Under the pieces are notes generated by a model, which saw only the letters and a list, made by a program, of their open reading frames with translations, did no database searches and was not told the DNA's origin. A DNA stretch of 64,000 nucleotides from an uncultured Planctomycetales bacterium (GTDB taxonomy: Bacteria > Omnitrophota > Gorgyraeia > Zapsychrales > Fredricksoniimonadaceae): contig CAZNDZ010000003.1 in the NCBI GenBank assembly GCA_964572155.1, positions 138,224 through 202,223 on the forward strand. Direction: 5' to 3'. How positions within the stretch are numbered: position 1 is the stretch's first letter; every line of letters begins with the position of its first letter. Of this stretch, positions 1 to 64,000 are shown piece by piece. The translations under genes and the position numbers were made by a program.

Positions 1-51
1 ACATGAAAATGTCGATAATGATTTCCGCTTATGGCAATGATTTTAGACATC

Positions 52-1419
52 TTAAACCTTTTCTAATAACTGGTGCTGTTGTAAAAGACTTGCGACTTGA
101 AACAAATCTTTAACTTTAAATCCAGTTTCTTTGGCTATTTGAAGCAATGAATGTTTTCCATCCGCATAAAACATGAGCCACAACATCATATCGACTTGAT
201 TAGCCAAGACTGGCTCATCTGCAACTTTTTGTTTTAAACTACCACCCAATTGTGGATACAAACCCCGCTTGCCAAGCATTGGCTCGCAAAAAGGATGTCG
301 TGAAGTATATGTCCCATCCATCTCAAGCATGTCGATTGCTGATAAATAAAGCTGCAATGTTTTAACTAAATTCTCACCTGACACAAAATCTAAATTATCT
401 TTCGAGGTATGATAATAATCATACTCATAATACTTATCTTTAGCTATCGTACCCGTCGGTATACGAAAATATGGGGCTGAGAATTGGCGTTCATCACTAC
501 CCGCAATATCAAATGGATAGGTCACATATGCTTCCCCTGATTCTTTTAATACTTGATGCGCCACTTGATCCACTTGATGGTCGGACATAAATGAATGCTT
601 ATAACCAAATTTACCCGGACCCGCCACGGTTGTGATCACAAATCCACCAGCGCTATTCTTCATGGCTGCTTCATTTTTATTTAAATATACGATTGCCCCA
701 ATGGTTTCAGGAATGATAATGAAACGATATGAATGACGCAACGTGCGTTGGCTTATTGCCTTAAGGAGCAATGTCCAAAGGATGGGCCCTGATAAGTTAT
801 CATTCGCGAGCGACGGATGGCAACTGTAGGTTGAAATGATATATTCTTTATTCGAACTGCCCTTTAGAATTTTTTCCCCATAGCTCAATGACCCTGGTTT
901 TAACGTCGCATCAATGACCACCTTATAGGTGCCGTTGGTATCTAAGGTTTTAAATTGCTGATGCGTTAAACAAAAACCCCAATCCCTTTTGTAATAGCTC
1001 GTACGATAAGGAATAGCGTCAGGGAGATTTGGTAAATAATGCAAATGCTCTTTTAACTGATCAAAGTGCATGGTTGCATTAACGGGCACACTGTAATTGA
1101 CGACGTGAATATTGCTATCTTTGAATGAAACTATTTTTTTACCCGCAGCATCTTGAATATACGCATCATTAATATTCCATTCATCTGGAACTGTCCAATC
1201 ATAACAAACTGTACCCGAAGGCACTTCTTTCACGTCAAACGGAGCAATGTTTTGTAAATATTGATACGTCTGACGCACCCCATCTCCCGTTAAACTACGG
1301 CAGATTGGAAACAAGTCTTTAAACATCGTATTTGCTTGAGCGATTAAAGATTGCATCGTTTTACTTTCTATATTCATCTTTGGTGATAGCCATGATAATT
1401 TGATCTTCAAATTTACCAT
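52..1419 (-). CDS. Aminopeptidase-like (M28-fold) domain protein of the DUF4910 type seen in sugar/nonulosonic-acid clusters; true start may be an internal Met (1377 or 1356) because the track start overlaps the upstream gene by 58 nt
   Basis: 455-aa ORF; motif run CHPSLANDNLSG characteristic of DUF4910-like proteins; lies in the NeuB/PseB cluster. Confidence 0.5.
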   Translation of the reverse strand: MVNLKIKLSWLSPKMNIESKTMQSLIAQANTMFKDLFPICRSLTGDGVRQTYQYLQNIAPFDVKEVPSGTVCYDWTVPDEWNINDAYIQDAAGKKIVSFKDSNIHVVNYSVPVNATMHFDQLKEHLHYLPNLPDAIPYRTSYYKRDWGFCLTHQQFKTLDTNGTYKVVIDATLKPGSLSYGEKILKGSSNKEYIISTYSCHPSLANDNLSGPILWTLLLKAISQRTLRHSYRFIIIPETIGAIVYLNKNEAAMKNSAGGFVITTVAGPGKFGYKHSFMSDHQVDQVAHQVLKESGEAYVTYPFDIAGSDERQFSAPYFRIPTGTIAKDKYYEYDYYHTSKDNLDFVSGENLVKTLQLYLSAIDMLEMDGTYTSRHPFCEPMLGKRGLYPQLGGSLKQKVADEPVLANQVDMMLWLMFYADGKHSLLQIAKETGFKVKDLFQVASLLQQHQLLEKV

Positions 1420-1906
1420 TAGAAAACAACATGTTCTTTAAACGACCTTCCTCCTTAAAACCCACATTGGCATATGCTTTGATCGCTGCTGCATGATTGG
1501 CATAAACATCTAACAATACTTTATTCAAATTTAACTGGTTAAAAGCATAATTTAATAACAACCCTGTCGCCTCTTGCGCAAAACCTTTACCCCAACTATT
1601 CTTATCCCCAATCAATATCCCCATATACCCATGACGATGCACCCAGTTGATATTGCCCAATTTAATATTACCAATATGTTTTTTCGTATCTTGACGTATG
1701 ATCGCAAACATCACATCGTTTTTGGACACAGAAATATTCTTATAAAAATCGACCAACTGCTCCATATTGGACGGGAAAACCGTACTTATCAAATATTTAG
1801 AGACATCACGGTCATTGAGCCATTTAACATATTCTTTATTCAAGTCTGACTTTTGCAACGCACGCAATAAGACCTTCTTGGTCTTCAAGGTCATTTTATT
1901 TTCCAT
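1361..1906 (-). CDS. GNAT family N-acetyltransferase (RimL/RimJ-like)
   Basis: 181 aa; GNAT core with NWVHRHGYMGILIG...GKGFAQEA...LNYAF arrangement typical of the acetyl-CoA binding fold. Confidence 0.75.
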   Translation of the reverse strand: MENKMTLKTKKVLLRALQKSDLNKEYVKWLNDRDVSKYLISTVFPSNMEQLVDFYKNISVSKNDVMFAIIRQDTKKHIGNIKLGNINWVHRHGYMGILIGDKNSWGKGFAQEATGLLLNYAFNQLNLNKVLLDVYANHAAAIKAYANVGFKEEGRLKNMLFSNGKFEDQIIMAITKDEYRK

Positions 1907-2447
1907 GTGGTCTCCATTCTGACGCTAAGATAGAAAAAACATTCGAATCCCAATATTTTCCTTCATAAAAATAGTTTTGACGCAGCACGCCATCGATTGA
2001 CATGCCCAATCGTTGGTATAATTTTTTCTTTTTATCATCAAAGGAATAAATCTCCGTCCAGATTTTATTTAACCCTAAATCTTTAAAGGCATAGGTAAAT
2101 AGAAGCTCACAACTTTCTTTAGCGTACCCTTTGTCATCAATGTAGGCATCGTTATGCCCAATATATAACGACAAGTCTGCATGACGATATACCCAATGGG
2201 CATACACTAGACCACAACAACCTAATAATAAATTGTCCGACGCCCGCTTAATGCTAAACATGATCGACGTTGCGTCATTATTAACAGCTTTTTCAAACCA
2301 TTGTTCTTGCATGCGATCTGTCAAATACCGATATTCCCTAAAATGTTTTTTCAAATTTTCATTATTTCGCCACGTGCGTAATATTTCAATATCCGCGCGT
2401 TCTACCGCCGTCAAAATGACTTTCTTACCCACCAACATCTTAAACAT
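1896..2447 (-). CDS. GNAT family N-acetyltransferase, PseH-like by position next to the nonulosonic acid synthase
   Basis: 183 aa GNAT-like; overlaps downstream synthase gene by 8 nt; sits where pseH is found in pse clusters. Confidence 0.6.
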   Translation of the reverse strand: MFKMLVGKKVILTAVERADIEILRTWRNNENLKKHFREYRYLTDRMQEQWFEKAVNNDATSIMFSIKRASDNLLLGCCGLVYAHWVYRHADLSLYIGHNDAYIDDKGYAKESCELLFTYAFKDLGLNKIWTEIYSFDDKKKKLYQRLGMSIDGVLRQNYFYEGKYWDSNVFSILASEWRPHGK

Positions 2448-3504
2448 CCCCCTTATTCACACAATCTTGCGCTTTAACATCTTTAAGCAATGCTTTGCCA
2501 ACAATTAGATTTATTTCATACGGTGCCAATGCCCCTTGTGGGATTGGCCTTAAAGGAAAGACATGCGATGCCTCAATGATCGTCCCTTTCTTTAAATCAT
2601 GTGCATAACGCAACGCGCGTTTTTGTAAAACACTCGTCTGCTGTTCATTGTCTTCTATCTTTTTAACCCCATCCCCTAACGCCGCGAATGCTTCATTGGC
2701 ACGATTAACCATTTCTTGCCACTCTGATGGGATAACTGAAAATTTATGATCAGGACCTTCACGCCCACGGTCATCGGTAAAATGTTTTTCAAATACTCTA
2801 GCGCCTAAAGCAATGGCTGCAATCACCGTCGATGGACCATGTGTATGATCGGACAAGCCTAGGATAACATCGTTCCCGTAACGTTGGCTGTACGTCTTTA
2901 AGACATTTAAATTTATGTATTTAAAATTTTTAGGATCAGCAGTGTAATTGGTATTGCATTGCATGAGGACAATTTGATTGTTAACTTCACGTAACGCTGC
3001 CATGGCTTGATCTACTTCATCAAGTGTTGCTGCCCCTGTTGCAATCATGACTGGTTTACCTTTTTTACCGATATGACGGATGATATCAAGCCACGTGATG
3101 TCCCCTGATCCAATCTTATACGCACGCAGATAAGGATCAACATGGTCGACCGATTCCATATCATAAGGCGATGTCATATACTCGATGCCAAGTGCATCAC
3201 AATGTTGTTTTAACTTAAGTGTCCAATCAAAAGACAGGCTCGCATCTTGATATACTTCAAACACAGATTTTTTCCATGATGCCTGATGACTAAATTGCCC
3301 GCCTAATGATTCAAATCCTTTTTGACTGACTATCTTAGCAGCTTGGAAATTCTGGAATTTTGCTGCATGCGCCCCAGAAGCTTTGGCCAAATCAATTAGT
3401 TTCAACGCCCGCGATAGATCACCGTCGTGATTTGCAGCAATATCCGCAATAAAATATGGCGGATGATTTATTCCAATTGTATTTGTTCCAATCTTAATAT
3501 CCAT
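2440..3504 (-). CDS. NeuB/PseI/LegI-family nonulosonic acid (sialic-acid-like) synthase with C-terminal SAF domain
   Basis: 354 aa; N-terminal IADIAANHDGDL...AKFQ signature of NeuB family TIM barrel; C-terminal antifreeze-like SAF domain. Confidence 0.9.
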   Translation of the reverse strand: MDIKIGTNTIGINHPPYFIADIAANHDGDLSRALKLIDLAKASGAHAAKFQNFQAAKIVSQKGFESLGGQFSHQASWKKSVFEVYQDASLSFDWTLKLKQHCDALGIEYMTSPYDMESVDHVDPYLRAYKIGSGDITWLDIIRHIGKKGKPVMIATGAATLDEVDQAMAALREVNNQIVLMQCNTNYTADPKNFKYINLNVLKTYSQRYGNDVILGLSDHTHGPSTVIAAIALGARVFEKHFTDDRGREGPDHKFSVIPSEWQEMVNRANEAFAALGDGVKKIEDNEQQTSVLQKRALRYAHDLKKGTIIEASHVFPLRPIPQGALAPYEINLIVGKALLKDVKAQDCVNKGDV

Positions 3505-3511
3505 AAAATCC

Positions 3512-4645
3512 CTATTTGATAGGTTTTGGTAATGGCGCCGCAGCTAAGATAATGGTGTCCGATAAACGGCCGCGATCAAAAATGTATTGCGCCTCATTCA
3601 TCATGCCACTAAGCAATTTAACCGCACAATCATCTTTTAACCTGTACATTAAATGACTAATCGATTCATAAAAATCCATGCCGTAATACCACGCGCTGAC
3701 AGGTTTAAACCCACTTTGTTCATAGGTACTGATCAAAGAATTCTCTGTAAAGACATTGATATGCCCCATAGGGTCTAAATGCCTAACGACGATATGCGGA
3801 GAAGCTTTTTGCAGGACTGTGCTCATGCAATTCCAATGAGGAACCTCACATACAACCAATCCTTGCCTACCTTTTAGAATCCTATACGCTGAGCTTAATA
3901 ACTCAATAGGGCTGGTGACATGTTCAATCACACCCCAAAATGTGACAATATCAAAGTCACGGTAACGTGCCCAATCTTTGCTGACATCACAATTATCTAA
4001 TTCGAAACCAAAGATATCTTTACAAAATCCGCGACTCGCATCGGACACTTCAATGCCTTGGCTCTTAATGCCTAATTGTCGACACGCATACACAAAATGC
4101 CCTGCCCCTGCCCCAATATCTAAGATAGAGCGCGGTTCACGTCCATATTTTCTTTTATATTGTTCGACGACCCATTTAACTTTAGGGATCGCAATTTGCT
4201 TAATGCGTTCTTTTAGAATACGTTTATTAGTGTATGTCGTGTGGTAGGTTGTGCTGTGGGCGTAGAAATCTTCCACTTCTTCTTTGGAGGGACGATTAAT
4301 GATATAACAATGACCGCATGTGTCACATTGATGATATTTACCGCCGTAAATGGTTACTTGCCATTTGCTTTTCTTTGTCGACTCACGACAAATCGGGCAG
4401 TTAGCCATATGTGGTTTTGGTTTTGCAAAAAACTTCTCGCGCATGGTGCGCATTTTCTTCACAGATGCAATGTAATCTACCGCTTTTGCGGGTTTAAACG
4501 AAAAGATATCCGCATGCTTTCCGGTTTCTACATGCACGGGGTATGAACGTAGTGTTTTGCCTTGGGCATTGGTCAGTTCCCAATGTTCTGTGTCTTGCCC
4601 TGCTCCAAAACCATCGATCGACGTCTTACGGAACCATTTGTTCAT
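3512..4645 (-). CDS. Class I SAM-dependent methyltransferase with N-terminal extension and Cys4 zinc ribbon
   Basis: CPICRES...CDTCGHC zinc ribbon; motif I ILDIGAGAGHF; WGVIEH post-II motif; paralogous to 9347-10240 and 10237-11142. Confidence 0.75.
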   Translation of the reverse strand: MNKWFRKTSIDGFGAGQDTEHWELTNAQGKTLRSYPVHVETGKHADIFSFKPAKAVDYIASVKKMRTMREKFFAKPKPHMANCPICRESTKKSKWQVTIYGGKYHQCDTCGHCYIINRPSKEEVEDFYAHSTTYHTTYTNKRILKERIKQIAIPKVKWVVEQYKRKYGREPRSILDIGAGAGHFVYACRQLGIKSQGIEVSDASRGFCKDIFGFELDNCDVSKDWARYRDFDIVTFWGVIEHVTSPIELLSSAYRILKGRQGLVVCEVPHWNCMSTVLQKASPHIVVRHLDPMGHINVFTENSLISTYEQSGFKPVSAWYYGMDFYESISHLMYRLKDDCAVKLLSGMMNEAQYIFDRGRLSDTIILAAAPLPKPIK

Positions 4646-4647
4646 GC

Positions 4648-5574
4648 TTAATCCTTCCTTAAAATATTAATCATGGATAATCGCTCATTACTTTTATAAT
4701 CACGGATAAAATGCGCAACACTATCTTCTAAAGTAACAACAGACACATTCAAGTCTTTTGCCAACTTGGCCATATTTAATGACAAGTCCTTGCACCGTGG
4801 CGCACGCAGCGGCATTTGATCAACTAAAATGGGCGTAATCAATGTGGCATCTAAATTCATTTTTTTGGCAAGATTAACTAGGAATTCATATTTTGACACG
4901 CACGTGCTGCTTCCAAAATTATATACCCCACTTAGATCTTTAAAGATCATTTGATCAATCAAATCAGCCATATCTTTGGTATATATCGACGAGAAAATTG
5001 CGTCTTTGAATCCTTTTATTTGATTTCCTGCTTTTAATTGATCAATCCCCCACTCTGCAAAACTGCGTTTCTCAATGGTGTTCCAACCAAAAAAATTGGT
5101 TCGTAACGCCAAGGCCCTTGGCAAACCCATTGCCACGCGTTCGCCAGCAAGTTTTGTCTTACCGTACACATTAATGGGGTTAGGCGCATCTGCTTCACTA
5201 AAATTACCTTTTTTTCCGTCGTAAACCAAATCAGTTGAAATATAAATGAGTTTGGTGTTTAATCCGTGCAAGGCTGCCACCACATTTGTGGTCATTTGCA
5301 CATTCGATTGATACGCCATATCTGGATTTTCTTCACATTTATCCACATTGGCTTCTGCTGCCGCGTGAATGACAATGTCAGGCTTTACATCATCGACCAA
5401 AGCCTTTAAATTTTTTGCGTCACCCAAATCCAAAGAACAGATATGCACCCCAACAGCGACGACAGATTTTGAATACGTGATACCAACAATGTCATAACGA
5501 TCACGCAAGCAGAATAATAAATTACTCCCTAATAGACCACTCGCACCGGTTAATAACAGCTTTTTCTTAGACAT
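4648..5574 (-). CDS. RmlD-like NAD(P)-dependent sugar nucleotide reductase (dTDP-4-dehydrorhamnose reductase family)
   Basis: 308 aa; LLTGASGLLGS Rossmann motif; YGKTKLAGE catalytic YxxxK typical of RmlD family. Confidence 0.7.
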   Translation of the reverse strand: MSKKKLLLTGASGLLGSNLLFCLRDRYDIVGITYSKSVVAVGVHICSLDLGDAKNLKALVDDVKPDIVIHAAAEANVDKCEENPDMAYQSNVQMTTNVVAALHGLNTKLIYISTDLVYDGKKGNFSEADAPNPINVYGKTKLAGERVAMGLPRALALRTNFFGWNTIEKRSFAEWGIDQLKAGNQIKGFKDAIFSSIYTKDMADLIDQMIFKDLSGVYNFGSSTCVSKYEFLVNLAKKMNLDATLITPILVDQMPLRAPRCKDLSLNMAKLAKDLNVSVVTLEDSVAHFIRDYKSNERLSMINILRKD

Positions 5575-5580
5575 AAAAAT

Positions 5581-6609
5581 TTAAGGAATATCCCCCATGT
5601 ACCATGGTTCTTTTTCAACCTTATCATCCTCGCCAGCTTTCTCCGCTAGGACGCGCAATTGTTCGACGGTGAGCCATTCTTTATTATTACCGGAATCATA
5701 TCGGAATGAATCTGCACATTGTTTACCGCCAGCTTTAACCAATGCTTGGCGAGCCCCTTCATTAGCTTGCACGATAAAACAATCACGAAACTCCACAATA
5801 TTACGGGCCTCATCTTCGCTAATCAAACATTCGTGTATCTTTTCACCTGGACGAATACCAATGTCTTTTTGTTTACAACCTGGCGCAACGGCTGTTGCTA
5901 AATCGGTAATCTTCATGGATGGGATTTTAGGAACAAAGATTTCGCCGCCTTGTGTTTTTTCTAAAGATGCCAACACAAATTCAACAGCGCGACCAATGGT
6001 AATCCAAAACCGAGTCATTTTCATGTGGGTGATGGGTACTTCACCAGCTTGCGCTTTAGCTTTGAAGAAAGGGATAACGGAACCACGGCTACCAAGCACA
6101 TTGCCATAACGCACGACGGAGAATTTAGTTTTATGTTGGCCGCTGTATACATGCGCCGCTACAAATAACTTATCGGAACACAACTTGGTTGCCCCATATA
6201 AGTTGATGGGATTAACCGCTTTATCTGTTGAAAGCGCCACAACGGTTTTAACATTATTGGCAATGGCCGCTTCGGTGACATTGACAGCGCCCATGATATT
6301 GGTTTTAATGCATTCATATGGATTATATTCTGCGGCAGGGATTTGTTTTAAGGCCGCAGCGTGAATGACATAATCAACCCCATTAAAAGCATGATTCAAA
6401 CGATCGCGATCCCGCACATCCCCTAAGAAATAACGCATGAACGGATATTTTTCTTGGCTCCAATATTGCTGCATTTCAAATTGCTTTAACTCATCACGAC
6501 TAAAAATAATCAACTTCTCGGGTGTGTACTTTGCAATGATGGTCTTAACTAACATTTTCCCGAGGGACCCAGTTCCACCGGTGATTAAAATAACTTTACC
6601 GTTTAACAT
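5581..6609 (-). CDS. pseB: UDP-N-acetylglucosamine 4,6-dehydratase (inverting), PseB/FlaA1 family
   Basis: 342 aa; ILITGGTGSLGK, YGATKLCSDKLF, FSVVRYGNVLGSRGSVIPFF, near full-length colinear similarity to Helicobacter FlaA1/PseB recalled from memory. Confidence 0.88.
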   Translation of the reverse strand: MLNGKVILITGGTGSLGKMLVKTIIAKYTPEKLIIFSRDELKQFEMQQYWSQEKYPFMRYFLGDVRDRDRLNHAFNGVDYVIHAAALKQIPAAEYNPYECIKTNIMGAVNVTEAAIANNVKTVVALSTDKAVNPINLYGATKLCSDKLFVAAHVYSGQHKTKFSVVRYGNVLGSRGSVIPFFKAKAQAGEVPITHMKMTRFWITIGRAVEFVLASLEKTQGGEIFVPKIPSMKITDLATAVAPGCKQKDIGIRPGEKIHECLISEDEARNIVEFRDCFIVQANEGARQALVKAGGKQCADSFRYDSGNNKEWLTVEQLRVLAEKAGEDDKVEKEPWYMGDIP

Positions 6610-7162
6610 CTAATCCTCCTGTTTCATTTTTGGCCAATTCCATGATCAAATGGACATAACGGCCTTTTACATCCAATTCATTTTCCTTAATCTCTTTACA
6701 AATCAAGATTGTCCCTTGAACCTCACCCTTTGGAAAATCATCGACGTGATGCGCCTGAACATCAACGCAACTATTTTCCTTGAACACCACATCAATCAAA
6801 AAAGCCAAATCTGATTTTCCAACAACATAAAAAATCCGCTCTCCTTGGTTGTAGAGCGGCAATAAAATGCTTTTTAAGTTTTCTTTGATGAGTGAAATCG
6901 AGTTGATGGTTTTAAGCGTATAATTGACCGACTTACGCATCTTCTCCGCAAAGCCCTTGGGGGTCAAGATATACTGAATTTTACGCTTATTGAGCTGTTG
7001 AATACGAATATAACCCTTAGTGACCAAACGCTTTATCAACATATTGGTCATCCCAAGCGACATATCCATTTGATGCGATAAATCCCGCTGATTGTGCGCC
7101 AACTTGGCACCAACTATATTAACTAATTCAAACTCGCGCTCGTTTAGGATATCTTTTGGCAT
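6596..7162 (-). CDS. Winged-helix (MarR/ArsR-like) transcriptional regulator with C-terminal domain of unknown function
   Basis: 188 aa; N-terminal HTH-like segment LSHQMDMSLGMTNMLIKRLVTKGYI; a 15-bp perfect palindrome sits just upstream of its start. Confidence 0.55.
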   Translation of the reverse strand: MPKDILNEREFELVNIVGAKLAHNQRDLSHQMDMSLGMTNMLIKRLVTKGYIRIQQLNKRKIQYILTPKGFAEKMRKSVNYTLKTINSISLIKENLKSILLPLYNQGERIFYVVGKSDLAFLIDVVFKENSCVDVQAHHVDDFPKGEVQGTILICKEIKENELDVKGRYVHLIMELAKNETGGLDVKR

Positions 7163-7172
7163 AAGGGCTTGT

Positions 7173-7187
7173 GTTCAATTATTGAAC
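7173..7187. promoter_or_regulatory. Perfect 15-bp palindrome GTTCAATTATTGAAC, candidate operator immediately upstream of the wHTH regulator gene; a TATAAT hexamer lies just upstream on the minus strand
   Basis: Read directly; position 11-25 nt upstream of the minus-strand ATG at 7162. Confidence 0.45.
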
Positions 7188-7241
7188 GATAGATTATAAA
7201 TCGTTTGTGGCGCCTGTCAAGAATAACATTGAGATACCAAG

Positions 7242-9347
7242 CTAAAAGCTACGCAAGACAAATACAAACAATAAAGCAAAACCCAAAATAGAAAAAAATA
7301 TCATCAAAAACAACATATTATCAGAAAAACGTAGCTCATATTGATGCCACCCTTGCATCGGAGAAACCTGAAGCATTCCAAATGGACCTTCTTTTACAGA
7401 TTGTCCTATTTCTTGATGATCTATGTATAATCTCCAATCTTTATGATAATTCGAACTTATTAAAATTTCTTGTCCTTCAAAGTTGCCCTCCCATTTTAAC
7501 CGACTTGGCACATAGGATGAAAGCATCACATTCTTTAAGGGAACATCATTTAATGCATCAAACAACACTTGATCGGGATTGGTCTGTTGCTGAATATACT
7601 TTAATGCTGCCCTTGGAATGCTCATCACCCGAGAAGATGTGTTCTTCAAACGATACTGATACCACGTTTTTGTTAAAACCTTCTTATGAAGAATGCTGAA
7701 TTCTTCCGAATACTTCACTTGCTTCTCATCGACAGGGATAAAATCATCTAAATGCAGTGGTGTTTGGGAACGAATGAACTCAACATTATTAAATTTCAAC
7801 CACTTGATAACATTTGGACTCCCCATCTCATATGTCAACTCCATACGATTATTCCAGCTCCTAAATGAGCAGGGATCTTTATCCGTGAGGACATACTTAA
7901 TCCAATTTGCTGCGTCGTTACCATTATAAAAAACAGAAACGCCATCAAACGTCTCTTGATTCTTGATAGAAGCTTGAGCAGAAAAGAAGCGTAATGGGAA
8001 ACAGTTATCTGAAACAGTCACAACACGAGATGGAACAACGTGATGGTCATAGGTAAATGGATCTAAATGCAAATATCCATAAGGTGCTGTTTCTGAGATG
8101 TAATAAAAAATTTTAAAAGGTGCCAAGAAGATCAACGCCAACAAGACCAACTTTATGCCATTGGTTGCGTACTTTAGAAAATCAAATAAAATACAAAGAC
8201 TTGAAAAAATCCCTAAAAAAATCAAGTATTTACCGTCGATCAATGGTCGATCTGGCCATAATAGGCTAGCTGATAATACCGCACAAACAACGATTTTAAC
8301 CACCCCAATCATAATCTTAAGAGGCCGATTATCTAGCGGAACTCGCTCTATCAAATAGACCGCCAAGAGCATCCAGAGGAAATTAATGAAATAATACCCT
8401 CTGCCCCATGCAAACGAGAACTTACTTAAAAATGGAATACCTGATAAGAGCGTACTTTGCGAAACAATCACAGCAATCGATACAATCAAAGCCAATAAAA
8501 TGAGAGCTTTAATGTTTTTCCAAAAGTTAAATAAAATAATAATACATAAACAAGGCACAATGATCTGCGCATGTTTCAAATAACCCATCAATGATTTAAA
8601 GCTAAATACCGGCGGAAGCGCCTCCCATAATACCCTGTTAGAATGAGCCCACTGTGAAGCGAAAGCTAAAAGATTGGGTAGATATAAGACTGCAAAAACA
8701 CCCCAAAACATCATGGAGAAACTAATATTCTTAAATCTAGTGTTCTTGTCTGATAGAAAGAAAACAACGATGCCATGCATGAGTGGCAACATGGGGACTG
8801 TATAGGGAGGATACATGAGCAACAACGCAAGCATTAAGAAACTAATCCTAATTCTCCAGTCGATGGGATGCTTCCCATGCGTTGTTAATGCCACAACCAA
8901 CGGCAATAGTGGTACTAAGATGACAAATGGGTTCTCATTAAACCAATAGAACAACGATAAGCTAATCAAACTACCATATAGTGCGGTTAGATGCCTAAAC
9001 CCAAGAAAATTAAAACAAAACATGTACGTTCCCGTCAGGATAAACGCATCTAAAATGATTTGAAAAATCGTATAAGATAAAGACGCCGGTAAGAATGCTG
9101 ACAATAAACTACACAAATGCTGCGGATGAACTGTTTCTAAATATGCTGGCCACCCTCGCATGATCGAGGCATTCCATGCATTATCAAAAGGATGCCGCCA
9201 AAACTCTCCCCCATGTTGAAACTTTGCAATGAGGATATCTGCCACATCAATTAAACGTACAGAAGCTGCCTCGCCTAAAATCAATCGATCTAAATTAAGC
9301 GCAATGGCAACAACAATAAGACAAAAGAGGACTTTATGAAGTTTCAT
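7242..9347 (-). CDS. Large polytopic membrane protein with C-terminal soluble domain, GT-C-like (YfhO/PMT-like architecture), paralog A
   Basis: 701 aa; more than 10 hydrophobic helices followed by ~280-aa hydrophilic C-terminal domain; about 45 percent identical by eye to 11923-14025 over the full length. Confidence 0.55.
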   Translation of the reverse strand: MKLHKVLFCLIVVAIALNLDRLILGEAASVRLIDVADILIAKFQHGGEFWRHPFDNAWNASIMRGWPAYLETVHPQHLCSLLSAFLPASLSYTIFQIILDAFILTGTYMFCFNFLGFRHLTALYGSLISLSLFYWFNENPFVILVPLLPLVVALTTHGKHPIDWRIRISFLMLALLLMYPPYTVPMLPLMHGIVVFFLSDKNTRFKNISFSMMFWGVFAVLYLPNLLAFASQWAHSNRVLWEALPPVFSFKSLMGYLKHAQIIVPCLCIIILFNFWKNIKALILLALIVSIAVIVSQSTLLSGIPFLSKFSFAWGRGYYFINFLWMLLAVYLIERVPLDNRPLKIMIGVVKIVVCAVLSASLLWPDRPLIDGKYLIFLGIFSSLCILFDFLKYATNGIKLVLLALIFLAPFKIFYYISETAPYGYLHLDPFTYDHHVVPSRVVTVSDNCFPLRFFSAQASIKNQETFDGVSVFYNGNDAANWIKYVLTDKDPCSFRSWNNRMELTYEMGSPNVIKWLKFNNVEFIRSQTPLHLDDFIPVDEKQVKYSEEFSILHKKVLTKTWYQYRLKNTSSRVMSIPRAALKYIQQQTNPDQVLFDALNDVPLKNVMLSSYVPSRLKWEGNFEGQEILISSNYHKDWRLYIDHQEIGQSVKEGPFGMLQVSPMQGWHQYELRFSDNMLFLMIFFSILGFALLFVFVLRSF

Positions 9348-10240
9348 TAATTCAATGGTTTGCGATAAATGGCAAACAACTCGCCTGGCAAAGCCAGTGT
9401 CATCGAGAAATCAGGAGAAAAAAGTTTTTTAATGATAGGAAAAGTAAACTTACAAACCGCTGGATACCGCCCCATGGATAACATGATGGCATCGCGAGAC
9501 ATTTGAGCAGGATAAGTACCAATCCATGCTTTTTCATAACCAGCCTCGACAAAAAGCTTCGTTAACGATCGTTTGCTAAAATCTTGGATGTGCTGCCCTT
9601 GAATGTTCCACCATTTCTTACCTAAAATTTTCGAACACAAACCATCCACATCCCCTGTCCACATCGCAACAATACCACCTGGTTTAAGTAACCGGAACAT
9701 TTCACGCACTTCCAAACGAGGATTCTCAAAATGTTCAATGACCCCCCACAAGGTGATCACATCATATGTTGGGCCTTGATCAAATTGGGAAAGAAACTTG
9801 GAATGCACGGTAAAACCTTTTGAACGTGCTAAATCTGCAGACCATGTTGAAAGTTCTAAACCTTCTGGCTGATAAAACTCTTTGGCCACCGTCATAAAAT
9901 CACCTGTGGCACAACCAATGTCCAAGAGCTTGCCCTTAGGCACAAACGTTGTTAATGTTGCACATAACTTTTTTGAGGTGGCAAGACGAGACTTTTGATG
10001 GCGCAAATAAGCTTGATCTTCGACGGAAACATAATTCTTCCAAATATTGACTGGCAATGGTGTGCTATACACATGCGTACATCTAAGACAACGAACCGTT
10101 TGATAGCCTAACGAATGACTGGGAGTAAAGTTATAATCAAAATTTGGAGTTCTGCCATTCAATGTTTCTGGATATAGTACTTTATACTCCGTAGATTGAC
10201 ACACGCCACATGGAACATCTTTTAATTGATCAACGGTCAT
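9347..10240 (-). CDS. Class I SAM-dependent methyltransferase with N-terminal Cys4 zinc ribbon
   Basis: CGVCQS...CLRCTHV; LDIGCATGDF motif I; WGVIEH; LLKPGGIV. Confidence 0.75.
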   Translation of the reverse strand: MTVDQLKDVPCGVCQSTEYKVLYPETLNGRTPNFDYNFTPSHSLGYQTVRCLRCTHVYSTPLPVNIWKNYVSVEDQAYLRHQKSRLATSKKLCATLTTFVPKGKLLDIGCATGDFMTVAKEFYQPEGLELSTWSADLARSKGFTVHSKFLSQFDQGPTYDVITLWGVIEHFENPRLEVREMFRLLKPGGIVAMWTGDVDGLCSKILGKKWWNIQGQHIQDFSKRSLTKLFVEAGYEKAWIGTYPAQMSRDAIMLSMGRYPAVCKFTFPIIKKLFSPDFSMTLALPGELFAIYRKPLN

Positions 10241-11142
10241 ATGGCTTTCTTCCTTGCATAAACATCCCGAACTCCAACGGATAGACGCATGAAACGTTGT
10301 TGCAGCATGCTGTTTATTTTAGGGTGTTTGATCAATAACGATAACCCTGGAAATTTACCAAACAAATACGACAAGCTCACATAACGTTTATGACGTTGAT
10401 ACGCACAAATCTCAAAACCATGATTCTTTAAAATTCCCTCCAAGGTTTTGCGGGTAAAATATAACAAATGCATTTCCATCAAGAAAGGATATTTCTTGCG
10501 CATTAGTTTCGCAGACACGCTATCTAAAACCATGGTACTCACCCCAATCACCCCACCACTTTTAAGTAAATCCGCAGCTTTTTTGATCAGAGCATTTGGG
10601 TCGCTGACATGCTCGATCACATCCCACAACACAACTGCATCATACGTGCCATTTTTTTCTTTCGGTAATTCGTCAGTGGATGCCAACAATTTTAAACCAC
10701 GTTTTTGCAAAGCAATCTGTCTTGCCCACGCCGAGAATTCAGCACCTTCAACGTCCCAACCTTTTTTCTTTGCAATTTCTAAATAAACACCGGTATAACT
10801 GCCAATCTCAAAAAGCTTCCCTCTCTTTGGGCAAAATCGATTTAAGTCATCGATGGCCACGCCAAAGGTTTTAAGGCGCCCAGCCTCTTCCTGCAAATAT
10901 AGATTATCTTCAACTTGGGTATAAATATCTTGTAAGGCTTTTGGTGTGGGGCGTCGGCTGGAATACATCAAATGACAATCACTGCATTTTAAAATATCAG
11001 GGAATCGTCCATAGCCCGAGGAGGTGCATGCATAGACAGAAGCATCAACAGCTTTAGTAGTAACGGTACTAGTGCCCTTATAGTAAATGCTGCTTTTTTT
11101 TGAATGACACATCGGGCAATGATCAACCGTTACATAATCCAT
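10237..11142 (-). CDS. Class I SAM-dependent methyltransferase with N-terminal Cys4 zinc ribbon (tandem paralog)
   Basis: CPMCHS...CSDCHLM; FEIGSYTGVY motif I; WDVIEH; LLKSGGVIGVS. Confidence 0.75.
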   Translation of the reverse strand: MDYVTVDHCPMCHSKKSSIYYKGTSTVTTKAVDASVYACTSSGYGRFPDILKCSDCHLMYSSRRPTPKALQDIYTQVEDNLYLQEEAGRLKTFGVAIDDLNRFCPKRGKLFEIGSYTGVYLEIAKKKGWDVEGAEFSAWARQIALQKRGLKLLASTDELPKEKNGTYDAVVLWDVIEHVSDPNALIKKAADLLKSGGVIGVSTMVLDSVSAKLMRKKYPFLMEMHLLYFTRKTLEGILKNHGFEICAYQRHKRYVSLSYLFGKFPGLSLLIKHPKINSMLQQRFMRLSVGVRDVYARKKAI

Positions 11143-11150
11143 ACTTAAAC

Positions 11151-11939
11151 CTAAATGATGATTTTCTTTTTTAAGATTCTAACTTGATATGCCAAAACAA
11201 AAATACGCTCAAGGGCATGTAGAAATTCTTTAGGAGACACCTTAGTTTTCCCCATGGTGCGTTGATTAAAGATAATGGGAACCTCATCGATGCGACACTT
11301 ATTCATGGTTAACCACAATAAAAGCTCGACTAAGAAAATGTATTGTTTAGATTTGATATTCTTTTCAACATCTAAACTCTTTAAGACATTTGTTCGATAA
11401 CAACGAAATCCTGAGGTACAGTCCATGGCTTTAATGCCAAGCAATGTCTTGGCCAGCAAATTACCACCCTTGCTCATCCAACGACGCCATAATTCAAAAT
11501 TTGGGATTTCCCCACCTGGGCAATAGCGCGATCCAATGACCAAATCATTCACCGCGCTCTTCTTTATCATGTCATTGATCACAATGGGATCATGAGATAA
11601 ATCAGAGTCCATGGTGATCACAAAGGTAAAACCAGCCTCTAAAGCCAAAGAAAAACCGGCCAAATACGCAGAACCCAAACCTTGCTTGCCAGCACGTTCA
11701 AAAACAGTGATGCCTGAGATCTTGGTTGACTTTGCTGTGGCTGCCGCGGCAGTGCCGTCGGGAGAACCATCATCAATCACTAAAATCTGCATTTTATTCG
11801 AAACACGCGTGGTGATGCGATCAATCAATTCTGTAACATTCTCAACCTCATTGTAGGTTGGAATAATGACAAGATAATCGCTTCCAATGGCTTGTTTATG
11901 TGCTTTTAATTGAGTTAAAACATCAGACCGCTGCTTCAT
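11151..11939 (-). CDS. Polyprenyl-phosphate sugar synthase, GT2 Dpm1/GtrB/CsbB-like (dolichyl-phosphate mannose synthase family)
   Basis: 262 aa; IIPTYNEVEN, QILVIDDGSPDGT, MDSDLSHDP (DAD-like motif) all in the order seen in DPM1/Ppm1. Confidence 0.85.
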   Translation of the reverse strand: MKQRSDVLTQLKAHKQAIGSDYLVIIPTYNEVENVTELIDRITTRVSNKMQILVIDDGSPDGTAAAATAKSTKISGITVFERAGKQGLGSAYLAGFSLALEAGFTFVITMDSDLSHDPIVINDMIKKSAVNDLVIGSRYCPGGEIPNFELWRRWMSKGGNLLAKTLLGIKAMDCTSGFRCYRTNVLKSLDVEKNIKSKQYIFLVELLLWLTMNKCRIDEVPIIFNQRTMGKTKVSPKEFLHALERIFVLAYQVRILKKKIII

Positions 11940-14025
11940 GCAATGCCCCTTCTTTCTTACGCAATGTGTGAAGCAAAAATATTAGCACAAAAATTGCAAA
12001 AAACATACTGCAACATATATTTCGATAAATCTTCCCCAAAAAGACCAAATCATAGCGATGCACCCCTGCAACAGGCTTAATATGAATCATACCAAAAGGA
12101 CCCGACTTAAGCGCATCTTCCTTTAATACACCATCGACCTTAACCTTCCAATCTGGATGGTAATTGATGCTAGCCATCAAATCTTTACCCTCAAAATCCC
12201 CTTGCCATGACATATGACTTGGCGCATACGCATCAAGGCCAACGCGTTCGAACGCTAAAAACGTTTCTGGTTTTATGTCCTGACCTTGCGCCACGGCAAA
12301 AATGCGTGATGCGGGATCTTTGATCCTGTATAGAAAATGATCTGGTGTTTCTAAAAGATATGGGCTAAAAAATTTCGACGCTTTAGGAAAATCAACGCGC
12401 ACCTGCTCTTGCAAGATAAGGCTTGGATGTGTGATGGGCGCACTAGAACGGATAAAGGCTGTATTATTTAACCTAAGCCACCCTAGAATCGCATCTACAT
12501 TCTGATCCCACGTGGCCCGCACCAATTCGACGCGATTATTCCAACCTTTAAATGAACAATAATCTGCATCTTTGATCACATACGCATTCCAATTGGCGGC
12601 ATCGACCTTGTTGTAAAAAACGCTAACACCGTCGAAAGTCTCTTGCCCTCGCATTTGTGCTTGGGCGGGATAAAAGGCTGGATGCCAACATTCATCACTG
12701 AGTGTGACAACACGATAAGGATATAACGTGTGCTCATATTTGAATTGATCTTGATACAGATAGCCATACGGTACATCCTCATAATGCTTGACGCTATAAA
12801 TCTTGCAGGGCAATAAGAATATAAGGCATAAAATCAACATCTTCGTCGGTGTTTTTGCCTTCTCAAGAACATGAAAGGCAACATAACCTATGCTAAGCAA
12901 GCTAAAGACCACATACATCATGCCAACACTGCGGGAAATCCACTGGCTCTTTAATGCCAATACAGCGACGATTATCCAGCAGGCTACACCTGCTACAATT
13001 TTTTTGCTGATCTTTATTGGATGATGTTCAATTAAATAAATGATCAAAAACAGCATTAAGACAGAAGAATAAAAACTCAACCGCGACCATGCAAACGATG
13101 TGATATTAAATATTGGGATTGTTTTAAAGTAAGCACTTTGTGAAATAAAAATAAGGATGAGTACAAATATAAATAAAACCCAACGGGCAACGGGAATCTT
13201 ATAAAACTGAAATAATGCAACAACAGCAAGGCAGGGAAACCAAAAATTCATTTGCCGTATGCCATCCCACAAATTTTGCCATGATAGCACGCCACCCGCC
13301 GTAACCCATATAGTCCGATTTGAATGCCCCCATGTAAAGAAATATCCAATGAGATTGGGCCAATAAAAACAGGCATACACCGCCCAGAATCCACACCAAA
13401 ACATTATATTAATCCCACGTCGCTCTTTCGATGAAAGCAAGACAACAGCCAGCAAATGCACCATTGGCGCCATAGGTACAGTGTACGGCGGATACGAAAT
13501 AAACAGGCTTACCAATAACAATAAAAACCTAGTTATGCCCCCTATTGGTCGACGACCAATAGATGTTGCAGCTATAAATAACACGACTAGAAATGTTTGA
13601 GTAACAAATGGGTTCTCATTAAACCAATAAAACATGGATAAATGAAATAAACTCCCGTAAATCGCTGACAGATGCCTGTAACCTAGAAAATTAAAGAAAA
13701 ATACATACGTTCCAGCGAGGATTAAGAACTCAATTAAGATCTGGAAAATTGTAAATGCCAACGAGGCTGGCATAAAAACTGAAAGGATGGAACATAAATG
13801 CTGAGGCTGGACACTGCCAACATGGGCTGGGGCGCCCCGCAGGATTGAGGCATCCCACTGATTATCACTGGGGTTTTTCCAAAACTTGGCCCCTTGATCA
13901 AACTTTGGCACATACATATCAGCAACATCGGTGCGTTTTACTGGACCATGTTCTCCCAGCCATAATCGTGGCACATTAAGAAGCACCACGATTAAGAAAA
14001 ACATCACAAAAATCTTACGCATCAA
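11923..14025 (-). CDS. Large polytopic membrane protein with C-terminal soluble domain, GT-C-like, paralog B
   Basis: 700 aa; colinear with 7242-9347 (shared blocks HLCSxLSxFxPASLxxTIFQI, YWFNENPFV, ETFDGVSVFYN). Confidence 0.55.
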   Translation of the reverse strand: MMRKIFVMFFLIVVLLNVPRLWLGEHGPVKRTDVADMYVPKFDQGAKFWKNPSDNQWDASILRGAPAHVGSVQPQHLCSILSVFMPASLAFTIFQILIEFLILAGTYVFFFNFLGYRHLSAIYGSLFHLSMFYWFNENPFVTQTFLVVLFIAATSIGRRPIGGITRFLLLLVSLFISYPPYTVPMAPMVHLLAVVLLSSKERRGINIMFWCGFWAVYACFYWPNLIGYFFTWGHSNRTIWVTAGGVLSWQNLWDGIRQMNFWFPCLAVVALFQFYKIPVARWVLFIFVLILIFISQSAYFKTIPIFNITSFAWSRLSFYSSVLMLFLIIYLIEHHPIKISKKIVAGVACWIIVAVLALKSQWISRSVGMMYVVFSLLSIGYVAFHVLEKAKTPTKMLILCLIFLLPCKIYSVKHYEDVPYGYLYQDQFKYEHTLYPYRVVTLSDECWHPAFYPAQAQMRGQETFDGVSVFYNKVDAANWNAYVIKDADYCSFKGWNNRVELVRATWDQNVDAILGWLRLNNTAFIRSSAPITHPSLILQEQVRVDFPKASKFFSPYLLETPDHFLYRIKDPASRIFAVAQGQDIKPETFLAFERVGLDAYAPSHMSWQGDFEGKDLMASINYHPDWKVKVDGVLKEDALKSGPFGMIHIKPVAGVHRYDLVFLGKIYRNICCSMFFAIFVLIFLLHTLRKKEGALHEAAV

Positions 14026-14950
14026 GCACTTGCTCCCAATATGCGACCAAGTCCTCCAAAGAACGATCTAAATCATAGGACATTTGAAATCCTAGATTTC
14101 TTAATTTTTCATTATTACCAACGATAACAGGGCTGTCGATTGGACGCATTAAATTGGGATCTTGAACAAAATTATTACCAATCTTGGTCTTTTGACAGAT
14201 TTTTGCTAACACCTCTCGAAGTGCAATGCCTTTACCGCTGCACACATTATAAACTTCCGCGCGCTTACCCTTATCTAGAATACACAAATAGGCACGGACC
14301 ACATCGCGCACGTCCATCAAGTCACGGACAATATCAACATTACCACAGCTAATGTGTTTTGATTTACCACGTTTAACCTCGACAGCCTGACGGACAAAAG
14401 AACTGATAACAAAACGATCGCTTTGACCGGGTCCCAAATGATTAAACGAACGGGTGCATACAATATCTAACCCATAACCTGCAGCATAAACCTTGGATAA
14501 ATGTTCTTGTGCAACACGGGCAACAGCGTATGGGCTCAATGGACTTAAAACATGTGTTTCGCAAAGAGGCAGATCTTCTTTTTTAACAATCCCATATTCT
14601 TCAGAAGAACCAACAGATAAAATACGGCAGTTTAATTTCAGGCGACGAACAACCTCGACGAGATTTAAGAATATATTGGTATTATTAATAAAACACTCGA
14701 CCGGTTCTTGCCAACTAAAAGCCACCGAACTTGCAGAAGCCAAATGAATGATGCGTTCTGGCTTAACTTCAATAATGAGAGCTTCTAAGGCTTTTTGATC
14801 TATTAGAGAAAGCTGCCTAAAATCAACGCCCTGAATATTTTCCTTAACCGCAGTTGTGCCTACACTTACAATCTCATGGCCCTCTTTACGCAGCGCATCT
14901 ATCAAATGCCCCCCAACAAAACCCGAGCCTCCTGTGACCAAATATTTCAT
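14015..14950 (-). CDS. NAD-dependent epimerase/dehydratase family SDR, GDP-4-keto-6-deoxy-sugar reductase-like; start placed at internal Met preceding the Rossmann motif
   Basis: MKYLVTGGSGFVGGHL glycine-rich loop; SPYAVARVAQE YxxxK region; track ORF extends 22 codons upstream to 15016. Confidence 0.7.
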   Translation of the reverse strand: MKYLVTGGSGFVGGHLIDALRKEGHEIVSVGTTAVKENIQGVDFRQLSLIDQKALEALIIEVKPERIIHLASASSVAFSWQEPVECFINNTNIFLNLVEVVRRLKLNCRILSVGSSEEYGIVKKEDLPLCETHVLSPLSPYAVARVAQEHLSKVYAAGYGLDIVCTRSFNHLGPGQSDRFVISSFVRQAVEVKRGKSKHISCGNVDIVRDLMDVRDVVRAYLCILDKGKRAEVYNVCSGKGIALREVLAKICQKTKIGNNFVQDPNLMRPIDSPVIVGNNEKLRNLGFQMSYDLDRSLEDLVAYWEQVLDA

Positions 14951-15067
14951 GAATTTTATATCCTTGTGTTTAAATGAACACTTGATTATAAAACCACATC
15001 TGTCTCTGTCAAGCAAATGTGACTAGCTATTGAATTATCCAACATAAAACGTTACTATACGTGAAAT

Positions 15068-16603
15068 ATGCCACCCAAACGTAATCTAATCTTTCTATTT
15101 TGCTTAGGCCTTCTCATTCTCTGGCCTCATCACAACTACCAAGAAGCACTAGCCCAAGGTGATCACGGACGGGACCTATACGCTTTCCAAGCCGTATATG
15201 AAGGTCAATTACCTTATAAAGATTTTTGGTGGGTTTATGGTCCTATTGCTCCATATTATTATGGAATATTCTATAAAATTCTTGGGGTAAGTATCCATAG
15301 CATTTTAATTGGCCAGATGATCTTACAACTGTTAACAGGATTTGTTGTTTATTTGATCGCCCGCATGATGATATCCCCTCTAGCAGCTCTTTTATGTGCC
15401 TGTTGGAGTCTAGCGTTCTGGCAAGACTTTATCTTTACCTATAACCATACCTTAGGCATTCTATTTATCGCCCTGATGTTATTTTTCTTATGTCGATTTC
15501 TAAACCAAGTCAAAAAATCAGACATCACCTGGATATTCATCTGCATTTTTATCATTGGCCTAGTTAAGATTAATTTTGGGATTGTAAACTTAATTCTTTG
15601 CTCCCTTGTGCTCTTTCGTAAAAAATCATTATCTTGGATTCCCGTCATTGCTACATTCTTAGGATGGATATTTGCCTATTGGTTTTTCTTACGAGGCTTA
15701 TCAATTTCAGAAATTCGAGAATGCATGCCCTATTGGGGCGATTATCAACCGCATAATATCAGCCTCATTGAAGCTGTGCGCCTCTTTATTGAAAATACCT
15801 ATACCGATTTGCTCAAAACCCCAACAGCCATGGTTCTAGGCATTTTGACCATCATCGCTATGGCGCGTCTTATCATCACTCAAAACATTTTAGAAAAACA
15901 ATTTCTTACAACCTTGGTTCTCTTAGCTGCATTTTATATTCTAAATTTACACGAATTCATTAAAAGCGGAGTTTGGTATCGCATCGCATGGGGACAAGCC
16001 ATTTCATTCCTATTGCTTTTCTTTATCATTGATTATGCTTTCAAGATGCGAAGAAATATTTTCTACTGGATTATCTGGGGCATCGTCGCTATCACGTTAT
16101 GCATTCATGTCTATGATCAACATAAAAAAATCAATGCTTACAAAACCCCGTCACATTTTATTTCTTTGCCGCGTGGGCAAGTTTATACTACACAAATGAC
16201 GTCTCACTGGATCGGCTCGATTGAACAAGCGACAAATTTCTTAACTAAAACACTGAAACCATCAGACATGTTCTTTGCGCTCCCATACGATCCATTATAT
16301 TATTACCTAACCAATCAAAATAGCCCGACACGCCAGTTGATATTTTTTGAACATACCTATATTCCTCAAGCACAGGAAATCAAGATCATTCAAGAATTAG
16401 AATCACATCCCATCACCCATATTGTTCTATCAAACTTCTTCAAAACCGATGACCACTATCGGGGTACATTAGGAGCCACCTATTGTCCTTTAATTGCATC
16501 ATACATTTTTCAAAACTTTACACCGGTTGCACAATTAGGTGAATGGAATGATGCGCCAGGTTGGGCTGACCATCATGGGGTGACTGTTTTACAAAGAAAA
16601 TAA
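15068..16603 (+). CDS. Polytopic membrane protein, putative GT-C-like glycosyltransferase (loop motif GQLPYKDFWW)
   Basis: 511 aa, about 12 predicted helices; first-loop motif shared with 49948-51531. Confidence 0.45.
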   Translation: MPPKRNLIFLFCLGLLILWPHHNYQEALAQGDHGRDLYAFQAVYEGQLPYKDFWWVYGPIAPYYYGIFYKILGVSIHSILIGQMILQLLTGFVVYLIARMMISPLAALLCACWSLAFWQDFIFTYNHTLGILFIALMLFFLCRFLNQVKKSDITWIFICIFIIGLVKINFGIVNLILCSLVLFRKKSLSWIPVIATFLGWIFAYWFFLRGLSISEIRECMPYWGDYQPHNISLIEAVRLFIENTYTDLLKTPTAMVLGILTIIAMARLIITQNILEKQFLTTLVLLAAFYILNLHEFIKSGVWYRIAWGQAISFLLLFFIIDYAFKMRRNIFYWIIWGIVAITLCIHVYDQHKKINAYKTPSHFISLPRGQVYTTQMTSHWIGSIEQATNFLTKTLKPSDMFFALPYDPLYYYLTNQNSPTRQLIFFEHTYIPQAQEIKIIQELESHPITHIVLSNFFKTDDHYRGTLGATYCPLIASYIFQNFTPVAQLGEWNDAPGWADHHGVTVLQRK

Positions 16604-16605
16604 TC

Positions 16606-18441
16606 ATGCGACACAACTTTCTTTTCACATCTCTTATCGTCGGTGTATTGATCACCCTATCTACAGAAGCGCTTAGCTTATTTCACGCCATCAACTCATT
16701 ATGGATCACTTTGTTATGGGCTTGTATTTTAGTTGCCGTAATTTTTCAATTTCGCAAATCGCTATTTAGCTTCCCTAAGTTCCCCTCACTAGAAACTTTT
16801 GAATGGATCATGTTAGCTGGCATTGGCCTCTTCTTGCTTATCCTTGGGATCATTGCCTTCTTTGCGCCGCCCAATACGTGGGATTCCATGACCTATCACA
16901 TGCCGCGCGTCATGCATTGGATACAAAATCGCACCGTCGATTATTACCCAACGTATGACGAACGTCAGATTTGGAAAAGCACGTTTGCTGAATATGCCAT
17001 CTTGCATTTACAAATGCTATGCCATAGTGATAGATGTGCAAACTTTGTTCAATGGTTTTGCTACATAGGCAACATCATTGGTGTCACGTTGATTACAAAA
17101 ACACTAAATGGAGATCGTTTTACACAAATTTTTTCTGCTGTGATTGCTGCGACGATACCTATGAGCATTCTAGAGGCATCCGGCACACAAAATGACCTCG
17201 TTGCTTCATTCTGGATGGTTGCTTTTACCTACTTTATTTTGGCATGGCATAAAGTGCCCAACCTAAAAAATGCTCTCTGCATAGCTGCAAGTTTAAGTTT
17301 AAGCCTTGCGACCAAAGAAATTAATTTCATTTACGCCTTACCTATACTTTTAATGTTCCTTGTCTTAGGTGTTAAAGATCATCCCCGCAAGATCCTTCTA
17401 CCTCTATTTTGGATCGTTGTCCTCGTGCTTTTAATCAATGGTCCACATTGGTTGCGAAATTATCAGCTCTATGAAAACCCTCTATCAACATCATCGACAA
17501 CAGAGTCATTTATCTTAGAAGATCATCATCCCATGACGCTTTTGTCTAATATCATCCTTAATATTGGCAATCATCTAAAAACACCTTGGGAAGAATTAAA
17601 TACCGTCTTCCAGAATCTGATCGCCTTAATTCACCAATGGATGGGAACAAGCATCGAGACATCTAAAGCCAATCCAAATAATTTTCACTATGTGCAAAGC
17701 CCATTGCACGAAGATAATGCAGGCAATTTCTTACACGCCCTACTGATCATCATCTCATTTGGCCTTTGTCTTTTTATTCGTCGACTAAGATCACCCATGA
17801 TGTTAACGTTTTGCTTATCTGTTGCTTGCCTTTTCCTATGTTTTATTTGGTTTATGAAATGGTCTATTTTTCATAATCGTGTCCAACTGCCCATATTCAT
17901 CTTATTTAGCCCCATCATTGCGATCACGTTGTCAGAAATCTTTAAACGTAATGTGTCATTTGCCATAGCCTTGATTTTATTGACATCGGCTTTGCCATGG
18001 CTGATTTCTAATGTCTCGCGCCCTCTAATTGGCAAAAACAATATCTTTGTAACACCGCGAAACCAACAATACTTTGCAAACTTAAAAAGTGCAGCAGCAT
18101 CATATGCTGATGTTGCTTTAGAAATTCAAAATTACCAATGTCACAATGTTGGTTACGGCTTAGGAGACGATCGATTTGAGTATCCGTTATGGATAATTCT
18201 CAAAAAGAATAATTGGAAAGACCTACGCATTGAGCACATGTTAGGCAACACCCCCTCGTTCGCTAAACTTTCATATCCTCTTGGAAACTTCACACCGTGT
18301 GCTATTCTTCAACAAGGATTAGCCAAAGAGACTAGCTTTATGCATAATAATGAATATTACATCCTGACCTTACATAGGCCATTCTTAAATGTTTACATCA
18401 ATGTTAAATGGGGCATGATGATGCAAGGACGTCAACAATGA
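16606..18441 (+). CDS. Polytopic membrane protein, putative GT-C-like glycosyltransferase
   Basis: 611 aa; many TM helices; first periplasmic loop PPNTWDSMTYHMP with acidic residue in ArnT/PMT-like position. Confidence 0.45.
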   Translation: MRHNFLFTSLIVGVLITLSTEALSLFHAINSLWITLLWACILVAVIFQFRKSLFSFPKFPSLETFEWIMLAGIGLFLLILGIIAFFAPPNTWDSMTYHMPRVMHWIQNRTVDYYPTYDERQIWKSTFAEYAILHLQMLCHSDRCANFVQWFCYIGNIIGVTLITKTLNGDRFTQIFSAVIAATIPMSILEASGTQNDLVASFWMVAFTYFILAWHKVPNLKNALCIAASLSLSLATKEINFIYALPILLMFLVLGVKDHPRKILLPLFWIVVLVLLINGPHWLRNYQLYENPLSTSSTTESFILEDHHPMTLLSNIILNIGNHLKTPWEELNTVFQNLIALIHQWMGTSIETSKANPNNFHYVQSPLHEDNAGNFLHALLIIISFGLCLFIRRLRSPMMLTFCLSVACLFLCFIWFMKWSIFHNRVQLPIFILFSPIIAITLSEIFKRNVSFAIALILLTSALPWLISNVSRPLIGKNNIFVTPRNQQYFANLKSAAASYADVALEIQNYQCHNVGYGLGDDRFEYPLWIILKKNNWKDLRIEHMLGNTPSFAKLSYPLGNFTPCAILQQGLAKETSFMHNNEYYILTLHRPFLNVYINVKWGMMMQGRQQ

Positions 18442-20642
18442 TATTCGCTCTAGCAAGTTTTCTAGTCTTATGTTTTTCATGGACTTTTCTAACGGGAAAC
18501 TATATCCCGGCCCACGATACACTGCATAATTTTGACTTGTTTTACTTCTTTTATAATCAGTTCTACACAACAGGGCACATTGCTCAATGGATGCCCAATT
18601 ATACCTATGGGCTACCCGCGGGATATTGGCAGATATTTGCCGTCTCACCGACTGCCTACTTTTGCATGCTCATGGGCTTTATTTTCAAAATACCAAATGC
18701 CTTGTTTTTATTTAACCTATCATTTTTCTTAGAGAACATCATTTTTGTATATGGCATGTACTTACTTGCTAAAGAATTATTTCTGCTTAATTCAACCCGA
18801 CTCTTTGTCTGCCTGTCTGCAACCTCAATACATGCCATCATTGGTCAATCGTGTTTCGGCATACAAATTTTCTACATTTTTCCCCTTGCCGCATTTTGCC
18901 TACTGCGTTTTATGTCGACGAAAAACCCAACATTTTTTTGGCTGTGTGGATTAACGGTTATCTTTGGCGCGATTGGCAACACCCTATATTTCCCATTTAT
19001 TTGGATTGTAGCACTGTCCGTTTTATTCATCGGCTTTACACTTAAATCAACAAACCCTCTAAAACCTTTATTGTCATTAAAGGCAAATAATATTGCTTTA
19101 GGTGCCTTGTTCATTTTTATGGCTGCTTGTTTTTATCTAACCATCAGCGAATTGCCCCATTTTGCTCAAATGCCTTTTAGAGCCGATGGCAAAGCCTCCA
19201 ATTCACTTGGCATGTTCTTAACCTATGGAGATTATTTGGATTTAAAGAAACTCCTTACGTGGTCGATATTCGGAAACAATTGGAGTTTTTATATAGGCAT
19301 GATTCCTTGTTTATTTTTTATCTATGCCTTGATCAAAGAACGTTCTCGCAAATTCTTTGTTTTCCTAAGTGCCACCGTCGTGATAGCTTGTCTGACATTC
19401 GCAGGTATCGTTGCCGTGTTCCTTTATTTCTTCCCTGGCATGTCGTTGTATCGCCACCTAGGCATGTCTTACGATTTGCTAAAACCACTCCTATTAATTT
19501 GTGCTGGGTTTGGATGGGAATACTTCTTTAAACATCATGACTCCAAAAAATTCTTTCTGCTTTTGTGTTTACCTTTCATTCTGATTATTTTGACTGATGC
19601 CTTGGGTATATCCAGAGAATGGCTTGCCGAAATATCGACGAATAAAGCCCTTTTAAAATCAACGCTCTTTACATTTGATGTCTCCTCACCGTTAATGCGT
19701 CTGTGCATCAATGCGGCGGGTTTATTGCTTGTAACAACACTTGTCTTTAAGAAGACAAAGCGCATTGAACCATTGGCTAAATCAATCTTGATTGCCGTTG
19801 TATTATTAGACATTGCCTCATTTGAATATGCGATCTATCAAAATTCTCAAAGCTATTTATTACCCAAAAGCAGCCCCTACACATACACCCTCAATGCTGC
19901 GCCTTTAAAATACCAAGAACAACGGCTAATGGCTCCTTTAGAATCTCGCCCCAAAGATGCATGGAAATTGAAACATGGTGATGAAGCAGGATATATTTTC
20001 TATGCTTCTGCCTATAGTTTTATTGGGTACGAACCTTGTGAATCAAGTGCACGCCAAGATTTTGTACCATATAGAACGATTGACATCTTACCGATTAAAA
20101 AGCTATTTAACCCGAAAAATGGTTATGCCATTTTTGGTTGCAGCGCTCCCAAGATGCGCTTAGTTTCAAATGTAATCTACGCACCAAAATTAGGCGATAT
20201 GCTAGCAACTTTAACCAATACCGATATAACAAATGCCGTGATTTTATCTGACCTATCTTTTTCATCAGCCCCACAAAGCCTGACCAATCCTAAACCACCT
20301 TTAGATCAACATATCACTATCAATCACTTTGATAGCAATAAGGTTGAGTTAGATGTGAATGTGCCAAGCACGCATGATGCAATGCTGGTGTATGCGGATT
20401 CATATCATCATGGATGGAAAGCATTTGTCGACGATAGAGAAGTTAAAGTTAATGCGGCTTATGGAGCTTTTAAATCGATCCATGTTCCCGCAGGAAATCA
20501 TCATGTGCGTTTTGAATTTTCAAATGGCTTACGCACATGGTGCAGCTACTTTATTGCTTTCTTTGGCTTGATGGCATGTGTTGTTCTTATCTTCTTCATG
20601 ATCCAAGCATCGTTCCATAAACATAACCAACACAATAAATAA
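18438..20642 (+). CDS. Polytopic membrane protein with C-terminal soluble domain, YfhO/GT-C-like; start taken at ATG overlapping the upstream stop (ATGA)
   Basis: About 734 aa; about 13 TM helices then about 200-aa hydrophilic domain and terminal TM helix. Confidence 0.45.
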   Translation: MIFALASFLVLCFSWTFLTGNYIPAHDTLHNFDLFYFFYNQFYTTGHIAQWMPNYTYGLPAGYWQIFAVSPTAYFCMLMGFIFKIPNALFLFNLSFFLENIIFVYGMYLLAKELFLLNSTRLFVCLSATSIHAIIGQSCFGIQIFYIFPLAAFCLLRFMSTKNPTFFWLCGLTVIFGAIGNTLYFPFIWIVALSVLFIGFTLKSTNPLKPLLSLKANNIALGALFIFMAACFYLTISELPHFAQMPFRADGKASNSLGMFLTYGDYLDLKKLLTWSIFGNNWSFYIGMIPCLFFIYALIKERSRKFFVFLSATVVIACLTFAGIVAVFLYFFPGMSLYRHLGMSYDLLKPLLLICAGFGWEYFFKHHDSKKFFLLLCLPFILIILTDALGISREWLAEISTNKALLKSTLFTFDVSSPLMRLCINAAGLLLVTTLVFKKTKRIEPLAKSILIAVVLLDIASFEYAIYQNSQSYLLPKSSPYTYTLNAAPLKYQEQRLMAPLESRPKDAWKLKHGDEAGYIFYASAYSFIGYEPCESSARQDFVPYRTIDILPIKKLFNPKNGYAIFGCSAPKMRLVSNVIYAPKLGDMLATLTNTDITNAVILSDLSFSSAPQSLTNPKPPLDQHITINHFDSNKVELDVNVPSTHDAMLVYADSYHHGWKAFVDDREVKVNAAYGAFKSIHVPAGNHHVRFEFSNGLRTWCSYFIAFFGLMACVVLIFFMIQASFHKHNQHNK

Positions 20643-22288
20643 GCCAGCCAAGCAAATGCAGAAATAAAGATCATCACCTTCAGTCTCATGGAAACTGGCA
20701 CAACTTGTTTGAAATGGATATACCGATCAAATTCCTGTGCATCAGTCTTTGGCCATAAGGGCCAAGAGTTAGACAAATAATATCCACCTTTACCTTCTGC
20801 CCCAAACATTTTACGCACATCATGCATATTATAATATCCCAATGCTGCTTCTTGTGAGACATCGCCACCGCCTGTCCAAGAACTCTTAATTGATATCTCC
20901 TTTGGATATTCATTGCCATAACCAAAAATACATCCAAGGGCGCACGACGTATAATGCTCTTTAAGCGGTGTTGCCGGCTGTGGCAACTCTTGGGTGAATT
21001 CTTTAACTGCAGGAAATAACGGCCACGTAAAATAATTGCGGCCAGCATATGCAATTTCAAACATATTGGTCAACATTAGTAACACCGCTAGGACCTTAAT
21101 GAAGTGATGTTTACTCTTAAATAAAAACTCGTAGCCTTTAGCAATGAAAACACATAAAACAAAAACCAAAACAATGTTGCCCCGCCAATGCCATGTGATG
21201 GATTTTAAGACAGGGAAAATCATCCTCACAAGATCAGCCACATGCGTAGTGCGAATAAATAGTAAATGGCCAATTGCTGCTAACACTAGAGCTAAAAATA
21301 TTTTATTCTTCCATAAATCTTTTGATCTAAATATACCTATCAATAGTGCTGGAATCGCTGCTAATCCAATAAAGTTCGTATAATCTTGCATAAAACCCAA
21401 CATGCCATGCCCAGCTTTGGTCACAACAATATTGGCATTAAAAAATGACTGCACTAACATCTCTATCAAATACCGCGTATTTCCTATGATCTGATAATGG
21501 GGGGCAACACCTCCCCCTGCTCTTGGAAAATTCAACATCTGGTATTCATAGACAGCCCCTAATCGAAATAAACTTAAAAGAATGGCAATCGCCCCCAAAC
21601 CTATGATAATACTCATTTTTACAAACAACGCATTGGGGGTTTTCCACGAAGAAATACATTCGACAATCAACCGAAAAACAAAGACAGGCAAAAATACTTG
21701 AATCCAGATATAACCACTATTGATGATTAAAAAGAAAAGACCAATCAACCCTAACAACGTTAATCCATAAGACTTATTGTACTTAACAGGCAATTCTAAG
21801 ATCTTCTCCGTCAAGATCATGATCCACGGAATATAGGCAACGCCCTGCATCCATAATCCTCCCATGCTCATGTGATACGCCCATGAGCCGGAAAAGACTG
21901 TTAAAGCGCCTGCAATGATCCGTGCATTGATGTCTGTTATTCCCAACCGTTTAAACCAAACAAAAACACCAAAACCAAAAAGAATGGTCATAAAAAGATT
22001 CCCAACCTTACATGCCCAGACAGCATTAGGAATAACAAATGCAAAAAGAGAATAAATGCTTAAGACAATGCTTTGCGCATCTGCTAAAAATAACCAGCCT
22101 CCACAACGTGCTGGCGTTATATATGGCAAAGACAATTCACTAGCCAAATGCTTCTTTAATAAGGCAAACTGCCAAACAATTGACGTGGTATAATCGCCGC
22201 TTTGAATATTCCCACCAATAAAGAAAAATAGAAGCAAAACAATTGCAGATAACACTAACAAGAAAGTTATAACACGTTGTGATTTCAT
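20546..22288 (-). CDS. Polytopic membrane protein, putative GT-C-like glycosyltransferase
   Basis: 580 aa; TM-rich; 3-prime end overlaps convergent gene by 97 nt. Confidence 0.45.
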   Translation of the reverse strand: MKSQRVITFLLVLSAIVLLLFFFIGGNIQSGDYTTSIVWQFALLKKHLASELSLPYITPARCGGWLFLADAQSIVLSIYSLFAFVIPNAVWACKVGNLFMTILFGFGVFVWFKRLGITDINARIIAGALTVFSGSWAYHMSMGGLWMQGVAYIPWIMILTEKILELPVKYNKSYGLTLLGLIGLFFLIINSGYIWIQVFLPVFVFRLIVECISSWKTPNALFVKMSIIIGLGAIAILLSLFRLGAVYEYQMLNFPRAGGGVAPHYQIIGNTRYLIEMLVQSFFNANIVVTKAGHGMLGFMQDYTNFIGLAAIPALLIGIFRSKDLWKNKIFLALVLAAIGHLLFIRTTHVADLVRMIFPVLKSITWHWRGNIVLVFVLCVFIAKGYEFLFKSKHHFIKVLAVLLMLTNMFEIAYAGRNYFTWPLFPAVKEFTQELPQPATPLKEHYTSCALGCIFGYGNEYPKEISIKSSWTGGGDVSQEAALGYYNMHDVRKMFGAEGKGGYYLSNSWPLWPKTDAQEFDRYIHFKQVVPVSMRLKVMIFISAFAWLAYLLCWLCLWNDAWIMKKIRTTHAIKPKKAIK

Positions 22289-22295
22289 ATTCTCC

Positions 22296-23453
22296 TTACC
22301 GTGGAAGCAATACCCATAATTTAAGCACTCTAAAAATTAAAAGTGCCGTTATGAAAATCAAAATCCCTTGTTTTAGAACCTTGTGTTTAGCTAGAACAAC
22401 CATCAGATATGACGCAAAACACGTCATCATGATGCCAATGGGTGTGATGAGCATGAAATAGCGATTAGACACCTCAAAACCCTCACCATTTGACGATTGC
22501 CCAGTCTTTAATTTCATGTAAATCGCAGCACTACCCGCTAAAATAAGCGCACCAAAAGTGATCACGTTGACAAACAGCTTCTGATGTTGCGTAGATACTG
22601 GATGAAACCAACGTTTTAATGTTTTACTTCTCGCTGCCATGATCAATATTCCCGCGATGACTATCAATGCCATGCGATCGATCGCCAAATTAGCTCCAAA
22701 CAACTTCATCATCCCATTCTTAATAAAGAACGCATACTTTGGCGCATGCCAGAAATAAAAAATACTTATAAGCATCGGGATAACTAATAAGAGTAGATGA
22801 TCTTTGATTTTACGCGCGCCATGTTTCCAGAGAATGATGCTCGTCGCTACATTGGTGATGATGCTTAAGAAAACACTTAAAGATAACAAGGTTTGTGTGA
22901 TGATTAAGCCCAACATCAAACGCGCTTGGCGTTTTTGTTTTGCTTCTAGCCAAAAAAATAACAAGACCATTTGCATGGCGCTTAAAAAGAACCATAACGC
23001 GTATGGCCTTGCCGTGCAGGCATAGGACCAAACCATAAACGATGATAAACTAACAAGCAACGCATAAAACCCTGCGATGAACCCAAGGCGTAGCGTGACA
23101 TAAAAAAAGATGAGCGCAACACCGGCGGCCATACACAGCAATGGCAACATACGCAGAACCATCATTGAGGGTGGATGTTGATACGACCACTGACCTTTTT
23201 TCCAAGCTTCAGGTGTTTGATAGCCTATTACATCTTGATAAACTTTTTGTAAACTATAAAACAACGGCGCATTGTTACCTTCATCCACATGCCCTGCCCA
23301 AATCTTTTGCCATGTCATCCCTTGTACACTTGAAACTTGGCTATAAAATTCATCATTATCCAAAGGTAAGCTTTGAGCGCGCTTCATAAACGCAGAACTA
23401 ATCCCTAAAAAAATAAAGATGGCGCAAATAATGGCAATGACGTTTTTTGACAT
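22296..23453 (-). CDS. PMT_2/ArnT-like GT-C family membrane glycosyltransferase (DE-motif in first loop)
   Basis: 385 aa; LPLDNDEFYS first-loop motif resembling GT39/GT83 DE motif; tandem paralog of next gene. Confidence 0.6.
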   Translation of the reverse strand: MSKNVIAIICAIFIFLGISSAFMKRAQSLPLDNDEFYSQVSSVQGMTWQKIWAGHVDEGNNAPLFYSLQKVYQDVIGYQTPEAWKKGQWSYQHPPSMMVLRMLPLLCMAAGVALIFFYVTLRLGFIAGFYALLVSLSSFMVWSYACTARPYALWFFLSAMQMVLLFFWLEAKQKRQARLMLGLIITQTLLSLSVFLSIITNVATSIILWKHGARKIKDHLLLLVIPMLISIFYFWHAPKYAFFIKNGMMKLFGANLAIDRMALIVIAGILIMAARSKTLKRWFHPVSTQHQKLFVNVITFGALILAGSAAIYMKLKTGQSSNGEGFEVSNRYFMLITPIGIMMTCFASYLMVVLAKHKVLKQGILIFITALLIFRVLKLWVLLPR

Positions 23454-23457
23454 ACCG

Positions 23458-24582
23458 TTAACCTAAATGAGACCTGATTGCCGAGGGAACAATCTTAAAG
23501 AACCTCGGGATAAATAATGCAGCGACAAAGACCCATAAGGCATACTGAGCAAACCGCCAACGGGACAAAGAGTGATGCAATGTAACACACGCCCAGACAC
23601 TGGCTATCACACCAATGGGCATCAAATAAATAAAATACCGACTGCTTACAGGAAAACCTTCCTTGGTCTTAGCGCCCATCTTAAACATTGTGATTAATGC
23701 TGCTGTCATTAATAAAGCACCTAACAAATATTTAAAATATGGCAGCACATCTTTGATGGCACTTTGCTTTTTTTGCCACACAGATATAGTCCAGCAAACC
23801 AAAAACGCGATGAAAATATAGAATCGCTCCCTGCCTATATTATCTCGGATGAGTTGTTCCGGGGTTAAATCAAAATAAAAAGAATACCGAGGGGCTTGCG
23901 TATAATAATACAAAATGGCAATGACCGGCAAAACCATCGCCATGCAATATTGTTTAAAATGCTTCACCCGATACAACCCCATGATCACGGTGGTTGCAGC
24001 AATCAACCCCAAACTAAAAATTGCTGTCAGGCTTAAGAAAATGTTTGTAGCAATCAATCGCTTTAAACCCACTTGACCATTTGATTCAATGACCTTAACC
24101 AAACACAGCGACTGAGCTGTGGTTAAGAAAACCAACATCGCATACGGCCTTGCCTCAGCCCAAAATGGCCAAAGGATATAGGTCGACACATAAACAAACA
24201 CGCTTAAAAGTCCGACTGCCCAATGAAATCTTGCTGAAAAGAAATGAAAGATCAGTGCGATCGACAATGACATAAACAAAACAGGATTGATGCGCAATAC
24301 CAAGCGATTAGCCAAGTCTACATCATCCCATTTTCCGTTAATCCATGAGGAAGGGACATCATAAGGCGTGATATCAATCAATATCTTCTGAAAGGTATAA
24401 AATAATGGGGAATTATTCCCCTCGGGGATCTTGCCTGAAAACATTTTAGTATATGAAATATTTTCAATGCTAGAAACTGTAGAAAAATACTCATCATTAG
24501 CCATGGGTTTATGTGCTGCCAGCATGAATCCCACAGCAAGCATGACGAAAAACACAACAGATGCTAAGAAATATCTCTTCAT
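23458..24582 (-). CDS. PMT_2/ArnT-like GT-C family membrane glycosyltransferase (DE-motif in first loop)
   Basis: 374 aa; PMANDEYFS motif; colinear with 22296-23453 (shared PLFY, ARPYA blocks). Confidence 0.6.
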   Translation of the reverse strand: MKRYFLASVVFFVMLAVGFMLAAHKPMANDEYFSTVSSIENISYTKMFSGKIPEGNNSPLFYTFQKILIDITPYDVPSSWINGKWDDVDLANRLVLRINPVLFMSLSIALIFHFFSARFHWAVGLLSVFVYVSTYILWPFWAEARPYAMLVFLTTAQSLCLVKVIESNGQVGLKRLIATNIFLSLTAIFSLGLIAATTVIMGLYRVKHFKQYCMAMVLPVIAILYYYTQAPRYSFYFDLTPEQLIRDNIGRERFYIFIAFLVCWTISVWQKKQSAIKDVLPYFKYLLGALLMTAALITMFKMGAKTKEGFPVSSRYFIYLMPIGVIASVWACVTLHHSLSRWRFAQYALWVFVAALFIPRFFKIVPSAIRSHLG

Positions 24583-24585
24583 AAA

Positions 24586-25821
24586 TTAGATGAACTTGAT
24601 CTTCTTCATAGCAAAACCACACATCTTAAACAACAATAAACCATGACGAAAACGTTGGATCTGCGTGGTGCCATACATCCGACTTTTATAACGGATGGGC
24701 ACCTCAACAACTTTTAAATTCAATTTAACCGCACCAAAGATGAGGTCAAAATCACCGAATGGATCAAAATCACCAAAATAATGACGATTAGCAACAAGCT
24801 CTTGATAATGATGTTTCAAGATGACCTTGGTACCGCACAAGGTGTCTTTAAAACGTTGACCTAATAACCACGTAAAGAAAATCCCAAAGAATTTGTTGGC
24901 CAATAAATTGAGGAAACGCATGGCTTCATCTTCCATCGGGTAAATCAACCGGCAACCATTAATAAATTCACCCTTACCACTGACAATGGCCTCATAAAAC
25001 TTTGGCATATCTTCCGGCGGGGTTGTTAAATCTGCATCTAAGATCATCAAAACATCACAGGTGGCTCTACTAAAACCAGCTCTCACCGCATCGCCTTTCC
25101 CCACACCCTCTTGTTTAAATAACTTGATATCCCGATCAGGATAAGCCTTCATGACGCGCTCTACTTCTTCATAGGTGCCGTCTTTTGAATGTCCCTCGAC
25201 AAAAATAAATTCTTGATGTGTCCCAAATTTTGGTGTGCGGGTGATGGCTTGTTCAATATTACCGCGTTCATTACGGCAAGGTACTAATATCGTCACAGAC
25301 AACGCTTGTGGTTCTTTAAAGATGGGTCTTGCGATAATAAAATGATTAAGGGTTAACGCATTAAAGATGGGTAACTTTGCTATATATCGATTGATGAGAT
25401 AACTCAAACCCCAGATCTGAACAGGAAATAGAATAGCCCGCTCTTGATGGATAGGATCAAAATCTGCTAAATTTAAGAAATTATTAATATCCGCCCACGT
25501 TAGCCAATTTTGGGTTTTCTGCTTTGCTTTTAATCCTAAGTTCTCTCCCAATTTTAAAATATATTGCCATAAATAACTGTAATACTCAACGATTAGGCGA
25601 GTATCACGATGACAAAACGGACGCAATTGTTGTAAGTATTGTTGCACATCAGATTGGCCACCCAATGTTCCAGCGAGCACAATATAATCATATTTAACAC
25701 TTTGTGCTGTGCTCGGTAAAACCCCATCAGGCCCTATGTTCAAAACTTTTTTATTCTCAGGAATAAAATAACGATATTGTTTATCCCTTAAACCAAAATA
25801 ATATTTTTTCCAAGAACTCAT
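24586..25821 (-). CDS. Two-domain protein: N-terminal degenerate class-I methyltransferase-like domain fused to GT2 Dpm1/GtrB-like polyprenyl-phosphate glycosyltransferase domain
   Basis: 411 aa; N-part VLNIGPDG, YDYIVLAG; C-part ILVPCRNE, LDADLTTPPEDM, hydrophobic FFGIFFTWLLG. Confidence 0.7.
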   Translation of the reverse strand: MSSWKKYYFGLRDKQYRYFIPENKKVLNIGPDGVLPSTAQSVKYDYIVLAGTLGGQSDVQQYLQQLRPFCHRDTRLIVEYYSYLWQYILKLGENLGLKAKQKTQNWLTWADINNFLNLADFDPIHQERAILFPVQIWGLSYLINRYIAKLPIFNALTLNHFIIARPIFKEPQALSVTILVPCRNERGNIEQAITRTPKFGTHQEFIFVEGHSKDGTYEEVERVMKAYPDRDIKLFKQEGVGKGDAVRAGFSRATCDVLMILDADLTTPPEDMPKFYEAIVSGKGEFINGCRLIYPMEDEAMRFLNLLANKFFGIFFTWLLGQRFKDTLCGTKVILKHHYQELVANRHYFGDFDPFGDFDLIFGAVKLNLKVVEVPIRYKSRMYGTTQIQRFRHGLLLFKMCGFAMKKIKFI

Positions 25822-25825
25822 CGTG

Positions 25826-26845
25826 TCATTTCCTTGATCCTAAAAGCAGCATTGTTAATATTTTATTCTTTCGAATCAACACGTTCGAAAGCGCCATCAA
25901 ACCAACGATAAAAAGCACTGCCATAATCGTTACATAAAAATAGTTAAATGGGATCTGCCATTTGATGATCAAACGCCCATAAAGACCTTCGAGCAAGAAA
26001 CGTTGGATTAAATAAATATCCAATGAATACATGCCAACTTTTTCTAAAAAATTCAACGAACTCGCCTTGGAAAGCTGCCAAGATATGCCCATCACAACGA
26101 CGATGCCTAGAAATCCCATCAAATAACGGTACAACAAACGCACAACATCGCCAAAATTTGCAAACATCATCTTATTGACGTAAATATAGTCAGTCGTATT
26201 CCAAAACTGTTGCAAGACCACAAACAAGATAACGCATCCTACAAAACCAAACTTCACATATGGTGCTTCCCAATTCATCTTTAGACGATACACAAAGAAA
26301 CCACACGCAAAGAACACATAAAACCATTGAATATAATATAGCCCAACATATTGATTTATGGGAAAAAATAGGATGAAGAAACCTGCAAACACATTGCCCA
26401 ATGCAAGGGCTGCCACCCCAAAAAGCGTCCATAAAAACCATATGGCTGGATTAAGTATCAATTGATCCCAAAAAACCCAAGGCATTGTCCGCCAATCCCA
26501 TGCCTGATGGTCTAAACCATCTAACGCAATCGTGATCAAAACACCTAAAATCCCCCAACATAAAAATGGGATCATCAAACCTCTAGCGCGAGATTGAAAG
26601 ACCTTCCATTTAGAACTTCTAGAGAGGCTGCTTGCCAACAAATAACCACTGATAAACACAAACAGTGGCATATGAAACATGTAAATGATTCTAAATACTG
26701 GATTTAAGAAAAAATCTTGCCCCAAGGCTACCATGTGCCGTTGGATCAAATGGCCATAAATAACTAAAAATATGCCAATGCCTTTGGCAACGTTAAGCGT
26801 TCTATTTCTATTTTCCAAAGTTCTTTCTAATTCCGTTCTTGTCAT
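25826..26845 (-). CDS. Acyltransferase family 3 (OafA/YrhL-like) membrane O-acyltransferase
   Basis: 339 aa; about 10 TM helices; conserved His in IYGHLIQ and FFxxSG-type motif PLFVFISGYLL. Confidence 0.8.
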   Translation of the reverse strand: MTRTELERTLENRNRTLNVAKGIGIFLVIYGHLIQRHMVALGQDFFLNPVFRIIYMFHMPLFVFISGYLLASSLSRSSKWKVFQSRARGLMIPFLCWGILGVLITIALDGLDHQAWDWRTMPWVFWDQLILNPAIWFLWTLFGVAALALGNVFAGFFILFFPINQYVGLYYIQWFYVFFACGFFVYRLKMNWEAPYVKFGFVGCVILFVVLQQFWNTTDYIYVNKMMFANFGDVVRLLYRYLMGFLGIVVVMGISWQLSKASSLNFLEKVGMYSLDIYLIQRFLLEGLYGRLIIKWQIPFNYFYVTIMAVLFIVGLMALSNVLIRKNKILTMLLLGSRK

Positions 26846-26857
26846 GGCACATCAATA

Positions 26858-28294
26858 TTGATAAGCTGTACAATATTAATTTATATTCACCATAACTTCA
26901 AATTAAAAATTACCGCAATGAAGGATTCTTCTCGCATGATTTGGTTAAGCATTGCCCTCTCTTGGATCTGGTGGATATACTTAGGCACACATGTCCACAT
27001 GGTCTTGGCACAAGATGCCCTTGTATATGAAACGTTGGGTCGCAATATCGCTGATCAAGGATTTTTCCCAAATTTCTTTGTCCAAGGACCCAATCGAGAA
27101 CCCATTTACCCCTTGATGGTTGCTTTTGCCATGAAAATGGCATTTTGGTACCGCATCCCCTTTGAAAACATCATGATCACGTTTGGCATTGTGATTTTGG
27201 GACTTAATCAGCTCTGTCTTTTACGATTACTGCAAATTTTAAAAATTCGCACTTCGATTATAGCATTATCATTACTATATCTAGGCTTCTCACCGTCGAT
27301 CAATAATGCGGCATTAAGTTTATACTCAGAAATATCTGCCATCACCTTTATCTTACCCCTTTTACTCATCACGTATTACGTCTATGAAAACGTCCGAAAC
27401 GATGCAAAAATCCCTAGCATGATCTCTGCTTTAGGCATTGGGGTTGCGGTTAATTATTTAACATTGGTCAAAGCCCCATTTGAAATCATCACGCCTGTAT
27501 TCTTAAGCGCGCTTTATGTTTTGCTATGGCGTGCATACCCAACAAAAGTACGCTTGATTAGCATATGTGCTGCGATCAGTTTTTCTATTTTCATTGGCTT
27601 TATTCATCATTACAAAAGTTTGAATCAATATTACAACGGGCAATATGCCCTAACAAATCGTGCATCATGGGCTTTATACGGCAACACAGCCCGTCGGATG
27701 GAGCCGCTTAATGGCACCCGTTTATTAGGCGCCATGGCCTATGTGCCTGGGGATGGCGTTTGCAAACGTTTTATCGACGCTGATACCTGTGATTTCTGGT
27801 CTTTTCGCATGTCTGATGAAATAGGCATGACAAAGATCAGCGCCTTACAAAAATTCAACAAAGATGCCGATGCAACCAATCAAGCCTTAGTACGTGATGC
27901 CGCGCACATGGCACTATCTAATCCACTGCAATATGCGTTCCTTACATGCTTAGAAGGAACTAAGATGTTCTTCTGGGAGTCTACACAAATTGGTTTTGTG
28001 AACTATCCGACGTGGTTAAATCACATTTATAACAATGAGATGTTTAAAGATGCGTTGCGTCTAGTAGTAGCGCTTGTCACCATCTTTGCTGTTGGATTTG
28101 TTTGGGTACTTAGCTTTAGAAAAACTACTGAACCTGTTGTGCGCCTCATGGGCTTACTCATTTTTTTGTGGATAGGAACATATGCCTTCTTTTTTATCGT
28201 CACACGTTATGCTTTGCCAATTGCCTCTTTATTTATAATTGCCATCGCATATACGGCTAATATTTTGTATAATAACCGCCATGCCAAACATTAA
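26858..28294 (+). CDS. ArnT/PMT_2-like GT-C membrane glycosyltransferase; track start is TTG, likely true start at downstream Met (about 26918)
   Basis: Loop motif QDALVYETLGRNIADQG resembling ArnT DExRYAExxR motif; about 12 TM helices. Confidence 0.55.
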   Translation: MISCTILIYIHHNFKLKITAMKDSSRMIWLSIALSWIWWIYLGTHVHMVLAQDALVYETLGRNIADQGFFPNFFVQGPNREPIYPLMVAFAMKMAFWYRIPFENIMITFGIVILGLNQLCLLRLLQILKIRTSIIALSLLYLGFSPSINNAALSLYSEISAITFILPLLLITYYVYENVRNDAKIPSMISALGIGVAVNYLTLVKAPFEIITPVFLSALYVLLWRAYPTKVRLISICAAISFSIFIGFIHHYKSLNQYYNGQYALTNRASWALYGNTARRMEPLNGTRLLGAMAYVPGDGVCKRFIDADTCDFWSFRMSDEIGMTKISALQKFNKDADATNQALVRDAAHMALSNPLQYAFLTCLEGTKMFFWESTQIGFVNYPTWLNHIYNNEMFKDALRLVVALVTIFAVGFVWVLSFRKTTEPVVRLMGLLIFLWIGTYAFFFIVTRYALPIASLFIIAIAYTANILYNNRHAKH

Positions 28295-29153
28295 GAACAT
28301 TTTCAGAACAAAGCAACGCACAATTTCATTTGAATTGTTCCCCCCTAAAACACCTGAGGGTGAAACAAAACTCTTTACCACCATTGAAAAACTTGGTTGT
28401 CTCAAACCTGATTTCTTCTCGTGCACCTATGGTGCGGGTGGGTCAAGCCGTGGAAAAACTTTAGAAATTGTCAGCCACATCCAAGATAAATATAAGATCG
28501 CGGCCATGGCGCATTTGACATGTGTCATGCATACCAAGGATGACATTAAGAATATTCTCGAGGATATGAAACAGCGCCACATCAACAATATCTTGGCCTT
28601 GCGTGGTGATCCACCAAAAGATAATCCTAATTACCAATTAGAAAAAGAAAACTTTGCTTACTCTTCTGACTTGATTAAATTTATCCGCAATTATCTTGGT
28701 GAGACAGCGACGATTGCTGCCGCAGGATTTCCGGAAGGGCATATCTTAGCACCCAACAAAATTTTTGATGCGGGCATCCTAAAAAGCAAGATCGATCATG
28801 GCGCGGACTTCATCATCACCCAATTATTTTTCAACAATCAAGAATATTACGATTACATCGCACGCTTAAAACACTTGGGCGTAACTGCACGCGTGATCCC
28901 AGGAATATTACCAATCACCGACTATAACGCGCTGGTTCGTTTTTGTGCTCTTTGCGGCGCCACCATCCCCCAGAACGTGCACGCTATCTTTAAACCCCTA
29001 GCTGATAATCCAGTTGCCACGCTTGAGGCCGGTATCAAATTTGCAGTTGAACAATGCCAAGATCTTCTTGATCATGGTGCACCTGGATTACACTTCTACA
29101 CGCTAAACAAAGTTTCCCCGACGCAAGAAGTTCTAAGTAAGCTTAAAATTTAA
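28281..29153 (+). CDS. metF: 5,10-methylenetetrahydrofolate reductase
   Basis: ISFELFPPKT, FSCTYGAGGS, AHLTC, LALRGDPP, colinear with E. coli MetF; start chosen at ATG (MPNIKNIF) rather than upstream TTG. Confidence 0.85.
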   Translation: MPNIKNIFRTKQRTISFELFPPKTPEGETKLFTTIEKLGCLKPDFFSCTYGAGGSSRGKTLEIVSHIQDKYKIAAMAHLTCVMHTKDDIKNILEDMKQRHINNILALRGDPPKDNPNYQLEKENFAYSSDLIKFIRNYLGETATIAAAGFPEGHILAPNKIFDAGILKSKIDHGADFIITQLFFNNQEYYDYIARLKHLGVTARVIPGILPITDYNALVRFCALCGATIPQNVHAIFKPLADNPVATLEAGIKFAVEQCQDLLDHGAPGLHFYTLNKVSPTQEVLSKLKI

Positions 29154-31125
29154 GTTTCACACCAGCGTTATACGACCTGCCTTGGGCTGGAAAATGCGAC
29201 TTGATGTTGGATGTAACGGCTTTGCTAACGTAGATGTCATAATGTTCATCTAGGATATTATCTACTTCCCCAAAAACTTCCCATGTGTCTTTGCTGTAAC
29301 TTATTCGCGAATCCAAAACAAAATATGGGTCGGTTTGCGGCAATGCATTGCCGATATCATTGATAGCGAATTGATTGCCAACATAACGACCTTGGAGCAT
29401 CCAATCCAAATGATCGGTTAACCCCACCGCTAAACTCATTGCCCCCTGAAATTGTGGGGCCATGGGGACTTTATTACCTTTATAAACACCGTTACTAAAC
29501 GTAGCATGCTGATATGTATAATTTGTTTTCCATAATAATTTTTTTATCTGCTGCGCTTTAAGCATGGCTTTTAGATCCACCTCTTGTTCATACTCTACCC
29601 CAATGCGGCGGGTTCGATCATAATTACTCGTCGCACCAAAGCCACCACCGCCAGCGGGATCTAAGAAGATTTCATTGCGATTGTCCATGACATACGGCGT
29701 TAGACTAACTTTCAAGACATCATTGAAACGATGTTTGACCCCAGCTTGATATTGCACGCCTTTTTGTTGGTTTAAACTGGTATTTAAACCATTGAACGTA
29801 TCAAACCAATCATCCGTTGTTAAAAAACGAAACGTTTGGCTGACGTTGGCAAATATATTGCTTTGTGGAGCATATTCATATCTCATTCCGCCACTGGCGA
29901 TATGTTTATCGGGGTTTTGTTGTTGATACGTCTTTGTGCCGCTGACTTGATTGAACGTATAGTAGGCCTTATCAAAACGCGTACCTGCCTCCAGAAATAG
30001 ATTATCGACAACTTCATAACTGCCATTGGTATAAACCCCAATCTCATTTTTGGTTATCGTCAAATCATCACTGTTGCCAGCACTGCCATATATCCAATTG
30101 TCATCGGTATAATAATCAACACCTGTTGCTAAATTCAACAGCTTACCGTCGATCAAACGTTCCAGGACATAGCGACCATTGATGCCCCAACTATTAATGT
30201 TGCGCTTGGTGGCATATTCGCCAAAGGAATAAAACACCGCGTAACTATCTCGATTACGAAATGATGCATCGACGATAAAATGACCTAAATCTTCATCAGC
30301 CCACGGATTAAAATCGGTCGTGATCGCAAACATCCGATCCTTGGTCATGGCATAGTCCTCAGGATTGGCGGTACCTTTAGGTCCAAGCGTTGCCAAAGGC
30401 CCATCTTTTAAACCACCGGTTAAACCATATTTATCTTCATGCCAATTTAATTTAAAATCAATCTTAATGGGTTCAATAGGGTTTATACCAAGACGGCCCA
30501 CATAATCGCGGCTACGCAATTGGCTGTTTGCCCTATATCCGTCGGTATCAAACTGCTGTGCGCTAAAATAATAATCCACCTTCGATTGCGCGCCTGAAAA
30601 TTCCTGAGATGTTTTTAAGGTGTCATAACTACCATAGGTTGAGGATAAAACCGCATGATGCCCTGCCTTGCCCTTCTTGGTGATGATATTAATGACCCCG
30701 CCAACGGCATTGTCTCCATATAAAACAGAAGCCCCGCCGCGAATGATTTCAATGCGTTCAATAGAGTCGATGGGAATTTGCAGAAAATCAGGACCAGAAT
30801 TGTCAACAGGATTGATGCGTCGATGATTAACTAGAAGCAAGACATTACGCGTTGCGGTATCACCAAAGCCTCTCATATCTGCGACAACCGTCTTTGGAGA
30901 ACTGTTATCTACAATTGCAATACCCAACTGACCTTTTAACACATCCCCCACACTTTGCGCGTGGCTTTGGGCAATATCTTGACTAGAAATGACCGTTACT
31001 GACGATGGTAAATGAGCAACATCTTGATCGTAACGACTAGCAGTTAAAACAATTTTTTGTAAATCAATGGTTTCTGCAAAAACGGGGGTGGCAAACAACA
31101 ACAAAAAAAGGCATAGTACAGGCAT
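29143..31125 (-). CDS. btuB: TonB-dependent outer-membrane receptor, likely cobalamin transporter BtuB given the upstream B12 riboswitch
   Basis: Signal peptide MPVLCLFLLLFATPVFA; TonB box ETIDLQKIVLTAS; plug domain; C-terminal F; SD GGGAG 5 nt before ATG at 31125. Confidence 0.8.
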   Translation of the reverse strand: MPVLCLFLLLFATPVFAETIDLQKIVLTASRYDQDVAHLPSSVTVISSQDIAQSHAQSVGDVLKGQLGIAIVDNSSPKTVVADMRGFGDTATRNVLLLVNHRRINPVDNSGPDFLQIPIDSIERIEIIRGGASVLYGDNAVGGVINIITKKGKAGHHAVLSSTYGSYDTLKTSQEFSGAQSKVDYYFSAQQFDTDGYRANSQLRSRDYVGRLGINPIEPIKIDFKLNWHEDKYGLTGGLKDGPLATLGPKGTANPEDYAMTKDRMFAITTDFNPWADEDLGHFIVDASFRNRDSYAVFYSFGEYATKRNINSWGINGRYVLERLIDGKLLNLATGVDYYTDDNWIYGSAGNSDDLTITKNEIGVYTNGSYEVVDNLFLEAGTRFDKAYYTFNQVSGTKTYQQQNPDKHIASGGMRYEYAPQSNIFANVSQTFRFLTTDDWFDTFNGLNTSLNQQKGVQYQAGVKHRFNDVLKVSLTPYVMDNRNEIFLDPAGGGGFGATSNYDRTRRIGVEYEQEVDLKAMLKAQQIKKLLWKTNYTYQHATFSNGVYKGNKVPMAPQFQGAMSLAVGLTDHLDWMLQGRYVGNQFAINDIGNALPQTDPYFVLDSRISYSKDTWEVFGEVDNILDEHYDIYVSKAVTSNIKSHFPAQGRSYNAGVKLKF

Positions 31126-31144
31126 GTAAACTCCCATCTCTCGT

Positions 31145-31280
31145 AGGGTTAATTAAAACGACTGCATCAGCGGGCATTCGGACTTGTTCCCTAGAGGGAC
31201 TTACCGTAGCGGGACTGCTCCTGAGTTGCACAGGATTTCCCCATCTGATACTTCAACAACGCTTCATACCCTGCATACAA
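31145..31280 (-). promoter_or_regulatory. Cobalamin (adenosylcobalamin) riboswitch in 5-prime leader of the TonB-dependent receptor gene
   Basis: Minus-strand GGGAAAUCCUGUGCAACUCAGGAGCAGUCCCGCUACGGUAAG matches the conserved core (E. coli btuB leader AGGGAAUCCAGUGCGAAUCUGGAGCUGACGCGCAGCGGUAAGG); downstream AAGUCCGAAUGCCCGCUG resembles the B12 box. Confidence 0.7.
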
Positions 31281-31709
31281 CACCATGCTGTAGGCAACAG
31301 TACTTAGCAATGTACTTCTAAAAAATGGAATGGCTAAAATATAACAATCAGTTAAACCCGCCCACGTGCGCGGGTAAAGCGTTAGAAAAGCACCAAAATT
31401 TGTGACGATAAAAAATATGACAGCGCCCAAAATGCTGCCGCCTAAGACATTAGCCCAACTCTTACGTGACTTTAGAAATGAACCAATCGCGCTAATGGCA
31501 ATCATGCTGCCATAAGTAAAAACCATGGTGTCATGGAAGCCTAAGATTAAGTCAGTGACAAGCATCATACCGACTGGAACCATATATGCCATGCGGCCTT
31601 TTAAATACATGCCGGCAAATAAAGCGATTGCCAGCGTCGCCGTAAATTGCGGTGTATGCACGATGACGCGCGAAAAAATTCCAATGATAACTAAGAGGAT
31701 TGCAAACAT
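31191..31709 (-). CDS. Small polytopic membrane protein, ECF-transporter S-component-like (function uncertain); last about 18 codons overlap the riboswitch
   Basis: 172 aa, 5-6 hydrophobic helices; stop codon TAG lies inside the riboswitch core. Confidence 0.45.
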   Translation of the reverse strand: MFAILLVIIGIFSRVIVHTPQFTATLAIALFAGMYLKGRMAYMVPVGMMLVTDLILGFHDTMVFTYGSMIAISAIGSFLKSRKSWANVLGGSILGAVIFFIVTNFGAFLTLYPRTWAGLTDCYILAIPFFRSTLLSTVAYSMVLYAGYEALLKYQMGKSCATQEQSRYGKSL

Positions 31710-31750
31710 GAGGTTATTCTAATTGCCAACATAAATATGTCAACCGCTAA

Positions 31751-32119
31751 TTATTCTTGAATATAGTCCTGTTTGCCAGAAGCCATAGCAACATCGACCT
31801 TTTTAAGCTCTTTCCCAAGATATGCCGCATGCGCTTTATCAGAAAACCATAACTTGCGATGCCGCTTCTCATAACGAAAGATTTCTTCGAAAATATCAAC
31901 CGACCGCTTACCCCGAAACACTTTTACAATCACGTGACGCTTATCGCAGATAGCAACTTCGATTGTCTTATGCGCATAATCAGGTCGAATCAACACATAA
32001 AACCCTGTTCTATCCCGACGGAAATCCTTAATCGGATCATAAATAGAACAGTCGATGGTCTCACAATGAGGATCCATCGACTGTTTATGCCAAACATAGT
32101 TGACTTTCTTAGCGACCAT
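31751..32119 (-). CDS. Hypothetical protein, co-operonic third gene downstream of higBA
   Basis: 122-aa ORF starting 2 nt after higA stop; basic, no recognisable motif. Confidence 0.4.
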   Translation of the reverse strand: MVAKKVNYVWHKQSMDPHCETIDCSIYDPIKDFRRDRTGFYVLIRPDYAHKTIEVAICDKRHVIVKVFRGKRSVDIFEEIFRYEKRHRKLWFSDKAHAAYLGKELKKVDVAMASGKQDYIQE

Positions 32120-32121
32120 AA

Positions 32122-32469
32122 TTAATTCATGCTTAACTTTAAAGGTTTGATCGTCTTAAGTTCTTTACTAGGATTCTTATGTGCATGCCAAAGGTCATAG
32201 GCTACTTGTCCTTGTATCCAAAACTCAACAGAAGTTTCAAAAAGCCTGCCTAATCGCTGAGCTATTTCTAGGGACAGTGGTTTGCGGGTGTGCACGATAT
32301 CAATAAGATGCTTCCGAGAAATCTTTAGATGAGAAGCCATATCTTGTTGAGTGATGTTATATGGCAACATAAACTCCTCTACTAATATTTCTCCAGGATG
32401 TATTGGAGCTCTATTCTTTGGTAATCGGATGGTATTTCTTAAATTAGTTTTCATTATTCTTCCTTTCAA
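32122..32469 (-). CDS. higA: HigA antitoxin (XRE-family HTH)
   Basis: IHPGEILVEEFMLPYNITQQDMASHLKISRKHLIDIV...FWIQGQVAYDLW matches HigA consensus; ATGA overlap with higB. Confidence 0.8.
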   Translation of the reverse strand: MKGRIMKTNLRNTIRLPKNRAPIHPGEILVEEFMLPYNITQQDMASHLKISRKHLIDIVHTRKPLSLEIAQRLGRLFETSVEFWIQGQVAYDLWHAHKNPSKELKTIKPLKLSMN

Positions 32470-32759
32470 TGATAATCAATGATTTCGACTTCGCTTGGCC
32501 CCAAATCTGTCCAATAGAAACAAATCCTATATTGATCATTGATTCGAATACTATGTTGTCCTTTTCGATCCCCCTTAAGAGCTTCCAACTTGTTGTTTGG
32601 CGGCGATCTTAAATCATTTAGAGTAACAGCATGATCTAACGCATAAAATTTTCTGTACGCAACCCTCCATAAAGAAACAGGCAAACATTTCAAGGCAACT
32701 TTAGTTCGAATGCCGTCATATACAGATTCTGCTGCGCTATTCTTAAAACTTTGTATCAC
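32466..32759 (-). CDS. higB: HigB toxin (RelE/ParE superfamily plasmid maintenance system killer)
   Basis: LKGDRKGQHSIRINDQYRICFYW...VEIIDYH matches HigB consensus. Confidence 0.8.
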   Translation of the reverse strand: MIQSFKNSAAESVYDGIRTKVALKCLPVSLWRVAYRKFYALDHAVTLNDLRSPPNNKLEALKGDRKGQHSIRINDQYRICFYWTDLGPSEVEIIDYH

Positions 32760-32767
32760 AATGATAG

Positions 32768-32795
32768 TGTAACCTAAATGGTTACATTTGTCAAC
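32768..32795 (-). promoter_or_regulatory. higBA promoter with palindromic operator: -35 TTGACA, -10-like TACACT, and 19-bp inverted repeat TGTAACCTAAATGGTTACA overlapping spacer/-10
   Basis: Read directly on minus strand 9-35 nt upstream of higB ATG. Confidence 0.55.
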
Positions 32796-32826
32796 AAAAA
32801 AGCCAGTTATCTTGCGATAACTGGCT
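32792..32826 (-). terminator. Rho-independent terminator of gap (stem GCCAGTTATC/GATAACTGGC, loop TTGC, then T-run on minus strand)
   Basis: Perfect 10-bp stem followed by TTTTTTGTT on the transcribed (minus) strand about 25 nt after gap stop. Confidence 0.7.
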
Positions 32827-32850
32827 TTCTGAAGAACTATTTACGAACGA

Positions 32851-33945
<1,095 letters not shown>

Positions 33946-33986
33946 CTACAATGATATCCATCAACAGCGTTTTGTCAATAGATGAT

Positions 33987-34022
33987 GTTTTTAGACGTTT
34001 TTAGACGCCATTAATGGCGTCT
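33987..34022. repeat. Tandem direct repeat GTTTTTAGAC x2 fused to a 20-bp perfect palindrome AGACGCCATTAATGGCGTCT abutting the stop codon of the GalT-like gene
   Basis: Read directly; located between gap start and upstream operon end. Confidence 0.6.
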
Positions 34023-35021
34023 CTACGCTTCCCTTAAAAATTTCGCTGAGGTGTGCGGGTACGTTGGGGTTATATGTAACCCTGTTCCCCATTCAAAACC
34101 AATGCTGCGGGTTAATTTGGGGATAATTTCAATATGCCAATGATAACATTTTGGCTTGGAATACTTGACCGGCGCCGTATGGATAAAGAAATTATACGAC
34201 GGGTTCGATAATGCTTTGCGCATGCGCTTTAATACATCCAACAAATGCGCCGATAAATCTCCTAACATCTCAACTTGCATATCAGCAAATGATGCCATAT
34301 GGGATTTGGGCACAATCCACGTTTCAAAAGCATACCGTGGTGCATACGGACAAAAAGCTAAATATGAATTGTTCTCGGCCACAATGCGCTCGCGGTCCTT
34401 ATATTCTTGTTCTAAGACATCACAAAAGACGCAACGTTGATTAGCTTCATAATATTGATGACTGCCGCGCAATTCTTCATTAACAGCTTTTGGCACCATG
34501 GGCAGCGCAATGATTTGGCTATGCGCATGCTCGACGGTCGCACCAGCAGACGCCCCAAAATTTTTAAAGACACTCACATATTGCACACGCTCATCAAGAG
34601 ACAAGGCTTTGCTGCGGCTTAAGAATTGTTGCAACACAAAACCCATTTCCTCGACGCTTAAATCTGCTAAATTCTTTTGATGATCAGCTGTCTCAATGAC
34701 GACCTCATGCGCGCCAACACCCCCCATGACATCAAACATGCCATAAGCTTCCTTATCAACATCACCTTCTGTTGTAAGCGCTGGAAATTTATTTGGCACC
34801 GTGCGCACCAACCAACCCGAAGAATTAGGTTCACTTGCTTTCGGACGCAAGGCATCTACTTCTGGTGGCGTAAAATGTTCTTTACCTGGGCAAAATTGAC
34901 AGGTGTTCTTATGACCTGGGAGATTATTGGTTTCCTTAATAAAATCCCCTGGACCTTTTTGATGGTCGCTATCAATGATGACCCAACGGCCGACAATAGG
35001 ATCTCGACGTAATTCAGCCAT
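34023..35021 (-). CDS. Galactose-1-phosphate uridylyltransferase-family (GalT-type HIT) hexose-1-phosphate nucleotidyltransferase, catalytic motif intact
   Basis: 332 aa; Zn site CQFCPG; active-site HAHSQ (HxHxQ); C-terminal HWHIEIIP. Confidence 0.75.
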   Translation of the reverse strand: MAELRRDPIVGRWVIIDSDHQKGPGDFIKETNNLPGHKNTCQFCPGKEHFTPPEVDALRPKASEPNSSGWLVRTVPNKFPALTTEGDVDKEAYGMFDVMGGVGAHEVVIETADHQKNLADLSVEEMGFVLQQFLSRSKALSLDERVQYVSVFKNFGASAGATVEHAHSQIIALPMVPKAVNEELRGSHQYYEANQRCVFCDVLEQEYKDRERIVAENNSYLAFCPYAPRYAFETWIVPKSHMASFADMQVEMLGDLSAHLLDVLKRMRKALSNPSYNFFIHTAPVKYSKPKCYHWHIEIIPKLTRSIGFEWGTGLHITPTYPHTSAKFLREA

Positions 35022-35989
35022 TAAATGTTTACCTCCCGTAAGAACTTTGCTGTCATTTCTGGAGGGATAGGATTAATATAAAAACCTGTGCCTCGCTCAA
35101 AACCTGCAGTGCGGGTTAAGCGGGGCAATAATTCAATATGCCATGAATAACACTCAGGCATATCTAAATCAAATGGCGCACTTTGAATGACATAGTTATA
35201 TGCCGGGTCATTCAAACCGATTTTATATTTTAAGAATAAATTTTTCATCACGATCGCTAATTCCGTCTCCAACCCTTCTATCCCATGGACATAATCGTAA
35301 TATTGACGCTTTTCTTTAGGCATGATCCATACTTCAAAAGGAAAGCGTGCGGCAAAAGGACAAAAGGCAATGAAATTCTCCGTCTCTAAAACAATGCGCT
35401 CTTTTTCTTTAAGCTCCTGACGAACTAAGTCATAAAAAAGTGAGCGCTCATGAAAGTTAAAGTACAATTTAGCGCCATTGATCTTATCTTGCACACGCAT
35501 GGGCAAGACAGGAATGGCCATGATTTGAGAACGAGCATGTCCAATGTTGCGACTTCCTGCAGCAACGCCATAATTCTTATACGCTAAGACATACTTAATT
35601 GATTTATCTTGATGATGATGCCACATGCGTAGCGCATACGTCTTAAAAACAGCACGAATTTGTTCGACGGGTAAATCTGCTAAATTGGCAATATGCTCAG
35701 GAGTCTCAATGACCACCTCGTGGCTGCCATGCGAATGACATGATTGATATAAACCATCCTGTCTTACTGTTACTGATTGAGTCTCAGAAAAGATAGGCGT
35801 ACCGCTTTTGACAACGCGCACATTTTCATGTGCTAATAATAGTGTGGATTGGGTGTCGTGACAAAATGGGCACCCTTCTTTTTGAGTAACTGCTGGTGAT
35901 GGATCAACAAACGCCGCTGGACGACGAGCACGTTCTGTGGCAATGATGACCCATCGACTAACGATTGGATCTTTGCGTAATTGAGGCAT
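35021..35989 (-). CDS. GalT-type HIT family paralog with nucleophilic His replaced by Arg (GHARSQ), probably non-canonical or inactive
   Basis: 322 aa; CPFCHD Zn site; aligned motif HARSQ versus HAHSQ in downstream paralog; Arg codon ACG(rc CGT) at 35531-35533. Confidence 0.7.
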   Translation of the reverse strand: MPQLRKDPIVSRWVIIATERARRPAAFVDPSPAVTQKEGCPFCHDTQSTLLLAHENVRVVKSGTPIFSETQSVTVRQDGLYQSCHSHGSHEVVIETPEHIANLADLPVEQIRAVFKTYALRMWHHHQDKSIKYVLAYKNYGVAAGSRNIGHARSQIMAIPVLPMRVQDKINGAKLYFNFHERSLFYDLVRQELKEKERIVLETENFIAFCPFAARFPFEVWIMPKEKRQYYDYVHGIEGLETELAIVMKNLFLKYKIGLNDPAYNYVIQSAPFDLDMPECYSWHIELLPRLTRTAGFERGTGFYINPIPPEMTAKFLREVNI

Positions 35990-36044
35990 TTAAAAATTAT
36001 ATCAAAGGCTTCTTAATTATACAAGTTCTGTTAACATTAATTCA

Positions 36045-37553
36045 ATGCGTTTTTGGTTAAATAAACCCCATTTGCTTGAATATTTCATTATCATTGTTGC
36101 GCTGATCCTATCATTCTCGCCTGCCCTAACAATGATTTATATTTACCATGACGATGTACAATTCTGGCTATCCCCTCCCACACATGACTATTTCCCTAAC
36201 ATTTGTCATTACATCATCTATTTAGGCCGTTATCTAGGCGCACTCATACTATACTTAAACTTTTTCCTGGTTGATACACCTGCTGATTTAAATAGAATAC
36301 ATCTCATAAGCATTGCATTGATCATCACCTGTGCTTTATGTAGTTATAAAATTCTCTTGGACTATTTTAAGAAACCTCTCAATGCCACCCTCGTGGCGTT
36401 GATCATTTTCTCTCTCCCTGCTTTTCAAGCAATAAGTTGCCTCACAATATTATGCTATGTACCCTATGCTATCTTGTGTGCAATTGGCGCTCTCTATGTT
36501 GCCCCAAAAAATTTCTACATAGCTTCTCTTTTAATGTTCATGTCTCATTTGATTTACCCACCCGCCGCGACATTCTATTGGGCCATGGCTACATTCATCC
36601 TTTTCAGAGAAGTAGAACCAAAGGATTTTAGTAAAAAACTACGTGAAATTCTTCTGCCTGGCATCATGGGAATCATGATGTATGCAATAACTTTTAAAAT
36701 TGTTGGTAGTTTCTTACATTATAAATTTGTATCTCATTATCAACCTCAGAACATGACGACAGATGTTTTTTCAAAATTCTCCTGGTTTCTATCGACCATT
36801 CTTCCCCAAGTACTCAATTTATGGAATATCAAAGGAGACAACTTTATTCCTTTGATTCTTGGCATCCTGATCATGGGAGCGGGTACAATGTGGTTAATTC
36901 AACATCGCTCTTGGACTCGTCCTGCGATTATCATATTATTTTTATTCTTATCCTACTTACCTAACTTTTTATCCGCATTAAATATTAATGTGTACCGTTG
37001 CCAAATCGGCTTAACGACATTGTTCGTCTTTATTTTGATATCTAGCTTAAAACAATATTTGCGTTTTATCCCCCCCATAGCCCAATCACATTTCTTTTCG
37101 GTCATACTCTGCGTTGCTTGTGCATGGGGACTTTGGCAAAGTTACAATAATATTGCCCACGCACGCGTTATCCCAAGCCATCAAGAATACATGACCGTAA
37201 GGAATGCCATCAAAGATTCGCTTGGAAAAATGAAAAGCATATACGTGATTATTCCAAGCGCATCATCACAATCTACACCTCACGACGAATTTGTTGGATT
37301 AACATCAAATTATTATGCAGACATGGTTGTATTTGTTAACGCCATTCTCTATGACATTGCTTCAAAAGAAGGATTAAAATGGGTATATATGGATTTTAAC
37401 GAGCAAAATAGTGCGGAAAAAATTGTATTTCAAGATATCAAAGACCCCAAAAAGAACTTTACAGTAAGTTTAGATGTTGTCATTTCCGATGCGCCTCCAA
37501 GGATACAATTGCCAGAAACAGTTATACTGATCGATCTAAGAAAAGAGAAATGA
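36045..37553 (+). CDS. Polytopic membrane protein, possible GT-C-like (YHDD loop motif)
   Basis: 502 aa; about 11 TM helices; hydrophilic C-terminal about 130 aa. Confidence 0.4.
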   Translation: MRFWLNKPHLLEYFIIIVALILSFSPALTMIYIYHDDVQFWLSPPTHDYFPNICHYIIYLGRYLGALILYLNFFLVDTPADLNRIHLISIALIITCALCSYKILLDYFKKPLNATLVALIIFSLPAFQAISCLTILCYVPYAILCAIGALYVAPKNFYIASLLMFMSHLIYPPAATFYWAMATFILFREVEPKDFSKKLREILLPGIMGIMMYAITFKIVGSFLHYKFVSHYQPQNMTTDVFSKFSWFLSTILPQVLNLWNIKGDNFIPLILGILIMGAGTMWLIQHRSWTRPAIIILFLFLSYLPNFLSALNINVYRCQIGLTTLFVFILISSLKQYLRFIPPIAQSHFFSVILCVACAWGLWQSYNNIAHARVIPSHQEYMTVRNAIKDSLGKMKSIYVIIPSASSQSTPHDEFVGLTSNYYADMVVFVNAILYDIASKEGLKWVYMDFNEQNSAEKIVFQDIKDPKKNFTVSLDVVISDAPPRIQLPETVILIDLRKEK

Positions 37554-38486
37554 TCAACGATTAAGTATATCTTTGACTCTCAAGTGATGCCCCGCTACAA
37601 AACTTACCGCAGACATGATTTTTGATGCTTCTAGATGGACTTGTTTAATTAATAATGCGCCTTTGCCACATGCAACAGTAAATCCATTCTTATCAATTTG
37701 CAATACTTCACCTGGTCTACCAGAAGTCAGATCTTCTAGAATAACAGCTTTTAAAATCTTTAAGGTTTTACCATTAAATGAAGTATATGCCCCTGGCCAT
37801 GGTTGAAGGCCCCGCACTTGATTGAAAATGAAACAGGCATCATTCGACCAGTCAATCTTACCCATGCTTTTCGTTAGTTTAGAAGCATAACTACTTTGTG
37901 ATTCAACTTGCGGCGTTAAAGAGTGTTTATTTGCGGTAATATCATTAAGCGTCTGAACCAAAAGCTTTGCTCCTACCTCTGCCATATCATTGCGTAAGAC
38001 CTGAGCATTGGTATCGTCTGTGATACTCATGTGTTCTTGAGAAATGATATCGCCCGCATCCAATGCCAAGGCCATTTTCTGAATGGTGACACCTGTTTTT
38101 TTATCCCCATTTAGAATGGCCCAATTGATTGGCGCTGCCCCACGGTATTTAGGCAAGAGTGAGCCGTGCACATTGATACAAAATATTCTAGGAATATCTA
38201 AAACCTCTTGGGGTAACAATTTTCCATAGGCCACAACAACAAAGATATCTGCCCCCAAAGATTTTAACTGTTCAACAATCAACGGATCTTTTAATGTCGC
38301 TGGCTGTAAACATAAAAGCCCATGAACATCGGCCATGGTCTTAATGGGTGACATGACAATGTTCATGCCCCTGCCTTGACGTGTATCTGGCTGGGTCACA
38401 CACGCCACCACCTGATGCTTGGCATCGAGCAAAAACTTTAAATGTGTTGCAGCAAAATCATCGCTGCCAAAGAATACAATTTTCAT
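37554..38486 (-). CDS. fmt: Methionyl-tRNA formyltransferase
   Basis: MKIVFFGSDDFA, HGSLLPKYRGAAPINWAI signature (formyl transferase SLLP motif). Confidence 0.9.
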   Translation of the reverse strand: MKIVFFGSDDFAATHLKFLLDAKHQVVACVTQPDTRQGRGMNIVMSPIKTMADVHGLLCLQPATLKDPLIVEQLKSLGADIFVVVAYGKLLPQEVLDIPRIFCINVHGSLLPKYRGAAPINWAILNGDKKTGVTIQKMALALDAGDIISQEHMSITDDTNAQVLRNDMAEVGAKLLVQTLNDITANKHSLTPQVESQSSYASKLTKSMGKIDWSNDACFIFNQVRGLQPWPGAYTSFNGKTLKILKAVILEDLTSGRPGEVLQIDKNGFTVACGKGALLIKQVHLEASKIMSAVSFVAGHHLRVKDILNR

Positions 38487-40168
38487 GGGTCGATATTAAG
38501 CGTACAAATTACGCCGGAGATACGTTTGACGGTTTGCATGCTTGTTTTAATATGCTTGATAATATCAGGAACGTGTTGCCCTCCTACCATCAAGCGAAAA
38601 CGGTATTGATCCCTTAGCTTAGCCGGTGTATCGGGCATCACCTCGGTGATCTTTAACAGAGCTCCTTGGGATTGCTTTAAACAATTATACACATCTTGCG
38701 CCATCCTTAAGGCATTTTTTTCCTTCTTGGAACGCATCACCAACGCCACCCAGTGATAAAACGGTGCAAAATTTAATTCTTGCCGCATTGATAATTCTTC
38801 TCGATAAAAGCGATCCTCGTCGTTGGACGTAAACGCTTTTAGCATCGGGTGATCCAAATTACGGGTCTGTACTAAAATCTTTTTTCCCATGGTTTGAAGC
38901 CGTCGCAACATGCGCCACACTTTAAAGGACGACTGCATTTCTAAACGATTTAGCGCCGTGTCAATTTCAATAACGGCCACTGTTTCTACAGATATTTCCT
39001 GCTGAAAATTTAAAATAGCAACCGTTGCAATCATGACATCCCATTTTGCAGTAATGCGCTCAGAGGCCGTCTCATAGGTTGACACGTGCGCCGTCGGAAA
39101 AAGATTCGCTATTTCTTTTTGAGCTTTTTCTAAACCCATGCCAAATGATTTCCATGATGCTACCTTACACGTGGGGCATTGCCCTGCATCCTTCATCTGA
39201 TGCAAGCATTGATGGCAGTTAAAAACATGTTTGGCCGCACTATAAGCCATGGCACTCGCACAACGCGGGCATTTTAAAACATAATGACACGTGGCGCATC
39301 GAGTCACGCTAAATGTTCCTCGACGATTAAATAGCAGCAACGTTGGTTTTTGAGCTTTGATGTTTGCCTCTAAGGCATTGCGCACAGGCACAGATAAAAT
39401 GCCTTTATCTAAATATTTATAATTAGTTGTATCGATCACTGTCGGGGAAACGTCCATATGACCTTGGCGCGTGTATTCAATGGCTTTGGTGTTAACCAAC
39501 TGCATGAGTTCAACCGACGGCGTTTGGCTGATAAACACCACATCAAAACCATAAACGCGTTGTGCCATTAAAACCACGTGGCGTGTTTCATACATGGGCG
39601 ATTGCTCTTGCTTAAACGAATCATCATCCTCATCGATGACAATGATCCGTGATTTTTGTGCAAAAGCCTCAAACATGGAAGAACGCATCCCATGGGGATG
39701 TTCTTTGCCTAGCATTTTTGCCCTGTGCATATCTGCAACCAAAACAAAATAATGCCCCCCTGTTGCACAAGCCGCCTTCAAAGCTTCTTGAAAATACCCA
39801 TCCACACAGTGAAACAAACTTGTTCTTGGGTTTGGATTCGGTTTCAAGGCAAATGGCGGTTGTTTACGATGACGCATCATGACAGCCAACGCTTCTCCGA
39901 CGCTGCAACCATAGTATCCCGCAAATATCTTCGCGAAATTTAGATCACGCTGATCAAAAATCGGGGTTTGGTCAATCAAGGACTTGATCGGCTTTATTTT
40001 TTCAATGCTGCTTTCATTATTTAAAGCCACAACAAAACCTGTCACTATGCGCGCGCCAAAAGAAACCCTGACACGCACGCCTCTAACCACTTTATTTTCT
40101 AATGCCGGTGGGATTAAATAATCAAACGGTTCTTCTAGGGGAAGATCAACAACGACTTTCGCAATCAT
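38483..40168 (-). CDS. priA: Primosomal protein N-prime (PriA) homolog with degenerate helicase motifs (no Walker A GSGKT; DEDD instead of DEEH), Cys-rich zinc region intact
   Basis: N-terminal 3-prime-DNA-binding and winged-helix regions, CxxC x4 zinc region CATCHY...CPRC...CHQC...CPTC, but Walker A position reads CVDGYFQE. Confidence 0.75.
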   Translation of the reverse strand: MIAKVVVDLPLEEPFDYLIPPALENKVVRGVRVRVSFGARIVTGFVVALNNESSIEKIKPIKSLIDQTPIFDQRDLNFAKIFAGYYGCSVGEALAVMMRHRKQPPFALKPNPNPRTSLFHCVDGYFQEALKAACATGGHYFVLVADMHRAKMLGKEHPHGMRSSMFEAFAQKSRIIVIDEDDDSFKQEQSPMYETRHVVLMAQRVYGFDVVFISQTPSVELMQLVNTKAIEYTRQGHMDVSPTVIDTTNYKYLDKGILSVPVRNALEANIKAQKPTLLLFNRRGTFSVTRCATCHYVLKCPRCASAMAYSAAKHVFNCHQCLHQMKDAGQCPTCKVASWKSFGMGLEKAQKEIANLFPTAHVSTYETASERITAKWDVMIATVAILNFQQEISVETVAVIEIDTALNRLEMQSSFKVWRMLRRLQTMGKKILVQTRNLDHPMLKAFTSNDEDRFYREELSMRQELNFAPFYHWVALVMRSKKEKNALRMAQDVYNCLKQSQGALLKITEVMPDTPAKLRDQYRFRLMVGGQHVPDIIKHIKTSMQTVKRISGVICTLNIDP

Positions 40169-41244
40169 ATGAGGCTAATAATGTCTTTCACCGCCGTTGG
40201 TTTGGCCAAGACAGCAATCGCAGTACGTAATTTCTCTAGATTTCCTGGGGAGGCATTTAAATCATCGATGGTTGAAATGATTTGAGGCACGGTCATTTGA
40301 TCTTGAGCCACACCATACTTCTTTAAAACAAAAATATTTTGCATCTCTTGGCCTGGTATCGCAGAGAAGAATAACATCGGTAATCGTTTAACCAAGGCCT
40401 CAGCAATGGATAATCCACCTGGCTTTGTGACCATCACATCAGCGACGGACATCAACTCATCCATGTTATTGACAAGCCCAAAAATATGCACATAAGCACT
40501 CGCCTTTGGTAAAAGCTTTTCGTATAAAGCCTTGTTATGACCACAGACAACCAAGACATGATACCCTTTAAGACCATCAATCAACTCTTCGATTGGCCCC
40601 ATCCCAAATGATCCTGTTGCAATCAACACATTGATGGCTGGCGGATACAGTTTAAATTGCGCTTTTAATTGTGCTACATCCACATCTTTAGAAAATTGTG
40701 ATAATGTTGGAATGCCCGTCACAAAAGCACGATCTGGATGAACGCCTAGGGCAATCAATTTATCTTTGGTGAATAACGAAGCCCCTGTATAAATATCAAT
40801 GCCTTGATTAACCCAAATACGATGCACATCAAAATCAGTAACCACACAAACAACCTTAGATTTGATCTGCCCCGTACGTTTTAAATAGGCGCTGACCTCG
40901 GCAGATAAAAACTGAGTGGTGATGATGCAATCAAATTTCTCGTCGATAAGAAACTTTTGTAACGCTTGAGCGTTTAAACCATTATAAATGCGACGCACCA
41001 CCCGAACCGCAGGTTGTAACCAAGCAATATTCAACACCCCAAAAAAGAATGCCCACAAAAATGGAAACTTGGTGACCATGAGCGCATAAGTTTCTGGGTA
41101 GGTGACTTTGAAAAACGGATTGGTATAATCAAGCGCATCGACGAGCTTCGCATTATGTCCGTCAGCAATTAAACCTTGATAAACGGCTTCTGCGGCTTTC
41201 TTATGACCTGCTCCGGCTGTGGCGTGTATGACGAGGATTTTCAT
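40165..41244 (-). CDS. GT28-family glycosyltransferase (MGDG synthase / UgtP / MurG-like fold)
   Basis: MKILVIHATAGAGHKKAAEAV N-terminal G-rich loop typical of MGDG_synth; C-terminal GT28 domain. Confidence 0.65.
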   Translation of the reverse strand: MKILVIHATAGAGHKKAAEAVYQGLIADGHNAKLVDALDYTNPFFKVTYPETYALMVTKFPFLWAFFFGVLNIAWLQPAVRVVRRIYNGLNAQALQKFLIDEKFDCIITTQFLSAEVSAYLKRTGQIKSKVVCVVTDFDVHRIWVNQGIDIYTGASLFTKDKLIALGVHPDRAFVTGIPTLSQFSKDVDVAQLKAQFKLYPPAINVLIATGSFGMGPIEELIDGLKGYHVLVVCGHNKALYEKLLPKASAYVHIFGLVNNMDELMSVADVMVTKPGGLSIAEALVKRLPMLFFSAIPGQEMQNIFVLKKYGVAQDQMTVPQIISTIDDLNASPGNLEKLRTAIAVLAKPTAVKDIISLI

Positions 41245-41788
41245 CTAAAACTATTCTAACGGCATCGTGCAAATTGGCAACCACATAATCAGGTTTTGCA
41301 CCTTCCTTCAAAGCGAGCGCTTTGGTGCCCTTCCCTGATAAAACCAAGATGGTCCGAAATCCAGATGCCTGTCCTGTTTTAATATCAATGGGTGAATCTC
41401 CAATAAAGAAACTCCCCTTTAAATCTAAAAGGCGTTTCCCCAAACTTGCCGCGGCTTTTTGCACATTGGCAATCCCTGGTTTACGACAAGCACATTTGTC
41501 GTCGGGGTGATGTGTGCAATAAAAGCTTTTATGGATACGTCCGCCCGCTTTTACAACACCACGATGCAAATGTGCGTCAATTTGGTTGAGTTTTGCTTGG
41601 GTAAAACGACCACGGCCAACCCCAGCTTGGTTAGAGATAACAAAGACTTTATATTGATGTTGGGTTAAATCTGCAATGGCTTGTAATGAGCCAGGTATGA
41701 AATGAAAATCTTTGACCCGCGTGACGTAATCGCCATGTCCGGGGAATTGGTTGATCACCCCATCACGGTCAAGAAAAACTACATTCAC
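41201..41788 (-). CDS. gmhB: D-glycero-D-manno-heptose 1,7-bisphosphate phosphatase (HAD family)
   Basis: VFLDRDGVIN motif I; zinc-binding CTHHPDDKCACRKP; 195 aa. Confidence 0.8.
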   Translation of the reverse strand: MNVVFLDRDGVINQFPGHGDYVTRVKDFHFIPGSLQAIADLTQHQYKVFVISNQAGVGRGRFTQAKLNQIDAHLHRGVVKAGGRIHKSFYCTHHPDDKCACRKPGIANVQKAAASLGKRLLDLKGSFFIGDSPIDIKTGQASGFRTILVLSGKGTKALALKEGAKPDYVVANLHDAVRIVLDENPRHTRHSRSRS

Positions 41789-42546
41789 TCTCTAACCCCA
41801 TTCTTACGTTCCCAATACTTGGCGTAAGAAATGACTTGGTATAATGAAGCGTAATAGGCAATCATAAAACCAACAAACCCATCACGGTAACCTTGTTTGA
41901 CGATAAAACTGCGGAAAAAACGATCCACGGTGCGCCATACAGCAATATGCAAGGGCATCTTACGGCCCGTCTGAATCCACTTTTCAGCTTCCAAGGTGGT
42001 TTGACGATTTAAACTTTGCAAGAAATGTTCAAAATCAGGGTATCCCTTGTGGATTAAATCCTTGGTCAAATGCCCTGTTTTACCGTCGAGGAAAACGCGT
42101 GGATGAACGCCCACTTCTTCATATTTAAAACGGCTCTTTTGAAACATGCGCAACTTTCCAGCTGGATACCAACCAGAATGCTGCACCCAATATTTACCAA
42201 TGTAATTGCGCATCGGCATATCAAAGGCATTAAATGTTGTATTTGGAATTGTGGCAACAATCTCTGCGGCTAAATCACTGCTGACCATCTCATCAGCGTC
42301 TAAACTTAAAACCCATTCATTCTTAGCTTGTGCATACGCCCAATTGCGGTGAATACCCTCATTATCCATCTTGCGATGAAAAATTTTAGCCCCATAACCT
42401 TTGGAGATCTCAACCGTCTTATCGGTGCTCTCATCGTCGACAATGACGATTTCATCGGCGAAGTCCACAACGCTTTTTAAGCAATCGTGCATGTTGCGCT
42501 CTTCATTTTTTGTGATAATGACAACCGAAAGTGGTATTTTAGCCAT
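41785..42546 (-). CDS. GT2 glycosyltransferase, WaaE/KdtX-like (LPS core)
   Basis: SVVIITKNEE, ADEIVIVDDESTD, LSLDADE. Confidence 0.75.
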   Translation of the reverse strand: MAKIPLSVVIITKNEERNMHDCLKSVVDFADEIVIVDDESTDKTVEISKGYGAKIFHRKMDNEGIHRNWAYAQAKNEWVLSLDADEMVSSDLAAEIVATIPNTTFNAFDMPMRNYIGKYWVQHSGWYPAGKLRMFQKSRFKYEEVGVHPRVFLDGKTGHLTKDLIHKGYPDFEHFLQSLNRQTTLEAEKWIQTGRKMPLHIAVWRTVDRFFRSFIVKQGYRDGFVGFMIAYYASLYQVISYAKYWERKNGVRE

Positions 42547-42548
42547 AA

Positions 42549-43649
42549 CTATAAGGATTCCTTTAGCGCTTGGACAACTGTTTGAACCTGTTCCTTGGTC
42601 ATATGTGGGAACATGGGCAAGCTCATGATCTGACTTGCAACTTTCTCAGCAACGGGAAAATCACCTTGCTTATAACCTAATTCAGCATATGCTTCTTGCA
42701 TATGCAAAGGAATTGGATAATGAATCAAAACACCGATGCCCTTGGCTTTCATGGATTCCATGACTTTATCGCGATTCGGCACCGTCACTGCAAATGTTTG
42801 ATACACATGTGTACGATCAGATTTAACAAACGGCGCTGTCACACCTTTAAGATCCTTTAACAATGCTCCATAATGCGCTGCAGCTTGTGCGCGCATCGCA
42901 TTCCATTGATCCAAATGCTTTAACTTTGCATTGAGCACCACCGCTTGGATGGTATCTAGACGGGAATTTGTCCCTTTGATTTTATGTTCATAGCGTCCTT
43001 GACGACCATAATCACGCAACATCAACGCTTTTTCATAGATATCTTTATTATTGGTAACAATCATACCTGCGTCGCCACATGCACCTAAACTCTTTGTTGG
43101 GTAAAACGAAAAACACGCTAAATCACCCAATGAACCAACACGGCGGCTATGATAGCGAGCACCATGGGCTTGAGCGGCATCTTCGACAACTTTAATATTA
43201 TGCTTCTTAGCAATGGCTTGAATTTCATCCATGTCCGCTGGCTGACCATACAAATGCACGACGATGATGGCCTTTGTTTTCTTGGTAATGGCCTTTTCAA
43301 TCGCCTTTGGATCCATGTTGTACGTATCAGGTTGAATATCTACAAAAACAGGTTTCGCACGGCAGAAAGAAACACACAATGCCGTTGCAATGAAGGTATG
43401 TGTTGGAACAATGACCTCATCACCTTCTTGTAATTCTAAGGTGGATAAACCTAAATGCAATGCATCAGTTCCAGAATTAACACCGACGGCATATTTTGCT
43501 TCGCAATAATTGGCAAAAGCTTTTTCAAAAATCTGAGCCTGTTCACCTAAGATATAATCGCCTTTTTCAAAAACCTTCTTGAAACCCACGTCAACTTCAT
43601 CTTGGATCAACTTATTTTGCTCTTTGAAATCAATGAACGGAATGCTCAT
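42549..43649 (-). CDS. DegT/DnrJ/EryC1/StrS-family PLP-dependent sugar aminotransferase (catalytic Lys present)
   Basis: ACFSFYPTKSLGACGDAGMIVTN with Lys in the PLP Schiff-base position. Confidence 0.85.
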   Translation of the reverse strand: MSIPFIDFKEQNKLIQDEVDVGFKKVFEKGDYILGEQAQIFEKAFANYCEAKYAVGVNSGTDALHLGLSTLELQEGDEVIVPTHTFIATALCVSFCRAKPVFVDIQPDTYNMDPKAIEKAITKKTKAIIVVHLYGQPADMDEIQAIAKKHNIKVVEDAAQAHGARYHSRRVGSLGDLACFSFYPTKSLGACGDAGMIVTNNKDIYEKALMLRDYGRQGRYEHKIKGTNSRLDTIQAVVLNAKLKHLDQWNAMRAQAAAHYGALLKDLKGVTAPFVKSDRTHVYQTFAVTVPNRDKVMESMKAKGIGVLIHYPIPLHMQEAYAELGYKQGDFPVAEKVASQIMSLPMFPHMTKEQVQTVVQALKESL

Positions 43650-44712
43650 ATACGAAACTCACCTTTCTATATACGTCCTCTACAGACAAGTCTTTTAAAC
43701 AACTAAAGTGTTCACACTGAGCTACAAAAAATCGCTTATAACACGGCTGACATGCTAAATTTTTCTTAACAACCTCATGACCAGCCGACGGATAGGGGCC
43801 GTAAACTTTTTCATCAACTGGACCAAAAATACTGATCGTCTTGACACCGCTGGCAACGGCCACATGTAAGGGGCCACCATCGTTAAGCACAGCTAAACTA
43901 CAATATTTCAATAAAGCTGCCATTTGCAAGATCGATGTTTGACCAACCGCGGAATAAACTGGTGAGGCTGCCAGAGAGGTGATCTCTGTTGCTAACCCTT
44001 GTTCCTTGGCATCACCGAATAGTATAACAGTGACACCTAGATCCGCAATCATTTTATCAATTAACTGTGCATATTTTGCCGCAGGCCAACGTTTTCGTTC
44101 TGCACGACCTCCCCAACTAGCACCGCCACCTGGCACAACCGCAACCAACTTAGAAACTTGGCTTATGTCATTGTTAACCAACCATTGCCCTGCCCAAATT
44201 TCCTCATCTTTACCCACATTCAGACGCATTGCCTTAACAACAGCAGGCACGTCAATAAACTTTAATAAATCAAGGTAATATTCAACAACATGTTTATTTT
44301 CATAGCCTTTAAGCTCTATTTTATGGGTTAACATGATCCCTCGACCCTTAAAATCATAGCCGATGCGCATCTTGATCCCTGCAATCCATGCTAAACAACC
44401 AAACATACGGTTTAAGGAAAAATCAACGGCAACATCGCAACGTTCTTGCCGTATGGCGTCGATAAAAGCAAACCATCTTTTTGCGTAGGCAAAAAAATTC
44501 TTTTTCCGCGCTTTAACAAACTCGTCGCGTTCATAAGATATAACATTGTCTACATTTGGATTTGATTTGATAAGAACAGCGGTGCGGTCATTGGCGATGT
44601 AGGAAATCCGCGCAAGTGGATATTTTTTCTTGATGTTGGCGATAACAGGATCTGCAAATAAACAATCACCGACACCAAAAGGATTGATAATTAGAATACG
44701 ATTGAATGTCAT
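43630..44712 (-). CDS. GT9 ADP-heptose:LPS heptosyltransferase family
   Basis: ILIINPFGVGDCLFADPVI N-terminus and C-terminal GGGASW...NDGGPLHVA motifs typical of RfaC/RfaF/RfaQ. Confidence 0.85.
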   Translation of the reverse strand: MTFNRILIINPFGVGDCLFADPVIANIKKKYPLARISYIANDRTAVLIKSNPNVDNVISYERDEFVKARKKNFFAYAKRWFAFIDAIRQERCDVAVDFSLNRMFGCLAWIAGIKMRIGYDFKGRGIMLTHKIELKGYENKHVVEYYLDLLKFIDVPAVVKAMRLNVGKDEEIWAGQWLVNNDISQVSKLVAVVPGGGASWGGRAERKRWPAAKYAQLIDKMIADLGVTVILFGDAKEQGLATEITSLAASPVYSAVGQTSILQMAALLKYCSLAVLNDGGPLHVAVASGVKTISIFGPVDEKVYGPYPSAGHEVVKKNLACQPCYKRFFVAQCEHFSCLKDLSVEDVYRKVSFVYEHSVH

Positions 44713-45539
44713 TGGATAGATTCTTTAACCCTTTTGCCTGTTTTATAACGTATTCTATACCAAAGTGCCGGATGCCACCAATATTTCTTTTGAATGTCCC
44801 GCCAATCTTGCCCACTTAATACGTGCGCATCAACCATTGACTGCATGACAGACGGATGTGTGCCAAAATAGGTCGCAAAGCGATTTAAATCCCCAAAACC
44901 GCTGATTTCCTTTGAACTATCCGCATAACCAATGGCCGCAGCATTTTGAGATCGTTTTTGAATGTCTTCCGCCGAATTTACCCAACCATAATGATATAAA
45001 TAACAATGGGTCGGCGCATTTTGTAGGGGCTTGCCATCTTTGCGGGCAAAACCAAAGGCATCTCCAACAGAGATAATTTCACCATTATTGCGCACAATAC
45101 GGTCTTGCTTTTGATACCATCCTTTGTCGATGCGATAACGCCAAAATGAGCCATAAAAATGCAACCACTTAAAACGCAGGGCATCAATCGAAGGGTTATT
45201 TAAATGCTGCTGCATGCATTGTTTGATCTTAGGCAAGTCCGCCTCGTGAATCACTTCATCTGACTGAACGTAAAACGCCCAATCACCACTACACGCCTTT
45301 AACGCAATATTGGTCTGCTCAGACAAAACTGTTGAGCCTTGCCCCATATTCCACGTTGTTTGGATAATGCGCAGCTTAGAGCTTTTGATGGATTGGATTA
45401 ATGCTAGAGTGTCATCGTCGCTGTTTCCGACATTAACAATAAATTCATCGCAAATGGGCAATATGGATTCTATGGCCGCCTTAACAGGGTAGTTAAACTT
45501 GATAGCATTGCGAACAATGGTAAAACCGCTTATTTTCAT
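44709..45539 (-). CDS. Putative GT-A-fold nucleotide-sugar transferase (family uncertain)
   Basis: 276 aa; MKISGFTIVRNAIKF N-terminus, QSDE acidic motif; ATGA overlap with GT9 gene. Confidence 0.35.
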   Translation of the reverse strand: MKISGFTIVRNAIKFNYPVKAAIESILPICDEFIVNVGNSDDDTLALIQSIKSSKLRIIQTTWNMGQGSTVLSEQTNIALKACSGDWAFYVQSDEVIHEADLPKIKQCMQQHLNNPSIDALRFKWLHFYGSFWRYRIDKGWYQKQDRIVRNNGEIISVGDAFGFARKDGKPLQNAPTHCYLYHYGWVNSAEDIQKRSQNAAAIGYADSSKEISGFGDLNRFATYFGTHPSVMQSMVDAHVLSGQDWRDIQKKYWWHPALWYRIRYKTGKRVKESIQ

Positions 45540-45547
45540 TGAATGAA

Positions 45548-46267
45548 TTATGCTTTCTTAGCCTCAACATATACTGTTTCTAATTCACGACCAGCTGGTT
45601 CCAATAATGCTTTGTCTGGCGTATGCCCTTCAAGACGTGAAACCCTTTTAATATCCACAAATCCCGTCCGCTTGAGTATATCAGCCAAGGATTCAAAATC
45701 ATAAAACCACTTATGAGCTCCACCGCTATCATAGGCTTTGGCAATGAAAATCTGCCCTGGAGTTTGTGCTGCCTTAAACGCACACCATTCCCGAATTAAT
45801 GGATTGTTAAAAAATGCCTTATCTTTATTCACATAAGCTTTAGCATATTTCTCTAAATCAGGGCAACTTAAACGAATAACACCGCCTGGTTTCAAGGCTT
45901 TATGCGCACATTTCAAAAGTTGTAACCCACAATTAAGATCCAAATGCTCTATGACATGACTTCCGGCGACAAACGATAAACTGTTGTCCATCACAGGCCA
46001 TGGCTTTAGTAAATTGTAATTTAAGAACCACCCGTTATGCTTACGTGTAAGTTTTCCATATTTCTGACGGCGTTCATACAACACATTAATCCAATGATCT
46101 AAGATGACATGGCCGCAACCTATCTGCAAACGGTCACAACCAATCAAAGACAATTGCCGCTTTAATATCCCAAATTGAAAGCCACTATAACGCAACAACA
46201 ATAATGATTGCGCATAATTTAGAAACCCTTGAAACTTATATACACGCTTCTCCCATTTTTTATTCAT
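45548..46267 (-). CDS. Class I SAM-dependent methyltransferase (Methyltransf_11-like); start placed at internal Met MNKKWEK
   Basis: IGCGHVIL motif I, HVIEHL, LKPGGVIRLS; track ORF extends into upstream gene. Confidence 0.65.
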   Translation of the reverse strand: MNKKWEKRVYKFQGFLNYAQSLLLLRYSGFQFGILKRQLSLIGCDRLQIGCGHVILDHWINVLYERRQKYGKLTRKHNGWFLNYNLLKPWPVMDNSLSFVAGSHVIEHLDLNCGLQLLKCAHKALKPGGVIRLSCPDLEKYAKAYVNKDKAFFNNPLIREWCAFKAAQTPGQIFIAKAYDSGGAHKWFYDFESLADILKRTGFVDIKRVSRLEGHTPDKALLEPAGRELETVYVEAKKA

Positions 46268-46275
46268 CGATAACC

Positions 46276-47856
46276 TCAAATCTGATTTGATAATAATATA
46301 TGTCGTGCGATATTGTCCGCCAAAATACCCGCACCTTTCGGCGTGCAATGACCAAAATCCCCAGCAAACGCATCTGTGAAATATGTTTCATATTTTCCCT
46401 GTGTTAATGCTTGCTTAAAGATGATGCCATTATCAATAAATAAAACCCCCTTAGTAACATCAAGCATTTTCTCTAGACCATGTGTATGGCGCGTCGCATA
46501 CGAGGACACCACCATGTCAATATGGTGGCCTTGAACGATCTTTATAATCTGTCGATAATTAGAAATCGTTGCATTTAATGGCTTCTTTTCACTGAGAGCA
46601 TCAGCCATATTAATATAAACCAAAGCCTTATCTTTCATATCCGTTTGATTATAAATATTAGCTAAACCACGAATAATTTCTACACTCTGGGGATACTTGA
46701 CTAGCGCATTTTTTAAGACCACCTCTGCCCTTGAGAATTGATTGCGTTTCATATACCAATCAACCAAATCTAAAATCACATGCAGACGATCACCTTTTTG
46801 AACATTTTTACTATCAATCTCTGCTGCTGTATCGATCATCGCTTCCATATCATCGTATCGCCCTTGGGCCCCATAACAAAACCCTAGTTGTGCATAGATT
46901 TTTGAATTTTGCGGTGCTTTAAGCTTTGCTTTTGCATATAAATCCTCTGCATCAGAAAAACGTGCTTGTTTGGTATAAAAAGACCCAAGCTCTATAAAAA
47001 TATCCATGTCATCAGGATTTTTATCAAGGCCATCTTTTAATGCTCGCTCAGCCAAAACCTCTTTTTTCTGGTCAGCATAAAATCGGCTTAAGAGTGCATA
47101 ACTCCAAGATTTCTTGGGGTTCTTTGACACCGCCAATAAATATAGCTTTTCAACTTCATCAACTCGCCCTTGTAACAGATAAACCTTTGCCAACTGCTCG
47201 TAGCCCCAATCTTTCTTTGGATTGATTGAAATGCCCTTCTTAAACAATGCCTCGGCCAGCTTAAATTCTCTTTGTTCAATATAATATTGTCCTAACTCGA
47301 TATATGCCCCAGAACCTTTGGGATGAATTTTAATTTCTTTTTTCAATCGATCTATTGCTGATAACGGTTTAGCATCTTGACCCAATTCTTGCATGATGTG
47401 TGCCCACAAAAATTTTCCAACCCTAATAATACGAATATCGCCTATCGCCACTTTAAATTTATCCGACGAAGAATCTGTATAAGCAACCGTGTTATCGCTA
47501 TCATTAATGCCCACCATAGCGATCACCATATTCGGCTTGTAGAGTTCGATGTCTTTCTTTAAATTTGCTACAATATCTGCAGAATCACTCCCAGGTATGC
47601 CTCGATTAATCACCTCAAAACGTTTTCCTTTTGCTCGATCATTTAAGATGCGCTCTAACTGAGATGGATACGATTCTTTGCCACCAGCAAATGTCGTCGA
47701 CTCTCCAATACACATGATCCGATAAGCATGCGCGTCTTTTAAATGCGCCTTATTCTGATAATCTTGAATAGAAATCGATGCTGCGCCACCTAGACGTAAA
47801 AATAGCTCTAGGCAAAATAAAAATAGCAGTGGTCTTATGATTAATCGTATTGTCAT
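46276..47856 (-). CDS. Secreted SGNH/GDSL hydrolase whose catalytic domain is split by an about 250-aa TPR-repeat insertion; PatB/AlgJ-like partner of the adjacent MBOAT
   Basis: Signal peptide; block I CIGESTT, block III GINDSDN, then TPR repeats, then block V GDFGHCTPKG (DxxH) at C-terminus. Confidence 0.65.
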   Translation of the reverse strand: MTIRLIIRPLLFLFCLELFLRLGGAASISIQDYQNKAHLKDAHAYRIMCIGESTTFAGGKESYPSQLERILNDRAKGKRFEVINRGIPGSDSADIVANLKKDIELYKPNMVIAMVGINDSDNTVAYTDSSSDKFKVAIGDIRIIRVGKFLWAHIMQELGQDAKPLSAIDRLKKEIKIHPKGSGAYIELGQYYIEQREFKLAEALFKKGISINPKKDWGYEQLAKVYLLQGRVDEVEKLYLLAVSKNPKKSWSYALLSRFYADQKKEVLAERALKDGLDKNPDDMDIFIELGSFYTKQARFSDAEDLYAKAKLKAPQNSKIYAQLGFCYGAQGRYDDMEAMIDTAAEIDSKNVQKGDRLHVILDLVDWYMKRNQFSRAEVVLKNALVKYPQSVEIIRGLANIYNQTDMKDKALVYINMADALSEKKPLNATISNYRQIIKIVQGHHIDMVVSSYATRHTHGLEKMLDVTKGVLFIDNGIIFKQALTQGKYETYFTDAFAGDFGHCTPKGAGILADNIARHILLSNQI

Positions 47857-47859
47857 AAT

Positions 47860-49260
47860 CTAAAATTGAAAATAAATAAACTCTTGGGCATTCATCACTC
47901 CCCAGCCTATTAATAAATATGTCATCCCTGCGTAAATCACCGTCTTAAGCACCCAGTGTTGTTTAAAAATCACCATTAAATCGTTTGTCTTAGCTTGCCA
48001 AATCTGAACCATTAACAAAGGCCCAATAAATGATATTAACTTTAACCACAAGACGCCTTGCTGACTAAGCTTGAAATTAAAAAATATCGCCTTTAACATC
48101 TCAATAACTTGCCCCATGGATTGAGCTCTAAACAATAACCATCCTAAAACCACAAAATGAAAAAATATGATGACCTTAAAAAATGATCCACCGTGCGCTT
48201 GTGCTTTATCCTTGGTTATAAACCTGTGCGCAATCAATAACAATGCTTGATACGCACCCCAAGCAACAAATGTCCACGCTGCACCGTGCCAAATACCTCC
48301 GAGCAACATGGTCAACAATAAAGCGATGTACATGGTGCGCTTGCCGTTTTGATTCCCACCTAAAGGAATATATACATAATCTCTTAACCACGTCGACAAA
48401 CTAATGTGCCAACGTTTCCAGAATTCTTTTGGATTTGAGGCAAAATAAGGCAAATTAAAGTTAATTGCGATCTCAAAACCCATGCATTTACCCAAACCAC
48501 GCGCCATATTGGAATATCCATCAAAATCACAAAAAATTTGAAAAGCAAACGCATATAATGCCACCATCACAACACCCCCTTCATAAGGACCAGGCGATGC
48601 AAATACAGGATTAACAATTTTAGCTAGATTATCAGCCACAAACATCTTCTCGAACAATCCCCAAAAAAAAAGAAAACATCCTTCATAGACACCGTTTATT
48701 GTAATTGTCCTTGGGGTGACAATCTGGGGCAAGAAGCTCTTGGCACGCATGATGGGTCCCGCCACCAAATGTGGGAAGTAAATGACAAATAATAAGTAAT
48801 CGCCATACTTTTTAGCTGGTTTAATCAAACCGCGGTAAACATCGACGGTGTAACTGATGGCCTCAAATGTATAAAAAGAAATACCTACGGGAAGGATAAT
48901 ATTTAAAACAAAGGTACTTGCCGGAGAGACTAGATGCAAACTTTCAAGTACAAGCGTAACATTCTCAATAAAGAAATTAAAATATTTAAAGAAGCCCAAA
49001 ATCGACAAATTGACAACGATGCTAATAATTAAATACTTTTTCTTATCTTTTAACAATGAGCTTAGCGCAATGCGTTTAGCACAAAAATAATCCACGCTAA
49101 TTGAAATCAACATCAAAGCCAAAAACTTCCAATTCCATGACGCATAAAAGAAACAGCTAGCAACAATTAACAAACGATTCTGCCAGCGATGCTTGAGCAA
49201 CAAATACAGCCCATACACGATTGTGAAAAAAACCAAAAATTTAAAGGAATTGAATATCAT
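47860..49260 (-). CDS. MBOAT family membrane-bound O-acyltransferase (AlgI/DltB/PatA-like); likely start at MIFNSFKF (track start is GTG at 49278)
   Basis: WHISLSTWLRDYVYIPLGGN and GGIWHGAAW hallmark MBOAT motifs with catalytic His. Confidence 0.9.
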   Translation of the reverse strand: MIFNSFKFLVFFTIVYGLYLLLKHRWQNRLLIVASCFFYASWNWKFLALMLISISVDYFCAKRIALSSLLKDKKKYLIISIVVNLSILGFFKYFNFFIENVTLVLESLHLVSPASTFVLNIILPVGISFYTFEAISYTVDVYRGLIKPAKKYGDYLLFVIYFPHLVAGPIMRAKSFLPQIVTPRTITINGVYEGCFLFFWGLFEKMFVADNLAKIVNPVFASPGPYEGGVVMVALYAFAFQIFCDFDGYSNMARGLGKCMGFEIAINFNLPYFASNPKEFWKRWHISLSTWLRDYVYIPLGGNQNGKRTMYIALLLTMLLGGIWHGAAWTFVAWGAYQALLLIAHRFITKDKAQAHGGSFFKVIIFFHFVVLGWLLFRAQSMGQVIEMLKAIFFNFKLSQQGVLWLKLISFIGPLLMVQIWQAKTNDLMVIFKQHWVLKTVIYAGMTYLLIGWGVMNAQEFIYFQF

Positions 49261-49280
49261 ATTTAAAATATAATGCACAC

Positions 49281-49955
49281 ATGCTACAACGCAAAAAGAT
49301 CATCTTTATATGCATATTGTTATGTATCAGCTTAATAACATTATTTTACCTTTCTCCTGAGCAAACATCGCCAATACGCGTTGCATGCGTTGGCGACAGC
49401 ATTACATCGGGTTCCGGAACGCAGGATAGATCACAAGATAGTTACCCTGCCCAGCTCGCACGCATGCTTGGCAAAGACTGGGATGTAAAAAACTTTGGAG
49501 CAAATGATACAAGTATTCTTTCTAAAGCAATAAAACCCTACACAAAAAAACGAGCTTTCAAATTAGCCAAAAGTTTTAAACCACACATTGTAATTATTTG
49601 CCTTGGCACCAATGATTCAAAACCAGAAAATTGGGCACATCATTCAGACTTTACAAATGATTACATAGCATTGATCAAGAAGTTCCAACGCCTACGTTCT
49701 CATCCGCGCATCTTTCTTTGCTTACCGCCCCCAGCTTTTACATCAGCATATGGCATCAATGACTCAATTATTAAAGAACAGATCATCCCTATGATCATAG
49801 ATATTGCCAAAAACACCAATGTCGAAACCTTAGACCTCTATAATGCCTTACAGGACAAACAAGACTTATATTTTGACAAGATTCATCCCAACACGCAAGG
49901 TTACACCATCATTGCCGAAAAAATCCACGATTTGCTCACCAAAAAACTCAATTAA
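49281..49955 (+). CDS. Secreted SGNH/GDSL hydrolase (O-acetyl esterase, Ape-like)
   Basis: Signal peptide; ACVGDSITSG block I, GTNDS block III, DKIHP block V. Confidence 0.8.
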   Translation: MLQRKKIIFICILLCISLITLFYLSPEQTSPIRVACVGDSITSGSGTQDRSQDSYPAQLARMLGKDWDVKNFGANDTSILSKAIKPYTKKRAFKLAKSFKPHIVIICLGTNDSKPENWAHHSDFTNDYIALIKKFQRLRSHPRIFLCLPPPAFTSAYGINDSIIKEQIIPMIIDIAKNTNVETLDLYNALQDKQDLYFDKIHPNTQGYTIIAEKIHDLLTKKLN

Positions 49956-51531
49956 CATTTAACTTCATGATGTTGTACGACGGGGTTTGCGCAACCACAT
50001 GATAATGTTCTTGGATAAACTGCATGGCATCCTGATAATATTTCCGATTAGATTCAACTTTAAAATGAACTGTATGAAAATAATCTGGCACTTGTTTTAA
50101 ACAAACCGTATATTGTGGCGGCTTTTCCTTCAAAGCTTTCATCCAGCCATTGTGCCAATCAGGGCTAAACCACGACGATGTTACAAGCGCAAAACGCCCC
50201 ACCCATGGGCGATTTACAATAAAATGCATGGCTCCCATTTCAGGATACATCAACATTGGTTCATGAGGCGCTACATGTTGATTTACAAAATCATTAATCC
50301 CGTGAATGTCTTCCGCTTGATCTTTTGGAACAACTAAACCCTTTAATCTGGGAATATCTAAGACAACCGTTTCTTGTCCTTTAAGTGGGCTTTTTCTAAA
50401 GAATAAAAATCTTTTATTAATCCGTTCTACACTAAAGATTAATGAAGAAATCACAATGATCGCTAGAAAAACCACAGCAATCTTTTTACGATAGATCATT
50501 AACGATTCAACCGCTCGTGCCAACAAATAAAATAGAAGAACTTTCTGAGGCTGTAAGGACATTTCAAAGACGCTTGCCCACAAATTTCGAAAGCCTGTCA
50601 CATAGACCATAAAACCATACACAGCAACGGCGGCTGCAGCTTGATCTACCCAATCTAATTGTTTCTTACGCCAACGCCATATCAAATACCCAACAAAAAT
50701 CAAATAACAATATACCGGCGTCATCTGACGAAAGTTTTTATTAATCGGTACAAATAACGCATGCAAAACTTGTCCTATACTAGAAGGAACAGGCTCAGTC
50801 TGAGGAAAAGTATGGAGCATTTCACGGGCAACAACAAGCTGGGTATTCATATATTCAAACCATGCACCATTCATGCCAAGGTAATAATTATATGGCAATA
50901 AGAACGCAAATAACATGATCCAAAATACCATCAATGCCCGACGATTGGCCCACGCTAAAACCACAGTGATCGCAACCCCTAAACAGACGCCAATCTCGAT
51001 GCTGGTTAACCCTGCAATGACGGTTAATGCTGTCATTGCGATCAACCATCCGCGATGCTTAGACTTTAAGAATCGAATTAAACACCACACGGCCAATAAA
51101 CCCCACCCGTAACGCATGCCTCCCCAATACGTGAAAACCACTCTGGGAAATGTTCGAGTGACTAAGACGGGAACAAAAGTATAAAATAACAATCGTGAAG
51201 GGATGATTTCACGCGCAATTAAAACACATGCACATAACGTTATGACTGTTCCGACGTAGAAATACGCGCTTAACACTGCCGCATTTGTTCCAAATACTTT
51301 CATTAACAAGGCAGGTAAATATAAATCCATTGGGGCGCGTAGATAAAAGAAATCCCGATACGGGATTTGACCATCTAAGATGGCGTTTATGCCGGGTAAA
51401 TACAAACCAAGCTCAAATAAATTTATACGTTGATGTAAAAAATACGGATGAAATGTTATCAAACACACAATAAAACAGGCTATCCATGCGTCTGTGCGTG
51501 TTAGAGGCGTCTTAATTAAGTTTTTTACCAT
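49948..51531 (-). CDS. Polytopic membrane protein with C-terminal soluble domain, putative GT-C-like (loop motif GQIPYRDFFY shared with 15068-16603)
   Basis: 527 aa; about 11 TM helices then about 150-aa hydrophilic domain. Confidence 0.45.
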   Translation of the reverse strand: MVKNLIKTPLTRTDAWIACFIVCLITFHPYFLHQRINLFELGLYLPGINAILDGQIPYRDFFYLRAPMDLYLPALLMKVFGTNAAVLSAYFYVGTVITLCACVLIAREIIPSRLLFYTFVPVLVTRTFPRVVFTYWGGMRYGWGLLAVWCLIRFLKSKHRGWLIAMTALTVIAGLTSIEIGVCLGVAITVVLAWANRRALMVFWIMLFAFLLPYNYYLGMNGAWFEYMNTQLVVAREMLHTFPQTEPVPSSIGQVLHALFVPINKNFRQMTPVYCYLIFVGYLIWRWRKKQLDWVDQAAAAVAVYGFMVYVTGFRNLWASVFEMSLQPQKVLLFYLLARAVESLMIYRKKIAVVFLAIIVISSLIFSVERINKRFLFFRKSPLKGQETVVLDIPRLKGLVVPKDQAEDIHGINDFVNQHVAPHEPMLMYPEMGAMHFIVNRPWVGRFALVTSSWFSPDWHNGWMKALKEKPPQYTVCLKQVPDYFHTVHFKVESNRKYYQDAMQFIQEHYHVVAQTPSYNIMKLNVN

Positions 51532-52318
51532 AAACCGCGAATCGTGTGTTGGGGACAGAATAAATTGTGTGCTGCTTAGACAGATCCCTTAAGTAATTAA
51601 AAACTTCTTTATGGATAATGTAATCAAAATCATGCCAGACGATTAAGCCGTTTTCGGAAACCATCTTAAAGGCATTTTCCGAATCCTTCTTTACAAATTC
51701 ATGGGAATGATTTCCGTCGATAAAAACCAAGTCGATCTTCCCATAATACGGACTAAAATCAAACGTGGATGAATCCCCAAACAATTCAACGATCTTATTA
51801 CACAATGGATGATTTTTATAAAATCGCTTGGCTATATTTGCCTGACTTAACTGCATCACCAACATATCATCATAAGAATTCCCCTTGGCTTGTGCTAAAT
51901 CATACCCTGGTGGCAAATCTAATGTATATATTTTACAATCAGACGGGCTATTGACCGCCATGTGAAGCGTTGTAAAACCATTATAGGTGCCAATCTCAAA
52001 AATTGTTTTTGGTGCATATCCGTCGACTATCGTGGCCAAAAAATGAGTCTCCATTGAACGGGTTACTTGCGCTTCTTGATTAAATAAATTACTTTTGGCA
52101 AACAATGTCTTGCTACTTAATTTCTTAAAGAAATCCGTTTCTTCAAAATTCTTCAATCCCCCATGCGATGACTGAAAGAATTCATTTACCGATGAGAAAA
52201 TTGGAAAAAGAAACTGCTTCATCTTCTTAGGATGAACGATCAAATAAAAGAACAAATTGATCAAAACCCATAAAAGATTAACAATCTTTTCAAAATACCA
52301 TCCCAGTTTATTCAACAT
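51512..52318 (-). CDS. Class I SAM-dependent O-methyltransferase (TylF/CmcI, Methyltransf_24-like) with N-terminal TM helix
   Basis: FEIGTYNGFTTL motif I, IDGNHSHE. Confidence 0.65.
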   Translation of the reverse strand: MLNKLGWYFEKIVNLLWVLINLFFYLIVHPKKMKQFLFPIFSSVNEFFQSSHGGLKNFEETDFFKKLSSKTLFAKSNLFNQEAQVTRSMETHFLATIVDGYAPKTIFEIGTYNGFTTLHMAVNSPSDCKIYTLDLPPGYDLAQAKGNSYDDMLVMQLSQANIAKRFYKNHPLCNKIVELFGDSSTFDFSPYYGKIDLVFIDGNHSHEFVKKDSENAFKMVSENGLIVWHDFDYIIHKEVFNYLRDLSKQHTIYSVPNTRFAVYGKKLN

Positions 52319-52321
52319 AAC

Positions 52322-53401
52322 TTACGTAACAACTTTCTTATAAACTTCATGTGTTTCTCGTGCAGTTTTCTCAAATGAAAAATCTAAAGCCCTTTTTAAA
52401 GCTTTTGATTTATAAGAGGCGCGCAAATCCGAATCTCCTAAAATACGCTGTAACATGCTAGCTATAGTCGATGGATCATTAGGATCAATTAATAATGCCG
52501 CATCTTTGGCAATCTCCCCACAACTCGAAAGTGAAGAACTCACCACACATGCCCCTGCGGCAAATGCCTCTATAATCGGAAAACCAAACCCTTCATAAAA
52601 AGACGGAAATACAAATGCTGTGCAGGTATTATAAAGGAAATTAAGCTCTTGATCACTGATAAATCCCGTAAAGATCACCTGAGACTCGAGCCCCATCTCT
52701 TTAATTTTCGCCGCAACATCGTCACTCTTCCATCCTTGCATCCCAACTACAACCAAAGGCACCTTAGTTTTTGACTCCGCCATAGCATGAACCAATCCTA
52801 ATAAATTCTTGCGTGGTTCAATAGTGCCAACAAATAATAAAAAGTCACCCTGTATGTTTTTTGTCTTTAAGAAATTCTTTGCCTGAGATAAATCTTTAAG
52901 GGCATGAAAAATATCATGATCAACACCATTATGCACAACACAAGAACGTTCTTTTGGAAATTCAAAGAAGCGATGCAGATCACTGCGTGTACTCTCTGAA
53001 ACGCAAATGATCCGATCAGCACGTGCCACAATCCCCTGCATATACTTTTCGGTTAGATCTATGGTTTCTTGAGTATGACTTTGCGGATATGTCCGATAAA
53101 TCATATCGTGGATGGTCACCACAACTTTACCGTTGAAGCTTTCTATGTCGGCAGGACTGGGCAAGTGATACAAATCACCCCAAGGCAGAGGCCTTGAAGA
53201 ATGATGAATGACACGATGAAAATTGGGATAATTAAAACGTGGGAGCTTACGTTTAAAATCAAAACGCTTCTTTTGCGCATAAAGCATGTAATCATTGCTG
53301 GCGTCCATCTTGCCTAATTGATCGATCAAATTGTACGTATAGCGTCCAATGCCCGTACGGTTACTTAAAAGAATCGATCGGCAGTTAACAACAATGCGCA
53401 T
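52322..53401 (-). CDS. GT4 family (GT-B fold) glycosyltransferase
   Basis: FVGTIEPRKN and EGFGFPIIEAFAAG EX7E motif. Confidence 0.85.
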   Translation of the reverse strand: MRIVVNCRSILLSNRTGIGRYTYNLIDQLGKMDASNDYMLYAQKKRFDFKRKLPRFNYPNFHRVIHHSSRPLPWGDLYHLPSPADIESFNGKVVVTIHDMIYRTYPQSHTQETIDLTEKYMQGIVARADRIICVSESTRSDLHRFFEFPKERSCVVHNGVDHDIFHALKDLSQAKNFLKTKNIQGDFLLFVGTIEPRKNLLGLVHAMAESKTKVPLVVVGMQGWKSDDVAAKIKEMGLESQVIFTGFISDQELNFLYNTCTAFVFPSFYEGFGFPIIEAFAAGACVVSSSLSSCGEIAKDAALLIDPNDPSTIASMLQRILGDSDLRASYKSKALKRALDFSFEKTARETHEVYKKVVT

Positions 53402-53406
53402 GCGCT

Positions 53407-54600
53407 TTAAACTGAATACCCTTTGCTTTTTAAGAATTTACCAACCACGTCGATCACATGGTCCATCTGTGAAATTTCAATGTCTTGATGGCAGCCGATG
53501 TGGGTTCCGTTGTCAGAACAGAATTCTGTTTCTGGGAAATCACCTAACTTATGACCCATGAATGCATAGCTTGGGGTTTGTGTGGGGATGGAATAGAACA
53601 AATTACGGGAATCAACACCTTCTTTCTCAAGATAGGTGACAAATTCATCTTTGGTAAATTTCATCCCTGGGCGCACGATCATGGAGAATGCATGAGGGCC
53701 TAATTTTTCATGGGCATCTTCTTGAACATAGATAAAATATTTCTCAAATTGCTTAAAGTGCTTGATCAAATATAAGATATTGCGACGACGTTTTTCTAAG
53801 ATGTCATGAAAAATTTCAATATTACCTAAACCCACCGCAGCTTCAATCTCATTCATCTTGGCAGAGAATCCAATACGCTCAAAACGGAATTTACCGTCGA
53901 TGCCATGATTACGCAAACTAGCAGCTGCCTTCGCCATTTGTTCATTGTTGGTGATGATCATGCCACCTTCGATCGTTGTAACAATGTGTGCAGCATATAA
54001 TGAGAAACATGCCATATCACCGATGGCACCAATTTTTTTGCCATTATATTCAGCACCATGTGCTTCGGCGGCATCTTCAATCACATACAATTTATGTTTT
54101 TTAGCGATGGCCATGATTTGATCCATCGCCGCAGGTTTTCCCATCAAATGTACGGGCATGATCGCGCGCGTGCGTGGGGTGATCGCGGCTTCTATCTTAT
54201 CGGGATCAATATTTAGCGTATTGCGATTCACGTCGACAAACACTGGTTTGAAACCTGCTTGCAACACCGCATTGCCTGTTGCCACAAAGGTTAATGCAGG
54301 GATGATAATCTCATCACCACGCTTGGCGCCAAAATCATATAAGACCGCACAGGCAATAGCATCAGCATCTGTTCCAGATGATACAGCAATCCCATATTTC
54401 ACGCCAAAGGTCGCGGCAAATCTTTCTTCAAACTCTTTTACATATTTACCCTTGGTTAACCATTTTTCGGCAATGGCCACATCGATTAACTTCTTGGCTT
54501 TTTCAGTGATCGACACTGTTCCAAATGGAACCTTATAATTGGCCTTCTTCGCTTCTTGTCCGTCGGAAATCGCGGTTGCTTTATTAAAATCTGTTTTCAT
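53407..54600 (-). CDS. DegT-fold PLP/PMP enzyme with His replacing the Schiff-base Lys: NDP-4-keto-6-deoxy-sugar 3-dehydratase (ColD/E1-like) rather than aminotransferase
   Basis: ACFSLYAAHIVTTIEGG, His205 (codon at 53986-53988) aligned to Lys of 42549-43649 and to the active-site His of ColD/E1. Confidence 0.65.
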   Translation of the reverse strand: MKTDFNKATAISDGQEAKKANYKVPFGTVSITEKAKKLIDVAIAEKWLTKGKYVKEFEERFAATFGVKYGIAVSSGTDADAIACAVLYDFGAKRGDEIIIPALTFVATGNAVLQAGFKPVFVDVNRNTLNIDPDKIEAAITPRTRAIMPVHLMGKPAAMDQIMAIAKKHKLYVIEDAAEAHGAEYNGKKIGAIGDMACFSLYAAHIVTTIEGGMIITNNEQMAKAAASLRNHGIDGKFRFERIGFSAKMNEIEAAVGLGNIEIFHDILEKRRRNILYLIKHFKQFEKYFIYVQEDAHEKLGPHAFSMIVRPGMKFTKDEFVTYLEKEGVDSRNLFYSIPTQTPSYAFMGHKLGDFPETEFCSDNGTHIGCHQDIEISQMDHVIDVVGKFLKSKGYSV

Positions 54601-55310
54601 TTAAGCTCCTTCAAGTGTTCTTGGGCCCACGCATAACGTTCTGGGGTGCCGATATCAATAAACTTATTTTGAACTTCAAACCCATAAAATCCTTGTTCTA
54701 CCAAGTGTGGGAAAAAGTCATATTCAATTGAGAACTTCTCAGGGGTTTTAACCAAATCAAAAACATTGCGGTTAAAACAATACGTACCTGTATTAATCAA
54801 AGCAGATTTCACCTCGGGTTGTTTTTCTTTAAAAGCGGTGATCTTGCTTTTACCGTCTACTTCGATCGTACCATAATCCCGCGCATCATCTAAACGTGTA
54901 ACGGCAATCGTTGCTTGTGCATGATTGTCATCATGAAACATGACAAGCTGATTATAATCGATCACGCAAAAACAGTCACCGTTCATCGCCAGAAATTTGT
55001 CTGTTTTAACTAACCCAGATCCCTTCTTAATAGCACCACCGGTACCAAGTGGCGTCTCTTCTCGGGAAAAAACCAACTCTAAATTTTTATGTGCTCCCTG
55101 CAAATGACGCTCAACAGCTTCTGCGCCATGGCCTGTGCATAAAATAAAACGGCGGCCACCAAAGGACGCCAAATATTCAATCAAAATAGAAATAAAGGGC
55201 TTATCACCAACTTGAACCAACACTTTCTGCTGGCCCCCTGTGACTGACGCTAATCGCTTGCCTAAACCACCGGCTAAAATGACTATATCAACATTAGATA
55301 AACGCGACAT
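54597..55310 (-). CDS. Sugar-1-phosphate nucleotidyltransferase, HddC-like (D-glycero-alpha-D-manno-heptose-1-phosphate guanylyltransferase)
   Basis: 237 aa; IVILAGGLGKRL N-terminal NTP-transferase motif; size and context with HddA. Confidence 0.7.
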   Translation of the reverse strand: MSRLSNVDIVILAGGLGKRLASVTGGQQKVLVQVGDKPFISILIEYLASFGGRRFILCTGHGAEAVERHLQGAHKNLELVFSREETPLGTGGAIKKGSGLVKTDKFLAMNGDCFCVIDYNQLVMFHDDNHAQATIAVTRLDDARDYGTIEVDGKSKITAFKEKQPEVKSALINTGTYCFNRNVFDLVKTPEKFSIEYDFFPHLVEQGFYGFEVQNKFIDIGTPERYAWAQEHLKELK

Positions 55311-55312
55311 GA

Positions 55313-56311
55313 TTATTTAACAACGCCTGTATCTGGCTGGAAGAAAATAATTTGACTGCCTAAATTCTCAAACTTGATCGGGACTTCTAATAATTTCTTT
55401 AACGCACTACGCACTTTATCTTGTTTATGTGGTTGCACGAAAAGCAGCACAAAGCCACCACCGCCAGCACCTAAAAGTTTACCGCCAATAGCTCCTGCGC
55501 GGATGGCTGTGGCGTACATGTCATCGATATTATCCGTTGATATTTTATCTGACAATGTGCGTTTTAATTTCCAACTCTCATCTAACAATTTGCCGAATTT
55601 TAAAATGTTTTTACCATTTAAGATCTCAAGCGCTTCGCCTGCCATTTCATACATACGGCCAAGCTCTTGTTTTTTATTTGGAATGTTCTTAATTTGATGT
55701 TGTGCGATTTGAGACGCTGTTCTCGAAAATCCGGTAAAGAACAACATCAGATGATCTTGCAATAAATTTAATTTCTCAATGGGCAACGTCACCGGTTGAA
55801 CGCGCAAATGATTCTGCCCACCAAACTCAATGTAATTAAAACCACCGTATGCCGCCAACATTTGATCTTGGCATCCGACATTTTCTTTAATCATATCTTG
55901 TTCAATGTGAATCGCTTCTTTGGCCAATTGTTCTTTGGTTGTCATGCGACCTTTAAGCGCATAGAGCGAATTTAACAATCCGACGGTAAATGACGAACTG
56001 GAGCCTAAACCGGTACGCGCTGGTAAATCCCCATCATGATGAATTTCAACGCCTTCTTTAATTTTAAGGTAACGTAAGACTTCGCGAACAGAAGGGTGAT
56101 CAATGTCATTGATGCCGTGCACATGTTCCATCTTGGAATAGATGATGCGGCTCTTATGTTCAAAGAATGGTGGCAAATAACGGCAGCTGATATAACAATA
56201 CTTATCAATGGTGGTGGCCAAGACAGCGCCTTTATGTTCATTAAACCAACCATTGTAATCAGTTCCGCCGCCAAAGAAAGACATGCGAAACGGTGTGCGT
56301 GAAATAATCAT
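55313..56311 (-). CDS. hddA: GHMP kinase, D-glycero-alpha-D-manno-heptose 7-phosphate kinase HddA-like
   Basis: MIISRTPFRMSFFGGGTD N-terminus nearly identical to HddA consensus MIISRTPLRISFAGGGTD; GHMP motif PARTGLGSSSS. Confidence 0.75.
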   Translation of the reverse strand: MIISRTPFRMSFFGGGTDYNGWFNEHKGAVLATTIDKYCYISCRYLPPFFEHKSRIIYSKMEHVHGINDIDHPSVREVLRYLKIKEGVEIHHDGDLPARTGLGSSSSFTVGLLNSLYALKGRMTTKEQLAKEAIHIEQDMIKENVGCQDQMLAAYGGFNYIEFGGQNHLRVQPVTLPIEKLNLLQDHLMLFFTGFSRTASQIAQHQIKNIPNKKQELGRMYEMAGEALEILNGKNILKFGKLLDESWKLKRTLSDKISTDNIDDMYATAIRAGAIGGKLLGAGGGGFVLLFVQPHKQDKVRSALKKLLEVPIKFENLGSQIIFFQPDTGVVK

Positions 56312-56320
56312 AAGATATAA

Positions 56321-57829
56321 TTAAACAGTAGAGGTTTCCAAAATCTTGCGTTTTAATTTAATTTGCGTCGACTTCAATGTTTCATCGACAGCAATTTGAC
56401 CGAACTTTGTCTTTAATAAATCTAAGAATTTAGGATTCGTGTGATACTTCATCCATGCTTCATCACGGAATGCCAAAACTTGGTTTGCACTTAAATATTT
56501 TGTCGGCAAAGGTTGGCATTCATAGGAATGCTGTGAAAACCCTGCATAACTCGACGGGAGTTTCCAACCTTCTTTCTTGGCAATCCCATACAAAGGGCTA
56601 CCTGGATAAGCCATGGCTGAATAAAAATTAGCTTCTTCGGTATTCATTTCAATCGCCAAATCAAGCGTCATCTTCATGCTGTCAATATCATCTTCAGGAA
56701 GACCAAAGATATAATTACCAATGACATTGATGCCATGATCGCGAATTTTCTTAACGACGGCATGAATATCCACATCATCAAATCGACCCTTGGTCACATC
56801 TTTACGCACACGGGTATTGCCGCTTTCAATCCCTAAAGCCAACCAATTAACCCCTGCCTTCTTTAATGTGGCTAAATATTGGTCTTTAACGGTATCGACA
56901 CGTGAATAACACCAGATATTAAATTTATAACCGCGCTCAATGATCATTTCGCAAATGCGCATGAAGTGATCCGCACGTAAAACGAAAAGCTCGTCGGCAA
57001 TTTTAATATTCGTAATGCCCTGAGAAGCAAAGAAATCAAATTCTTTAATGATATGCTCTGGATCCCAATAACGGAAAACTGCCGAACCGTCGGAGAATTC
57101 ATTCTCTTGACGATTGATGATATTAATCATACAGAAAGAACATTTCATCGGGCAACCAAGCGACGTGTATAACGCGGCAAACGGTTGACGCTGTGAATTA
57201 TTCGGATACGAATGCCACAATGCGGTGCGATAATTCTTTATCGGTAATAAATCCCAAGCAATGCCTGGCATTTCACGCGGCAAATCTGCTTTTGCGACAA
57301 TGGGCGATGGTTTATTTAAAACAATTTGACCATCTTTTCTCCAACCTAACCCATCGACTAAATCCAACTTATCTTTCAAATTGGTTTTAAGTAAATTTGA
57401 TAACGTGTAAACCCCTTCGTTTTGACAAACGAAATCAATGGCAGGATGATTTTCTAATACTTCACGCGATAATGCTGATATATGACCACCGACAAATGCA
57501 ATTTTAATCGATGACGCATTAGCTTTAACCAATTCAGCTAAACCAATCGCGCCGGCCATATTTTGAGAACTGGCTGATGGTTGTTGACCGTAAACAACAA
57601 AACAAACAACCTTAGGGTTAGCTTCTTTGATCTTACTGGCAGCTTGCTCATCGCTTAAATGCAAGGCTTCCGCATCTAAAATATCGACGGAGAAACCTTT
57701 AACACGGCAATGACTGGCCAACATGCCCGCCCAAATAGGAGGCTCTATCGCCGAATAATCTTTCGCTAAATCTTGGTAGATTTTGCGTGAAGCGTTGGGA
57801 TGAACAAAGAGGATATCGAGTTGGCTCAT
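56321..57829 (-). CDS. Cobalamin-binding (class B) radical SAM enzyme, candidate sugar C-methyltransferase
   Basis: 502 aa; N-terminal B12-binding-like Rossmann domain; CPMKCSFC (CxxxCxxC) radical SAM cluster motif. Confidence 0.8.
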   Translation of the reverse strand: MSQLDILFVHPNASRKIYQDLAKDYSAIEPPIWAGMLASHCRVKGFSVDILDAEALHLSDEQAASKIKEANPKVVCFVVYGQQPSASSQNMAGAIGLAELVKANASSIKIAFVGGHISALSREVLENHPAIDFVCQNEGVYTLSNLLKTNLKDKLDLVDGLGWRKDGQIVLNKPSPIVAKADLPREMPGIAWDLLPIKNYRTALWHSYPNNSQRQPFAALYTSLGCPMKCSFCMINIINRQENEFSDGSAVFRYWDPEHIIKEFDFFASQGITNIKIADELFVLRADHFMRICEMIIERGYKFNIWCYSRVDTVKDQYLATLKKAGVNWLALGIESGNTRVRKDVTKGRFDDVDIHAVVKKIRDHGINVIGNYIFGLPEDDIDSMKMTLDLAIEMNTEEANFYSAMAYPGSPLYGIAKKEGWKLPSSYAGFSQHSYECQPLPTKYLSANQVLAFRDEAWMKYHTNPKFLDLLKTKFGQIAVDETLKSTQIKLKRKILETSTV

Positions 57830-57831
57830 AT

Positions 57832-58761
57832 TTAGATATTCGCGTACTGGTTGCGTTTAATGACTTGGTAGCCTTTGATGAGTTCAGCGATGCCAGCTTG
57901 CAAGCTTACACTTGTTCTAAAGCCTGTTTTTTCAATCTTTTCATTGCTGACAATGTAATCGCGCTTATCTGGATCTTCGCCGATGGTTGCTTCCACAAAA
58001 TAAAAATCAGGAACTAACTTTTTAATCTCTTGGCACAACTGCAATTTTGTTAAATTTGCATCACTAAGTCCAACATTATAGGGTTGCTTTTTCATCTTGT
58101 CAAAATTATTCAACCCATGAACGAAAGCGCGGGAAATATCGCGCACGTGAATGTAGTTACGGTTAAAATGCGCTTCAAATAAAACCACAAAACGATCATA
58201 CACCGCACGATAGGTAAAATCATTAACCAACAAATCTAATCGCATGCGAGGTGAAACGCCAAACGCAGTGGCTAAACGCAACGTGATGCCGCCTGCATCT
58301 AAGATAGCATTTTCAGCGTCCACTTTAAGTTTTCCGTACAAAGAAATTGGACGCAATGGTGTCTCCTCGGTGCAATGCTTGCCCTTTTCACCCACCCCAT
58401 AACCGCTATTGGTGGTTGGGAAAATCATCATTTGCTCTTTAGACTTCAAATCAATGATCATGTTAATGGAATCTAACAAGATGGTCGTCGCACCCACAGG
58501 ATCTTTGGCACATAATGGCGCGCCGGTTAAACAAGCCAGTGGAAAGATCGCATCAACGCTCTTCATCAGTTTAGTGATTAAGACTTTATCGCGCGTATCC
58601 CCACGAATGATCGTCAATTTTGGATGATGGCAGCAATCAAGCAGCGAAGATTGATTGTACATAAAGTTATCTAAGGCAATGACCTCGTGCCCTTCGTTTA
58701 ACAAAATTGGCGTTAAAACCGACCCAATATACCCTGCCGCACCCGTAACTAAAATTTTCAT
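57832..58761 (-). CDS. NAD-dependent epimerase/dehydratase family SDR
   Basis: MKILVTGAAGYIGS, YGKLK catalytic YxxxK. Confidence 0.8.
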   Translation of the reverse strand: MKILVTGAAGYIGSVLTPILLNEGHEVIALDNFMYNQSSLLDCCHHPKLTIIRGDTRDKVLITKLMKSVDAIFPLACLTGAPLCAKDPVGATTILLDSINMIIDLKSKEQMMIFPTTNSGYGVGEKGKHCTEETPLRPISLYGKLKVDAENAILDAGGITLRLATAFGVSPRMRLDLLVNDFTYRAVYDRFVVLFEAHFNRNYIHVRDISRAFVHGLNNFDKMKKQPYNVGLSDANLTKLQLCQEIKKLVPDFYFVEATIGEDPDKRDYIVSNEKIEKTGFRTSVSLQAGIAELIKGYQVIKRNQYANI

Positions 58762-59687
58762 ATACTACCCTTTCTATACCATTGAATTGTTTGGCTAATA
58801 CCTTGCTCTAAATTGATTTTGGGCGACCATCCCAAATTCTTTATACGCTCATTATCCATCAATTTACGTAAAGTTCCGTCAGGCTTTGTTGTATCAAAAA
58901 CAATCTTACCTTTAAACCCAGCGATTTGTGCGATCATTTTTGCTAAATCTTTGATGCTAATATCGTCCCCGCTGCCCATGTTGATTAATTGAGCATCGTT
59001 ATATTTATTCATGAGCAATATACAGGCATCGACAAAATCATCGACATATAAAAACTCACGGCGGGCTTTGCCTGTGCCCCAAACTTCGACGGTTGGGCTA
59101 TTTTTCTCAACAGCTTGAGTAAACTTTGCCATCAACGAGCCCATGACATGCGCATTAGCTAAATCATCGTCACTACCTGGGCCATAAAGCGTTGCAGGAA
59201 CTGCAACAATGGCATTAAATCCATATTGAGCACGATACGCTTGCGCCATTATGGTGCCAGCAATTTTAGCGACGGAATAAGGAGCGCTGCTTGATTCAAG
59301 CGATCCCGTTAACAAGGATTCTTCTTTAATCGGCTGTTTAGCCAAGGCAGGATACGCGCAAGAACCTGTGAAATATAATAATTTCTTAACCTTATGAGTA
59401 TAGGCCGCATGCATGACATGACTTTGGGCCATGCAATTTTCATAGATGAATTCGGCAGGCATCTTTAGATTTGCACCAATTCCGCCGGAACGGATCGAAC
59501 CTAAAAATACATATTCTGGTTGCTCGGCTTTAAAGAACTTTGCAACCTTGGACGCATCTAAGACATCTATTTTATTAAAGTTGTTAGAATACACATGATC
59601 AAACCCACGCGAACGTAAACCTGATACCAAAGAATTTTCGATGGCTTCCTTATGTCCGACGATAAAAATGCGTGAATTTTTCTGCAT
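58758..59687 (-). CDS. GDP-L-fucose synthase-like (GDP-4-keto-6-deoxy-sugar 3,5-epimerase/4-reductase, Fcl/WcaG family)
   Basis: RIFIVGHKEAIENSL, PYSVAKIAG, TLYGPGSDD motifs match Fcl family. Confidence 0.8.
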   Translation of the reverse strand: MQKNSRIFIVGHKEAIENSLVSGLRSRGFDHVYSNNFNKIDVLDASKVAKFFKAEQPEYVFLGSIRSGGIGANLKMPAEFIYENCMAQSHVMHAAYTHKVKKLLYFTGSCAYPALAKQPIKEESLLTGSLESSSAPYSVAKIAGTIMAQAYRAQYGFNAIVAVPATLYGPGSDDDLANAHVMGSLMAKFTQAVEKNSPTVEVWGTGKARREFLYVDDFVDACILLMNKYNDAQLINMGSGDDISIKDLAKMIAQIAGFKGKIVFDTTKPDGTLRKLMDNERIKNLGWSPKINLEQGISQTIQWYRKGSI

Positions 59688-59691
59688 GCAA

Positions 59692-60276
59692 TTACTGGCT
59701 GGTTTTCATACCTTTGGCATAATACTCTTCGTTATAGTAGTTGCCGTGTTCAATGATGAGCGTCGACTTTCCGTCGGTGCGCGTTAATGCTTTCTGATAT
59801 GCTGGGAAAATTTGATCCGCTGTATCAAGTTCAATGACTTCGATCCAATGAAATAATGCACGAAATGCTTGTGCGTAATTCCCAATATGTTGATGCCCTG
59901 GGTGCACTGGCGCATCAGGACCTGTTGCCACTCTAATGATAACTTTAATCGGCCATTTACCTTCGCTGACATCTGGCATCTTATCAATCATATTAGCCAT
60001 ATCCGCCGCCGCTAACATCAAAAAGTTTTGTCTAGGATAAACCGAAACAGGTATATATCCTGCCAATGCCATCCCTAAGGTAAACTGCATTTGAAAGCTT
60101 TCATTGATGGGCATTTCAAGCGTGCGGTCTTTAGGGCAATCCCTCAAGGTTTGAAACATGAATGTGCCAGGCCCTGCAACGGTTTGACCAACAAACTGCA
60201 CCTTATCTTGAGTGGCAAGCCACTCCATGGTGCGTTTTAATTCATCAAAATATTTGAGTTGTGTGGATGTTTCCAT
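59692..60276 (-). CDS. Transketolase-like TPP enzyme, pyrimidine-binding (Pyr) domain subunit
   Basis: INESFQMQFTLGMALAG (catalytic Glu region like TK VREFGM) and GPDAPVHPGHQ. Confidence 0.55.
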   Translation of the reverse strand: METSTQLKYFDELKRTMEWLATQDKVQFVGQTVAGPGTFMFQTLRDCPKDRTLEMPINESFQMQFTLGMALAGYIPVSVYPRQNFLMLAAADMANMIDKMPDVSEGKWPIKVIIRVATGPDAPVHPGHQHIGNYAQAFRALFHWIEVIELDTADQIFPAYQKALTRTDGKSTLIIEHGNYYNEEYYAKGMKTSQ

Positions 60277-60278
60277 AA

Positions 60279-60890
60279 TTAGAACTTAATGAGCTTACCC
60301 AAACCTGAATGTGGATAGCCGTTGGTGTATTTGAAATATATGATCTTCTTTTCGTATTTTGTCCCCTTAAACCAAGGATCAGGTGAGCCCCATGTTTCGC
60401 GGGTATTGGTCATGACGGACACACCATTATCTCCGACGATAAAGACCGCTGGTAAATCAAAATTACAAGCATATTTAACCGCTTCATGGAAAATGCCTGT
60501 TTCAGCTGACATATCACCACAAAAAAGAAAAGCCCGACCTTTTTTACCTTGATTCTTAAGCGACCATGCGACCCCTGTAGCCGTACCCATTAAGGAACCG
60601 ACAATACCTGAGCATAAAACTTTCTTTTCAGGGAAACATAAAGAAATGCTGCGACCTCTAAGAATCGCATCTTTGACATCTTTGGCAGGAACACCTTTAA
60701 GTAACGCTAATTCATGCGAATCCCAGAATCCAAAAATATAATCATCATCATTGATATCATAATCTTTGAATATTTGAATTAACGCATCTTCACGGCCAGA
60801 ACGCAAATGCACAGGTGCACGGATAACGCCTGTTGCAAAAACGTCAGCAATATCTTTTTCAAAAGCAATGATTTCTTCTTTAGTTAACAT
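60279..60890 (-). CDS. Transketolase-like TPP enzyme, diphosphate-binding (PP) domain subunit
   Basis: APVHLRSGREDAL and FLFCGDMSAETGIFHEAVKYA...VFIVGDNG TPP-binding GDG-X-N motif. Confidence 0.65.
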   Translation of the reverse strand: MLTKEEIIAFEKDIADVFATGVIRAPVHLRSGREDALIQIFKDYDINDDDYIFGFWDSHELALLKGVPAKDVKDAILRGRSISLCFPEKKVLCSGIVGSLMGTATGVAWSLKNQGKKGRAFLFCGDMSAETGIFHEAVKYACNFDLPAVFIVGDNGVSVMTNTRETWGSPDPWFKGTKYEKKIIYFKYTNGYPHSGLGKLIKF

Positions 60891-60925
60891 AAACGTTGGT
60901 TAGTATAACAAAGTCACTATTTTGG

Positions 60926-61558
60926 TCAAGCCAAAATAGGCAATATTAGTCTCCTTAAGAATAATCCAATACTCCCCCACATAGTGATAAACCATAACGG
61001 CAAGCCTATGACATGAACTCCTGGGTATCCCCAAATCCCAAAACCAACCCCGACATATTCAATAACAGCGCCCATCAAAACAAAATATCCTACATAGATT
61101 AAATCATATCGCTCATGAAAGAAAATTAGACTTAAACCCATTAAAGCAAAGGTCACATACGTCAATAATGATTGATCTGCAATGCATGAAAAACTTAATG
61201 CAAACCCCACGGCAAACATCCCAGCTACTATTTTATTGGTTTTAGGTTGTGGCCCACCCAATAATCGCAATCCATGTAATACATAAAAACCATACATCAA
61301 ACATTCCCATACAGGAATACCAAGAAAGTCTGGGTTTTTAAAATAAAACACACCTTGTTTCACCGCCATGACATCTAAGACAGAGAATACTGAACAAACA
61401 CTAAAAAATAAGATGATCTCCTGAAAGACTAGCGGATTAAATGTGATCAGCCACAGAACACAAAAAGCGACCGCTTTAACATAATTCCCAGGAACCACAA
61501 CCAAAATGGCGATGGTTAGTATCAGTTGGGTTATGTATTTTAACTGTTGAGAGTTCAA
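60926..61558 (-). CDS. Small polytopic membrane protein of unknown function, translationally coupled (ATGA) to the FAD oxidase gene
   Basis: 210 aa; about 6 TM helices. Confidence 0.45.
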   Translation of the reverse strand: MNSQQLKYITQLILTIAILVVVPGNYVKAVAFCVLWLITFNPLVFQEIILFFSVCSVFSVLDVMAVKQGVFYFKNPDFLGIPVWECLMYGFYVLHGLRLLGGPQPKTNKIVAGMFAVGFALSFSCIADQSLLTYVTFALMGLSLIFFHERYDLIYVGYFVLMGAVIEYVGVGFGIWGYPGVHVIGLPLWFITMWGSIGLFLRRLILPILA

Positions 61559-63192
61559 TTGGCAGAATAGCGACGAGGCGCAATGATCCCTTGAGGGTCA
61601 ATCGCATCTTTAATTGTTTTTTGCATCGCCCAAAATGTTTTATCCACGTTAACCAAATCCCCCATCATGTCAATATTGGCACGATATGGAAAGAACCCAA
61701 GTTTACGACCCTCTTCTAAAAGCTCAGCAAAACACGCCTTGGCTTGAGCGACTTCCGTTGGATTTTGTGGATTAAATAAAATCGGCACCGTGCTATCAAA
61801 ACATCGGTCTGATAACGTCGTCAAGGTAATGAGCGGCTCTATGCGATGCTTCACGCAAACTTGATTCACAAAATCAACATACGTACGCACGGTTTCTGGC
61901 TTCATGGGCACTAAGGGTGCATACCATATCAAACCACAACCATCTCGTGCGGGATTAAGTTCTGAAGTATCAGGCAATCCCAACGGCATCTTGCGATAAC
62001 ACAACGGCAAGGCGATTTGATTGGGCCTTCCCTCTAAGATATCAAAAGATAATTTCATTTTTTGAATACGGTTTAATGATGTCTTTGTCCATTGCGCTGG
62101 TAAACATGATAAAATCTTCTCTAGGAAATTTAATTGTCCTCGAGAAAGAAAAATCAATCGCTTGGTGTGTGGATAAACTTTATTGCGCAACACCCGCTTG
62201 GCAACATCCACCATTTCTTTCTTACCATAAAATGATCCCAAACATGTCCATGGTGCAAAATCCATATCTGTTGCCATCTTCTTTAGGATGTTGACATAAT
62301 TAGCTGGGTCTTTATCAATTTCTTCAAACGGATAATATGCGCTCATCGATAAAAGGCGCAAAGAATTCATAATATTGATAGATCCCGTCACCCCGCCAAT
62401 CTCGCGCAATGTCTCACGCACCAAAGCCACGGCTTTCTCAAGGTTCTTTTCATCACGCATCTCAAAGATAAATGCCCCGACCGACTCCGGACGCGCAGCT
62501 AATTGAATGGTGATCTTGGTGACTATGCCAAAGTTACTTTGGGTAAATAATCCATCTAAATAAGGGCCAATGCCCCACTTAAATATCTGGTCAACATTAA
62601 TGCAGTCTTGTTCATAGATGGCTGAATGATAGATGCTCCCATCGGGAAGCACGGCCTCTAAACTCATGAGCGATAAGAAATGATCTGAAATAGGCGTTAA
62701 TCCATAGCCGCGTTCTAAGGCATTCCCTAAAATACTTGCATGAGGACCAGCACCTGTGACGGGCGTTAAATATGCATCATCATGTTCTTTAAGGAACTTA
62801 GACAACAATTCTTGCGTTACCCCAGGCTCAACGGAAACAGTACCGAGATCCGCATCAAACTCTACGATGCGATCCATCCCTGAAAGATCTAAGATAACAC
62901 AGCCATTGGTCACTGGGTTGGCTGAACCATATCCCCAATTATTCCCCTTGCTTATTGGATACAGCGGCACTTGATATGTCGATGCCACTTTAACGATGGC
63001 CACAATCTCGTCAGTTGTCTTTGCTTGTAACGTACAGAAAATTTGGCGCGGCGCACATGCGGTTGTATCTTGAGTGTATTTAACCAAAGCCTCTTGATTC
63101 ATTAAGACGCGAGCATCACCTAAAATTTTTTGCCAGCTAACAATCGCTTGATTAATCTGTGTCATGTCGGTCATTGGACAATCCTTCTCCAC
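61555..63192 (-). CDS. FAD-linked oxidase (PCMH/vanillyl-alcohol-oxidase superfamily, FAD_binding_4 domain)
   Basis: 545 aa; N-terminal FAD-binding region TTDEIVAIVKVASTYQVPLYPISKGNNWGYGSANP. Confidence 0.8.
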   Translation of the reverse strand: MEKDCPMTDMTQINQAIVSWQKILGDARVLMNQEALVKYTQDTTACAPRQIFCTLQAKTTDEIVAIVKVASTYQVPLYPISKGNNWGYGSANPVTNGCVILDLSGMDRIVEFDADLGTVSVEPGVTQELLSKFLKEHDDAYLTPVTGAGPHASILGNALERGYGLTPISDHFLSLMSLEAVLPDGSIYHSAIYEQDCINVDQIFKWGIGPYLDGLFTQSNFGIVTKITIQLAARPESVGAFIFEMRDEKNLEKAVALVRETLREIGGVTGSINIMNSLRLLSMSAYYPFEEIDKDPANYVNILKKMATDMDFAPWTCLGSFYGKKEMVDVAKRVLRNKVYPHTKRLIFLSRGQLNFLEKILSCLPAQWTKTSLNRIQKMKLSFDILEGRPNQIALPLCYRKMPLGLPDTSELNPARDGCGLIWYAPLVPMKPETVRTYVDFVNQVCVKHRIEPLITLTTLSDRCFDSTVPILFNPQNPTEVAQAKACFAELLEEGRKLGFFPYRANIDMMGDLVNVDKTFWAMQKTIKDAIDPQGIIAPRRYSAN

Positions 63193-63854
63193 ATCGAAAA
63201 GAAGTCGTAGAATTTAATGATAAACCAATTGATAAAAAACCATGCATAAACAAACAAGAAACCTAATGGAAAAACTGCGTGGCCATAATCAGGCAAGAAA
63301 TCAATGACACTTAAATAACAAATCACATACCCCAATAACATGAGCCGTATTTTATTTCGCTCAACACGATCTTGCGCTCTACCTAAATGCACAACCAAAT
63401 TAACAAGTGCCATCAAACCAAAAATACCAAAGTATACTAAGAATATTGGATGCAATACCCCTGCATTAAACCAGAAACCCCAAGGATATACACGCGCCTG
63501 ATCAACCAACAAGTTTGTTGCTAACAACGGGATAAAAAGAACTGCTCCGACGTAATATCCCATCTTAATAAACTTACGTTGTGCCTCTATCTGAAGAAAA
63601 CTAACCACCAATTGATAGGAAGCCACGGATAAAAAAACGCAACCGATGTACGCAATGCGCGAAAAGAATGTTGCCGCAACCACGTCATGTGCCGTTAGCA
63701 CAAAAAAACTACCCATCTGCCAAACAAATCCACAGAACACCTGAACCAAAAAAGCATCTCGGGTCAATGACTTCTCATGCCTGCCTAAAACAAAGGCTGC
63801 CATCACCAAACAAAGGCATGAACAAAACAAATACCCTAATGCTAAACCACTCAT
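63171..63854 (-). CDS. Polytopic membrane protein of unknown function (7-TM)
   Basis: 227 aa; 7 hydrophobic helices; ATGA overlap with upstream partial gene. Confidence 0.45.
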
Positions 63855-64000
63855 AATATTTCCTTAAAATAATTCATCGTGCGTTGAATGCCGTCTTCAA
63901 GTGGAACCTTAGGTTCCCACTTTAATGCCTTACGTGCCAAGGTGATATCTGGTTTGCGTTGCTTTGGATCATCTTTTGGTAAAGGCTCAAAAACAATTTT
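63851..64000 (-). CDS. Partial (3-prime end) SDR gene, UDP-glucuronate decarboxylase (UXS/ArnA-C-terminal)-like
   Basis: C-terminal peptide [45 protein letters not shown] matches UXS C-terminal consensus. Confidence 0.65.

Follow-up and report, generated by a model that had tools for sequence, protein, structure and literature searches.

An MBOAT and an SGNH protein with a predicted TPR-interrupted single fold look like a surface-sugar acetylation pair in an uncultured Planctomycetales bacterium

Two-component MBOAT/SGNH acetylation is already known from several bacterial systems. In Neisseria and Campylobacter, the PatA/PatB system (with Ape1) places an MBOAT beside an extracytoplasmic SGNH protein with a Ser-His-Asp triad, and the SGNH domain of Ape1 is interrupted by a CBM (PMC9487903). 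A precedent in alginate acetylation is provided by AlgI (MBOAT) together with the SGNH-like AlgJ and AlgX (PMC9487903); in the AlgK-AlgX complex, a TPR scaffold is physically coupled to an SGNH enzyme (PMC9734138). The Vi-antigen O-acetyltransferase TviD has its TPRs after a complete SGNH domain; this membrane-associated cytoplasmic protein has a Cys nucleophile and no blocks II and III, and its TPR part binds the polymerase TviE and is not needed for catalysis (PMC8760489). The discontinuous SGNH domains of CE20 carbohydrate esterases and Ape1 form a monolithic catalytic domain from two halves (PMC12313940; PMC9487903). DltB, DltD, and DltX carry out an acyl relay outside the membrane (PMC13653941).

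In this study, a locus from an uncultured Planctomycetales bacterium was analyzed within a window of 64,000 nucleotides, the whole stretch of DNA under analysis. Its central features are:

46276..47856, minus strand: TPR-split SGNH protein, 526 aa plus stop (ORF, Pfam, homologues, AlphaFold2)
47860..49260, minus strand: MBOAT-family membrane acyltransferase, 466 aa (Pfam MBOAT, E=7.7e-26)
49261..49280, no strand: divergent gap, 20 nt, from the MBOAT start to the compact SGNH start
49281..49955, plus strand: compact canonical SGNH/GDSL esterase-like protein, 224 aa (Pfam Lipase_GDSL_2)
49948..51531, minus strand: polytopic membrane protein, 527 aa, without family assignment (context)

The first-pass annotation had described an MBOAT, a secreted SGNH protein after it, and a divergently oriented compact SGNH esterase, and all three ORFs were found where it had placed them. 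The start codon of the split SGNH gene lies 3 nt past the MBOAT stop. The divergent gap agrees with the 2-20 nt proposed earlier: it is 2 nt if the longest MBOAT ORF is taken, which opens with GTG at 49278, and 20 nt with the ATG at 49260. The latter is the likely start; it is used by the gene calls of two independent assemblies (L001 and L002), both giving 466 aa. One sigma-70-like match on the plus strand, at 49240-49269, extends over the first codons of the MBOAT gene; the promoter scan as a whole was not above chance (14 sites versus 9.1 +/- 3.6). The 3' end of the 527-aa gene overlaps that of the compact SGNH gene by 8 nt in convergent orientation. Its product has at least five hydrophobic segments and no match in Pfam or NCBIfam, and its only homologue among the compared loci is a 553-aa ORF in L085, the locus of the closest split SGNH orthologue (54% identity).

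The surrounding genes encode glycosyltransferases (GT2, GT4, GT9, and GT28-like), two DegT aminotransferases, a GHMP kinase with an NTP transferase and a HAD phosphatase, epimerases, and methyltransferases. This setting is an operon for a glycan of heptose and amino sugars, not for peptidoglycan. The MBOAT and the split SGNH protein look like a surface-sugar acetylation pair, and the best explanation, to which we assign a probability of about 0.6, is a two-component extracytoplasmic glycan O-acyl (most likely O-acetyl) transferase acting in surface-glycan biosynthesis.

The membrane component belongs to the Pfam MBOAT family (PF03062; 91.6 bits against a cut-off of 27). It has multiple hydrophobic segments and a conserved His in a W-H-x-S-x-x-x-W-x-R-D-Y context, which falls within the region aligned to DltB. 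We take this residue to be catalytic from general knowledge of the family. Homologues at 55-72% identity come for the most part from Omnitrophota MAGs. Two positions in the gene are:

48406..48408, minus strand: codon of the MBOAT signature histidine, His285, in the motif RWHISLSTWLRDYVY, read from the sequence
48663..48671, minus strand: T9 homopolymer within the MBOAT ORF (codons for ...CFLFFWG...)

The T9 tract is the sole run of nine or more in the 64-kb window (10.2 +/- 4.6 expected). In assembly L003 the same site is T8, and the MBOAT is broken into two ORFs (211 and 272 aa). The tract is possibly phase-variable.

Among solved structures, homologues of the MBOAT are confined to DltB proteins (6BUG and 8JEM, E=5e-33, with residues 97-345 aligned to 6BUG), and its best NCBIfam model is DltB (TIGR04091). 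The partner likewise resembles DltD in being N-terminally anchored with an SGNH-like fold, and related MBOATs in some cases have DltD- or DUF1574-like partners. One could accordingly picture a Dlt-like system, in which the MBOAT would take D-alanine or a different aminoacyl group off a carrier protein and hand it to the SGNH partner, which would pass it on to a glycolipid or a teichoic-acid-like polymer. We consider this most improbable: TIGR04091 scores 166.5 bits, under its cut-off of 375; no carrier or ligase genes and no DltA-, DltC-, or DltX-like genes were found within about 10 kb on either side; the gap between MBOAT and partner is too small for a small ORF; the partner is a classical GDSL-type SGNH protein rather than a member of the DltD family; and the relatives occur in diderm-type candidate phyla.

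The split SGNH protein is laid out as follows, all on the minus strand:

47740..47853, minus strand: N-terminal anchor helix, residues 2-39 (AlphaFold2 helix, hydropathy)
47794..47811, minus strand: L-E17-L-F-L-R21, an E-x-x-x-R motif at the outer end of the anchor helix (conservation)
47470..47727, minus strand: SGNH N half, residues 44-129, strands 1-3 and blocks I-III (Pfam, invariant residues)
47692-47706, minus strand: block I, GESTT
47497-47511, minus strand: block III, GINDS
47359..47469, minus strand: family-specific helical connector, residues 130-166 (AlphaFold2, alignment)
46591..47358, minus strand: TPR array, residues 167-422, 15 helices (Pfam, AlphaFold2, Foldseek)
46279..46590, minus strand: SGNH C half, residues 423-526 (AlphaFold2, conservation, hhalign)
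46345-46362, minus strand: block V, G-D500-F-G-H503-C

Both SGNH proteins had been called secreted; each instead looks membrane-anchored by one uncleaved N-terminal helix. In the split protein the hydrophobic core spans about residues 2-20 behind a positively charged N-terminus, and hydropathy gives a single TM segment; this N-in anchor places the SGNH domain outside the cytoplasm. E17 is kept in 43/46 homologues and R21 in 45/46. The E-x-x-x-R motif was found in 110/116 family members versus 40/577 other ORFs, and in 21/47 ORFs directly downstream of more distant MBOATs versus 27/336 other ORFs (Fisher p=2e-9).

Catalytic blocks I (G51-E-S53-T-T), II (G86), III (G116-I-N118-D), and V (D500-F-G-H503) place the protein in the SGNH/GDSL superfamily, and the Asp-His dyad expected in the C-terminal segment is present. 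Pfam Lipase_GDSL_2 matches only at profile positions 1-87 of 178 (residues 49-132), and TPR families match roughly residues 184-440. Over residues 167-422, TPR_17, TPR_19, TPR_14, TPR_2, and TPR_1 were detected (E 7e-23 to 2e-12), and the best Foldseek matches are consensus-TPR and OGT TPR superhelices. The array consists of about seven repeats of 34 residues and a capping helix, with pLDDT mostly >90. The connector has predicted helices at 130-139 and 142-157, including a conserved R-x-Y-K-L helix seen in the family alignment and kept in the TPR-less relative P0074, followed by a low-confidence linker (156-165, pLDDT <50). The AlphaFold2 model (mean pLDDT 89, pTM 0.73) gives an SGNH core with a TPR excursion, as had been anticipated: strands 1-3 (45-51, 80-86, and 110-114) lie in the N half and strands 4 and 5 (447-451 and 471-474) in the C half, with the fifteen helices of 167-422 between them. 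The C half runs in the order helix alpha-3, strand 4, strand 5, block V, C-terminal helix. The separation of the blocks by TPRs stands; the size of about 250 aa given earlier is corrected to an insertion of about 300 aa (130-427), in which TPR helices make up 256 aa.

A family profile with the TPRs deleted aligned from end to end with the compact SGNH protein in hhalign (probability 97.7%, E=1.9e-12, 175 columns, blocks I, III, and V), pairing GDFGH with DKIH, and matched TesA, Axe2, and lysophospholipase structures at about 1e-8. P0074 matches Pfam Lipase_GDSL over profile positions 1-207 of 208, and its model superposes on whole SGNH enzymes with target-normalised TM of 0.63-0.73. Judged from secondary structure, pLDDT, and homology, the halves at about 44-129 and 423-526 are predicted to pack as one SGNH fold, a single alpha/beta/alpha domain with a five-stranded parallel sheet. 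Two proteins created by a frameshift, which had been raised as a possible explanation, do not fit a single conserved 526-aa ORF with many full-length homologues.

The family is large and unstudied. There are 110 homologues at E<=1e-5, about 60 of them aligned over >=90% of the query, and at least 523 relatives among GTDB species representatives; at 50% identity, 815 clusters reach E<=1e-30, and among the 150 best of these, 147 match in two stretches. Relatives occur in diderm-type candidate phyla, genomes carry multiple paralogues, and the only database label is 'TPR repeat protein.' S53, G86, N118, H503, and also D495 are invariant in 46/46 full-length homologues; D500 is kept in 40/46, and its position is D in 115/132 of a larger homologue set. 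The TPR insertion had been considered architecturally unusual. This holds against SGNH enzymes that have been characterised. Within a very large environmental family, however, the split form is the rule, and SGNH domains divided by other inserts have precedents (CE20, PMC12313940; Ape1, PMC9487903). The inserts in CE20 and Ape1 are a beta-sandwich or a CBM shaping the substrate site of hydrolases, whereas the MBOAT-linked protein described here carries an alpha-solenoid whose repeat number is variable.

TviD is similar in combining an SGNH-type glycan O-acetyltransferase with TPR repeats in one polypeptide. The window protein falls outside that type: its TPRs lie between blocks III and V, its nucleophile is Ser, its TM anchor is N-in, and an MBOAT lies 3 nt away, whereas TviD has no MBOAT partner. 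The alginate system shares the MBOAT, periplasmic SGNH-like transferases acting on an exported polysaccharide, and the coupling of TPR to SGNH; there, however, TPR and SGNH are separate proteins in a complex, while in the window protein the TPR is covalently inside the SGNH fold. The SGNH matches are to classical GDSL models, with no AlgX_N-like Pfam match, and genes for AlgF, AlgK, and AlgE were not found at the locus, which sets the pair apart from AlgI/AlgJ/AlgX.

The first-pass annotation had likened the three genes to PatA, PatB, and Ape. True peptidoglycan O-acetylation, on MurNAc O6, would follow the same gene logic, an MBOAT and then a periplasmic SGNH protein plus an esterase, with a Ser-His-Asp triad and a presumed ping-pong acetyl transfer (PMC9487903). 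Like PatB beside a PatA-type MBOAT, the split protein adjoins its MBOAT, with the 3-nt gap, and this adjacency is conserved in close MBOAT relatives. Weak DUF459/PatB (PF04311) similarity was detected as well: 19.4 bits for the TPR-deleted sequence and 26.6 bits for the L088 relative, several family members have precomputed PF04311 matches, and PatB (7TJB) is detectable as a structural neighbour of a family member. These scores stay under the cut-off of 27.2, however; DUF459 is not among the best 25 of the 28 Pfam families matched by the full protein, and 7TJB ranks only 50th. The window partner differs from PatB in its N-terminal TM anchor and a helical/TPR insertion of about 300 aa, and the nearby esterase is compact, without a CBM. 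Instead of forming a stand-alone oap cluster, the genes sit among those of a glycosyltransferase and nucleotide-sugar operon, and multiple paralogues per genome suit many acceptors better than peptidoglycan alone. The specific PatA/PatB/Ape assignment is not upheld, and we regard action on peptidoglycan as very unlikely.

The compact SGNH protein has a full-length Lipase_GDSL_2 match (profile 1-177 of 178, E=3.9e-25), an NCBIfam AxeA1 esterase domain match (E=1.3e-59) under the full-length cut-off, and an N-terminal hydrophobic anchor. Its motifs are:

49392-49406, plus strand: GDSIT
49605-49619, plus strand: GTNDS
49875-49892, plus strand: DKIHPN

Its homologues are GDSL esterases of the PVC group, and a PDB sequence search returned CE2 and GDSL proteins and no Ape1; at 224 aa, with a contiguous SGNH match and no inserted CBM, it falls outside the Ape1 type. 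The trio proposed earlier is not widely conserved: the compact gene is linked only in the window and in one 54%-identical lineage, and its next-closest homologues sit in unrelated contexts. It is probably an O-acetyl esterase editing the same glycan, a link that is weak.

In all close MBOAT relatives examined (P0003 contig, L069, L086/87, L090, L088/89, and L091), the MBOAT gene is immediately next to, or overlaps, a gene of the split SGNH family, and more distant MBOATs are coupled to a 320-400-aa partner, DUF1574/DltD-like or GDSL-like. MBOAT linkage is not a family-wide trait. An MBOAT lies within 10 kb at only 2/78 family loci from genomes, so dependence on an MBOAT need not hold for the family at large, and L085 has none in about 10 kb upstream or about 2.3 kb downstream on its 14.9-kb contig. 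The 76/78 loci without an MBOAT nearby and L085 count against a two-component system, as does the finding that the nearest structural neighbours are hydrolases (acetyl-xylan esterases, TesA) and not transferases. The split protein could be a stand-alone periplasmic hydrolase addressed by its TPRs, such as a glycan de-O-acetylase, a lipase, or a lysophospholipase, with MBOAT adjacency reflecting shared substrate or regulation and no acyl hand-off. Most paralogues are not beside an MBOAT, L085 keeps the gene, none of the canonical hydrolase oxyanion-hole residues (G86 and N118) is missing, and the closest matches in structure and sequence are to esterases and thioesterases. Sequence cannot tell an esterase from a transferase here. 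The hydrolase explanation nevertheless appears unlikely to us, given the adjacency or overlap that recurs in every close MBOAT relative examined and the general rule of an MBOAT with an anchored SGNH-like partner. Furthermore, the E-x-x-x-R motif is common to partners of other MBOATs and absent from the compact SGNH protein, and a neighbouring gene already codes for a dedicated compact esterase.

In the favored two-component transferase, we infer the acyl group, its donor, and its acceptor. By the PatA, AlgI, and DltB paradigm, the MBOAT would pass an acyl group from a cytoplasmic donor over the inner membrane. The 526-aa partner, held at the membrane by its N-terminal helix, would take the group on Ser53, with His503 and Asp500 completing the putative triad and G86 and N118 forming the oxyanion hole. 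The acceptor of the acyl group would then be a hydroxyl on the heptose and amino-sugar glycan whose synthesis is encoded nearby. The connector and the solenoid of about seven TPRs, between block III and helix alpha-3, would form an arm whose most likely role is to dock the enzyme, either on a further protein of the envelope or on the glycan polymer itself; by analogy with TviD and AlgK-AlgX, such tethering is plausible.

A broader, speculative combination, which we hold to be quite unlikely as a whole, is that E-x-x-x-R is a docking or acyl-relay signature, that paralogues in Omnitrophota and related phyla share MBOAT channels in trans, that TPR arms target acceptors, and that the T9 tract is a switch. 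What is new at this locus is an SGNH transferase candidate with a built-in TPR arm. If the broader combination were true, one or a few MBOAT channels would supply many TPR-split SGNH paralogues in trans, and TPR arms of different length would address them to different acceptors or envelope machines. The single donor gene of this genome would be switchable via its T9 slippage tract, and the family would constitute a modular periplasmic acylation toolkit.

The interval 46276-49955 holds three ORFs, and two short sites within them are referred to later:

46276-47856, minus strand: split SGNH protein, 526 aa, starting 3 nt past the MBOAT stop
47860-49278, minus strand: MBOAT ORF (Pfam MBOAT, E=7.7e-26)
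49281-49955, plus strand: compact SGNH protein, 224 aa, divergent from the MBOAT gene
48663-48671, minus strand: T9 tract inside the MBOAT ORF
47794-47811, minus strand: E-x-x-x-R motif of the split SGNH protein

Two independent assemblies have an identical copy of the MBOAT gene, and their gene calls place its start at the ATG at 49260, giving a protein of 466 aa; this form is fully covered by homologues of 462-478 aa. Because of this start, the divergent gap to the compact SGNH gene is 20 nt; it is 2 nt if the upstream GTG is used, in agreement with the range in the first-pass annotation. Another assembly's copy of the MBOAT (P0113, on a Logan contig of 19,888 bp) was called as 417 aa from Met50, with a truncated N-terminus; either variation at the 5′ end or the start chosen by the gene caller could explain this short form.

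The split SGNH protein had been described as an SGNH hydrolase interrupted by TPR repeats, and this description was borne out. In Pfam searches residues 49-132 align with Lipase_GDSL_2, but over no more than profile positions 1-87 of 178; TPR models match the middle part, and the last ~90 residues have no match. In an alignment of 46 full-length homologues, block I (G51-E-S53-T-T), block II (G86) and block III (G116/N118) are invariant, as are Y453, N476, D495, G502 and H503 of the C-terminal segment. The Asp-His pair proposed for block V is thus present: the Asp three residues before the invariant His is found in 40 of the 46 homologues and in 115/132 of a larger set. An AlphaFold2 run with the alignment of 46 homologues (mean pLDDT 89, pTM 0.73) yielded the following elements.

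Elements of the AlphaFold2 model of the split SGNH protein
Residues 2-39: long N-terminal helix
Residues 45-51, 80-86 and 110-114: strands of the N-terminal half
Residues 130-157: two connector helices
Residues 156-165: low-confidence linker
Residues 167-422: 15 helices with ~34-residue spacing
Residues 428-443: helix
Residues 447-451 and 471-474: strands of the C-terminal half, then the C-terminal helix

The predicted elements follow the SGNH secondary-structure order, which is broken by the excursion after block III and resumed at helix alpha-3. A Foldseek search of the whole model against PDB returned only TPR proteins and was uninformative on the SGNH core; fold continuity was therefore tested in three other ways. 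The C-terminal half alone, which likewise has no Pfam match, gave only a weak alignment with block V of SGNH proteins from the PDB in profile searches, so that an hhalign comparison was needed to settle continuity. A family profile from which the insertion had been removed aligned to the compact SGNH protein over 175 columns (probability 97.7%, E=1.9e-12), pairing GESTT with GDSIT, GINDS with GTNDS and GDFGH with DKIH. A family member naturally free of TPRs (P0074, 307 aa) is matched by Pfam Lipase_GDSL over profile positions 1-207 of 208, and its model (pLDDT 85, pTM 0.81) superposes on complete SGNH enzymes, namely the acetyl-xylan esterases 7DDY and Axe2, and TesA (target-normalised TM 0.63-0.73). 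The split architecture is real. A frameshift or fusion artefact is ruled out since the full-length form is kept in hundreds of homologues.

An exhaustive search seeded with P0074 recovered at least 815 clusters at 50% identity (E<=1e-30). Two-stretch matches, the mark of a split domain, were seen in 147 of the best 150 clusters, with lengths of 367-682 aa. In the family alignment the block I Ser and block V His are 206-594 residues apart, so the insertion site can accommodate inserts of any size between a short helical hairpin and more than 10 repeats. Relatives are found mostly in Candidatus Omnitrophota MAGs, as are the nearest relatives of both the window MBOAT and the split SGNH protein; other carriers are Elusimicrobia, Firestonebacteria, Hydrogenedentota and MAGs labelled Planctomycetales/Planctomycetia. 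Often there are several members per genome, sometimes in tandem arrays, and more than one was present in 24/80 loci. In L004 (6001-13953; Omnitrophota MAG JAQTRK01) four to five TPR-split paralogues of differing length (549-686 aa) stand in tandem beside several B12-binding radical SAM genes. At least five family loci (L008, L014, L031, L041, L046) occur in DATJPV01, labelled 'Patescibacteria group bacterium'; this resembles the Omnitrophota pattern, and the label may be unreliable. Public annotation names the family "tetratricopeptide repeat protein", which masks the catalytic SGNH domain.

MBOAT linkage as a family-wide trait was rejected, as an MBOAT lies within 10 kb in 2/78 genome loci. 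Viewed from the MBOAT side, each close MBOAT relative examined either abuts or overlaps a family member.

Family members beside MBOAT genes
Contig of P0003: MBOAT, split SGNH, 576-aa membrane protein, methyltransferase, in this order
L069: MBOAT and family member adjacent
L086/87: 539-aa TPR form overlapping upstream and 434-aa form downstream, near three PMT_2 glycosyltransferases and a carbamoyltransferase
L090: 495-aa TPR form upstream, adjoining a YfhO-type glycosyltransferase
L088/89 and L091: forms of 435-443 aa whose repeats are degenerate

MBOATs that are more distant, at 37-50% identity, are nearly always followed by a translationally coupled gene of 320-400 aa, and the partners sampled were DUF1574/DltD-like or GDSL-like. 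The window pair therefore fits a general rule, an MBOAT with an N-terminally anchored SGNH-like partner; its unusual feature is the partner's architecture. It could be argued that the split SGNH protein is a stand-alone hydrolase. Such a role fits the many paralogues without an MBOAT and the esterase-like structural neighbours, but it leaves the recurrent MBOAT coupling unexplained. A separate clade of MBOAT-adjacent members was not seen in distance analysis of the catalytic halves. In L041, L046, L086/L087, L090 and other loci the recurrent neighbours of family members are NodU/CmcH-type carbamoyltransferases (12 loci), PMT_2/YfhO-type GT-C membrane glycosyltransferases, GT2 enzymes and sugar epimerases; together they indicate periplasmic glycan-tailoring loci as the general setting.

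At the outer end of the anchor helix lies a near-invariant E17-x-x-x-R21 motif, found in 110/116 family members (95%) versus 40/577 other ORFs. Its enrichment extends to unrelated SGNH-like genes directly 3′ of other MBOATs: 21/47 genes directly downstream of the more distant MBOATs carry it, compared with 27/336 other ORFs (Fisher p=2e-9). Partner genes with the motif occur at L092, L106, L110, L113, L114, L117, L124, L126, L135, L136, L151, L165 and L169, and it is absent from the compact SGNH protein. E-x-x-x-R may be a signature of MBOAT partners and could serve as a search marker for them in general. The spread of the motif, with no separate MBOAT-adjacent clade, is compatible with the use of an MBOAT in trans by non-adjacent paralogues also, though it is no proof.

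The T9 tract within the MBOAT gene is the sole homopolymer of at least 9 nt in the 64-kb window, against an expectation of 10.2 +/- 4.6, and runs of at least 8 nt occur at 2 loci versus ~28 expected. In an independent assembly (ERR15459718; L003, near position 9186) the same site reads T8, and the MBOAT is frameshifted into ORFs of 211 and 272 aa. Either an assembly error or slipped-strand phase variation in the gene for the acyl donor may account for the difference.

The pair sits in an array of minus-strand genes spanning 26 kb or more (at least 37.5-63.8 kb; ~37554-63854) with GT2, GT4, GT9 and GT28-like glycosyltransferases, two DegT-type aminotransferases, and a GHMP kinase, NTP transferase and HAD phosphatase, a set apparently typical of activated-heptose synthesis. 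Epimerases, methyltransferases, a B12-radical SAM enzyme, a split transketolase-like pair and an FAD oxidase are also encoded; no Dlt carrier or ligase was found within about 10 kb on either side, and no alg genes or obvious exporter at the locus. This content argues for a surface glycan rather than peptidoglycan as the acceptor. A Dlt-like aminoacylation system is disfavoured: the carrier genes are missing and the MBOAT scores under the DltB model cut-off.

The transketolase-like pair (E1_dh and Transket_pyr fragments, 203 and 194 aa) and the FAD-binding oxidase stand at the head of the glycan operon (59692-63192, minus strand), and further down (34023-35989, minus strand) come two GalT/HIT-like nucleotidyltransferase genes side by side; together these genes suggest an unusual modified sugar. 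An AdoCbl-II (cobalamin) riboswitch (31164-31251, minus strand; 40.4 bits, above the gathering score) lies just upstream of a 664-aa ORF (29143-31137). A 527-aa polytopic membrane protein (49948-51531, minus strand) has no Pfam or NCBIfam match, and its sole homologue among the compared loci is a 553-aa ORF in L085. Its assignment as a GT-C glycosyltransferase was rejected, as jackhmmer over the compared loci gave no link to the PMT_2/YfhO neighbours elsewhere. Other large membrane proteins, also unassigned, stand beside family members on the P0003 contig (576 aa), in L006 (575 and 549 aa) and in L090 (514 and 679 aa).

The compact SGNH protein has a hydrophobic anchor at its N-terminus; it is of the canonical GDSL esterase type and resembles the esterase domain of the acetyl-xylan esterase AxeA1 (E=1.3e-59). 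At the closest orthologue locus, L085, it is kept divergent from a split SGNH gene in the same inverted placement; no MBOAT was found in the ~10 kb upstream or ~2.3 kb downstream on that 14.9-kb contig. Beyond L085, the nearest homologues are esterases of the PVC group at 45-50% identity whose genomic neighbourhoods are unrelated, and the protein was rejected as a conserved third component. It is the sole plus-strand gene in the array, and its last 8 nt are shared with the convergent upstream membrane-protein gene. With the 20-nt gap at its 5′ end, its promoter must therefore lie in the MBOAT coding sequence; given this placement, MBOAT transcription must start inside the compact SGNH gene or pass through it antisense. 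Operon read-through would be antisense to this gene. Matches in a consensus promoter scan of the divergent region were not above shuffled expectation.

The first-pass annotation had likened the three genes to patA-patB-ape. The MBOAT/split SGNH pair itself stands, since it recurs with close MBOAT relatives; the assignment to a strict PatA/PatB/Ape peptidoglycan system does not. The split SGNH protein scores under the DUF459 cut-off, PatB ranks 50 among the structural neighbours of a family member, the compact SGNH protein is without Ape1 homology and seldom linked, and the genomic context is wrong. An Ape-like editing role for the compact protein is reasonable, if weakly supported.

By analogy with PatA/PatB, AlgI/AlgJ/AlgX and DltB/DltD (PMC9487903, PMC13653941), the MBOAT would carry an acyl group (acetyl being the likeliest) across the membrane, the anchored partner would be acylated at Ser53, and a glycan hydroxyl would receive the acyl group. 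The TPR arm most likely provides protein-protein contact or polymer binding, judging from related systems. In TviD the TPRs attach to the Vi polymerase, and catalysis does not require them (PMC8760489); AlgX, an SGNH enzyme, is bound by the TPR protein AlgK (PMC9734138). CE20 esterases and Ape1 are known cases of an SGNH domain split by a beta-sandwich module (PMC12313940, PMC9487903), and full-text literature searches gave no description of one split by TPRs. In AlgK-AlgX catalysis and scaffold are separate proteins and in TviD the repeats are appended, whereas in the window family the solenoid lies inside the catalytic fold and ranges from none to more than 10 repeats.

The module is best described, on these analogies, as a putative MBOAT-SGNH glycan O-acyltransferase pair, the SGNH partner of which comes from a large family, as yet uncharacterised, whose catalytic fold holds a TPR solenoid. 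It extends a known paradigm and does not overturn current models. The family is distributed among little-known candidate phyla (Omnitrophota, Elusimicrobiota and PVC relatives), and, if the MBOAT link is true, it would show how periplasmic acyltransferases get targeted to their acceptors.

Follow-up and report, generated by a model that had tools for sequence, protein, structure and literature searches.

Which sugar is made by an operon centred on a DegT-fold protein that carries histidine in place of the Schiff-base lysine, and by which steps, is the question raised by this locus. The window (the whole 64-kb stretch of DNA analyzed here) encodes, side by side on its minus strand, an HddA-like kinase, an HddC-like transferase and this DegT-fold protein (His-DegT; Table 1), for which a sequence-only reading had predicted a 3-deoxy, and probably also 6-deoxy, heptose. 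All three open reading frames are part of a long co-directional operon, with junctions of 2–9 nt gaps or 4-nt overlaps, and they are the centre of a tightly conserved arrangement that occurs in Omnitrophota and several other phyla. By synteny across 45 well-flanked genomes, the larger cassette consists of a ThDP (TPP) E1α/β pair, a Cj1427-like SDR, a B12-domain radical SAM enzyme (37/45 loci), the kinase (39/45), the nucleotidyltransferase (38/45), His-DegT and an Fcl-like reductase, the last being the least conserved member (31/45) and absent from several loci with the ThDP pair; the SDR, radical SAM, kinase, transferase and ThDP genes are all found together in 28 of the 45. The ThDP pair lies within 9 kb of His-DegT in 45 of the 51 loci with sufficient upstream DNA, and in 35 of the 45 loci with good flanks on either side when a stricter 100-bit threshold is applied. 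Kinase, transferase, His-DegT and Fcl-like gene, which the earlier reading had coupled at this one locus, stay together across phyla, and the Fcl-like enzyme and SDR that had been placed nearby are adjoining genes; the split ThDP enzyme and the radical SAM enzyme had been absent from that reading. We hold, with moderate confidence, that the operon makes a GDP-heptose that is oxidized at C4, deoxygenated at C3 by His-DegT and remodelled by the ThDP and radical SAM enzymes, for use in the cell envelope.

Table 1. Features of the window discussed in the text, with the matches on which they are based.
Feature	Coordinates	Strand	Length (aa)	Basis
GmhB-like HAD-IIIA heptose-1,7-bisphosphate phosphatase	41201..41788	-	195	NF006506 160 bits (cut-off 178)
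Canonical Lys-type DegT aminotransferase (comparator)	42549..43649	-		FYPTKSLG; inside Lys clade of NJ tree
GT9 heptosyltransferase II-like enzyme	43630..44712	-		TIGR02195 143.6 bits (over 134.6 cut-off)
Class I SAM methyltransferase (Methyltransf_24/_3)	51512..52318	-		Domain match
GT4 glycosyltransferase, candidate transferase for product	52322..53401	-		Pfam Glycos_transf_1 and Glyco_transf_4
His-type DegT-fold enzyme; predicted PMP-dependent GDP-4-keto-heptose C3-dehydratase	53407..54600	-	397	DegT_DnrJ_EryC1 350 bits; His205 for Schiff-base Lys
HddC-like sugar-1-phosphate (guanylyl)transferase	54597..55310	-	237	NTP_transferase domain; NCBIfam and PDB matches
HddA-like GHMP anomeric sugar-phosphate kinase	55313..56311	-	332	Pfam, NCBIfam and PDB matches
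B12-binding-domain radical SAM enzyme	56321..57829	-	502	Pfam B12-binding 59 bits, Radical_SAM 67 bits
Cj1427-like SDR	57832..58761	-		PDB 6vo6/6vo8 match
Fcl-like GDP-sugar epimerase/4-reductase	58758..59687	-	309	NCBIfam GDP-L-fucose synthase 365 bits (cut-off 500)
ThDP-enzyme subunit, E1β-like, Pyr domain only	59692..60276	-	194	Transket_pyr 31 bits (Pfam)
ThDP-enzyme subunit, PDH-E1α-like, PP (diphosphate-binding) domain only	60279..60890	-	203	E1_dh 48.8 bits (Pfam); PDH E1α 62 bits (NCBIfam)

The kinase, which begins MIISRTPFRMSFFGGGTD and carries GHMP_kinases_N and _C domains, has HddA as its top NCBIfam model; its best solved relatives are heptose kinases of the HddA/WcbL type (118–127 bits), followed by mevalonate kinases at 54 bits, and it is 59% identical to its counterpart in the cassette of S. 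magneticus RS-1. The transferase is nearest to Y. pseudotuberculosis HddC among solved proteins (5xhw/6jq8, 133 bits), scores lower against GDP-mannose pyrophosphorylases (81–99 bits) and does not group with the CDP-glucose (58 bits) or dTDP-glucose enzymes (52 bits), although mannose-1-phosphate guanylyltransferase is its top NCBIfam model (145 bits vs 137 for HddC). The HddA, HddC, GmhB and Fcl assignments all fall under their NCBIfam equivalog cut-offs (152/600, 137/300, 160/178 and 365/500, respectively). The GmhB-like gene has the same orientation, lies approximately 12 kb further downstream and is syntenic in many Omnitrophota loci; GmhA was found neither in the 64-kb window nor in 79 of the 80 genome loci.

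The earlier claim that the kinase and transferase supply GDP-heptose holds, and the best evidence for it is one that had not been used, namely the neighboring SDR. This protein matches PDB 6vo6/6vo8 with E 2.4e-119 and 401 bits, its residues 2–308 aligning with 4–311 at approximately 60% identity and with YxxxK retained; the solved chain falls in a 96%-identity cluster with a 313-aa C. jejuni protein, and we take it to be Cj1427. In the Ser/Thr region the SDR reads TNS in place of TDE or SxE, which we presume, as a motif rule, to mark an enzyme that is not a 4,6-dehydratase, and this function was rejected for it. The operon contains no 4,6-dehydratase, and no protein in the window meets the Gmd cut-off. 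Cj1427 itself is a GDP-heptose C4-dehydrogenase that recycles its cofactor by converting α-ketoglutarate to L-2-hydroxyglutarate (PMC10680097, PMC7949155), and because the SDR is a full-length homologue of it, GDP-heptose is a well supported candidate for the cassette's substrate. Among the 45 well-flanked loci, the 4-keto generator beside His-DegT is Cj1427-like in 35 and of the 4,6-dehydratase class in seven, with neither in three and both in none; the two generators are mutually exclusive, as would be expected if His-DegT needs a 4-keto sugar. As the operon supplies a C4-dehydrogenase where a 4,6-dehydratase would be needed for 6-deoxygenation, the product is expected to be 3-deoxy with the 6-OH kept, rather than 3,6-dideoxy; the 3-deoxy part of the original prediction is retained, and its 6-deoxy part is not supported.

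Activation of mannose or a related hexose, leading to a colitose-like GDP-3-deoxy(-6-deoxy)hexose derivative, would agree with the transferase's top NCBIfam model, with the window lacking GmhA, with the parallel between His-DegT plus the Fcl-like gene and ColD plus ColC, and with the Gmd-class 4,6-dehydratase of seven distant relatives (the copy in locus L067 scoring 408/415 on the gmd model). We nevertheless regard it as the least probable of the alternatives weighed here, since the SDR resembles a heptose-specific C4-dehydrogenase, the kinase is HddA-like and hence one for a sugar phosphate, GmhB-like genes keep a syntenic place in Omnitrophota and in Azospirillum form a fusion with the transferase, the RS-1 cassette includes a GmhA-like gene, and the window is without Gmd.

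The histidine noted earlier was confirmed by direct MAFFT alignment, in which His205 (FSLYAAH(205)IVTTIEGG) coincides with ColD His188 (FSSFYSH(188)HIATMEGG), E1 His220 (VSFYPAH(220)HITMGEGG) and perosamine synthase Lys186 (FSFFGNK(186)IITTGEGG), with no lysine between residues 191 and 223; the comparator aminotransferase has its lysine, as had been read. All of the close homologues in which the motif is recognizable (120/120) have His205, as do all genome-locus relatives (81/81, 45–100% identity). To our knowledge, histidine at this position denotes a 3-dehydratase in every solved or characterized DegT-fold enzyme (ColD, E1, SpnQ). In a neighbor-joining tree, midpoint-rooted and drawn without bootstrap support, the 45 Lys-type sequences all group in a single clade, outside of which fall all 69 His-type ones, ColD, E1 and the cassette family among them, the cassette proteins forming a clade of their own inside a large His-type group. 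The label "ColD/E1-type" thus survives as a description of the histidine hallmark and not of descent: His-DegT is 31% identical to ColD and 29% to E1 (37% to the aminotransferase Per), has GDP-perosamine synthase as its closest solved structure (223 bits, vs 167 for ColD), carries Ala204 at the position of ColD Ser187, and lacks both the ColD/E1 insertion and the Fe-S cysteines of E1. Orthology with either enzyme was rejected on these grounds. Lys155, at a position that is probably near the cofactor O3', is kept in 80 of 81 relatives; ColD and E1 carry Asn there and Per carries Gln. The residue at this position is never Lys in Lys-type relatives, and in the other His-type clades it is Lys in 23 and Arg in 17.

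Several of these features, i.e. the proximity to perosamine synthase, the missing insertion and Ser187, and the conservation of Lys155, could also be read as those of a Lys-independent transaminase, or of one in which Lys155 is a relocated Schiff-base lysine, giving a 4-amino-4-deoxy-heptose (hepto-perosamine) that is modified further. We consider this improbable in view of what the histidine marks in known DegT-fold enzymes, the position of every His-type sequence outside the Lys clade, and the substitution of a ColD-type enzyme for His-DegT in the Azospirillum triad; moreover, Arg, which cannot form a Schiff base, takes position 155 almost as often as Lys does in the other His-type clades, which weighs against a relocated lysine. 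The dehydratase reading remains our preferred one. Like ColD, the GDP-4-keto-6-deoxy-D-mannose 3-dehydratase of colitose synthesis, where ColC is its partner, His-DegT would combine a DegT fold and a histidine at the Schiff-base position with a GDP-linked 4-keto substrate and an Fcl-family partner, and because both lack Fe-S cysteines, glutamate-driven PMP regeneration is expected. The two differ in that His-DegT has Ala-His for Ser-His and Lys155 for Asn, and is without the approximately 20-residue ColD insertion, and in that its substrate would retain the C6 and C7 hydroxyls.

The remaining genes suggest that C3-deoxygenation is not the final step. The α-like ThDP subunit has a ThDP/Mg motif, GDM-X27-N, that lines up with that of E1α; the β-like subunit is without a transketolase-C domain and carries MPINE, presumably equivalent to the catalytic Glu motif TPISE of E1β. 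Both are truncated relative to normal E1α/β with their ThDP motifs intact, and in relatives from other phyla this position is taken by full-length E1α/E1β. The radical SAM enzyme has a CxxxCxxC motif (CPMKCSFC) and shares its B12-binding-like domain architecture with HpnJ, BchE and AprD4, its best matches, at scores that are far under the cut-offs (153/578, 117/481 and 90/500) and too low for homology transfer of a reaction; among PDB entries AprD4 matches best (6fd2, 70 bits, over the core only). Cyclopentane carbocycles are the proposed products of HpnJ, Cds and PtmC, with sugars as starting material; AprD4 is a deoxygenase of a sugar diol. The Fcl-like protein matches E. coli GFS (265 bits) and other entries named GDP-L-fucose synthase (approximately 244 bits), and keeps the E. 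coli Fcl residues Cys109, Tyr136, Lys140 and His179, with Gly at the position of Ser107.

A similar logic is known from E1 (DdhC/RfbH)/E3 with YerE/YerF (yersiniose) and from ErwE/ErwF (erwiniose), where a 4-keto sugar is deoxygenated at C3 by a His-type B6 enzyme, an acyl group is added to C4 by a ThDP enzyme, and reduction yields a 3-deoxy-4-C-branched sugar; the substrates of YerE and ErwE are 3,6-dideoxy-4-keto sugars (PMC9306805). The cassette differs in that the [2Fe-2S] cluster and the reductase E3 on which E1 depends have no counterpart in it, the Cys motif and an E3-like gene both being absent, in that those sugars are CDP-linked 6-deoxyhexoses, and in that YerE and ErwE are single-chain, acetolactate-synthase-type enzymes. 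Two-subunit E1α/β-type enzymes do occur in the deoxysugar clusters of avilamycin (AviB1/AviB2) and paulomycin (Pau11/Pau12), which are actinomycete secondary-metabolite pathways with dTDP/UDP sugars, where installation of a C4 acetyl branch has been proposed and not reconstituted (PMC4753412); the cassette version is a minimal PP plus Pyr pair of approximately 200 aa each.

It is unlikely, given the conserved ThDP pair and radical SAM enzyme, that a plain 3-deoxy (or 3,6-dideoxy) heptose is the end product, with the kinase, transferase, C4-oxidase, His-DegT and Fcl-like enzyme as the whole pathway and the other genes merely neighbors. Such a product would fit the catalytic Tyr/Lys and epimerase Cys/His retained by the Fcl-like enzyme, a C4 reductase that a quaternary C4 would leave without a substrate, and the lack of a strong ThDP match in 10/45 loci and of the radical SAM gene in 8/45; in one variant, prompted by the diol dehydratase AprD4 as best solved relative, the radical SAM enzyme would dehydrate the C6–C7 diol and thereby deoxygenate C6. 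Against this, the ThDP and radical SAM genes lie in the same operon as the sugar genes, in alternation with them, and accompany His-DegT across phyla, two radical SAM subtypes track short and long ThDP pairs, and it is the Fcl-like gene that several ThDP-bearing loci do without. A 3-deoxy heptose derivative branched at C4 is the probable end product.

The pathway, each chemical step of which we infer, would start from D-glycero-D-manno-heptose 7-phosphate supplied by a GmhA encoded elsewhere, which would be phosphorylated at C1 by the kinase, dephosphorylated at C7 by the GmhB-like phosphatase and guanylylated by the transferase. The SDR would then oxidize C4, retaining the 6-OH and, by analogy with Cj1427, regenerating its bound NAD+ via α-ketoglutarate and L-2-hydroxyglutarate. 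His-DegT would act as a ColD-style dehydratase, with PMP formed from L-glutamate, a ketimine at C4, and His205 as the acid/base catalyst in removing the C4' proton and expelling the 3-OH, to give GDP-3-deoxy-4-keto-heptose and NH3; the α-ketoglutarate set free could be consumed by the SDR. The split ThDP enzyme may attack the C4 ketone with an acyl carbanion, probably acetyl, as known for YerE and proposed for AviB1/B2, and the radical SAM and Fcl-like enzymes would complete the sugar; the order and chemistry of this ThDP/radical SAM/Fcl-like stage are the weakest part of the scheme. The adjoining GT4, directly downstream of His-DegT in most Omnitrophota loci, would pass the sugar to an envelope glycan. 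The methyltransferase next to it, syntenic only in the closest relatives, possibly O-methylates the sugar or glycan, and the heptosyltransferase II-like GT9 gene, which is downstream as the GmhB-like gene is and with it counts in favor of GDP-heptose, gives the context of a heptose-containing envelope glycan.

A copy of the cassette in a cultured organism, on plasmid pDMC1 of S. magneticus RS-1, also speaks for GDP-heptose: it is joined there by an SIS gene of the GmhA-like kind and by an L-2-hydroxyglutarate oxidase scoring above its equivalog cut-off (327.7 vs 299), and the cassette of locus L050 likewise has an LhgO-like gene inside. Azospirillum plasmids carry the Cj1427-like SDR and E1α/β with a ColD-type His-DegT (FSHHISTMEGG) and an HddC-GmhB fusion; a different His-DegT lineage occupies the same cassette slot there.

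In C. jejuni, capsular GDP-heptose modification likewise places a His-type B6 enzyme beside a 4-keto generator and an Fcl-like reductase, and the HS:2 system (Cj1427/Cj1430/Cj1428) shares the C4-dehydrogenase. The GDP-3,6-dideoxy-heptose route of HS:5/HS:11 consists of a 4,6-dehydratase, a ColD-like C3-dehydratase, a C5-epimerase and a C4-reductase; its C3-dehydratase is a true ColD orthologue, 62–67% identical to ColD (PMC10440746), which acts after the 4,6-dehydratase, whereas His-DegT belongs to another clade. Relative to C. jejuni, the cassette is without a cupin epimerase and has the ThDP pair and radical SAM enzyme in addition. Cj1427 and the C3-dehydratase together yield GDP-D-glycero-3-deoxy-4-keto-heptose in vitro, in an artificial mix (PMC10680097), while in the cassette the pairing is a natural one, and its product is most likely an undescribed 3-deoxy higher sugar of the cell envelope.

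The kinase, nucleotidyltransferase and DegT-fold genes that an earlier, sequence-only reading had placed side by side are all real open reading frames, transcribed from the minus strand (see table), and are embedded in a single long minus-strand gene run spanning 38-64 kb of the window, with tight junctions to their neighbors (2-9 nt gaps or 4-nt overlaps) and a G+C content that is about 40% across the whole window. Close homologues of the DegT-fold protein (here His-DegT) fall into >120 clusters at 78-100% identity, mostly labelled Candidatus Omnitrophota/Omnitrophica, and one identical protein is encoded on a contig of about 1 Mb.

Positions of the cassette genes, of other genes in the window and of selected genes in relatives (loci: number out of 45 with the gene; scores in bits against the model cut-off)
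Feature	Position	Strand	Loci	Match or remark
Acetyltransferase	1361-1906
NeuB/PseI-like synthase	2440-3504
RmlD-like reductase	4648-5574
PseB	5581-6609			492 vs 408
SDR, distant from Gmd	14015-15016			82 on gmd model
Two tandem GalT/HIT-like genes	34023-35989			GalP_UDP_transf, DUF4921/DUF4931; adjoin GAPDH
GmhB-like HAD	41201-41788	-		160 vs 178; downstream of cassette
Lys-type DegT aminotransferase	42549-43649
GT9 heptosyltransferase II-like	43630-44712	-		143.6 vs 134.6; downstream of cassette
GDSL-TPR	46276-47856
MBOAT acyltransferase	47860-49278
GDSL esterase	49281-49955			oriented oppositely
His-DegT	53407-54600	-		Pfam DegT_DnrJ_EryC1 (PF01041), 350 bits, residues 31-386; DegT/AAT type-I fold
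HddC-like nucleotidyltransferase	54597-55310	-	38	Pfam NTP_transferase
HddA-like kinase	55313-56311	-	39	Pfam GHMP kinase; N-terminus MIISRTPFRMSFFGGGTD
Radical SAM	56321-57829	-	37
Cj1427-like SDR	57832-58761	-	35
Fcl-like	58758-59687	-	31
ThDP E1α/β-like pair	60279-60890 and 59692-60276	-	35
HisKA_7TM-like 7TM protein	within 60926-63854
FAD_binding_4/GlcD-like flavoprotein	61555-63192			545 aa
Polytopic membrane protein	within 60926-63854			210 aa
L-2-hydroxyglutarate oxidase, S. magneticus RS-1 pDMC1	19397-20599			327.7 vs 299, above equivalog
GmhA-like SIS, S. magneticus RS-1 pDMC1	20643-21266
LhgO-like, inside L050 cassette	7576-8721
Azospirillum lipoferum 4B AZO_p6 cassette	8351-14849
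Genes preceding L003 cassette	757-3107
313-aa SDR upstream of L003 cassette	2154-3107
Genes preceding L009 cassette	25-3685

His205 of His-DegT was confirmed at the position of the Schiff-base lysine. In a phmmer search of the PDB, the stretch FSLYAAHIVTT paired with FSFFGNKIITT of the Caulobacter GDP-perosamine synthase (Per, a Lys-type enzyme), including the entry for its K186A mutant, and in a direct four-way alignment, for which the ColD (2gms) and E1 (3bcx) sequences were taken from the alignments that two metagenomic relatives gave with PDB chains, the same column held His188 of ColD, His220 of E1 and Lys186 of Per. The ColD counterpart is the first His of "SHH", at chain index 190, which equals His188 on the assumption of two tag residues, an offset inferred from the 390-residue chain. 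His205 is kept in 81 of 81 genome-locus relatives, down to 45% identity, and in all close homologues with a recognizable motif (118-120), and no lysine lies elsewhere in the active-site loop, residues 191-223 containing none. The Ser187-His188 dyad of ColD corresponds to Ala204-His205 in the same alignment, and Lys155 (in HLMGK), invariant in the His-DegT family, stands opposite Asn in ColD and E1 and Gln in Per. By analogy we take position 155 to correspond to Asn194 of aspartate aminotransferase, probably near O3' of the cofactor. Among representatives at 50% identity (P0121-P0270), 40 of 80 His-type proteins carry Lys (23) or Arg (17) there, and Lys is found in none of the 67 Lys-type proteins; the position thus covaries with the His/Lys switch. 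Because Arg almost matches Lys in frequency, an electrostatic role for Lys155 appears more likely than that of a relocated Schiff-base lysine, and Lys/Arg155 may serve as a second signature for many uncharacterized His-type clades.

The best 150 DegT representatives out of 1.84 billion proteins divide at the His205 column into 81 with His, 67 with Lys and two with Asn. A neighbor-joining tree of 114 full-length sequences, which carries no support values and is thus indicative, gathers all 45 Lys-type sequences into one clade, with Per and the window's own Lys-type aminotransferase inside it, and leaves all 69 His-type sequences outside; ColD sits with E1 in one subclade, and the window's His-DegT family falls into another together with P0121 and P0125. 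The tree suggests that His-DegT belongs to a large His-type assemblage, being neither a recently mutated aminotransferase nor an orthologue of ColD or E1. The earlier description of a ColD/E1-type enzyme thus stands for the fold and the histidine, and fails for orthology: the protein is 31% identical to ColD and 29% to E1, the RfbH model gives 256 bits, short of its cut-off of 423, and the ColD/E1 insertion after RxHG is missing. This insertion carries the iron-sulfur cysteines CYCAPGCDNTC in E1; none of the four Cys of His-DegT is conserved in its family, and the [2Fe-2S] motif of E1 (the CYCAPGCDNTC region plus a Cys of EDCCD) is absent. By comparison, characterized C. jejuni C3-dehydratases are 62-67% identical to ColD (PMC10440746). 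Pfam annotation of the operon genes likewise revealed no E3-like reductase, and the absence of both elements would be compatible with glutamate-dependent regeneration of PMP, as in ColD. That His-DegT is no dehydratase, and gives rise to a 4-amino sugar, strikes us as improbable. Identity to Per is 37%. Databases call the proteins of this clade "aminotransferase", despite the missing catalytic Lys.

Several His-type representatives have additional domains, with an intein in P0140, a tandem DegT-DegT arrangement in P0126, P0139, P0164 and P0172, and a fused GT2, GT1 or SDR domain in P0123, P0124, P0173 and P0175. As functional hints, the fusion partners of His-DegT relatives offered nothing beyond GT2, GT1, SDR, tandem DegT and intein.

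Judged by similarity, the decisive clue to the substrate is the nearby SDR. It matches PDB entries 6vo6/6vo8 with an E-value of 2.4e-119 (residues 2-308 on 4-311, about 60% identity), its YxxxK motif reading YGKLK opposite YGIDK; their chain shares 96% identity with the 313-aa C. jejuni representative of its cluster, and we take it to be Cj1427, the GDP-heptose C4-dehydrogenase. The best solved relatives of the kinase are of HddA/WcbL type (118-127 bits, the next family reaching 54), and the best PDB match of the transferase is HddC (133 bits), with ManC (99), CDP-Glc (58) and dTDP-Glc (52) enzymes behind, so that it does not group with the dTDP/CDP-glucose enzymes. Together with the GmhB-like HAD and the GT9 heptosyltransferase II-like gene downstream, these relationships support the earlier assignment to GDP-heptose. 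Against a textbook case, the HddA-, HddC-, GmhB- and Fcl-like proteins all score under their equivalog cut-offs (HddA 152 bits versus 600 and HddC 137 versus 300), and GmhA is missing, leaving the four-gene GDP-heptose set incomplete in the window. With an approximate E. coli GmhA sequence as query, neither the window nor 79 of the 80 genome loci yielded a GmhA-like ORF, L060 giving the sole match among the loci; the probe works, as it recognized the SIS gene of the S. magneticus RS-1 cassette. Setting the missing GmhA against the Cj1427-like SDR and the solved relatives of the kinase, we regard a hexose substrate as very improbable.

The product had also been predicted to be probably 6-deoxy, and here the window speaks against the prediction. 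The SDR reads TNS where 4,6-dehydratases carry TDE or SxE, and no ORF in the window reaches the Gmd cut-off in searches for a Gmd/DmhA 4,6-dehydratase with jackhmmer, NCBIfam models and an E. coli Gmd probe. These searches brought up a single distant SDR, with 82 bits on the gmd model, and PseB, which is part of a separate nonulosonic-acid-type cluster (1361-6609). The TNS motif and the lack of a Gmd lead us to expect GDP-D-glycero-4-keto-heptose as an intermediate, to be turned by His-DegT into GDP-D-glycero-3-deoxy-4-keto-heptose. The modification of GDP-heptose has been worked out almost wholly in Campylobacter, where to our knowledge 3-deoxygenation always follows 4,6-dehydration and 3-deoxy-6-hydroxy-heptoses are laboratory products only. 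Raushel's group obtained GDP-D-glycero-3-deoxy-4-keto-heptose from an artificial combination of Cj1427 and the C3-dehydratase of HS:5, and termed the 3-deoxy-heptoses so made novel (PMC10680097).

We searched 80 fetched genome loci with the window's proteins, and counted genes at the 45 loci whose flanks extend 7 kb or more upstream and 3 kb or more downstream. The SDR, radical SAM, kinase, transferase and ThDP genes occur all together at 28 of these. The cassette is conserved, with 78-100% identity of its proteins, in a number of Omnitrophota lineages well above 100, and is also found in Planctomycetota, in Desulfovibrionales and a deltaproteobacterial MAG, in Nitrospira, and in MAGs that are archaeal, from candidate phyla or labelled Nitrospirota, among other hosts. 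Within 9 kb of His-DegT a Cj1427-like gene is present at 35 of the 45 loci and a 4,6-dehydratase-class gene (NCBIfam top match gmd or dTDP-glucose dehydratase) at seven, with both at none and neither at three. This exclusivity is the pattern expected if His-DegT needs a 4-keto sugar, and we expect it to act on an NDP-4-keto sugar supplied by the neighboring enzyme. The seven loci with the 4,6-dehydratase-class gene instead, which are more distant relatives (L049, L054, L057, L058, L060, L067 and L082) would, judging from their genes, make the 3,6-dideoxy series. For the window itself a plain 3-deoxy or 3,6-dideoxy heptose seems unlikely, given the conserved ThDP and radical SAM partners of the sugar genes.

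On plasmid pDMC1 of the cultured S. magneticus RS-1, the order is GT2, GT2, radical SAM, NUDIX, kinase, E1α, E1β, Fcl, His-DegT (FSLYVAHIISTIEGG, 50% identity to the window protein), Cj1427-like SDR and transferase, with genes for an L-2-hydroxyglutarate oxidase and a GmhA-like SIS protein farther along. An LhgO-like gene also lies inside the cassette of L050, another relative. In Cj1427, bound NADH is recycled via conversion of α-ketoglutarate to L-2-hydroxyglutarate (PMC10680097; PMC7949155), and by analogy the oxidase would recycle the L-2-hydroxyglutarate made by the Cj1427-type dehydrogenase. Ping-pong recycling of tightly bound NADH is predicted for the window's SDR as well, with the RS-1 and L050 genes as indirect support. 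Plasmid AZO_p6 of Azospirillum lipoferum 4B encodes a Cj1427-like SDR (59%), E1α, E1β and an HddC-GmhB fusion without a radical SAM enzyme, and the slot of His-DegT is filled by a ColD-type His-DegT (FSHHISTMEGG) of a different lineage. Four further Azospirillum plasmids and one replicon of Sinorhizobium fredii gave similar SDR matches; plasmid searches for the cassette returned Azospirillum, Sinorhizobium and Solidesulfovibrio only.

The genes for the 7TM, FAD_binding_4 and 210-aa membrane proteins, which separate the cassette from its usual upstream neighbors, occur only here and on the twin contig L001, and were rejected as cassette parts because other cassettes do not conserve them; as a guess, the GlcD-like flavoprotein could be a 2-hydroxyacid (perhaps 2-hydroxyglutarate) oxidase with a recycling role. 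At loci L003 and L009, genes for one or two NDP-sugar 6-dehydrogenases and for a UXS/ArnA-like SDR come ahead of the cassette; the window counterpart of this SDR would fall just past 63854. The 313-aa SDR of L003 was excluded from the cassette, as it follows the NDP-sugar dehydrogenases and looks UXS/ArnA-like; these upstream genes probably belong to a separate pathway for a UDP-uronic-acid-derived sugar. Within the cassette's gene run, the GDSL-TPR, MBOAT and GDSL esterase genes look like a glycan O-acylation module, and two tandem GalT/HIT-like genes lie elsewhere in the window.

The ThDP enzyme of the window is a minimal pair: one subunit is a PP domain of 203 aa in which the GDM-X27-N motif is intact, and the other is a Pyr domain of 194 aa that has the catalytic glutamate in PINE. 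In other lineages the same position is taken by full-length E1α/E1β. Two flavors of cassette are seen among L003-L082: a minimal pair of about 205 + 195 aa with a radical SAM subtype that scores 760 bits or more against the window's enzyme, and an E1α/E1β pair of about 330 + 350 aa with a second subtype at about 400 bits. Because short and long pairs track the radical SAM subtype, the two enzymes are suggested to handle related intermediates and seem to co-evolve. YerE (yersiniose) and ErwE (erwiniose) are ThDP enzymes that act on 3-deoxy-4-keto sugars and attach an acyl group at the C4 ketone (PMC9306805), and the E1α/β homologues AviB1/B2 and Pau11/12 have been proposed to do likewise (PMC4753412). 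The window's pair, embedded in a keto-sugar cluster, has AviB1/B2-like E1α/β features and a corresponding predicted activity, although the reference activities are themselves only proposed. The radical SAM protein has a CxxxCxxC motif and an N-terminal B12-binding domain, the architecture of class B (cobalamin-dependent) radical SAM enzymes. It resembles HpnJ, BchE and AprD4 only weakly, and may catalyze methylation, dehydration or C-C bond formation. The Fcl-like protein retains Tyr136, Lys140, Cys109 and His179 of E. coli Fcl, and could therefore epimerize as well as reduce. A phosphonate pathway (split decarboxylase, B12 radical SAM and nucleotidyltransferase) was rejected, as no PEP mutase was found and the pair matches Pfam E1_dh/Transket_pyr, not TPP_enzyme_N/C; transketolase-type chain building was rejected because the RS-1 and Azospirillum cassettes have GmhA-/GmhB-type genes for the heptose skeleton.

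We therefore favor, with moderate confidence, a route in which GDP-heptose would be oxidized to the 4-keto sugar and converted to the 3-deoxy-4-keto sugar by a ColD-style PMP reaction with His205 as acid/base, followed by elaboration by the ThDP and radical SAM enzymes. The glutamate half-reaction of His-DegT would release α-ketoglutarate, to be consumed by the C4-dehydrogenase. It is a long shot that the product is a caryose-like carbocyclic nonose. In such a route the 3-deoxy-4-keto derivative of GDP-heptose (C7) would receive an acetyl group (C8-C9) at C4 from the ThDP enzyme, and the HpnJ-like radical SAM enzyme would link C7 to C8, closing the cyclopentane ring; this would cover all features of caryose (4,8-cyclo-3,9-dideoxy-nonose), namely the 3-deoxy position, quaternary C4, terminal methyl and retained C6/C7 oxygens. 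How caryose is made has been reported as unknown (PMC9092360). A milder form of this long shot, with no ring closure, would give a hepto-yersiniose (3-deoxy-4-C-hydroxyethyl-heptose), C-methylated by the B12 enzyme. Our literature searches found nothing linking radical SAM/cobalamin enzymes to GDP-heptose, and nothing on Omnitrophota heptoses.

Taken together, the parts are known and it is their assembly that is undescribed: a Cj1427-type enzyme naturally paired with a predicted C3-dehydratase, a distinct His-DegT clade, and conserved E1α/β and radical SAM partners. The cassette looks like a natural C4-dehydrogenase plus C3-dehydratase route, so far a laboratory-only combination, and the His-DegT family represents a large uncharacterized clade with its own signature, Ala-His205 and Lys155. 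The linkage of E1α/β with a B12-domain radical SAM enzyme is a tractable entry to the biosynthesis of branched or carbocyclic higher sugars, with S. magneticus RS-1 as a cultured host that carries the cassette on a plasmid, and the breadth of the cassette points to a widespread and so far undescribed envelope sugar.

What the first reader, a model, noticed from the sequence alone, without database searches (positions are those of the whole stretch)
56321..57829. Cobalamin-dependent radical SAM enzyme embedded in a sugar-nucleotide operon
Class B radical SAM proteins (B12-binding domain plus CxxxCxxC) typically methylate unactivated carbons. Placement between HddA and the SDR/Fcl genes suggests C-methylation or another radical rearrangement of a nucleotide-heptose. 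Such chemistry is known mainly from actinomycete antibiotic pathways, not Gram-negative surface glycans. The B12 riboswitch-BtuB unit 25 kb away would supply the cofactor.
Basis: partly seen in the sequence, partly recalled or inferred. Interest (0 to 1): 0.7.

Follow-up and report, generated by a model that had tools for sequence, protein, structure and literature searches.

The report
B12-type radical SAM enzyme, branched-heptose operon
This gene encodes an uncharacterised cobalamin-type radical SAM enzyme that almost always sits next to genes that make GDP-heptose, turn it into a 3-deoxy-4-keto sugar and attach a carbon branch with a thiamine enzyme, so it probably makes a still-unknown complex surface sugar found in many environmental bacteria.

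Summary
ORF 56321-57829 (-) encodes a 502-aa protein with an N-terminal B12-binding Rossmann domain and a radical SAM barrel (CX3CX2C: C226/C230/C233). Both Pfam domains pass their curated cutoffs, and the AF2 model (pLDDT 94) matches class-I B12-rSAM structures. It passes no curated subfamily model (HpnJ, BchE, AprD4 and the methylase models all fail).

The host is Candidatus Omnitrophota. The heptose context is real: the neighbouring SDR is about 60% identical to C. jejuni Cj1427 (GDP-heptose C4-dehydrogenase). HddA-, HddC- and GmhB-like genes are present, and a cyanobacterial relative also has GmhA.

The 'DegT' gene has His in place of the catalytic Lys, so it is a ColD-type 3-dehydratase. 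The tightest partner is a ThDP enzyme: 96-97% of divergent loci and about 98% of close ones. It occurs in four interchangeable forms that cover all three ThDP classes linked to sugar C-branching.

The module recurs in Elusimicrobia, cyanobacteria, SAR11 single-cell genomes, Azospirillum and Solidesulfovibrio magneticus RS-1.

The enzyme most likely tailors a ThDP-branched GDP-3-deoxyheptose. The chemistry is unresolved: C-methylation about 0.4, non-methylating C-C chemistry about 0.3, AprD4-like dehydration about 0.15.

The parts
56321..57829 (-). B12-binding-domain radical SAM protein (502 aa), the finding itself. Uncharacterised family.
57832..58761 (-). Cj1427-type NAD-dependent GDP-heptose C4-dehydrogenase (SDR, 309 aa)
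   Evidence: About 60% identical over the full length to PDB 6VO6/6VO8, E 2.4e-119. Entry titles identify Cj1427, and 6VO8 has GDP-D-glycero-D-mannoheptose bound. Function per PMC10680097. Co-occurs with the rSAM in 95% of close and 73-78% of divergent loci.
53407..54600 (-). DegT-family protein with His replacing the catalytic Lys: a ColD/E1(RfbH)-type PMP-dependent sugar C3-dehydratase
   Evidence: Motif FSLYAAHIVTTIEGG, against SFYPTKSLGAFGDGG in ordinary aminotransferases of the same loci. The His is conserved in Omnitrophota, Elusimicrobia, SAR11, cyanobacterial and RS-1 orthologues. Best NCBIfam hit is RfbH. ColD and E1 are among the PDB hits. C. jejuni HS:5 has an analogous GDP-heptose C3-dehydratase.
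60279..60890 (-). Minimal ThDP enzyme alpha subunit (E1 PP-domain only, 203 aa)
   Evidence: Pfam E1_dh, 48.8 bits. PDH E1-alpha in the PDB. GDM-X26-DN ThDP motif read directly from the sequence. Replaced by full-size E1 alpha/beta, split transketolase or YerE-type enzymes in relatives.
59692..60276 (-). Minimal ThDP enzyme beta subunit (Pyr domain only, 194 aa)
   Evidence: Pfam Transket_pyr, 31.3 bits. Syntenic with the alpha subunit in 34/40 close loci.
58758..59687 (-). Fcl-like GDP-sugar epimerase/4-reductase (SDR2, 309 aa)
   Evidence: NCBIfam GDP-fucose synthase, 365 bits (cutoff 500). PDB: E. coli Fcl 8e-78, plus several 'GDP-L-fucose synthase' entries near 1e-71 (7m13, 7anc, 7anh, 8ewu); from memory, not checked here, these are C. 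jejuni heptose C4-reductases. An Fcl- or SDRb-type SDR occurs in 98% of close and 45-48% of divergent loci.
55313..56311 (-). HddA-like GHMP sugar kinase (332 aa)
   Evidence: Best PDB hits are D-glycero-D-manno-heptose 7-phosphate kinases: 4n3o 1e-35, 3k85, 4usk. NCBIfam HddA 152 bits, below the 600 cutoff. 59% identical to the kinase in the cyanobacterial locus that also has GmhA and GmhB.
54597..55310 (-). HddC/ManC-like sugar-1-phosphate (guanylyl)transferase (237 aa)
   Evidence: Pfam NTP_transferase 123 bits. NCBIfam HddC 137 bits (cutoff 300) and ManC-like 145 bits.
41201..41788 (-). GmhB-like heptose-1,7-bisphosphate phosphatase (HAD-IIIA, 195 aa)
   Evidence: NCBIfam NF006506, 160 bits against a 178 cutoff. 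An ORF of the same length (195-196 aa) sits at the corresponding position, after GT9, a DegT-family gene and a ~253-aa ORF, in L088, L091 and L096.
52322..53401 (-). GT4 glycosyltransferase, often syntenic
   Evidence: Pfam Glycos_transf_1 / Glyco_transf_4. Present in 38/80 loci.
43630..44712 (-). GT9 (heptosyltransferase-family) glycosyltransferase, frequently syntenic
   Evidence: Pfam PF01075, 99 bits. Found in 65% of close loci.
31164..31251 (-). AdoCbl-II cobalamin riboswitch (context only: corrinoid import)
   Evidence: Rfam RF01689, 40.4 bits against a 36.5 gathering score.
29143..31137 (-). TonB-dependent receptor directly downstream of the riboswitch (BtuB-like by position)
   Evidence: Pfam Plug plus TonB_dep_Rec_b-barrel.

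Best explanation
The protein is a class-I cobalamin-type radical SAM enzyme. It acts as a tailoring step in a conserved pathway that builds a C-branched, 3-deoxygenated GDP-heptose for a surface glycan.

Supported by homology and synteny: sedoheptulose-7-P is converted to GDP-D-glycero-D-manno-heptose by GmhA (elsewhere in the genome), the HddA-like kinase, the GmhB-like phosphatase and the HddC-like transferase. The Cj1427-type SDR oxidises C4. The His-type DegT protein removes the C3 hydroxyl to give GDP-3-deoxy-4-keto-heptose.

Inferred from precedent (YerE, alphaKADH2 and split transketolases): the two-subunit ThDP enzyme adds an acyl anion, here a C2 unit from pyruvate, to the C4 ketone. 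This gives a tertiary alpha-hydroxy-ketone branch.

Inferred, and my committed guess: the radical SAM enzyme cleaves SAM at its [4Fe-4S] cluster, abstracts a hydrogen from an unactivated sp3 carbon of this branched sugar nucleotide (the C6/C7 side chain or the branch), and transfers a methyl group from methylcobalamin, as GenK and Fom3 do at hydroxymethyl-type carbons. The Fcl-like SDR then reduces the remaining ketone, and the glycosyltransferases install the sugar.
For: Domains, motif and fold.

Cbl-type N-domain: the family profile aligns to the Cbl domains of TsrM (residues 30-397, E 1e-21) and OxsB (32-372, E 3e-19). Conserved GGH and (G/N)EG loops follow the Rossmann strands, as in TokK and QCMT. 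The residue at +2 after the third Cys is hydrophobic (Ile/Val in 71/76), at the position of TokK Trp215, which the review PMC12931638 describes as a generally hydrophobic residue in B12-rSAM enzymes, polar in TsrM and absent in OxsB.

Pathway partners: Cj1427 orthologue; His-type dehydratase; heptose genes.

Co-occurrence within 8 kb: ThDP enzyme in 96-97% of loci at 45-65% identity and 39/40 close loci; DegT-His 78-98%; Cj1427-like SDR 73-95%. On IMG/VR contigs the ThDP enzyme is present in 42/42. The whole operon is present in S. magneticus RS-1 pDMC1.

ThDP precedents for branching keto-sugars: PMC9306805 and PMC12247030.

For methylation specifically: most characterised class-B enzymes are methylases. 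HpnJ, the best HMM hit, co-clusters at stringent SSN threshold with Fom3 and MoeK5, which the review lists among single C-methylases (PMC9204698). From my own knowledge, Fom3 acts on a CMP-linked substrate and MoeK5 on a sugar. The cell imports corrinoids. The rSAM is among the most conserved genes of the operon: median 78% identity across 34 Omnitrophota loci, against 46% for the nucleotidyltransferase and 58% for Fcl.
Against: No direct evidence for methyl transfer or for cobalamin binding.

The two highest-scoring curated HMMs, HpnJ (152.6 bits) and BchE (117), are non-methylating, ring-forming enzymes. The methylase models score lower, 52-86 bits.

The near-absolute coupling is to the ThDP enzyme rather than to the heptose genes. 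That suggests chemistry centred on the new alpha-hydroxy-ketone branch. Carbons alpha to that ketone would not need a radical methylase.

The order of steps is inferred, and the product is unknown. The lower-axial residue assignment (Tyr80 aligned to TsrM Arg69) rests on a remote sequence alignment.
Confidence: 0.4

Rival explanations
1. A non-methylating radical C-C enzyme, like HpnJ, BchE or OxsB. After the ThDP enzyme installs the acyl branch at C4, the 5'-deoxyadenosyl radical abstracts H from C7 (or C3). The substrate radical then either attacks the branch carbonyl to close a five-membered carbocycle (C4-C5-C6-C7-C8), or triggers a 1,2-acyl shift. Cobalamin would serve as a redox or electron-sink cofactor. 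With a heptose plus a pyruvate-derived acetyl branch, the cyclised product has the constitution of caryose (4,8-cyclo-3,9-dideoxy-nonose): 3-deoxy from the dehydratase, a 9-methyl from pyruvate, and tertiary alcohols at C4 and C8.
For: The top curated HMM hits are HpnJ (sugar to cyclopentane ring contraction, proposed) and BchE (isocyclic ring formation). Radical SAM enzymes (Cds, HpnJ) are the postulated catalysts of sugar carbocyclisation, and how caryose is made is 'currently unknown' (PMC9092360). The rSAM is coupled more tightly to the ThDP enzyme (96-97%) than to any other partner, whatever acyl donor class that enzyme uses. This fits chemistry at the common C1' ketone or C4 centre. The gene set (heptose + 4-dehydrogenase + 3-dehydratase + C2 donor) accounts for every carbon and every deoxy position of caryose; this is my inference from the structure quoted.
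Against: HpnJ has no biochemical confirmation. HpnJ also co-clusters with the methylases Fom3 and MoeK5. The hydrophobic +2 residue resembles methylases rather than OxsB. Radical addition to a ketone carbon is unusual chemistry. No carrier organism is known to make caryose-like sugars, and I could not examine Burkholderia/Trinickia caryophylli. Heptose kinase genes lie next to the rSAM in only 36-39% of divergent loci, and a hexose could not give a five-membered ring.
Confidence: 0.3
2. An AprD4-like, cobalamin-independent radical dehydratase working with an SDR reductase, as AprD4 works with AprD3. It would abstract H next to a vicinal diol (the C6/C7 side-chain diol, or the C4-OH/C1'-OH diol after branch reduction) and eliminate a hydroxyl. 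The Fcl-like SDR would reduce the resulting carbonyl, giving a further deoxygenated branched sugar. The N-terminal Rossmann domain would bind substrate, not B12.
Confidence: 0.15
3. The gene is not functionally tied to the sugar-nucleotide pathway. It would modify another substrate (a lipid, protein or cofactor) and merely be co-located.
For: No experiment links it to the pathway. Class-B rSAM enzymes have very diverse substrates.
Against: Synteny with the same four or five sugar-pathway partners persists from 93% down to about 42% identity, across Omnitrophota, Elusimicrobia, cyanobacteria, SAR11, Azospirillum and Desulfovibrionales, despite gene-order shuffling and replacement of the ThDP enzyme by non-homologous classes. 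The gene overlaps or abuts its neighbours in one operon.
Confidence: 0.05

Closest known systems
Class-I cobalamin-dependent radical SAM enzymes with solved structures (QCMT/MgmA 9CCB, CysS 9N1B, TsrM 6WTE, TokK 7KDX, OxsB 5UL4)
   Different: 12-21% identity in the structural alignments. No C-terminal extension comparable to TokK, CysS or OxsB; this protein has 502 aa against 626-731 modelled residues in those chains. The context is a GDP-heptose / ThDP-branching operon, which none of them has. Cobalamin binding is unproven.
AprD4 (radical SAM 1,2-diol dehydratase of apramycin biosynthesis, PDB 6FD2)
   Different: AprD4 does not bind cobalamin. Its N-domain is not detectably similar in sequence. 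Its cluster motif reads CX3CX3C in the alignment. The family HMM gives 89.7 bits against a 500 cutoff.
HpnJ (hopanoid BHT-glucosamine to cyclitol ether) and BchE (anaerobic Mg-protoporphyrin cyclase)
   Same: The highest-scoring curated family models (152.6 and 117 bits). B12-domain rSAMs that act without methyl transfer, and HpnJ acts on an amino-sugar.
   Different: Far below the equivalog cutoffs (577.6 and 481). I noticed no hopanoid or bacteriochlorophyll genes among the operon and neighbouring ORFs I annotated. HpnJ chemistry itself is unverified.
GenK / Fom3 / MoeK5-type Cbl-dependent C-methylases of sugar- or nucleotide-linked substrates
   Same: Same enzyme class. They methylate unactivated sp3 carbons. 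From my own knowledge, Fom3's substrate is a nucleotide (CMP) conjugate and GenK's target is the hydroxymethyl-type C6' carbon. This is the analogy for a GDP-heptose C6/C7 methylation.
   Different: Not compared directly, because no curated model or sequence was available here. Those enzymes come from actinomycete antibiotic pathways, and none is associated with ThDP branching enzymes.
C. jejuni capsular GDP-heptose modification pathways (HddA/HddC, Cj1427, HS:5 C3-dehydratase, C4-reductases)
   Same: Same enzyme types for the first half of the pathway. The Cj1427 orthologue is about 60% identical. Cj1427 plus the C3-dehydratase gives GDP-D-glycero-4-keto-3-deoxy-heptose in vitro (PMC10680097).
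   Different: The paper describing these pathways mentions no radical SAM enzyme. As far as I know the C. jejuni pathways have no ThDP enzyme either, and end with epimerisation and C4 reduction.
ThDP-dependent acyl-branched sugar pathways (YerE/ErwE for yersiniose and erwiniose; alphaKADH2 E1 alpha/beta for aldgarose and kibdelomycin sugars; split transketolases proposed for miharamycin)
   Same: A 3-deoxy-4-keto NDP-sugar acceptor, a ThDP carboligase and a reductase. All three ThDP classes are found next to this rSAM.
   Different: The review of these enzymes mentions no radical SAM. The acceptors are CDP/TDP hexoses rather than GDP-heptose. The ~200-aa 'mini-E1' subunits seen here lack the C-terminal transketolase domain of described alphaKADH2 enzymes. 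The bioinformatically identified split transketolases were reported only from Streptomycetes.

Membership tests
Cobalamin-dependent (class B) radical SAM superfamily | CX3CX2C motif for the SAM-cleaving [4Fe-4S] cluster in a radical SAM barrel | tested here: met
   C226/C230/C233 invariant in 76/76 sequences. PF04055 67.2 bits against 29.5.
Cobalamin-dependent (class B) radical SAM superfamily | Rossmann-type B12-binding domain (PF02310), N-terminal to the barrel (class I architecture) | tested here: met
Cobalamin-dependent (class B) radical SAM superfamily | Actual binding of, and requirement for, cobalamin | not testable with these tools
   AprD4 shows that a related Rossmann domain can lack Cbl. 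Needs purification and UV-vis or LC-MS of the cofactor.
Cbl-dependent radical C-methyltransferases (GenK/Fom3/TokK type) | Methyl transfer from MeCbl to a substrate carbon radical, with SAH and 5'-dAH as co-products | not testable with these tools
   Indirect only: hydrophobic I235 at the TokK W215 position. The curated methylase HMMs all fail: PhpK 79.9/600, Sden_1168 85.9/575, QCMT 81.3/360, HpnR 53.5/650, KedN5 52.3/700, TsrM 30.3/500.
AprD4 family radical SAM diol-dehydratase (NF033070) | Family HMM score at or above cutoff, and AprD4-type cluster motif and N-domain | tested here: not met
   89.7 bits against 500. AprD4 reads GCPYPCRFYC (CX3CX3C) in the alignment, against CX3CX2C here. The N-domain alignment scores -3.0.
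HpnJ (TIGR03471) | Equivalog HMM cutoff, and a hopanoid gene context | tested here: not met
   152.6 bits against 577.6. The context is a sugar-nucleotide / ThDP operon in every locus examined.
BchE (TIGR02026) | Equivalog HMM cutoff | tested here: not met
   117 bits against 481.35.
GDP-D-glycero-D-manno-heptose pathway (GmhA, HddA, GmhB, HddC) as the source of substrate | All four enzymes encoded with the module | tested here: inconclusive
   The window has HddA-like (152/600), HddC-like (137/300) and GmhB-like (160/178) genes, all below curated cutoffs, and no GmhA. Relative L167 has GmhB (179.6, at or above 178), GmhA (203.8 against 209.45), HddA-like and HddC-like genes beside the rSAM.
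Cj1427-type GDP-heptose C4-dehydrogenase | Close full-length homology to the structurally and biochemically characterised enzyme | tested here: met
   E 2.4e-119, about 60% identity over 307 residues to 6VO6. Entry titles confirm Cj1427. Activity itself was not tested.
ColD/E1-type PMP-dependent sugar 3-dehydratase | Active-site His in place of the Schiff-base Lys of DegT aminotransferases | tested here: met
   His at the Lys position in the window protein and in 98% of close and about 80% of divergent loci. Ordinary aminotransferases in the same loci keep Lys. That ColD and E1 carry this His is from my own knowledge, not a paper read here.
ThDP-dependent sugar C-branching enzymes (alphaKADH2 / TK / YerE-like) | ThDP-binding two-domain enzyme encoded beside genes that make a deoxy-keto NDP-sugar acceptor | tested here: met
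   E1_dh plus Transket_pyr subunits, with a GDM-X26-DN motif. Replaced in relatives by full E1 alpha/beta, split TK or TPP_enzyme_N/M/C proteins. Carboligation onto the sugar was not tested.

The most novel reading that the evidence does not exclude
The rSAM is a sugar carbocyclase (or acyl mutase) that works on the ThDP-installed branch. Together with the Cj1427-type oxidase, the His-type 3-dehydratase and the C2-donating ThDP enzyme, it would convert GDP-heptose into a caryose-type carbocyclic C9 sugar (4,8-cyclo-3,9-dideoxynonose skeleton) or a related new higher-carbon sugar. That would give the first biosynthetic route to this class. It would also reveal an unrecognised, very widespread family of complex surface sugars in Omnitrophota, Elusimicrobia, cyanobacteria, SAR11-type marine bacteria and possibly viruses.
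Probability: 0.15. Interest if true: 0.85.

Novelty: new variant of a known kind. Interest (0 to 1): 0.66.

Why it matters
B12-dependent radical SAM enzymes are a large, mostly uncharacterised class. According to the reviews read here, the characterised members come from antibiotic, RiPP, cofactor and lipid pathways.

This finding defines a large family: 746 50%-identity representatives at E<=1e-30, and thousands of sequences. It has a sharply defined, conserved genetic context that no curated model or paper I could find describes: a radical SAM enzyme coupled to ThDP-dependent C-branching of a GDP-3-deoxy-4-keto-heptose.

If the inference holds, three things follow:
- Many environmental bacteria, including abundant marine and freshwater lineages and a candidate phylum, would decorate their surface with a complex branched, methylated or carbocyclic higher-carbon sugar of unknown structure.
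- It would be the first radical SAM step assigned to surface-glycan sugar-nucleotide tailoring, as far as my literature searches show.
- It would tie envelope biosynthesis to cobalamin availability in B12 auxotrophs.

It is directly testable. The substrate GDP-D-glycero-D-manno-heptose and the first two enzymes have published in vitro systems. The full operon also exists in cultured organisms: Solidesulfovibrio magneticus RS-1 pDMC1, Azospirillum spp. and a cyanobacterium.

Tried and rejected
1. Erwiniose or caryophyllose as heptose-derived products of C7 methylation. Rejected: PMC9306805 explains these as CDP-3,6-dideoxy-4-keto-hexose plus longer alpha-keto-acid donors via YerE-like enzymes.
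2. Presence in SAR11 as evidence against cobalamin use. Dropped: SAR11 is described as a B12 auxotroph with btuB, so it does use B12 (PMC9296465).
3. 'DegT' as a GDP-perosamine-synthase-type aminotransferase (the best PDB hits). Rejected, because the catalytic Lys is His.
4. 'TPP-less' loci as exceptions. Rejected: they carry YerE-type ThDP enzymes. A. lipoferum 4B has no ThDP gene within 12 kb, but its Cj1427-like SDR lies about 24 kb away on the same plasmid. I did not search the rest of that replicon for ThDP genes.
5. Confirming 6VO6 = Cj1427 from papers. The search for '6VO6' was uninformative, and PMC7509852 and PMC7500870 are not held. It was solved through PDB entry titles. The single-sequence model used for that is poor (pLDDT 33.6), so its fold scores were ignored.
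The AFDB50 fold library was not available. PMC544256 (AviB1/B2) is not held.
7. Cavity or ligand analysis of the Cbl site was not possible, because model coordinates are not exposed.
8. Literature link between Azospirillum glycans and unusual branched or higher sugars: none found. No paper combining radical SAM, heptose and cobalamin-dependent was relevant.
9. Viral origin of the marine and freshwater loci. IMG/VR lists 303 contigs, but there are no hallmark genes within +-6 kb, no PHROG match for the rSAM, and no hit in GenBank phages. Left open.
10. No reference sequences or curated models for them were accessible.
Full report
OBSERVATION. The ORF at 56321-57829 (minus strand) is real: ATG to stop, 502 aa. 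Pfam finds a B12-binding domain (PF02310, residues 27-146, 59.2 bits against a cutoff of 32.1) and a Radical_SAM domain (PF04055, residues 222-391, 67.2 bits against 29.5). The cluster motif is C226-x3-C230-x2-C233. In a 76-sequence family alignment spanning 33-93% identity these are the only invariant cysteines, so there is no SPASM or auxiliary-cluster signature. The gene lies in a co-directional, translationally coupled run of sugar-nucleotide genes. An AdoCbl-II riboswitch (31164-31251, minus) sits directly 5' of a TonB-dependent receptor (29143-31137) about 25 kb away.

WHO CARRIES IT. The closest homologues are 76-93% identical (120 clusters shown) and those that carry a name are Candidatus Omnitrophota MAGs. 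The family is large: 746 representatives of 50%-identity clusters at E<=1e-30. It also occurs in:
- Elusimicrobia, at 73-74%;
- Pelagibacteraceae single-cell genomes, at about 60%;
- cyanobacteria, including the cultured Aerosakkonemataceae BLCC-F154, and Acidobacteria;
- plasmids or chromids of Azospirillum lipoferum 4B, A. argentinense Az39, A. ramasamyi and Solidesulfovibrio magneticus RS-1, at 42-44%.

WHAT KIND OF ENZYME. No curated NCBIfam equivalog is reached. The best scores are HpnJ 152.6 bits (cutoff 577.6), BchE 117 (481), ApyD 107 (750) and AprD4 89.7 (500). The methylase models score 52-86 bits, and HemN 37.

An AlphaFold model built on the family alignment is very confident: pLDDT 94.3, pTM 0.93.

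At sequence-profile level AprD4 aligns only over the radical SAM half (residues 211-431), and its N-domain scores -3.0. TsrM (30-397) and OxsB (32-372) align across the cobalamin domain. In that alignment AprD4's cluster motif reads CX3CX3C, whereas this family has CX3CX2C.

A 2026 review states that AprD4 does not bind cobalamin although it appears in B12-rSAM networks. It also says radical methylases keep a hydrophobic environment around the corrin. Here the residue at +2 after the third Cys, the position of TokK Trp215 and TsrM Glu236, is Ile or Val in 71/76 sequences. The β3-loop residue that aligns to TsrM Arg69 is mostly Tyr.

I conclude that this is a class-I B12-type radical SAM protein. 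Cobalamin binding is likely, roughly 70-75%, but unproven.

THE PATHWAY AROUND IT.

(1) The upstream SDR (57832-58761) is about 60% identical over its full length to PDB 6VO6/6VO8, E 2.4e-119. The entry titles identify these as C. jejuni Cj1427, and 6VO8 is in complex with GDP-D-glycero-D-mannoheptose. [quoted passage not shown]

(2) The best structural relatives of the GHMP kinase (55313-56311) are heptose-7-phosphate kinases. The nucleotidyltransferase (54597-55310) resembles HddC/ManC. A GmhB-like phosphatase lies at 41201-41788, scoring 160 bits against a 178 cutoff. In the cyanobacterial locus L167 the rSAM sits beside GmhA, a GmhB that passes its cutoff, HddA-like and HddC-like genes. 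Heptose as the substrate is therefore well supported.

(3) The 'DegT' gene (53407-54600) has His where aminotransferases have the Schiff-base Lys: FSLYAAHIVTTIEGG, against SFYPTKSLGAFGDGG in ordinary aminotransferases of the same loci. The His is conserved in every lineage examined. As I know it, this is the signature of ColD/E1-type 3-dehydratases. C. jejuni HS:5 has such an enzyme, and Cj1427 plus that dehydratase gives GDP-D-glycero-4-keto-3-deoxy-heptose in vitro.

(4) Two ~200-aa proteins (59692-60890) form a minimal E1-type ThDP enzyme: PP domain and Pyr domain, with a GDM-X26-DN motif.

(5) An Fcl-like SDR (58758-59687) and GT4, GT2 and GT9 transferases complete the set.

CONSERVATION OF THE MODULE. 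I called ORFs in 165 related loci and compared them with the window's genes.
- Among loci at >=65% identity with at least 5 kb on both sides (n=40), the kinase, nucleotidyltransferase and DegT genes are present in 100%, His-type DegT in 98%, the Cj1427-like SDR in 95% and a ThDP pair in 90%. The ThDP figure is 39/40 when the tblastn results are used.
- Among loci at 45-65% identity (n=23; n=33 with at least 3 kb flanks), a ThDP enzyme is present in 96-97%, His-type DegT in 78-82%, the Cj1427-like SDR in 73-78% and the kinase in 36-39%.

The ThDP enzyme takes four non-orthologous forms: mini-E1, full-size E1 alpha/beta, split transketolase, and a YerE/acetolactate-synthase type of 610-637 aa. 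The last is often paired with a PanB-like alpha-keto-acid hydroxymethyltransferase. Together these forms cover the three ThDP superfamilies that are known or proposed to attach acyl branches to deoxy-keto sugars: YerE-like decarboxylases, alphaKADH2 and transketolases (PMC9306805, PMC12247030).

The full operon is annotated on S. magneticus RS-1 plasmid pDMC1: GT2-GT2-rSAM-NUDIX-kinase-E1 alpha-E1 beta-Fcl-DegT(His)-SDR-nucleotidyltransferase-...-ArnT-like GT. A. argentinense Az39 p5 has the rSAM, Cj1427-like SDR and kinase next to a split transketolase and a second cobalamin-dependent protein.

Across 34 Omnitrophota loci the rSAM is among the most conserved genes, with a median identity of 78%, against 46% for the nucleotidyltransferase, 58% for Fcl and 45-50% for the GTs. 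Together with the frequent GT9 neighbour, this suggests a conserved envelope component rather than a strain-variable O-antigen in that phylum. This last point is inference.

MECHANISM. The steps below are supported by homology to characterised enzymes, not by assay:
- GDP-heptose synthesis;
- C4 oxidation;
- C3 deoxygenation, giving a 3-deoxy-4-keto sugar nucleotide.

Inferred from precedent: ThDP-mediated addition of an acyl anion (C2 from pyruvate for E1-type enzymes) to the C4 ketone. This creates a tertiary alpha-hydroxy-ketone branch, as in yersiniose biosynthesis.

The rSAM is tied most tightly to this step, so its substrate is most likely the branched sugar nucleotide. Its chemistry cannot be decided computationally. 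I commit to cobalamin-dependent radical C-methylation of an unactivated carbon, analogous to GenK and Fom3, at about 0.4. The reasons are:
- most characterised class-B enzymes are methylases;
- HpnJ, the top HMM hit, co-clusters with the methylases Fom3 and MoeK5 at stringent SSN thresholds;
- the corrin-side residues look methylase-like.

The main rival, at about 0.3, is non-methylating C-C chemistry. The top two curated hits (HpnJ, BchE) are ring-forming non-methylases, and the coupling to the ThDP enzyme holds whatever donor class is used. A heptose with a 4-C-acetyl branch, a 3-deoxy position and C7-C8 closure also has exactly the constitution of caryose (4,8-cyclo-3,9-dideoxynonose). Its biosynthesis is reported as unknown, and radical SAM enzymes are the postulated sugar carbocyclases (PMC9092360).

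An AprD4-like, Cbl-independent dehydration with SDR-mediated reduction is a third option, at about 0.15. It rests on the top structural match and is weakened by the motif and N-domain differences.

COMPARISON WITH THE KNOWN, AND NOVELTY. The protein belongs to the B12-binding-domain radical SAM superfamily by domain, motif and fold. It fails the tests for every curated subfamily, so it is a distinct, uncharacterised family.

The first half of its pathway matches the C. jejuni capsular heptose pathways. The paper describing them mentions no radical SAM enzyme, and as far as I know they contain no ThDP enzyme. The branching logic matches the YerE and alphaKADH2 pathways, and the review of those enzymes also mentions no radical SAM. 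My literature searches found nothing linking a B12-rSAM to heptose or to ThDP sugar branching.

I rate it a new variant of a known kind: a known enzyme class in a new, sharply defined pathway, with an unknown product and reaction.

VERDICT. Interest is 0.66.

Noticed in passing
Family homologues P0124, P0127, P0144; equivalent to window protein residues ~230 and ~343: Some family members are 640-940 aa because inteins (Hint / Intein_splicing domains with HNH or LAGLIDADG homing endonucleases) interrupt the protein. The usual insertion point is immediately after the CX3CX2C Fe-S motif. One is after about residue 343.
   Followed up: partly
L171-L250 (IMG/VR contigs); L101 and L172 appear to be the same 71,074-bp contig: 303 contigs classed as viral in IMG/VR encode this rSAM at 52-61% identity with the module intact: ThDP enzyme in 42/42 and Cj1427-like SDR in 33/42 of loci of at least 12 kb. 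However, the +-6 kb flanks hold only glycan genes, the rSAM matches no PHROG family, and 50,697 GenBank phage genomes give no hit. Viral carriage is unverified.
   Followed up: partly
L084 (locus of P0163), 1-11441: A 41%-identical homologue sits next to a second B12-rSAM, glycosyltransferases, a protein with a ubiquitin-activating-enzyme E1_FCCH domain and an Asp/Arg hydroxylase. This gene mix is unusual for bacteria and might be a giant virus or a eukaryote-associated element.
   Followed up: no
P0180 (1173 aa); L106, L107, L126; L170 7129-8874: Tandem or fused duplicates of the B12-rSAM occur. One protein has two complete B12+rSAM units. Several loci carry two paralogues, and A. argentinense Az39 p5 has a second 'cobalamin-dependent protein' beside the split transketolase. 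This hints at two successive radical steps in some pathways.
   Followed up: no
window 61555-63192 (-): A 545-aa FAD_binding_4 (GlcD / 2-hydroxyacid dehydrogenase-like) oxidase lies immediately upstream of the operon and is conserved only in the closest relative, L002. Cj1427-type enzymes reduce alpha-ketoglutarate to 2-hydroxyglutarate, so an adjacent 2-hydroxyacid oxidase could recycle it. This is speculative, and the stereochemistry may not match.
   Followed up: no
window 31164-31709 (-): A DUF6580 ORF (31191-31709, 144 bits) ends inside the 5' part of the AdoCbl-II riboswitch (31164-31251), which precedes the TonB-dependent receptor. Either the ORF's 3' end overlaps the riboswitch or the two are separately regulated units.
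   Followed up: no
L103 4131-6977; L154 6183-8995; L148 5556-8273; L171, L174-L177: In marine loci the rSAM neighbours a PanB-like ketopantoate hydroxymethyltransferase plus a YerE-type ThDP enzyme. This parallels the aldolase (ErwI) plus ErwE logic for longer acyl donors, and suggests hydroxymethylated alpha-keto-acid donors for the sugar branch.
   Followed up: partly
L167 4091-4567; L169 11503-11982; L168 14732-15370: A NUDIX hydrolase recurs next to the HddA-like kinase in the cyanobacterial, S. magneticus and A. lipoferum clusters, but is absent from the window's operon.
   Followed up: no
window 46276-49955: An MBOAT acyltransferase (47860-49278), an SGNH/GDSL hydrolase on the opposite strand (49281-49955) and a TPR-SGNH protein (46276-47856) sit inside the glycan region. 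This looks like a glycan O-acylation set.
   Followed up: no
window 34023-35989 (-): Two adjacent paralogous GalT/HIT-family (galactose-1-phosphate uridylyltransferase-like) genes lie next to GAPDH.
   Followed up: no
L171 11313-12509: A second, unrelated radical SAM protein with a SPASM domain lies a few genes downstream of the B12-rSAM on a 186-kb IMG/VR contig.
   Followed up: no
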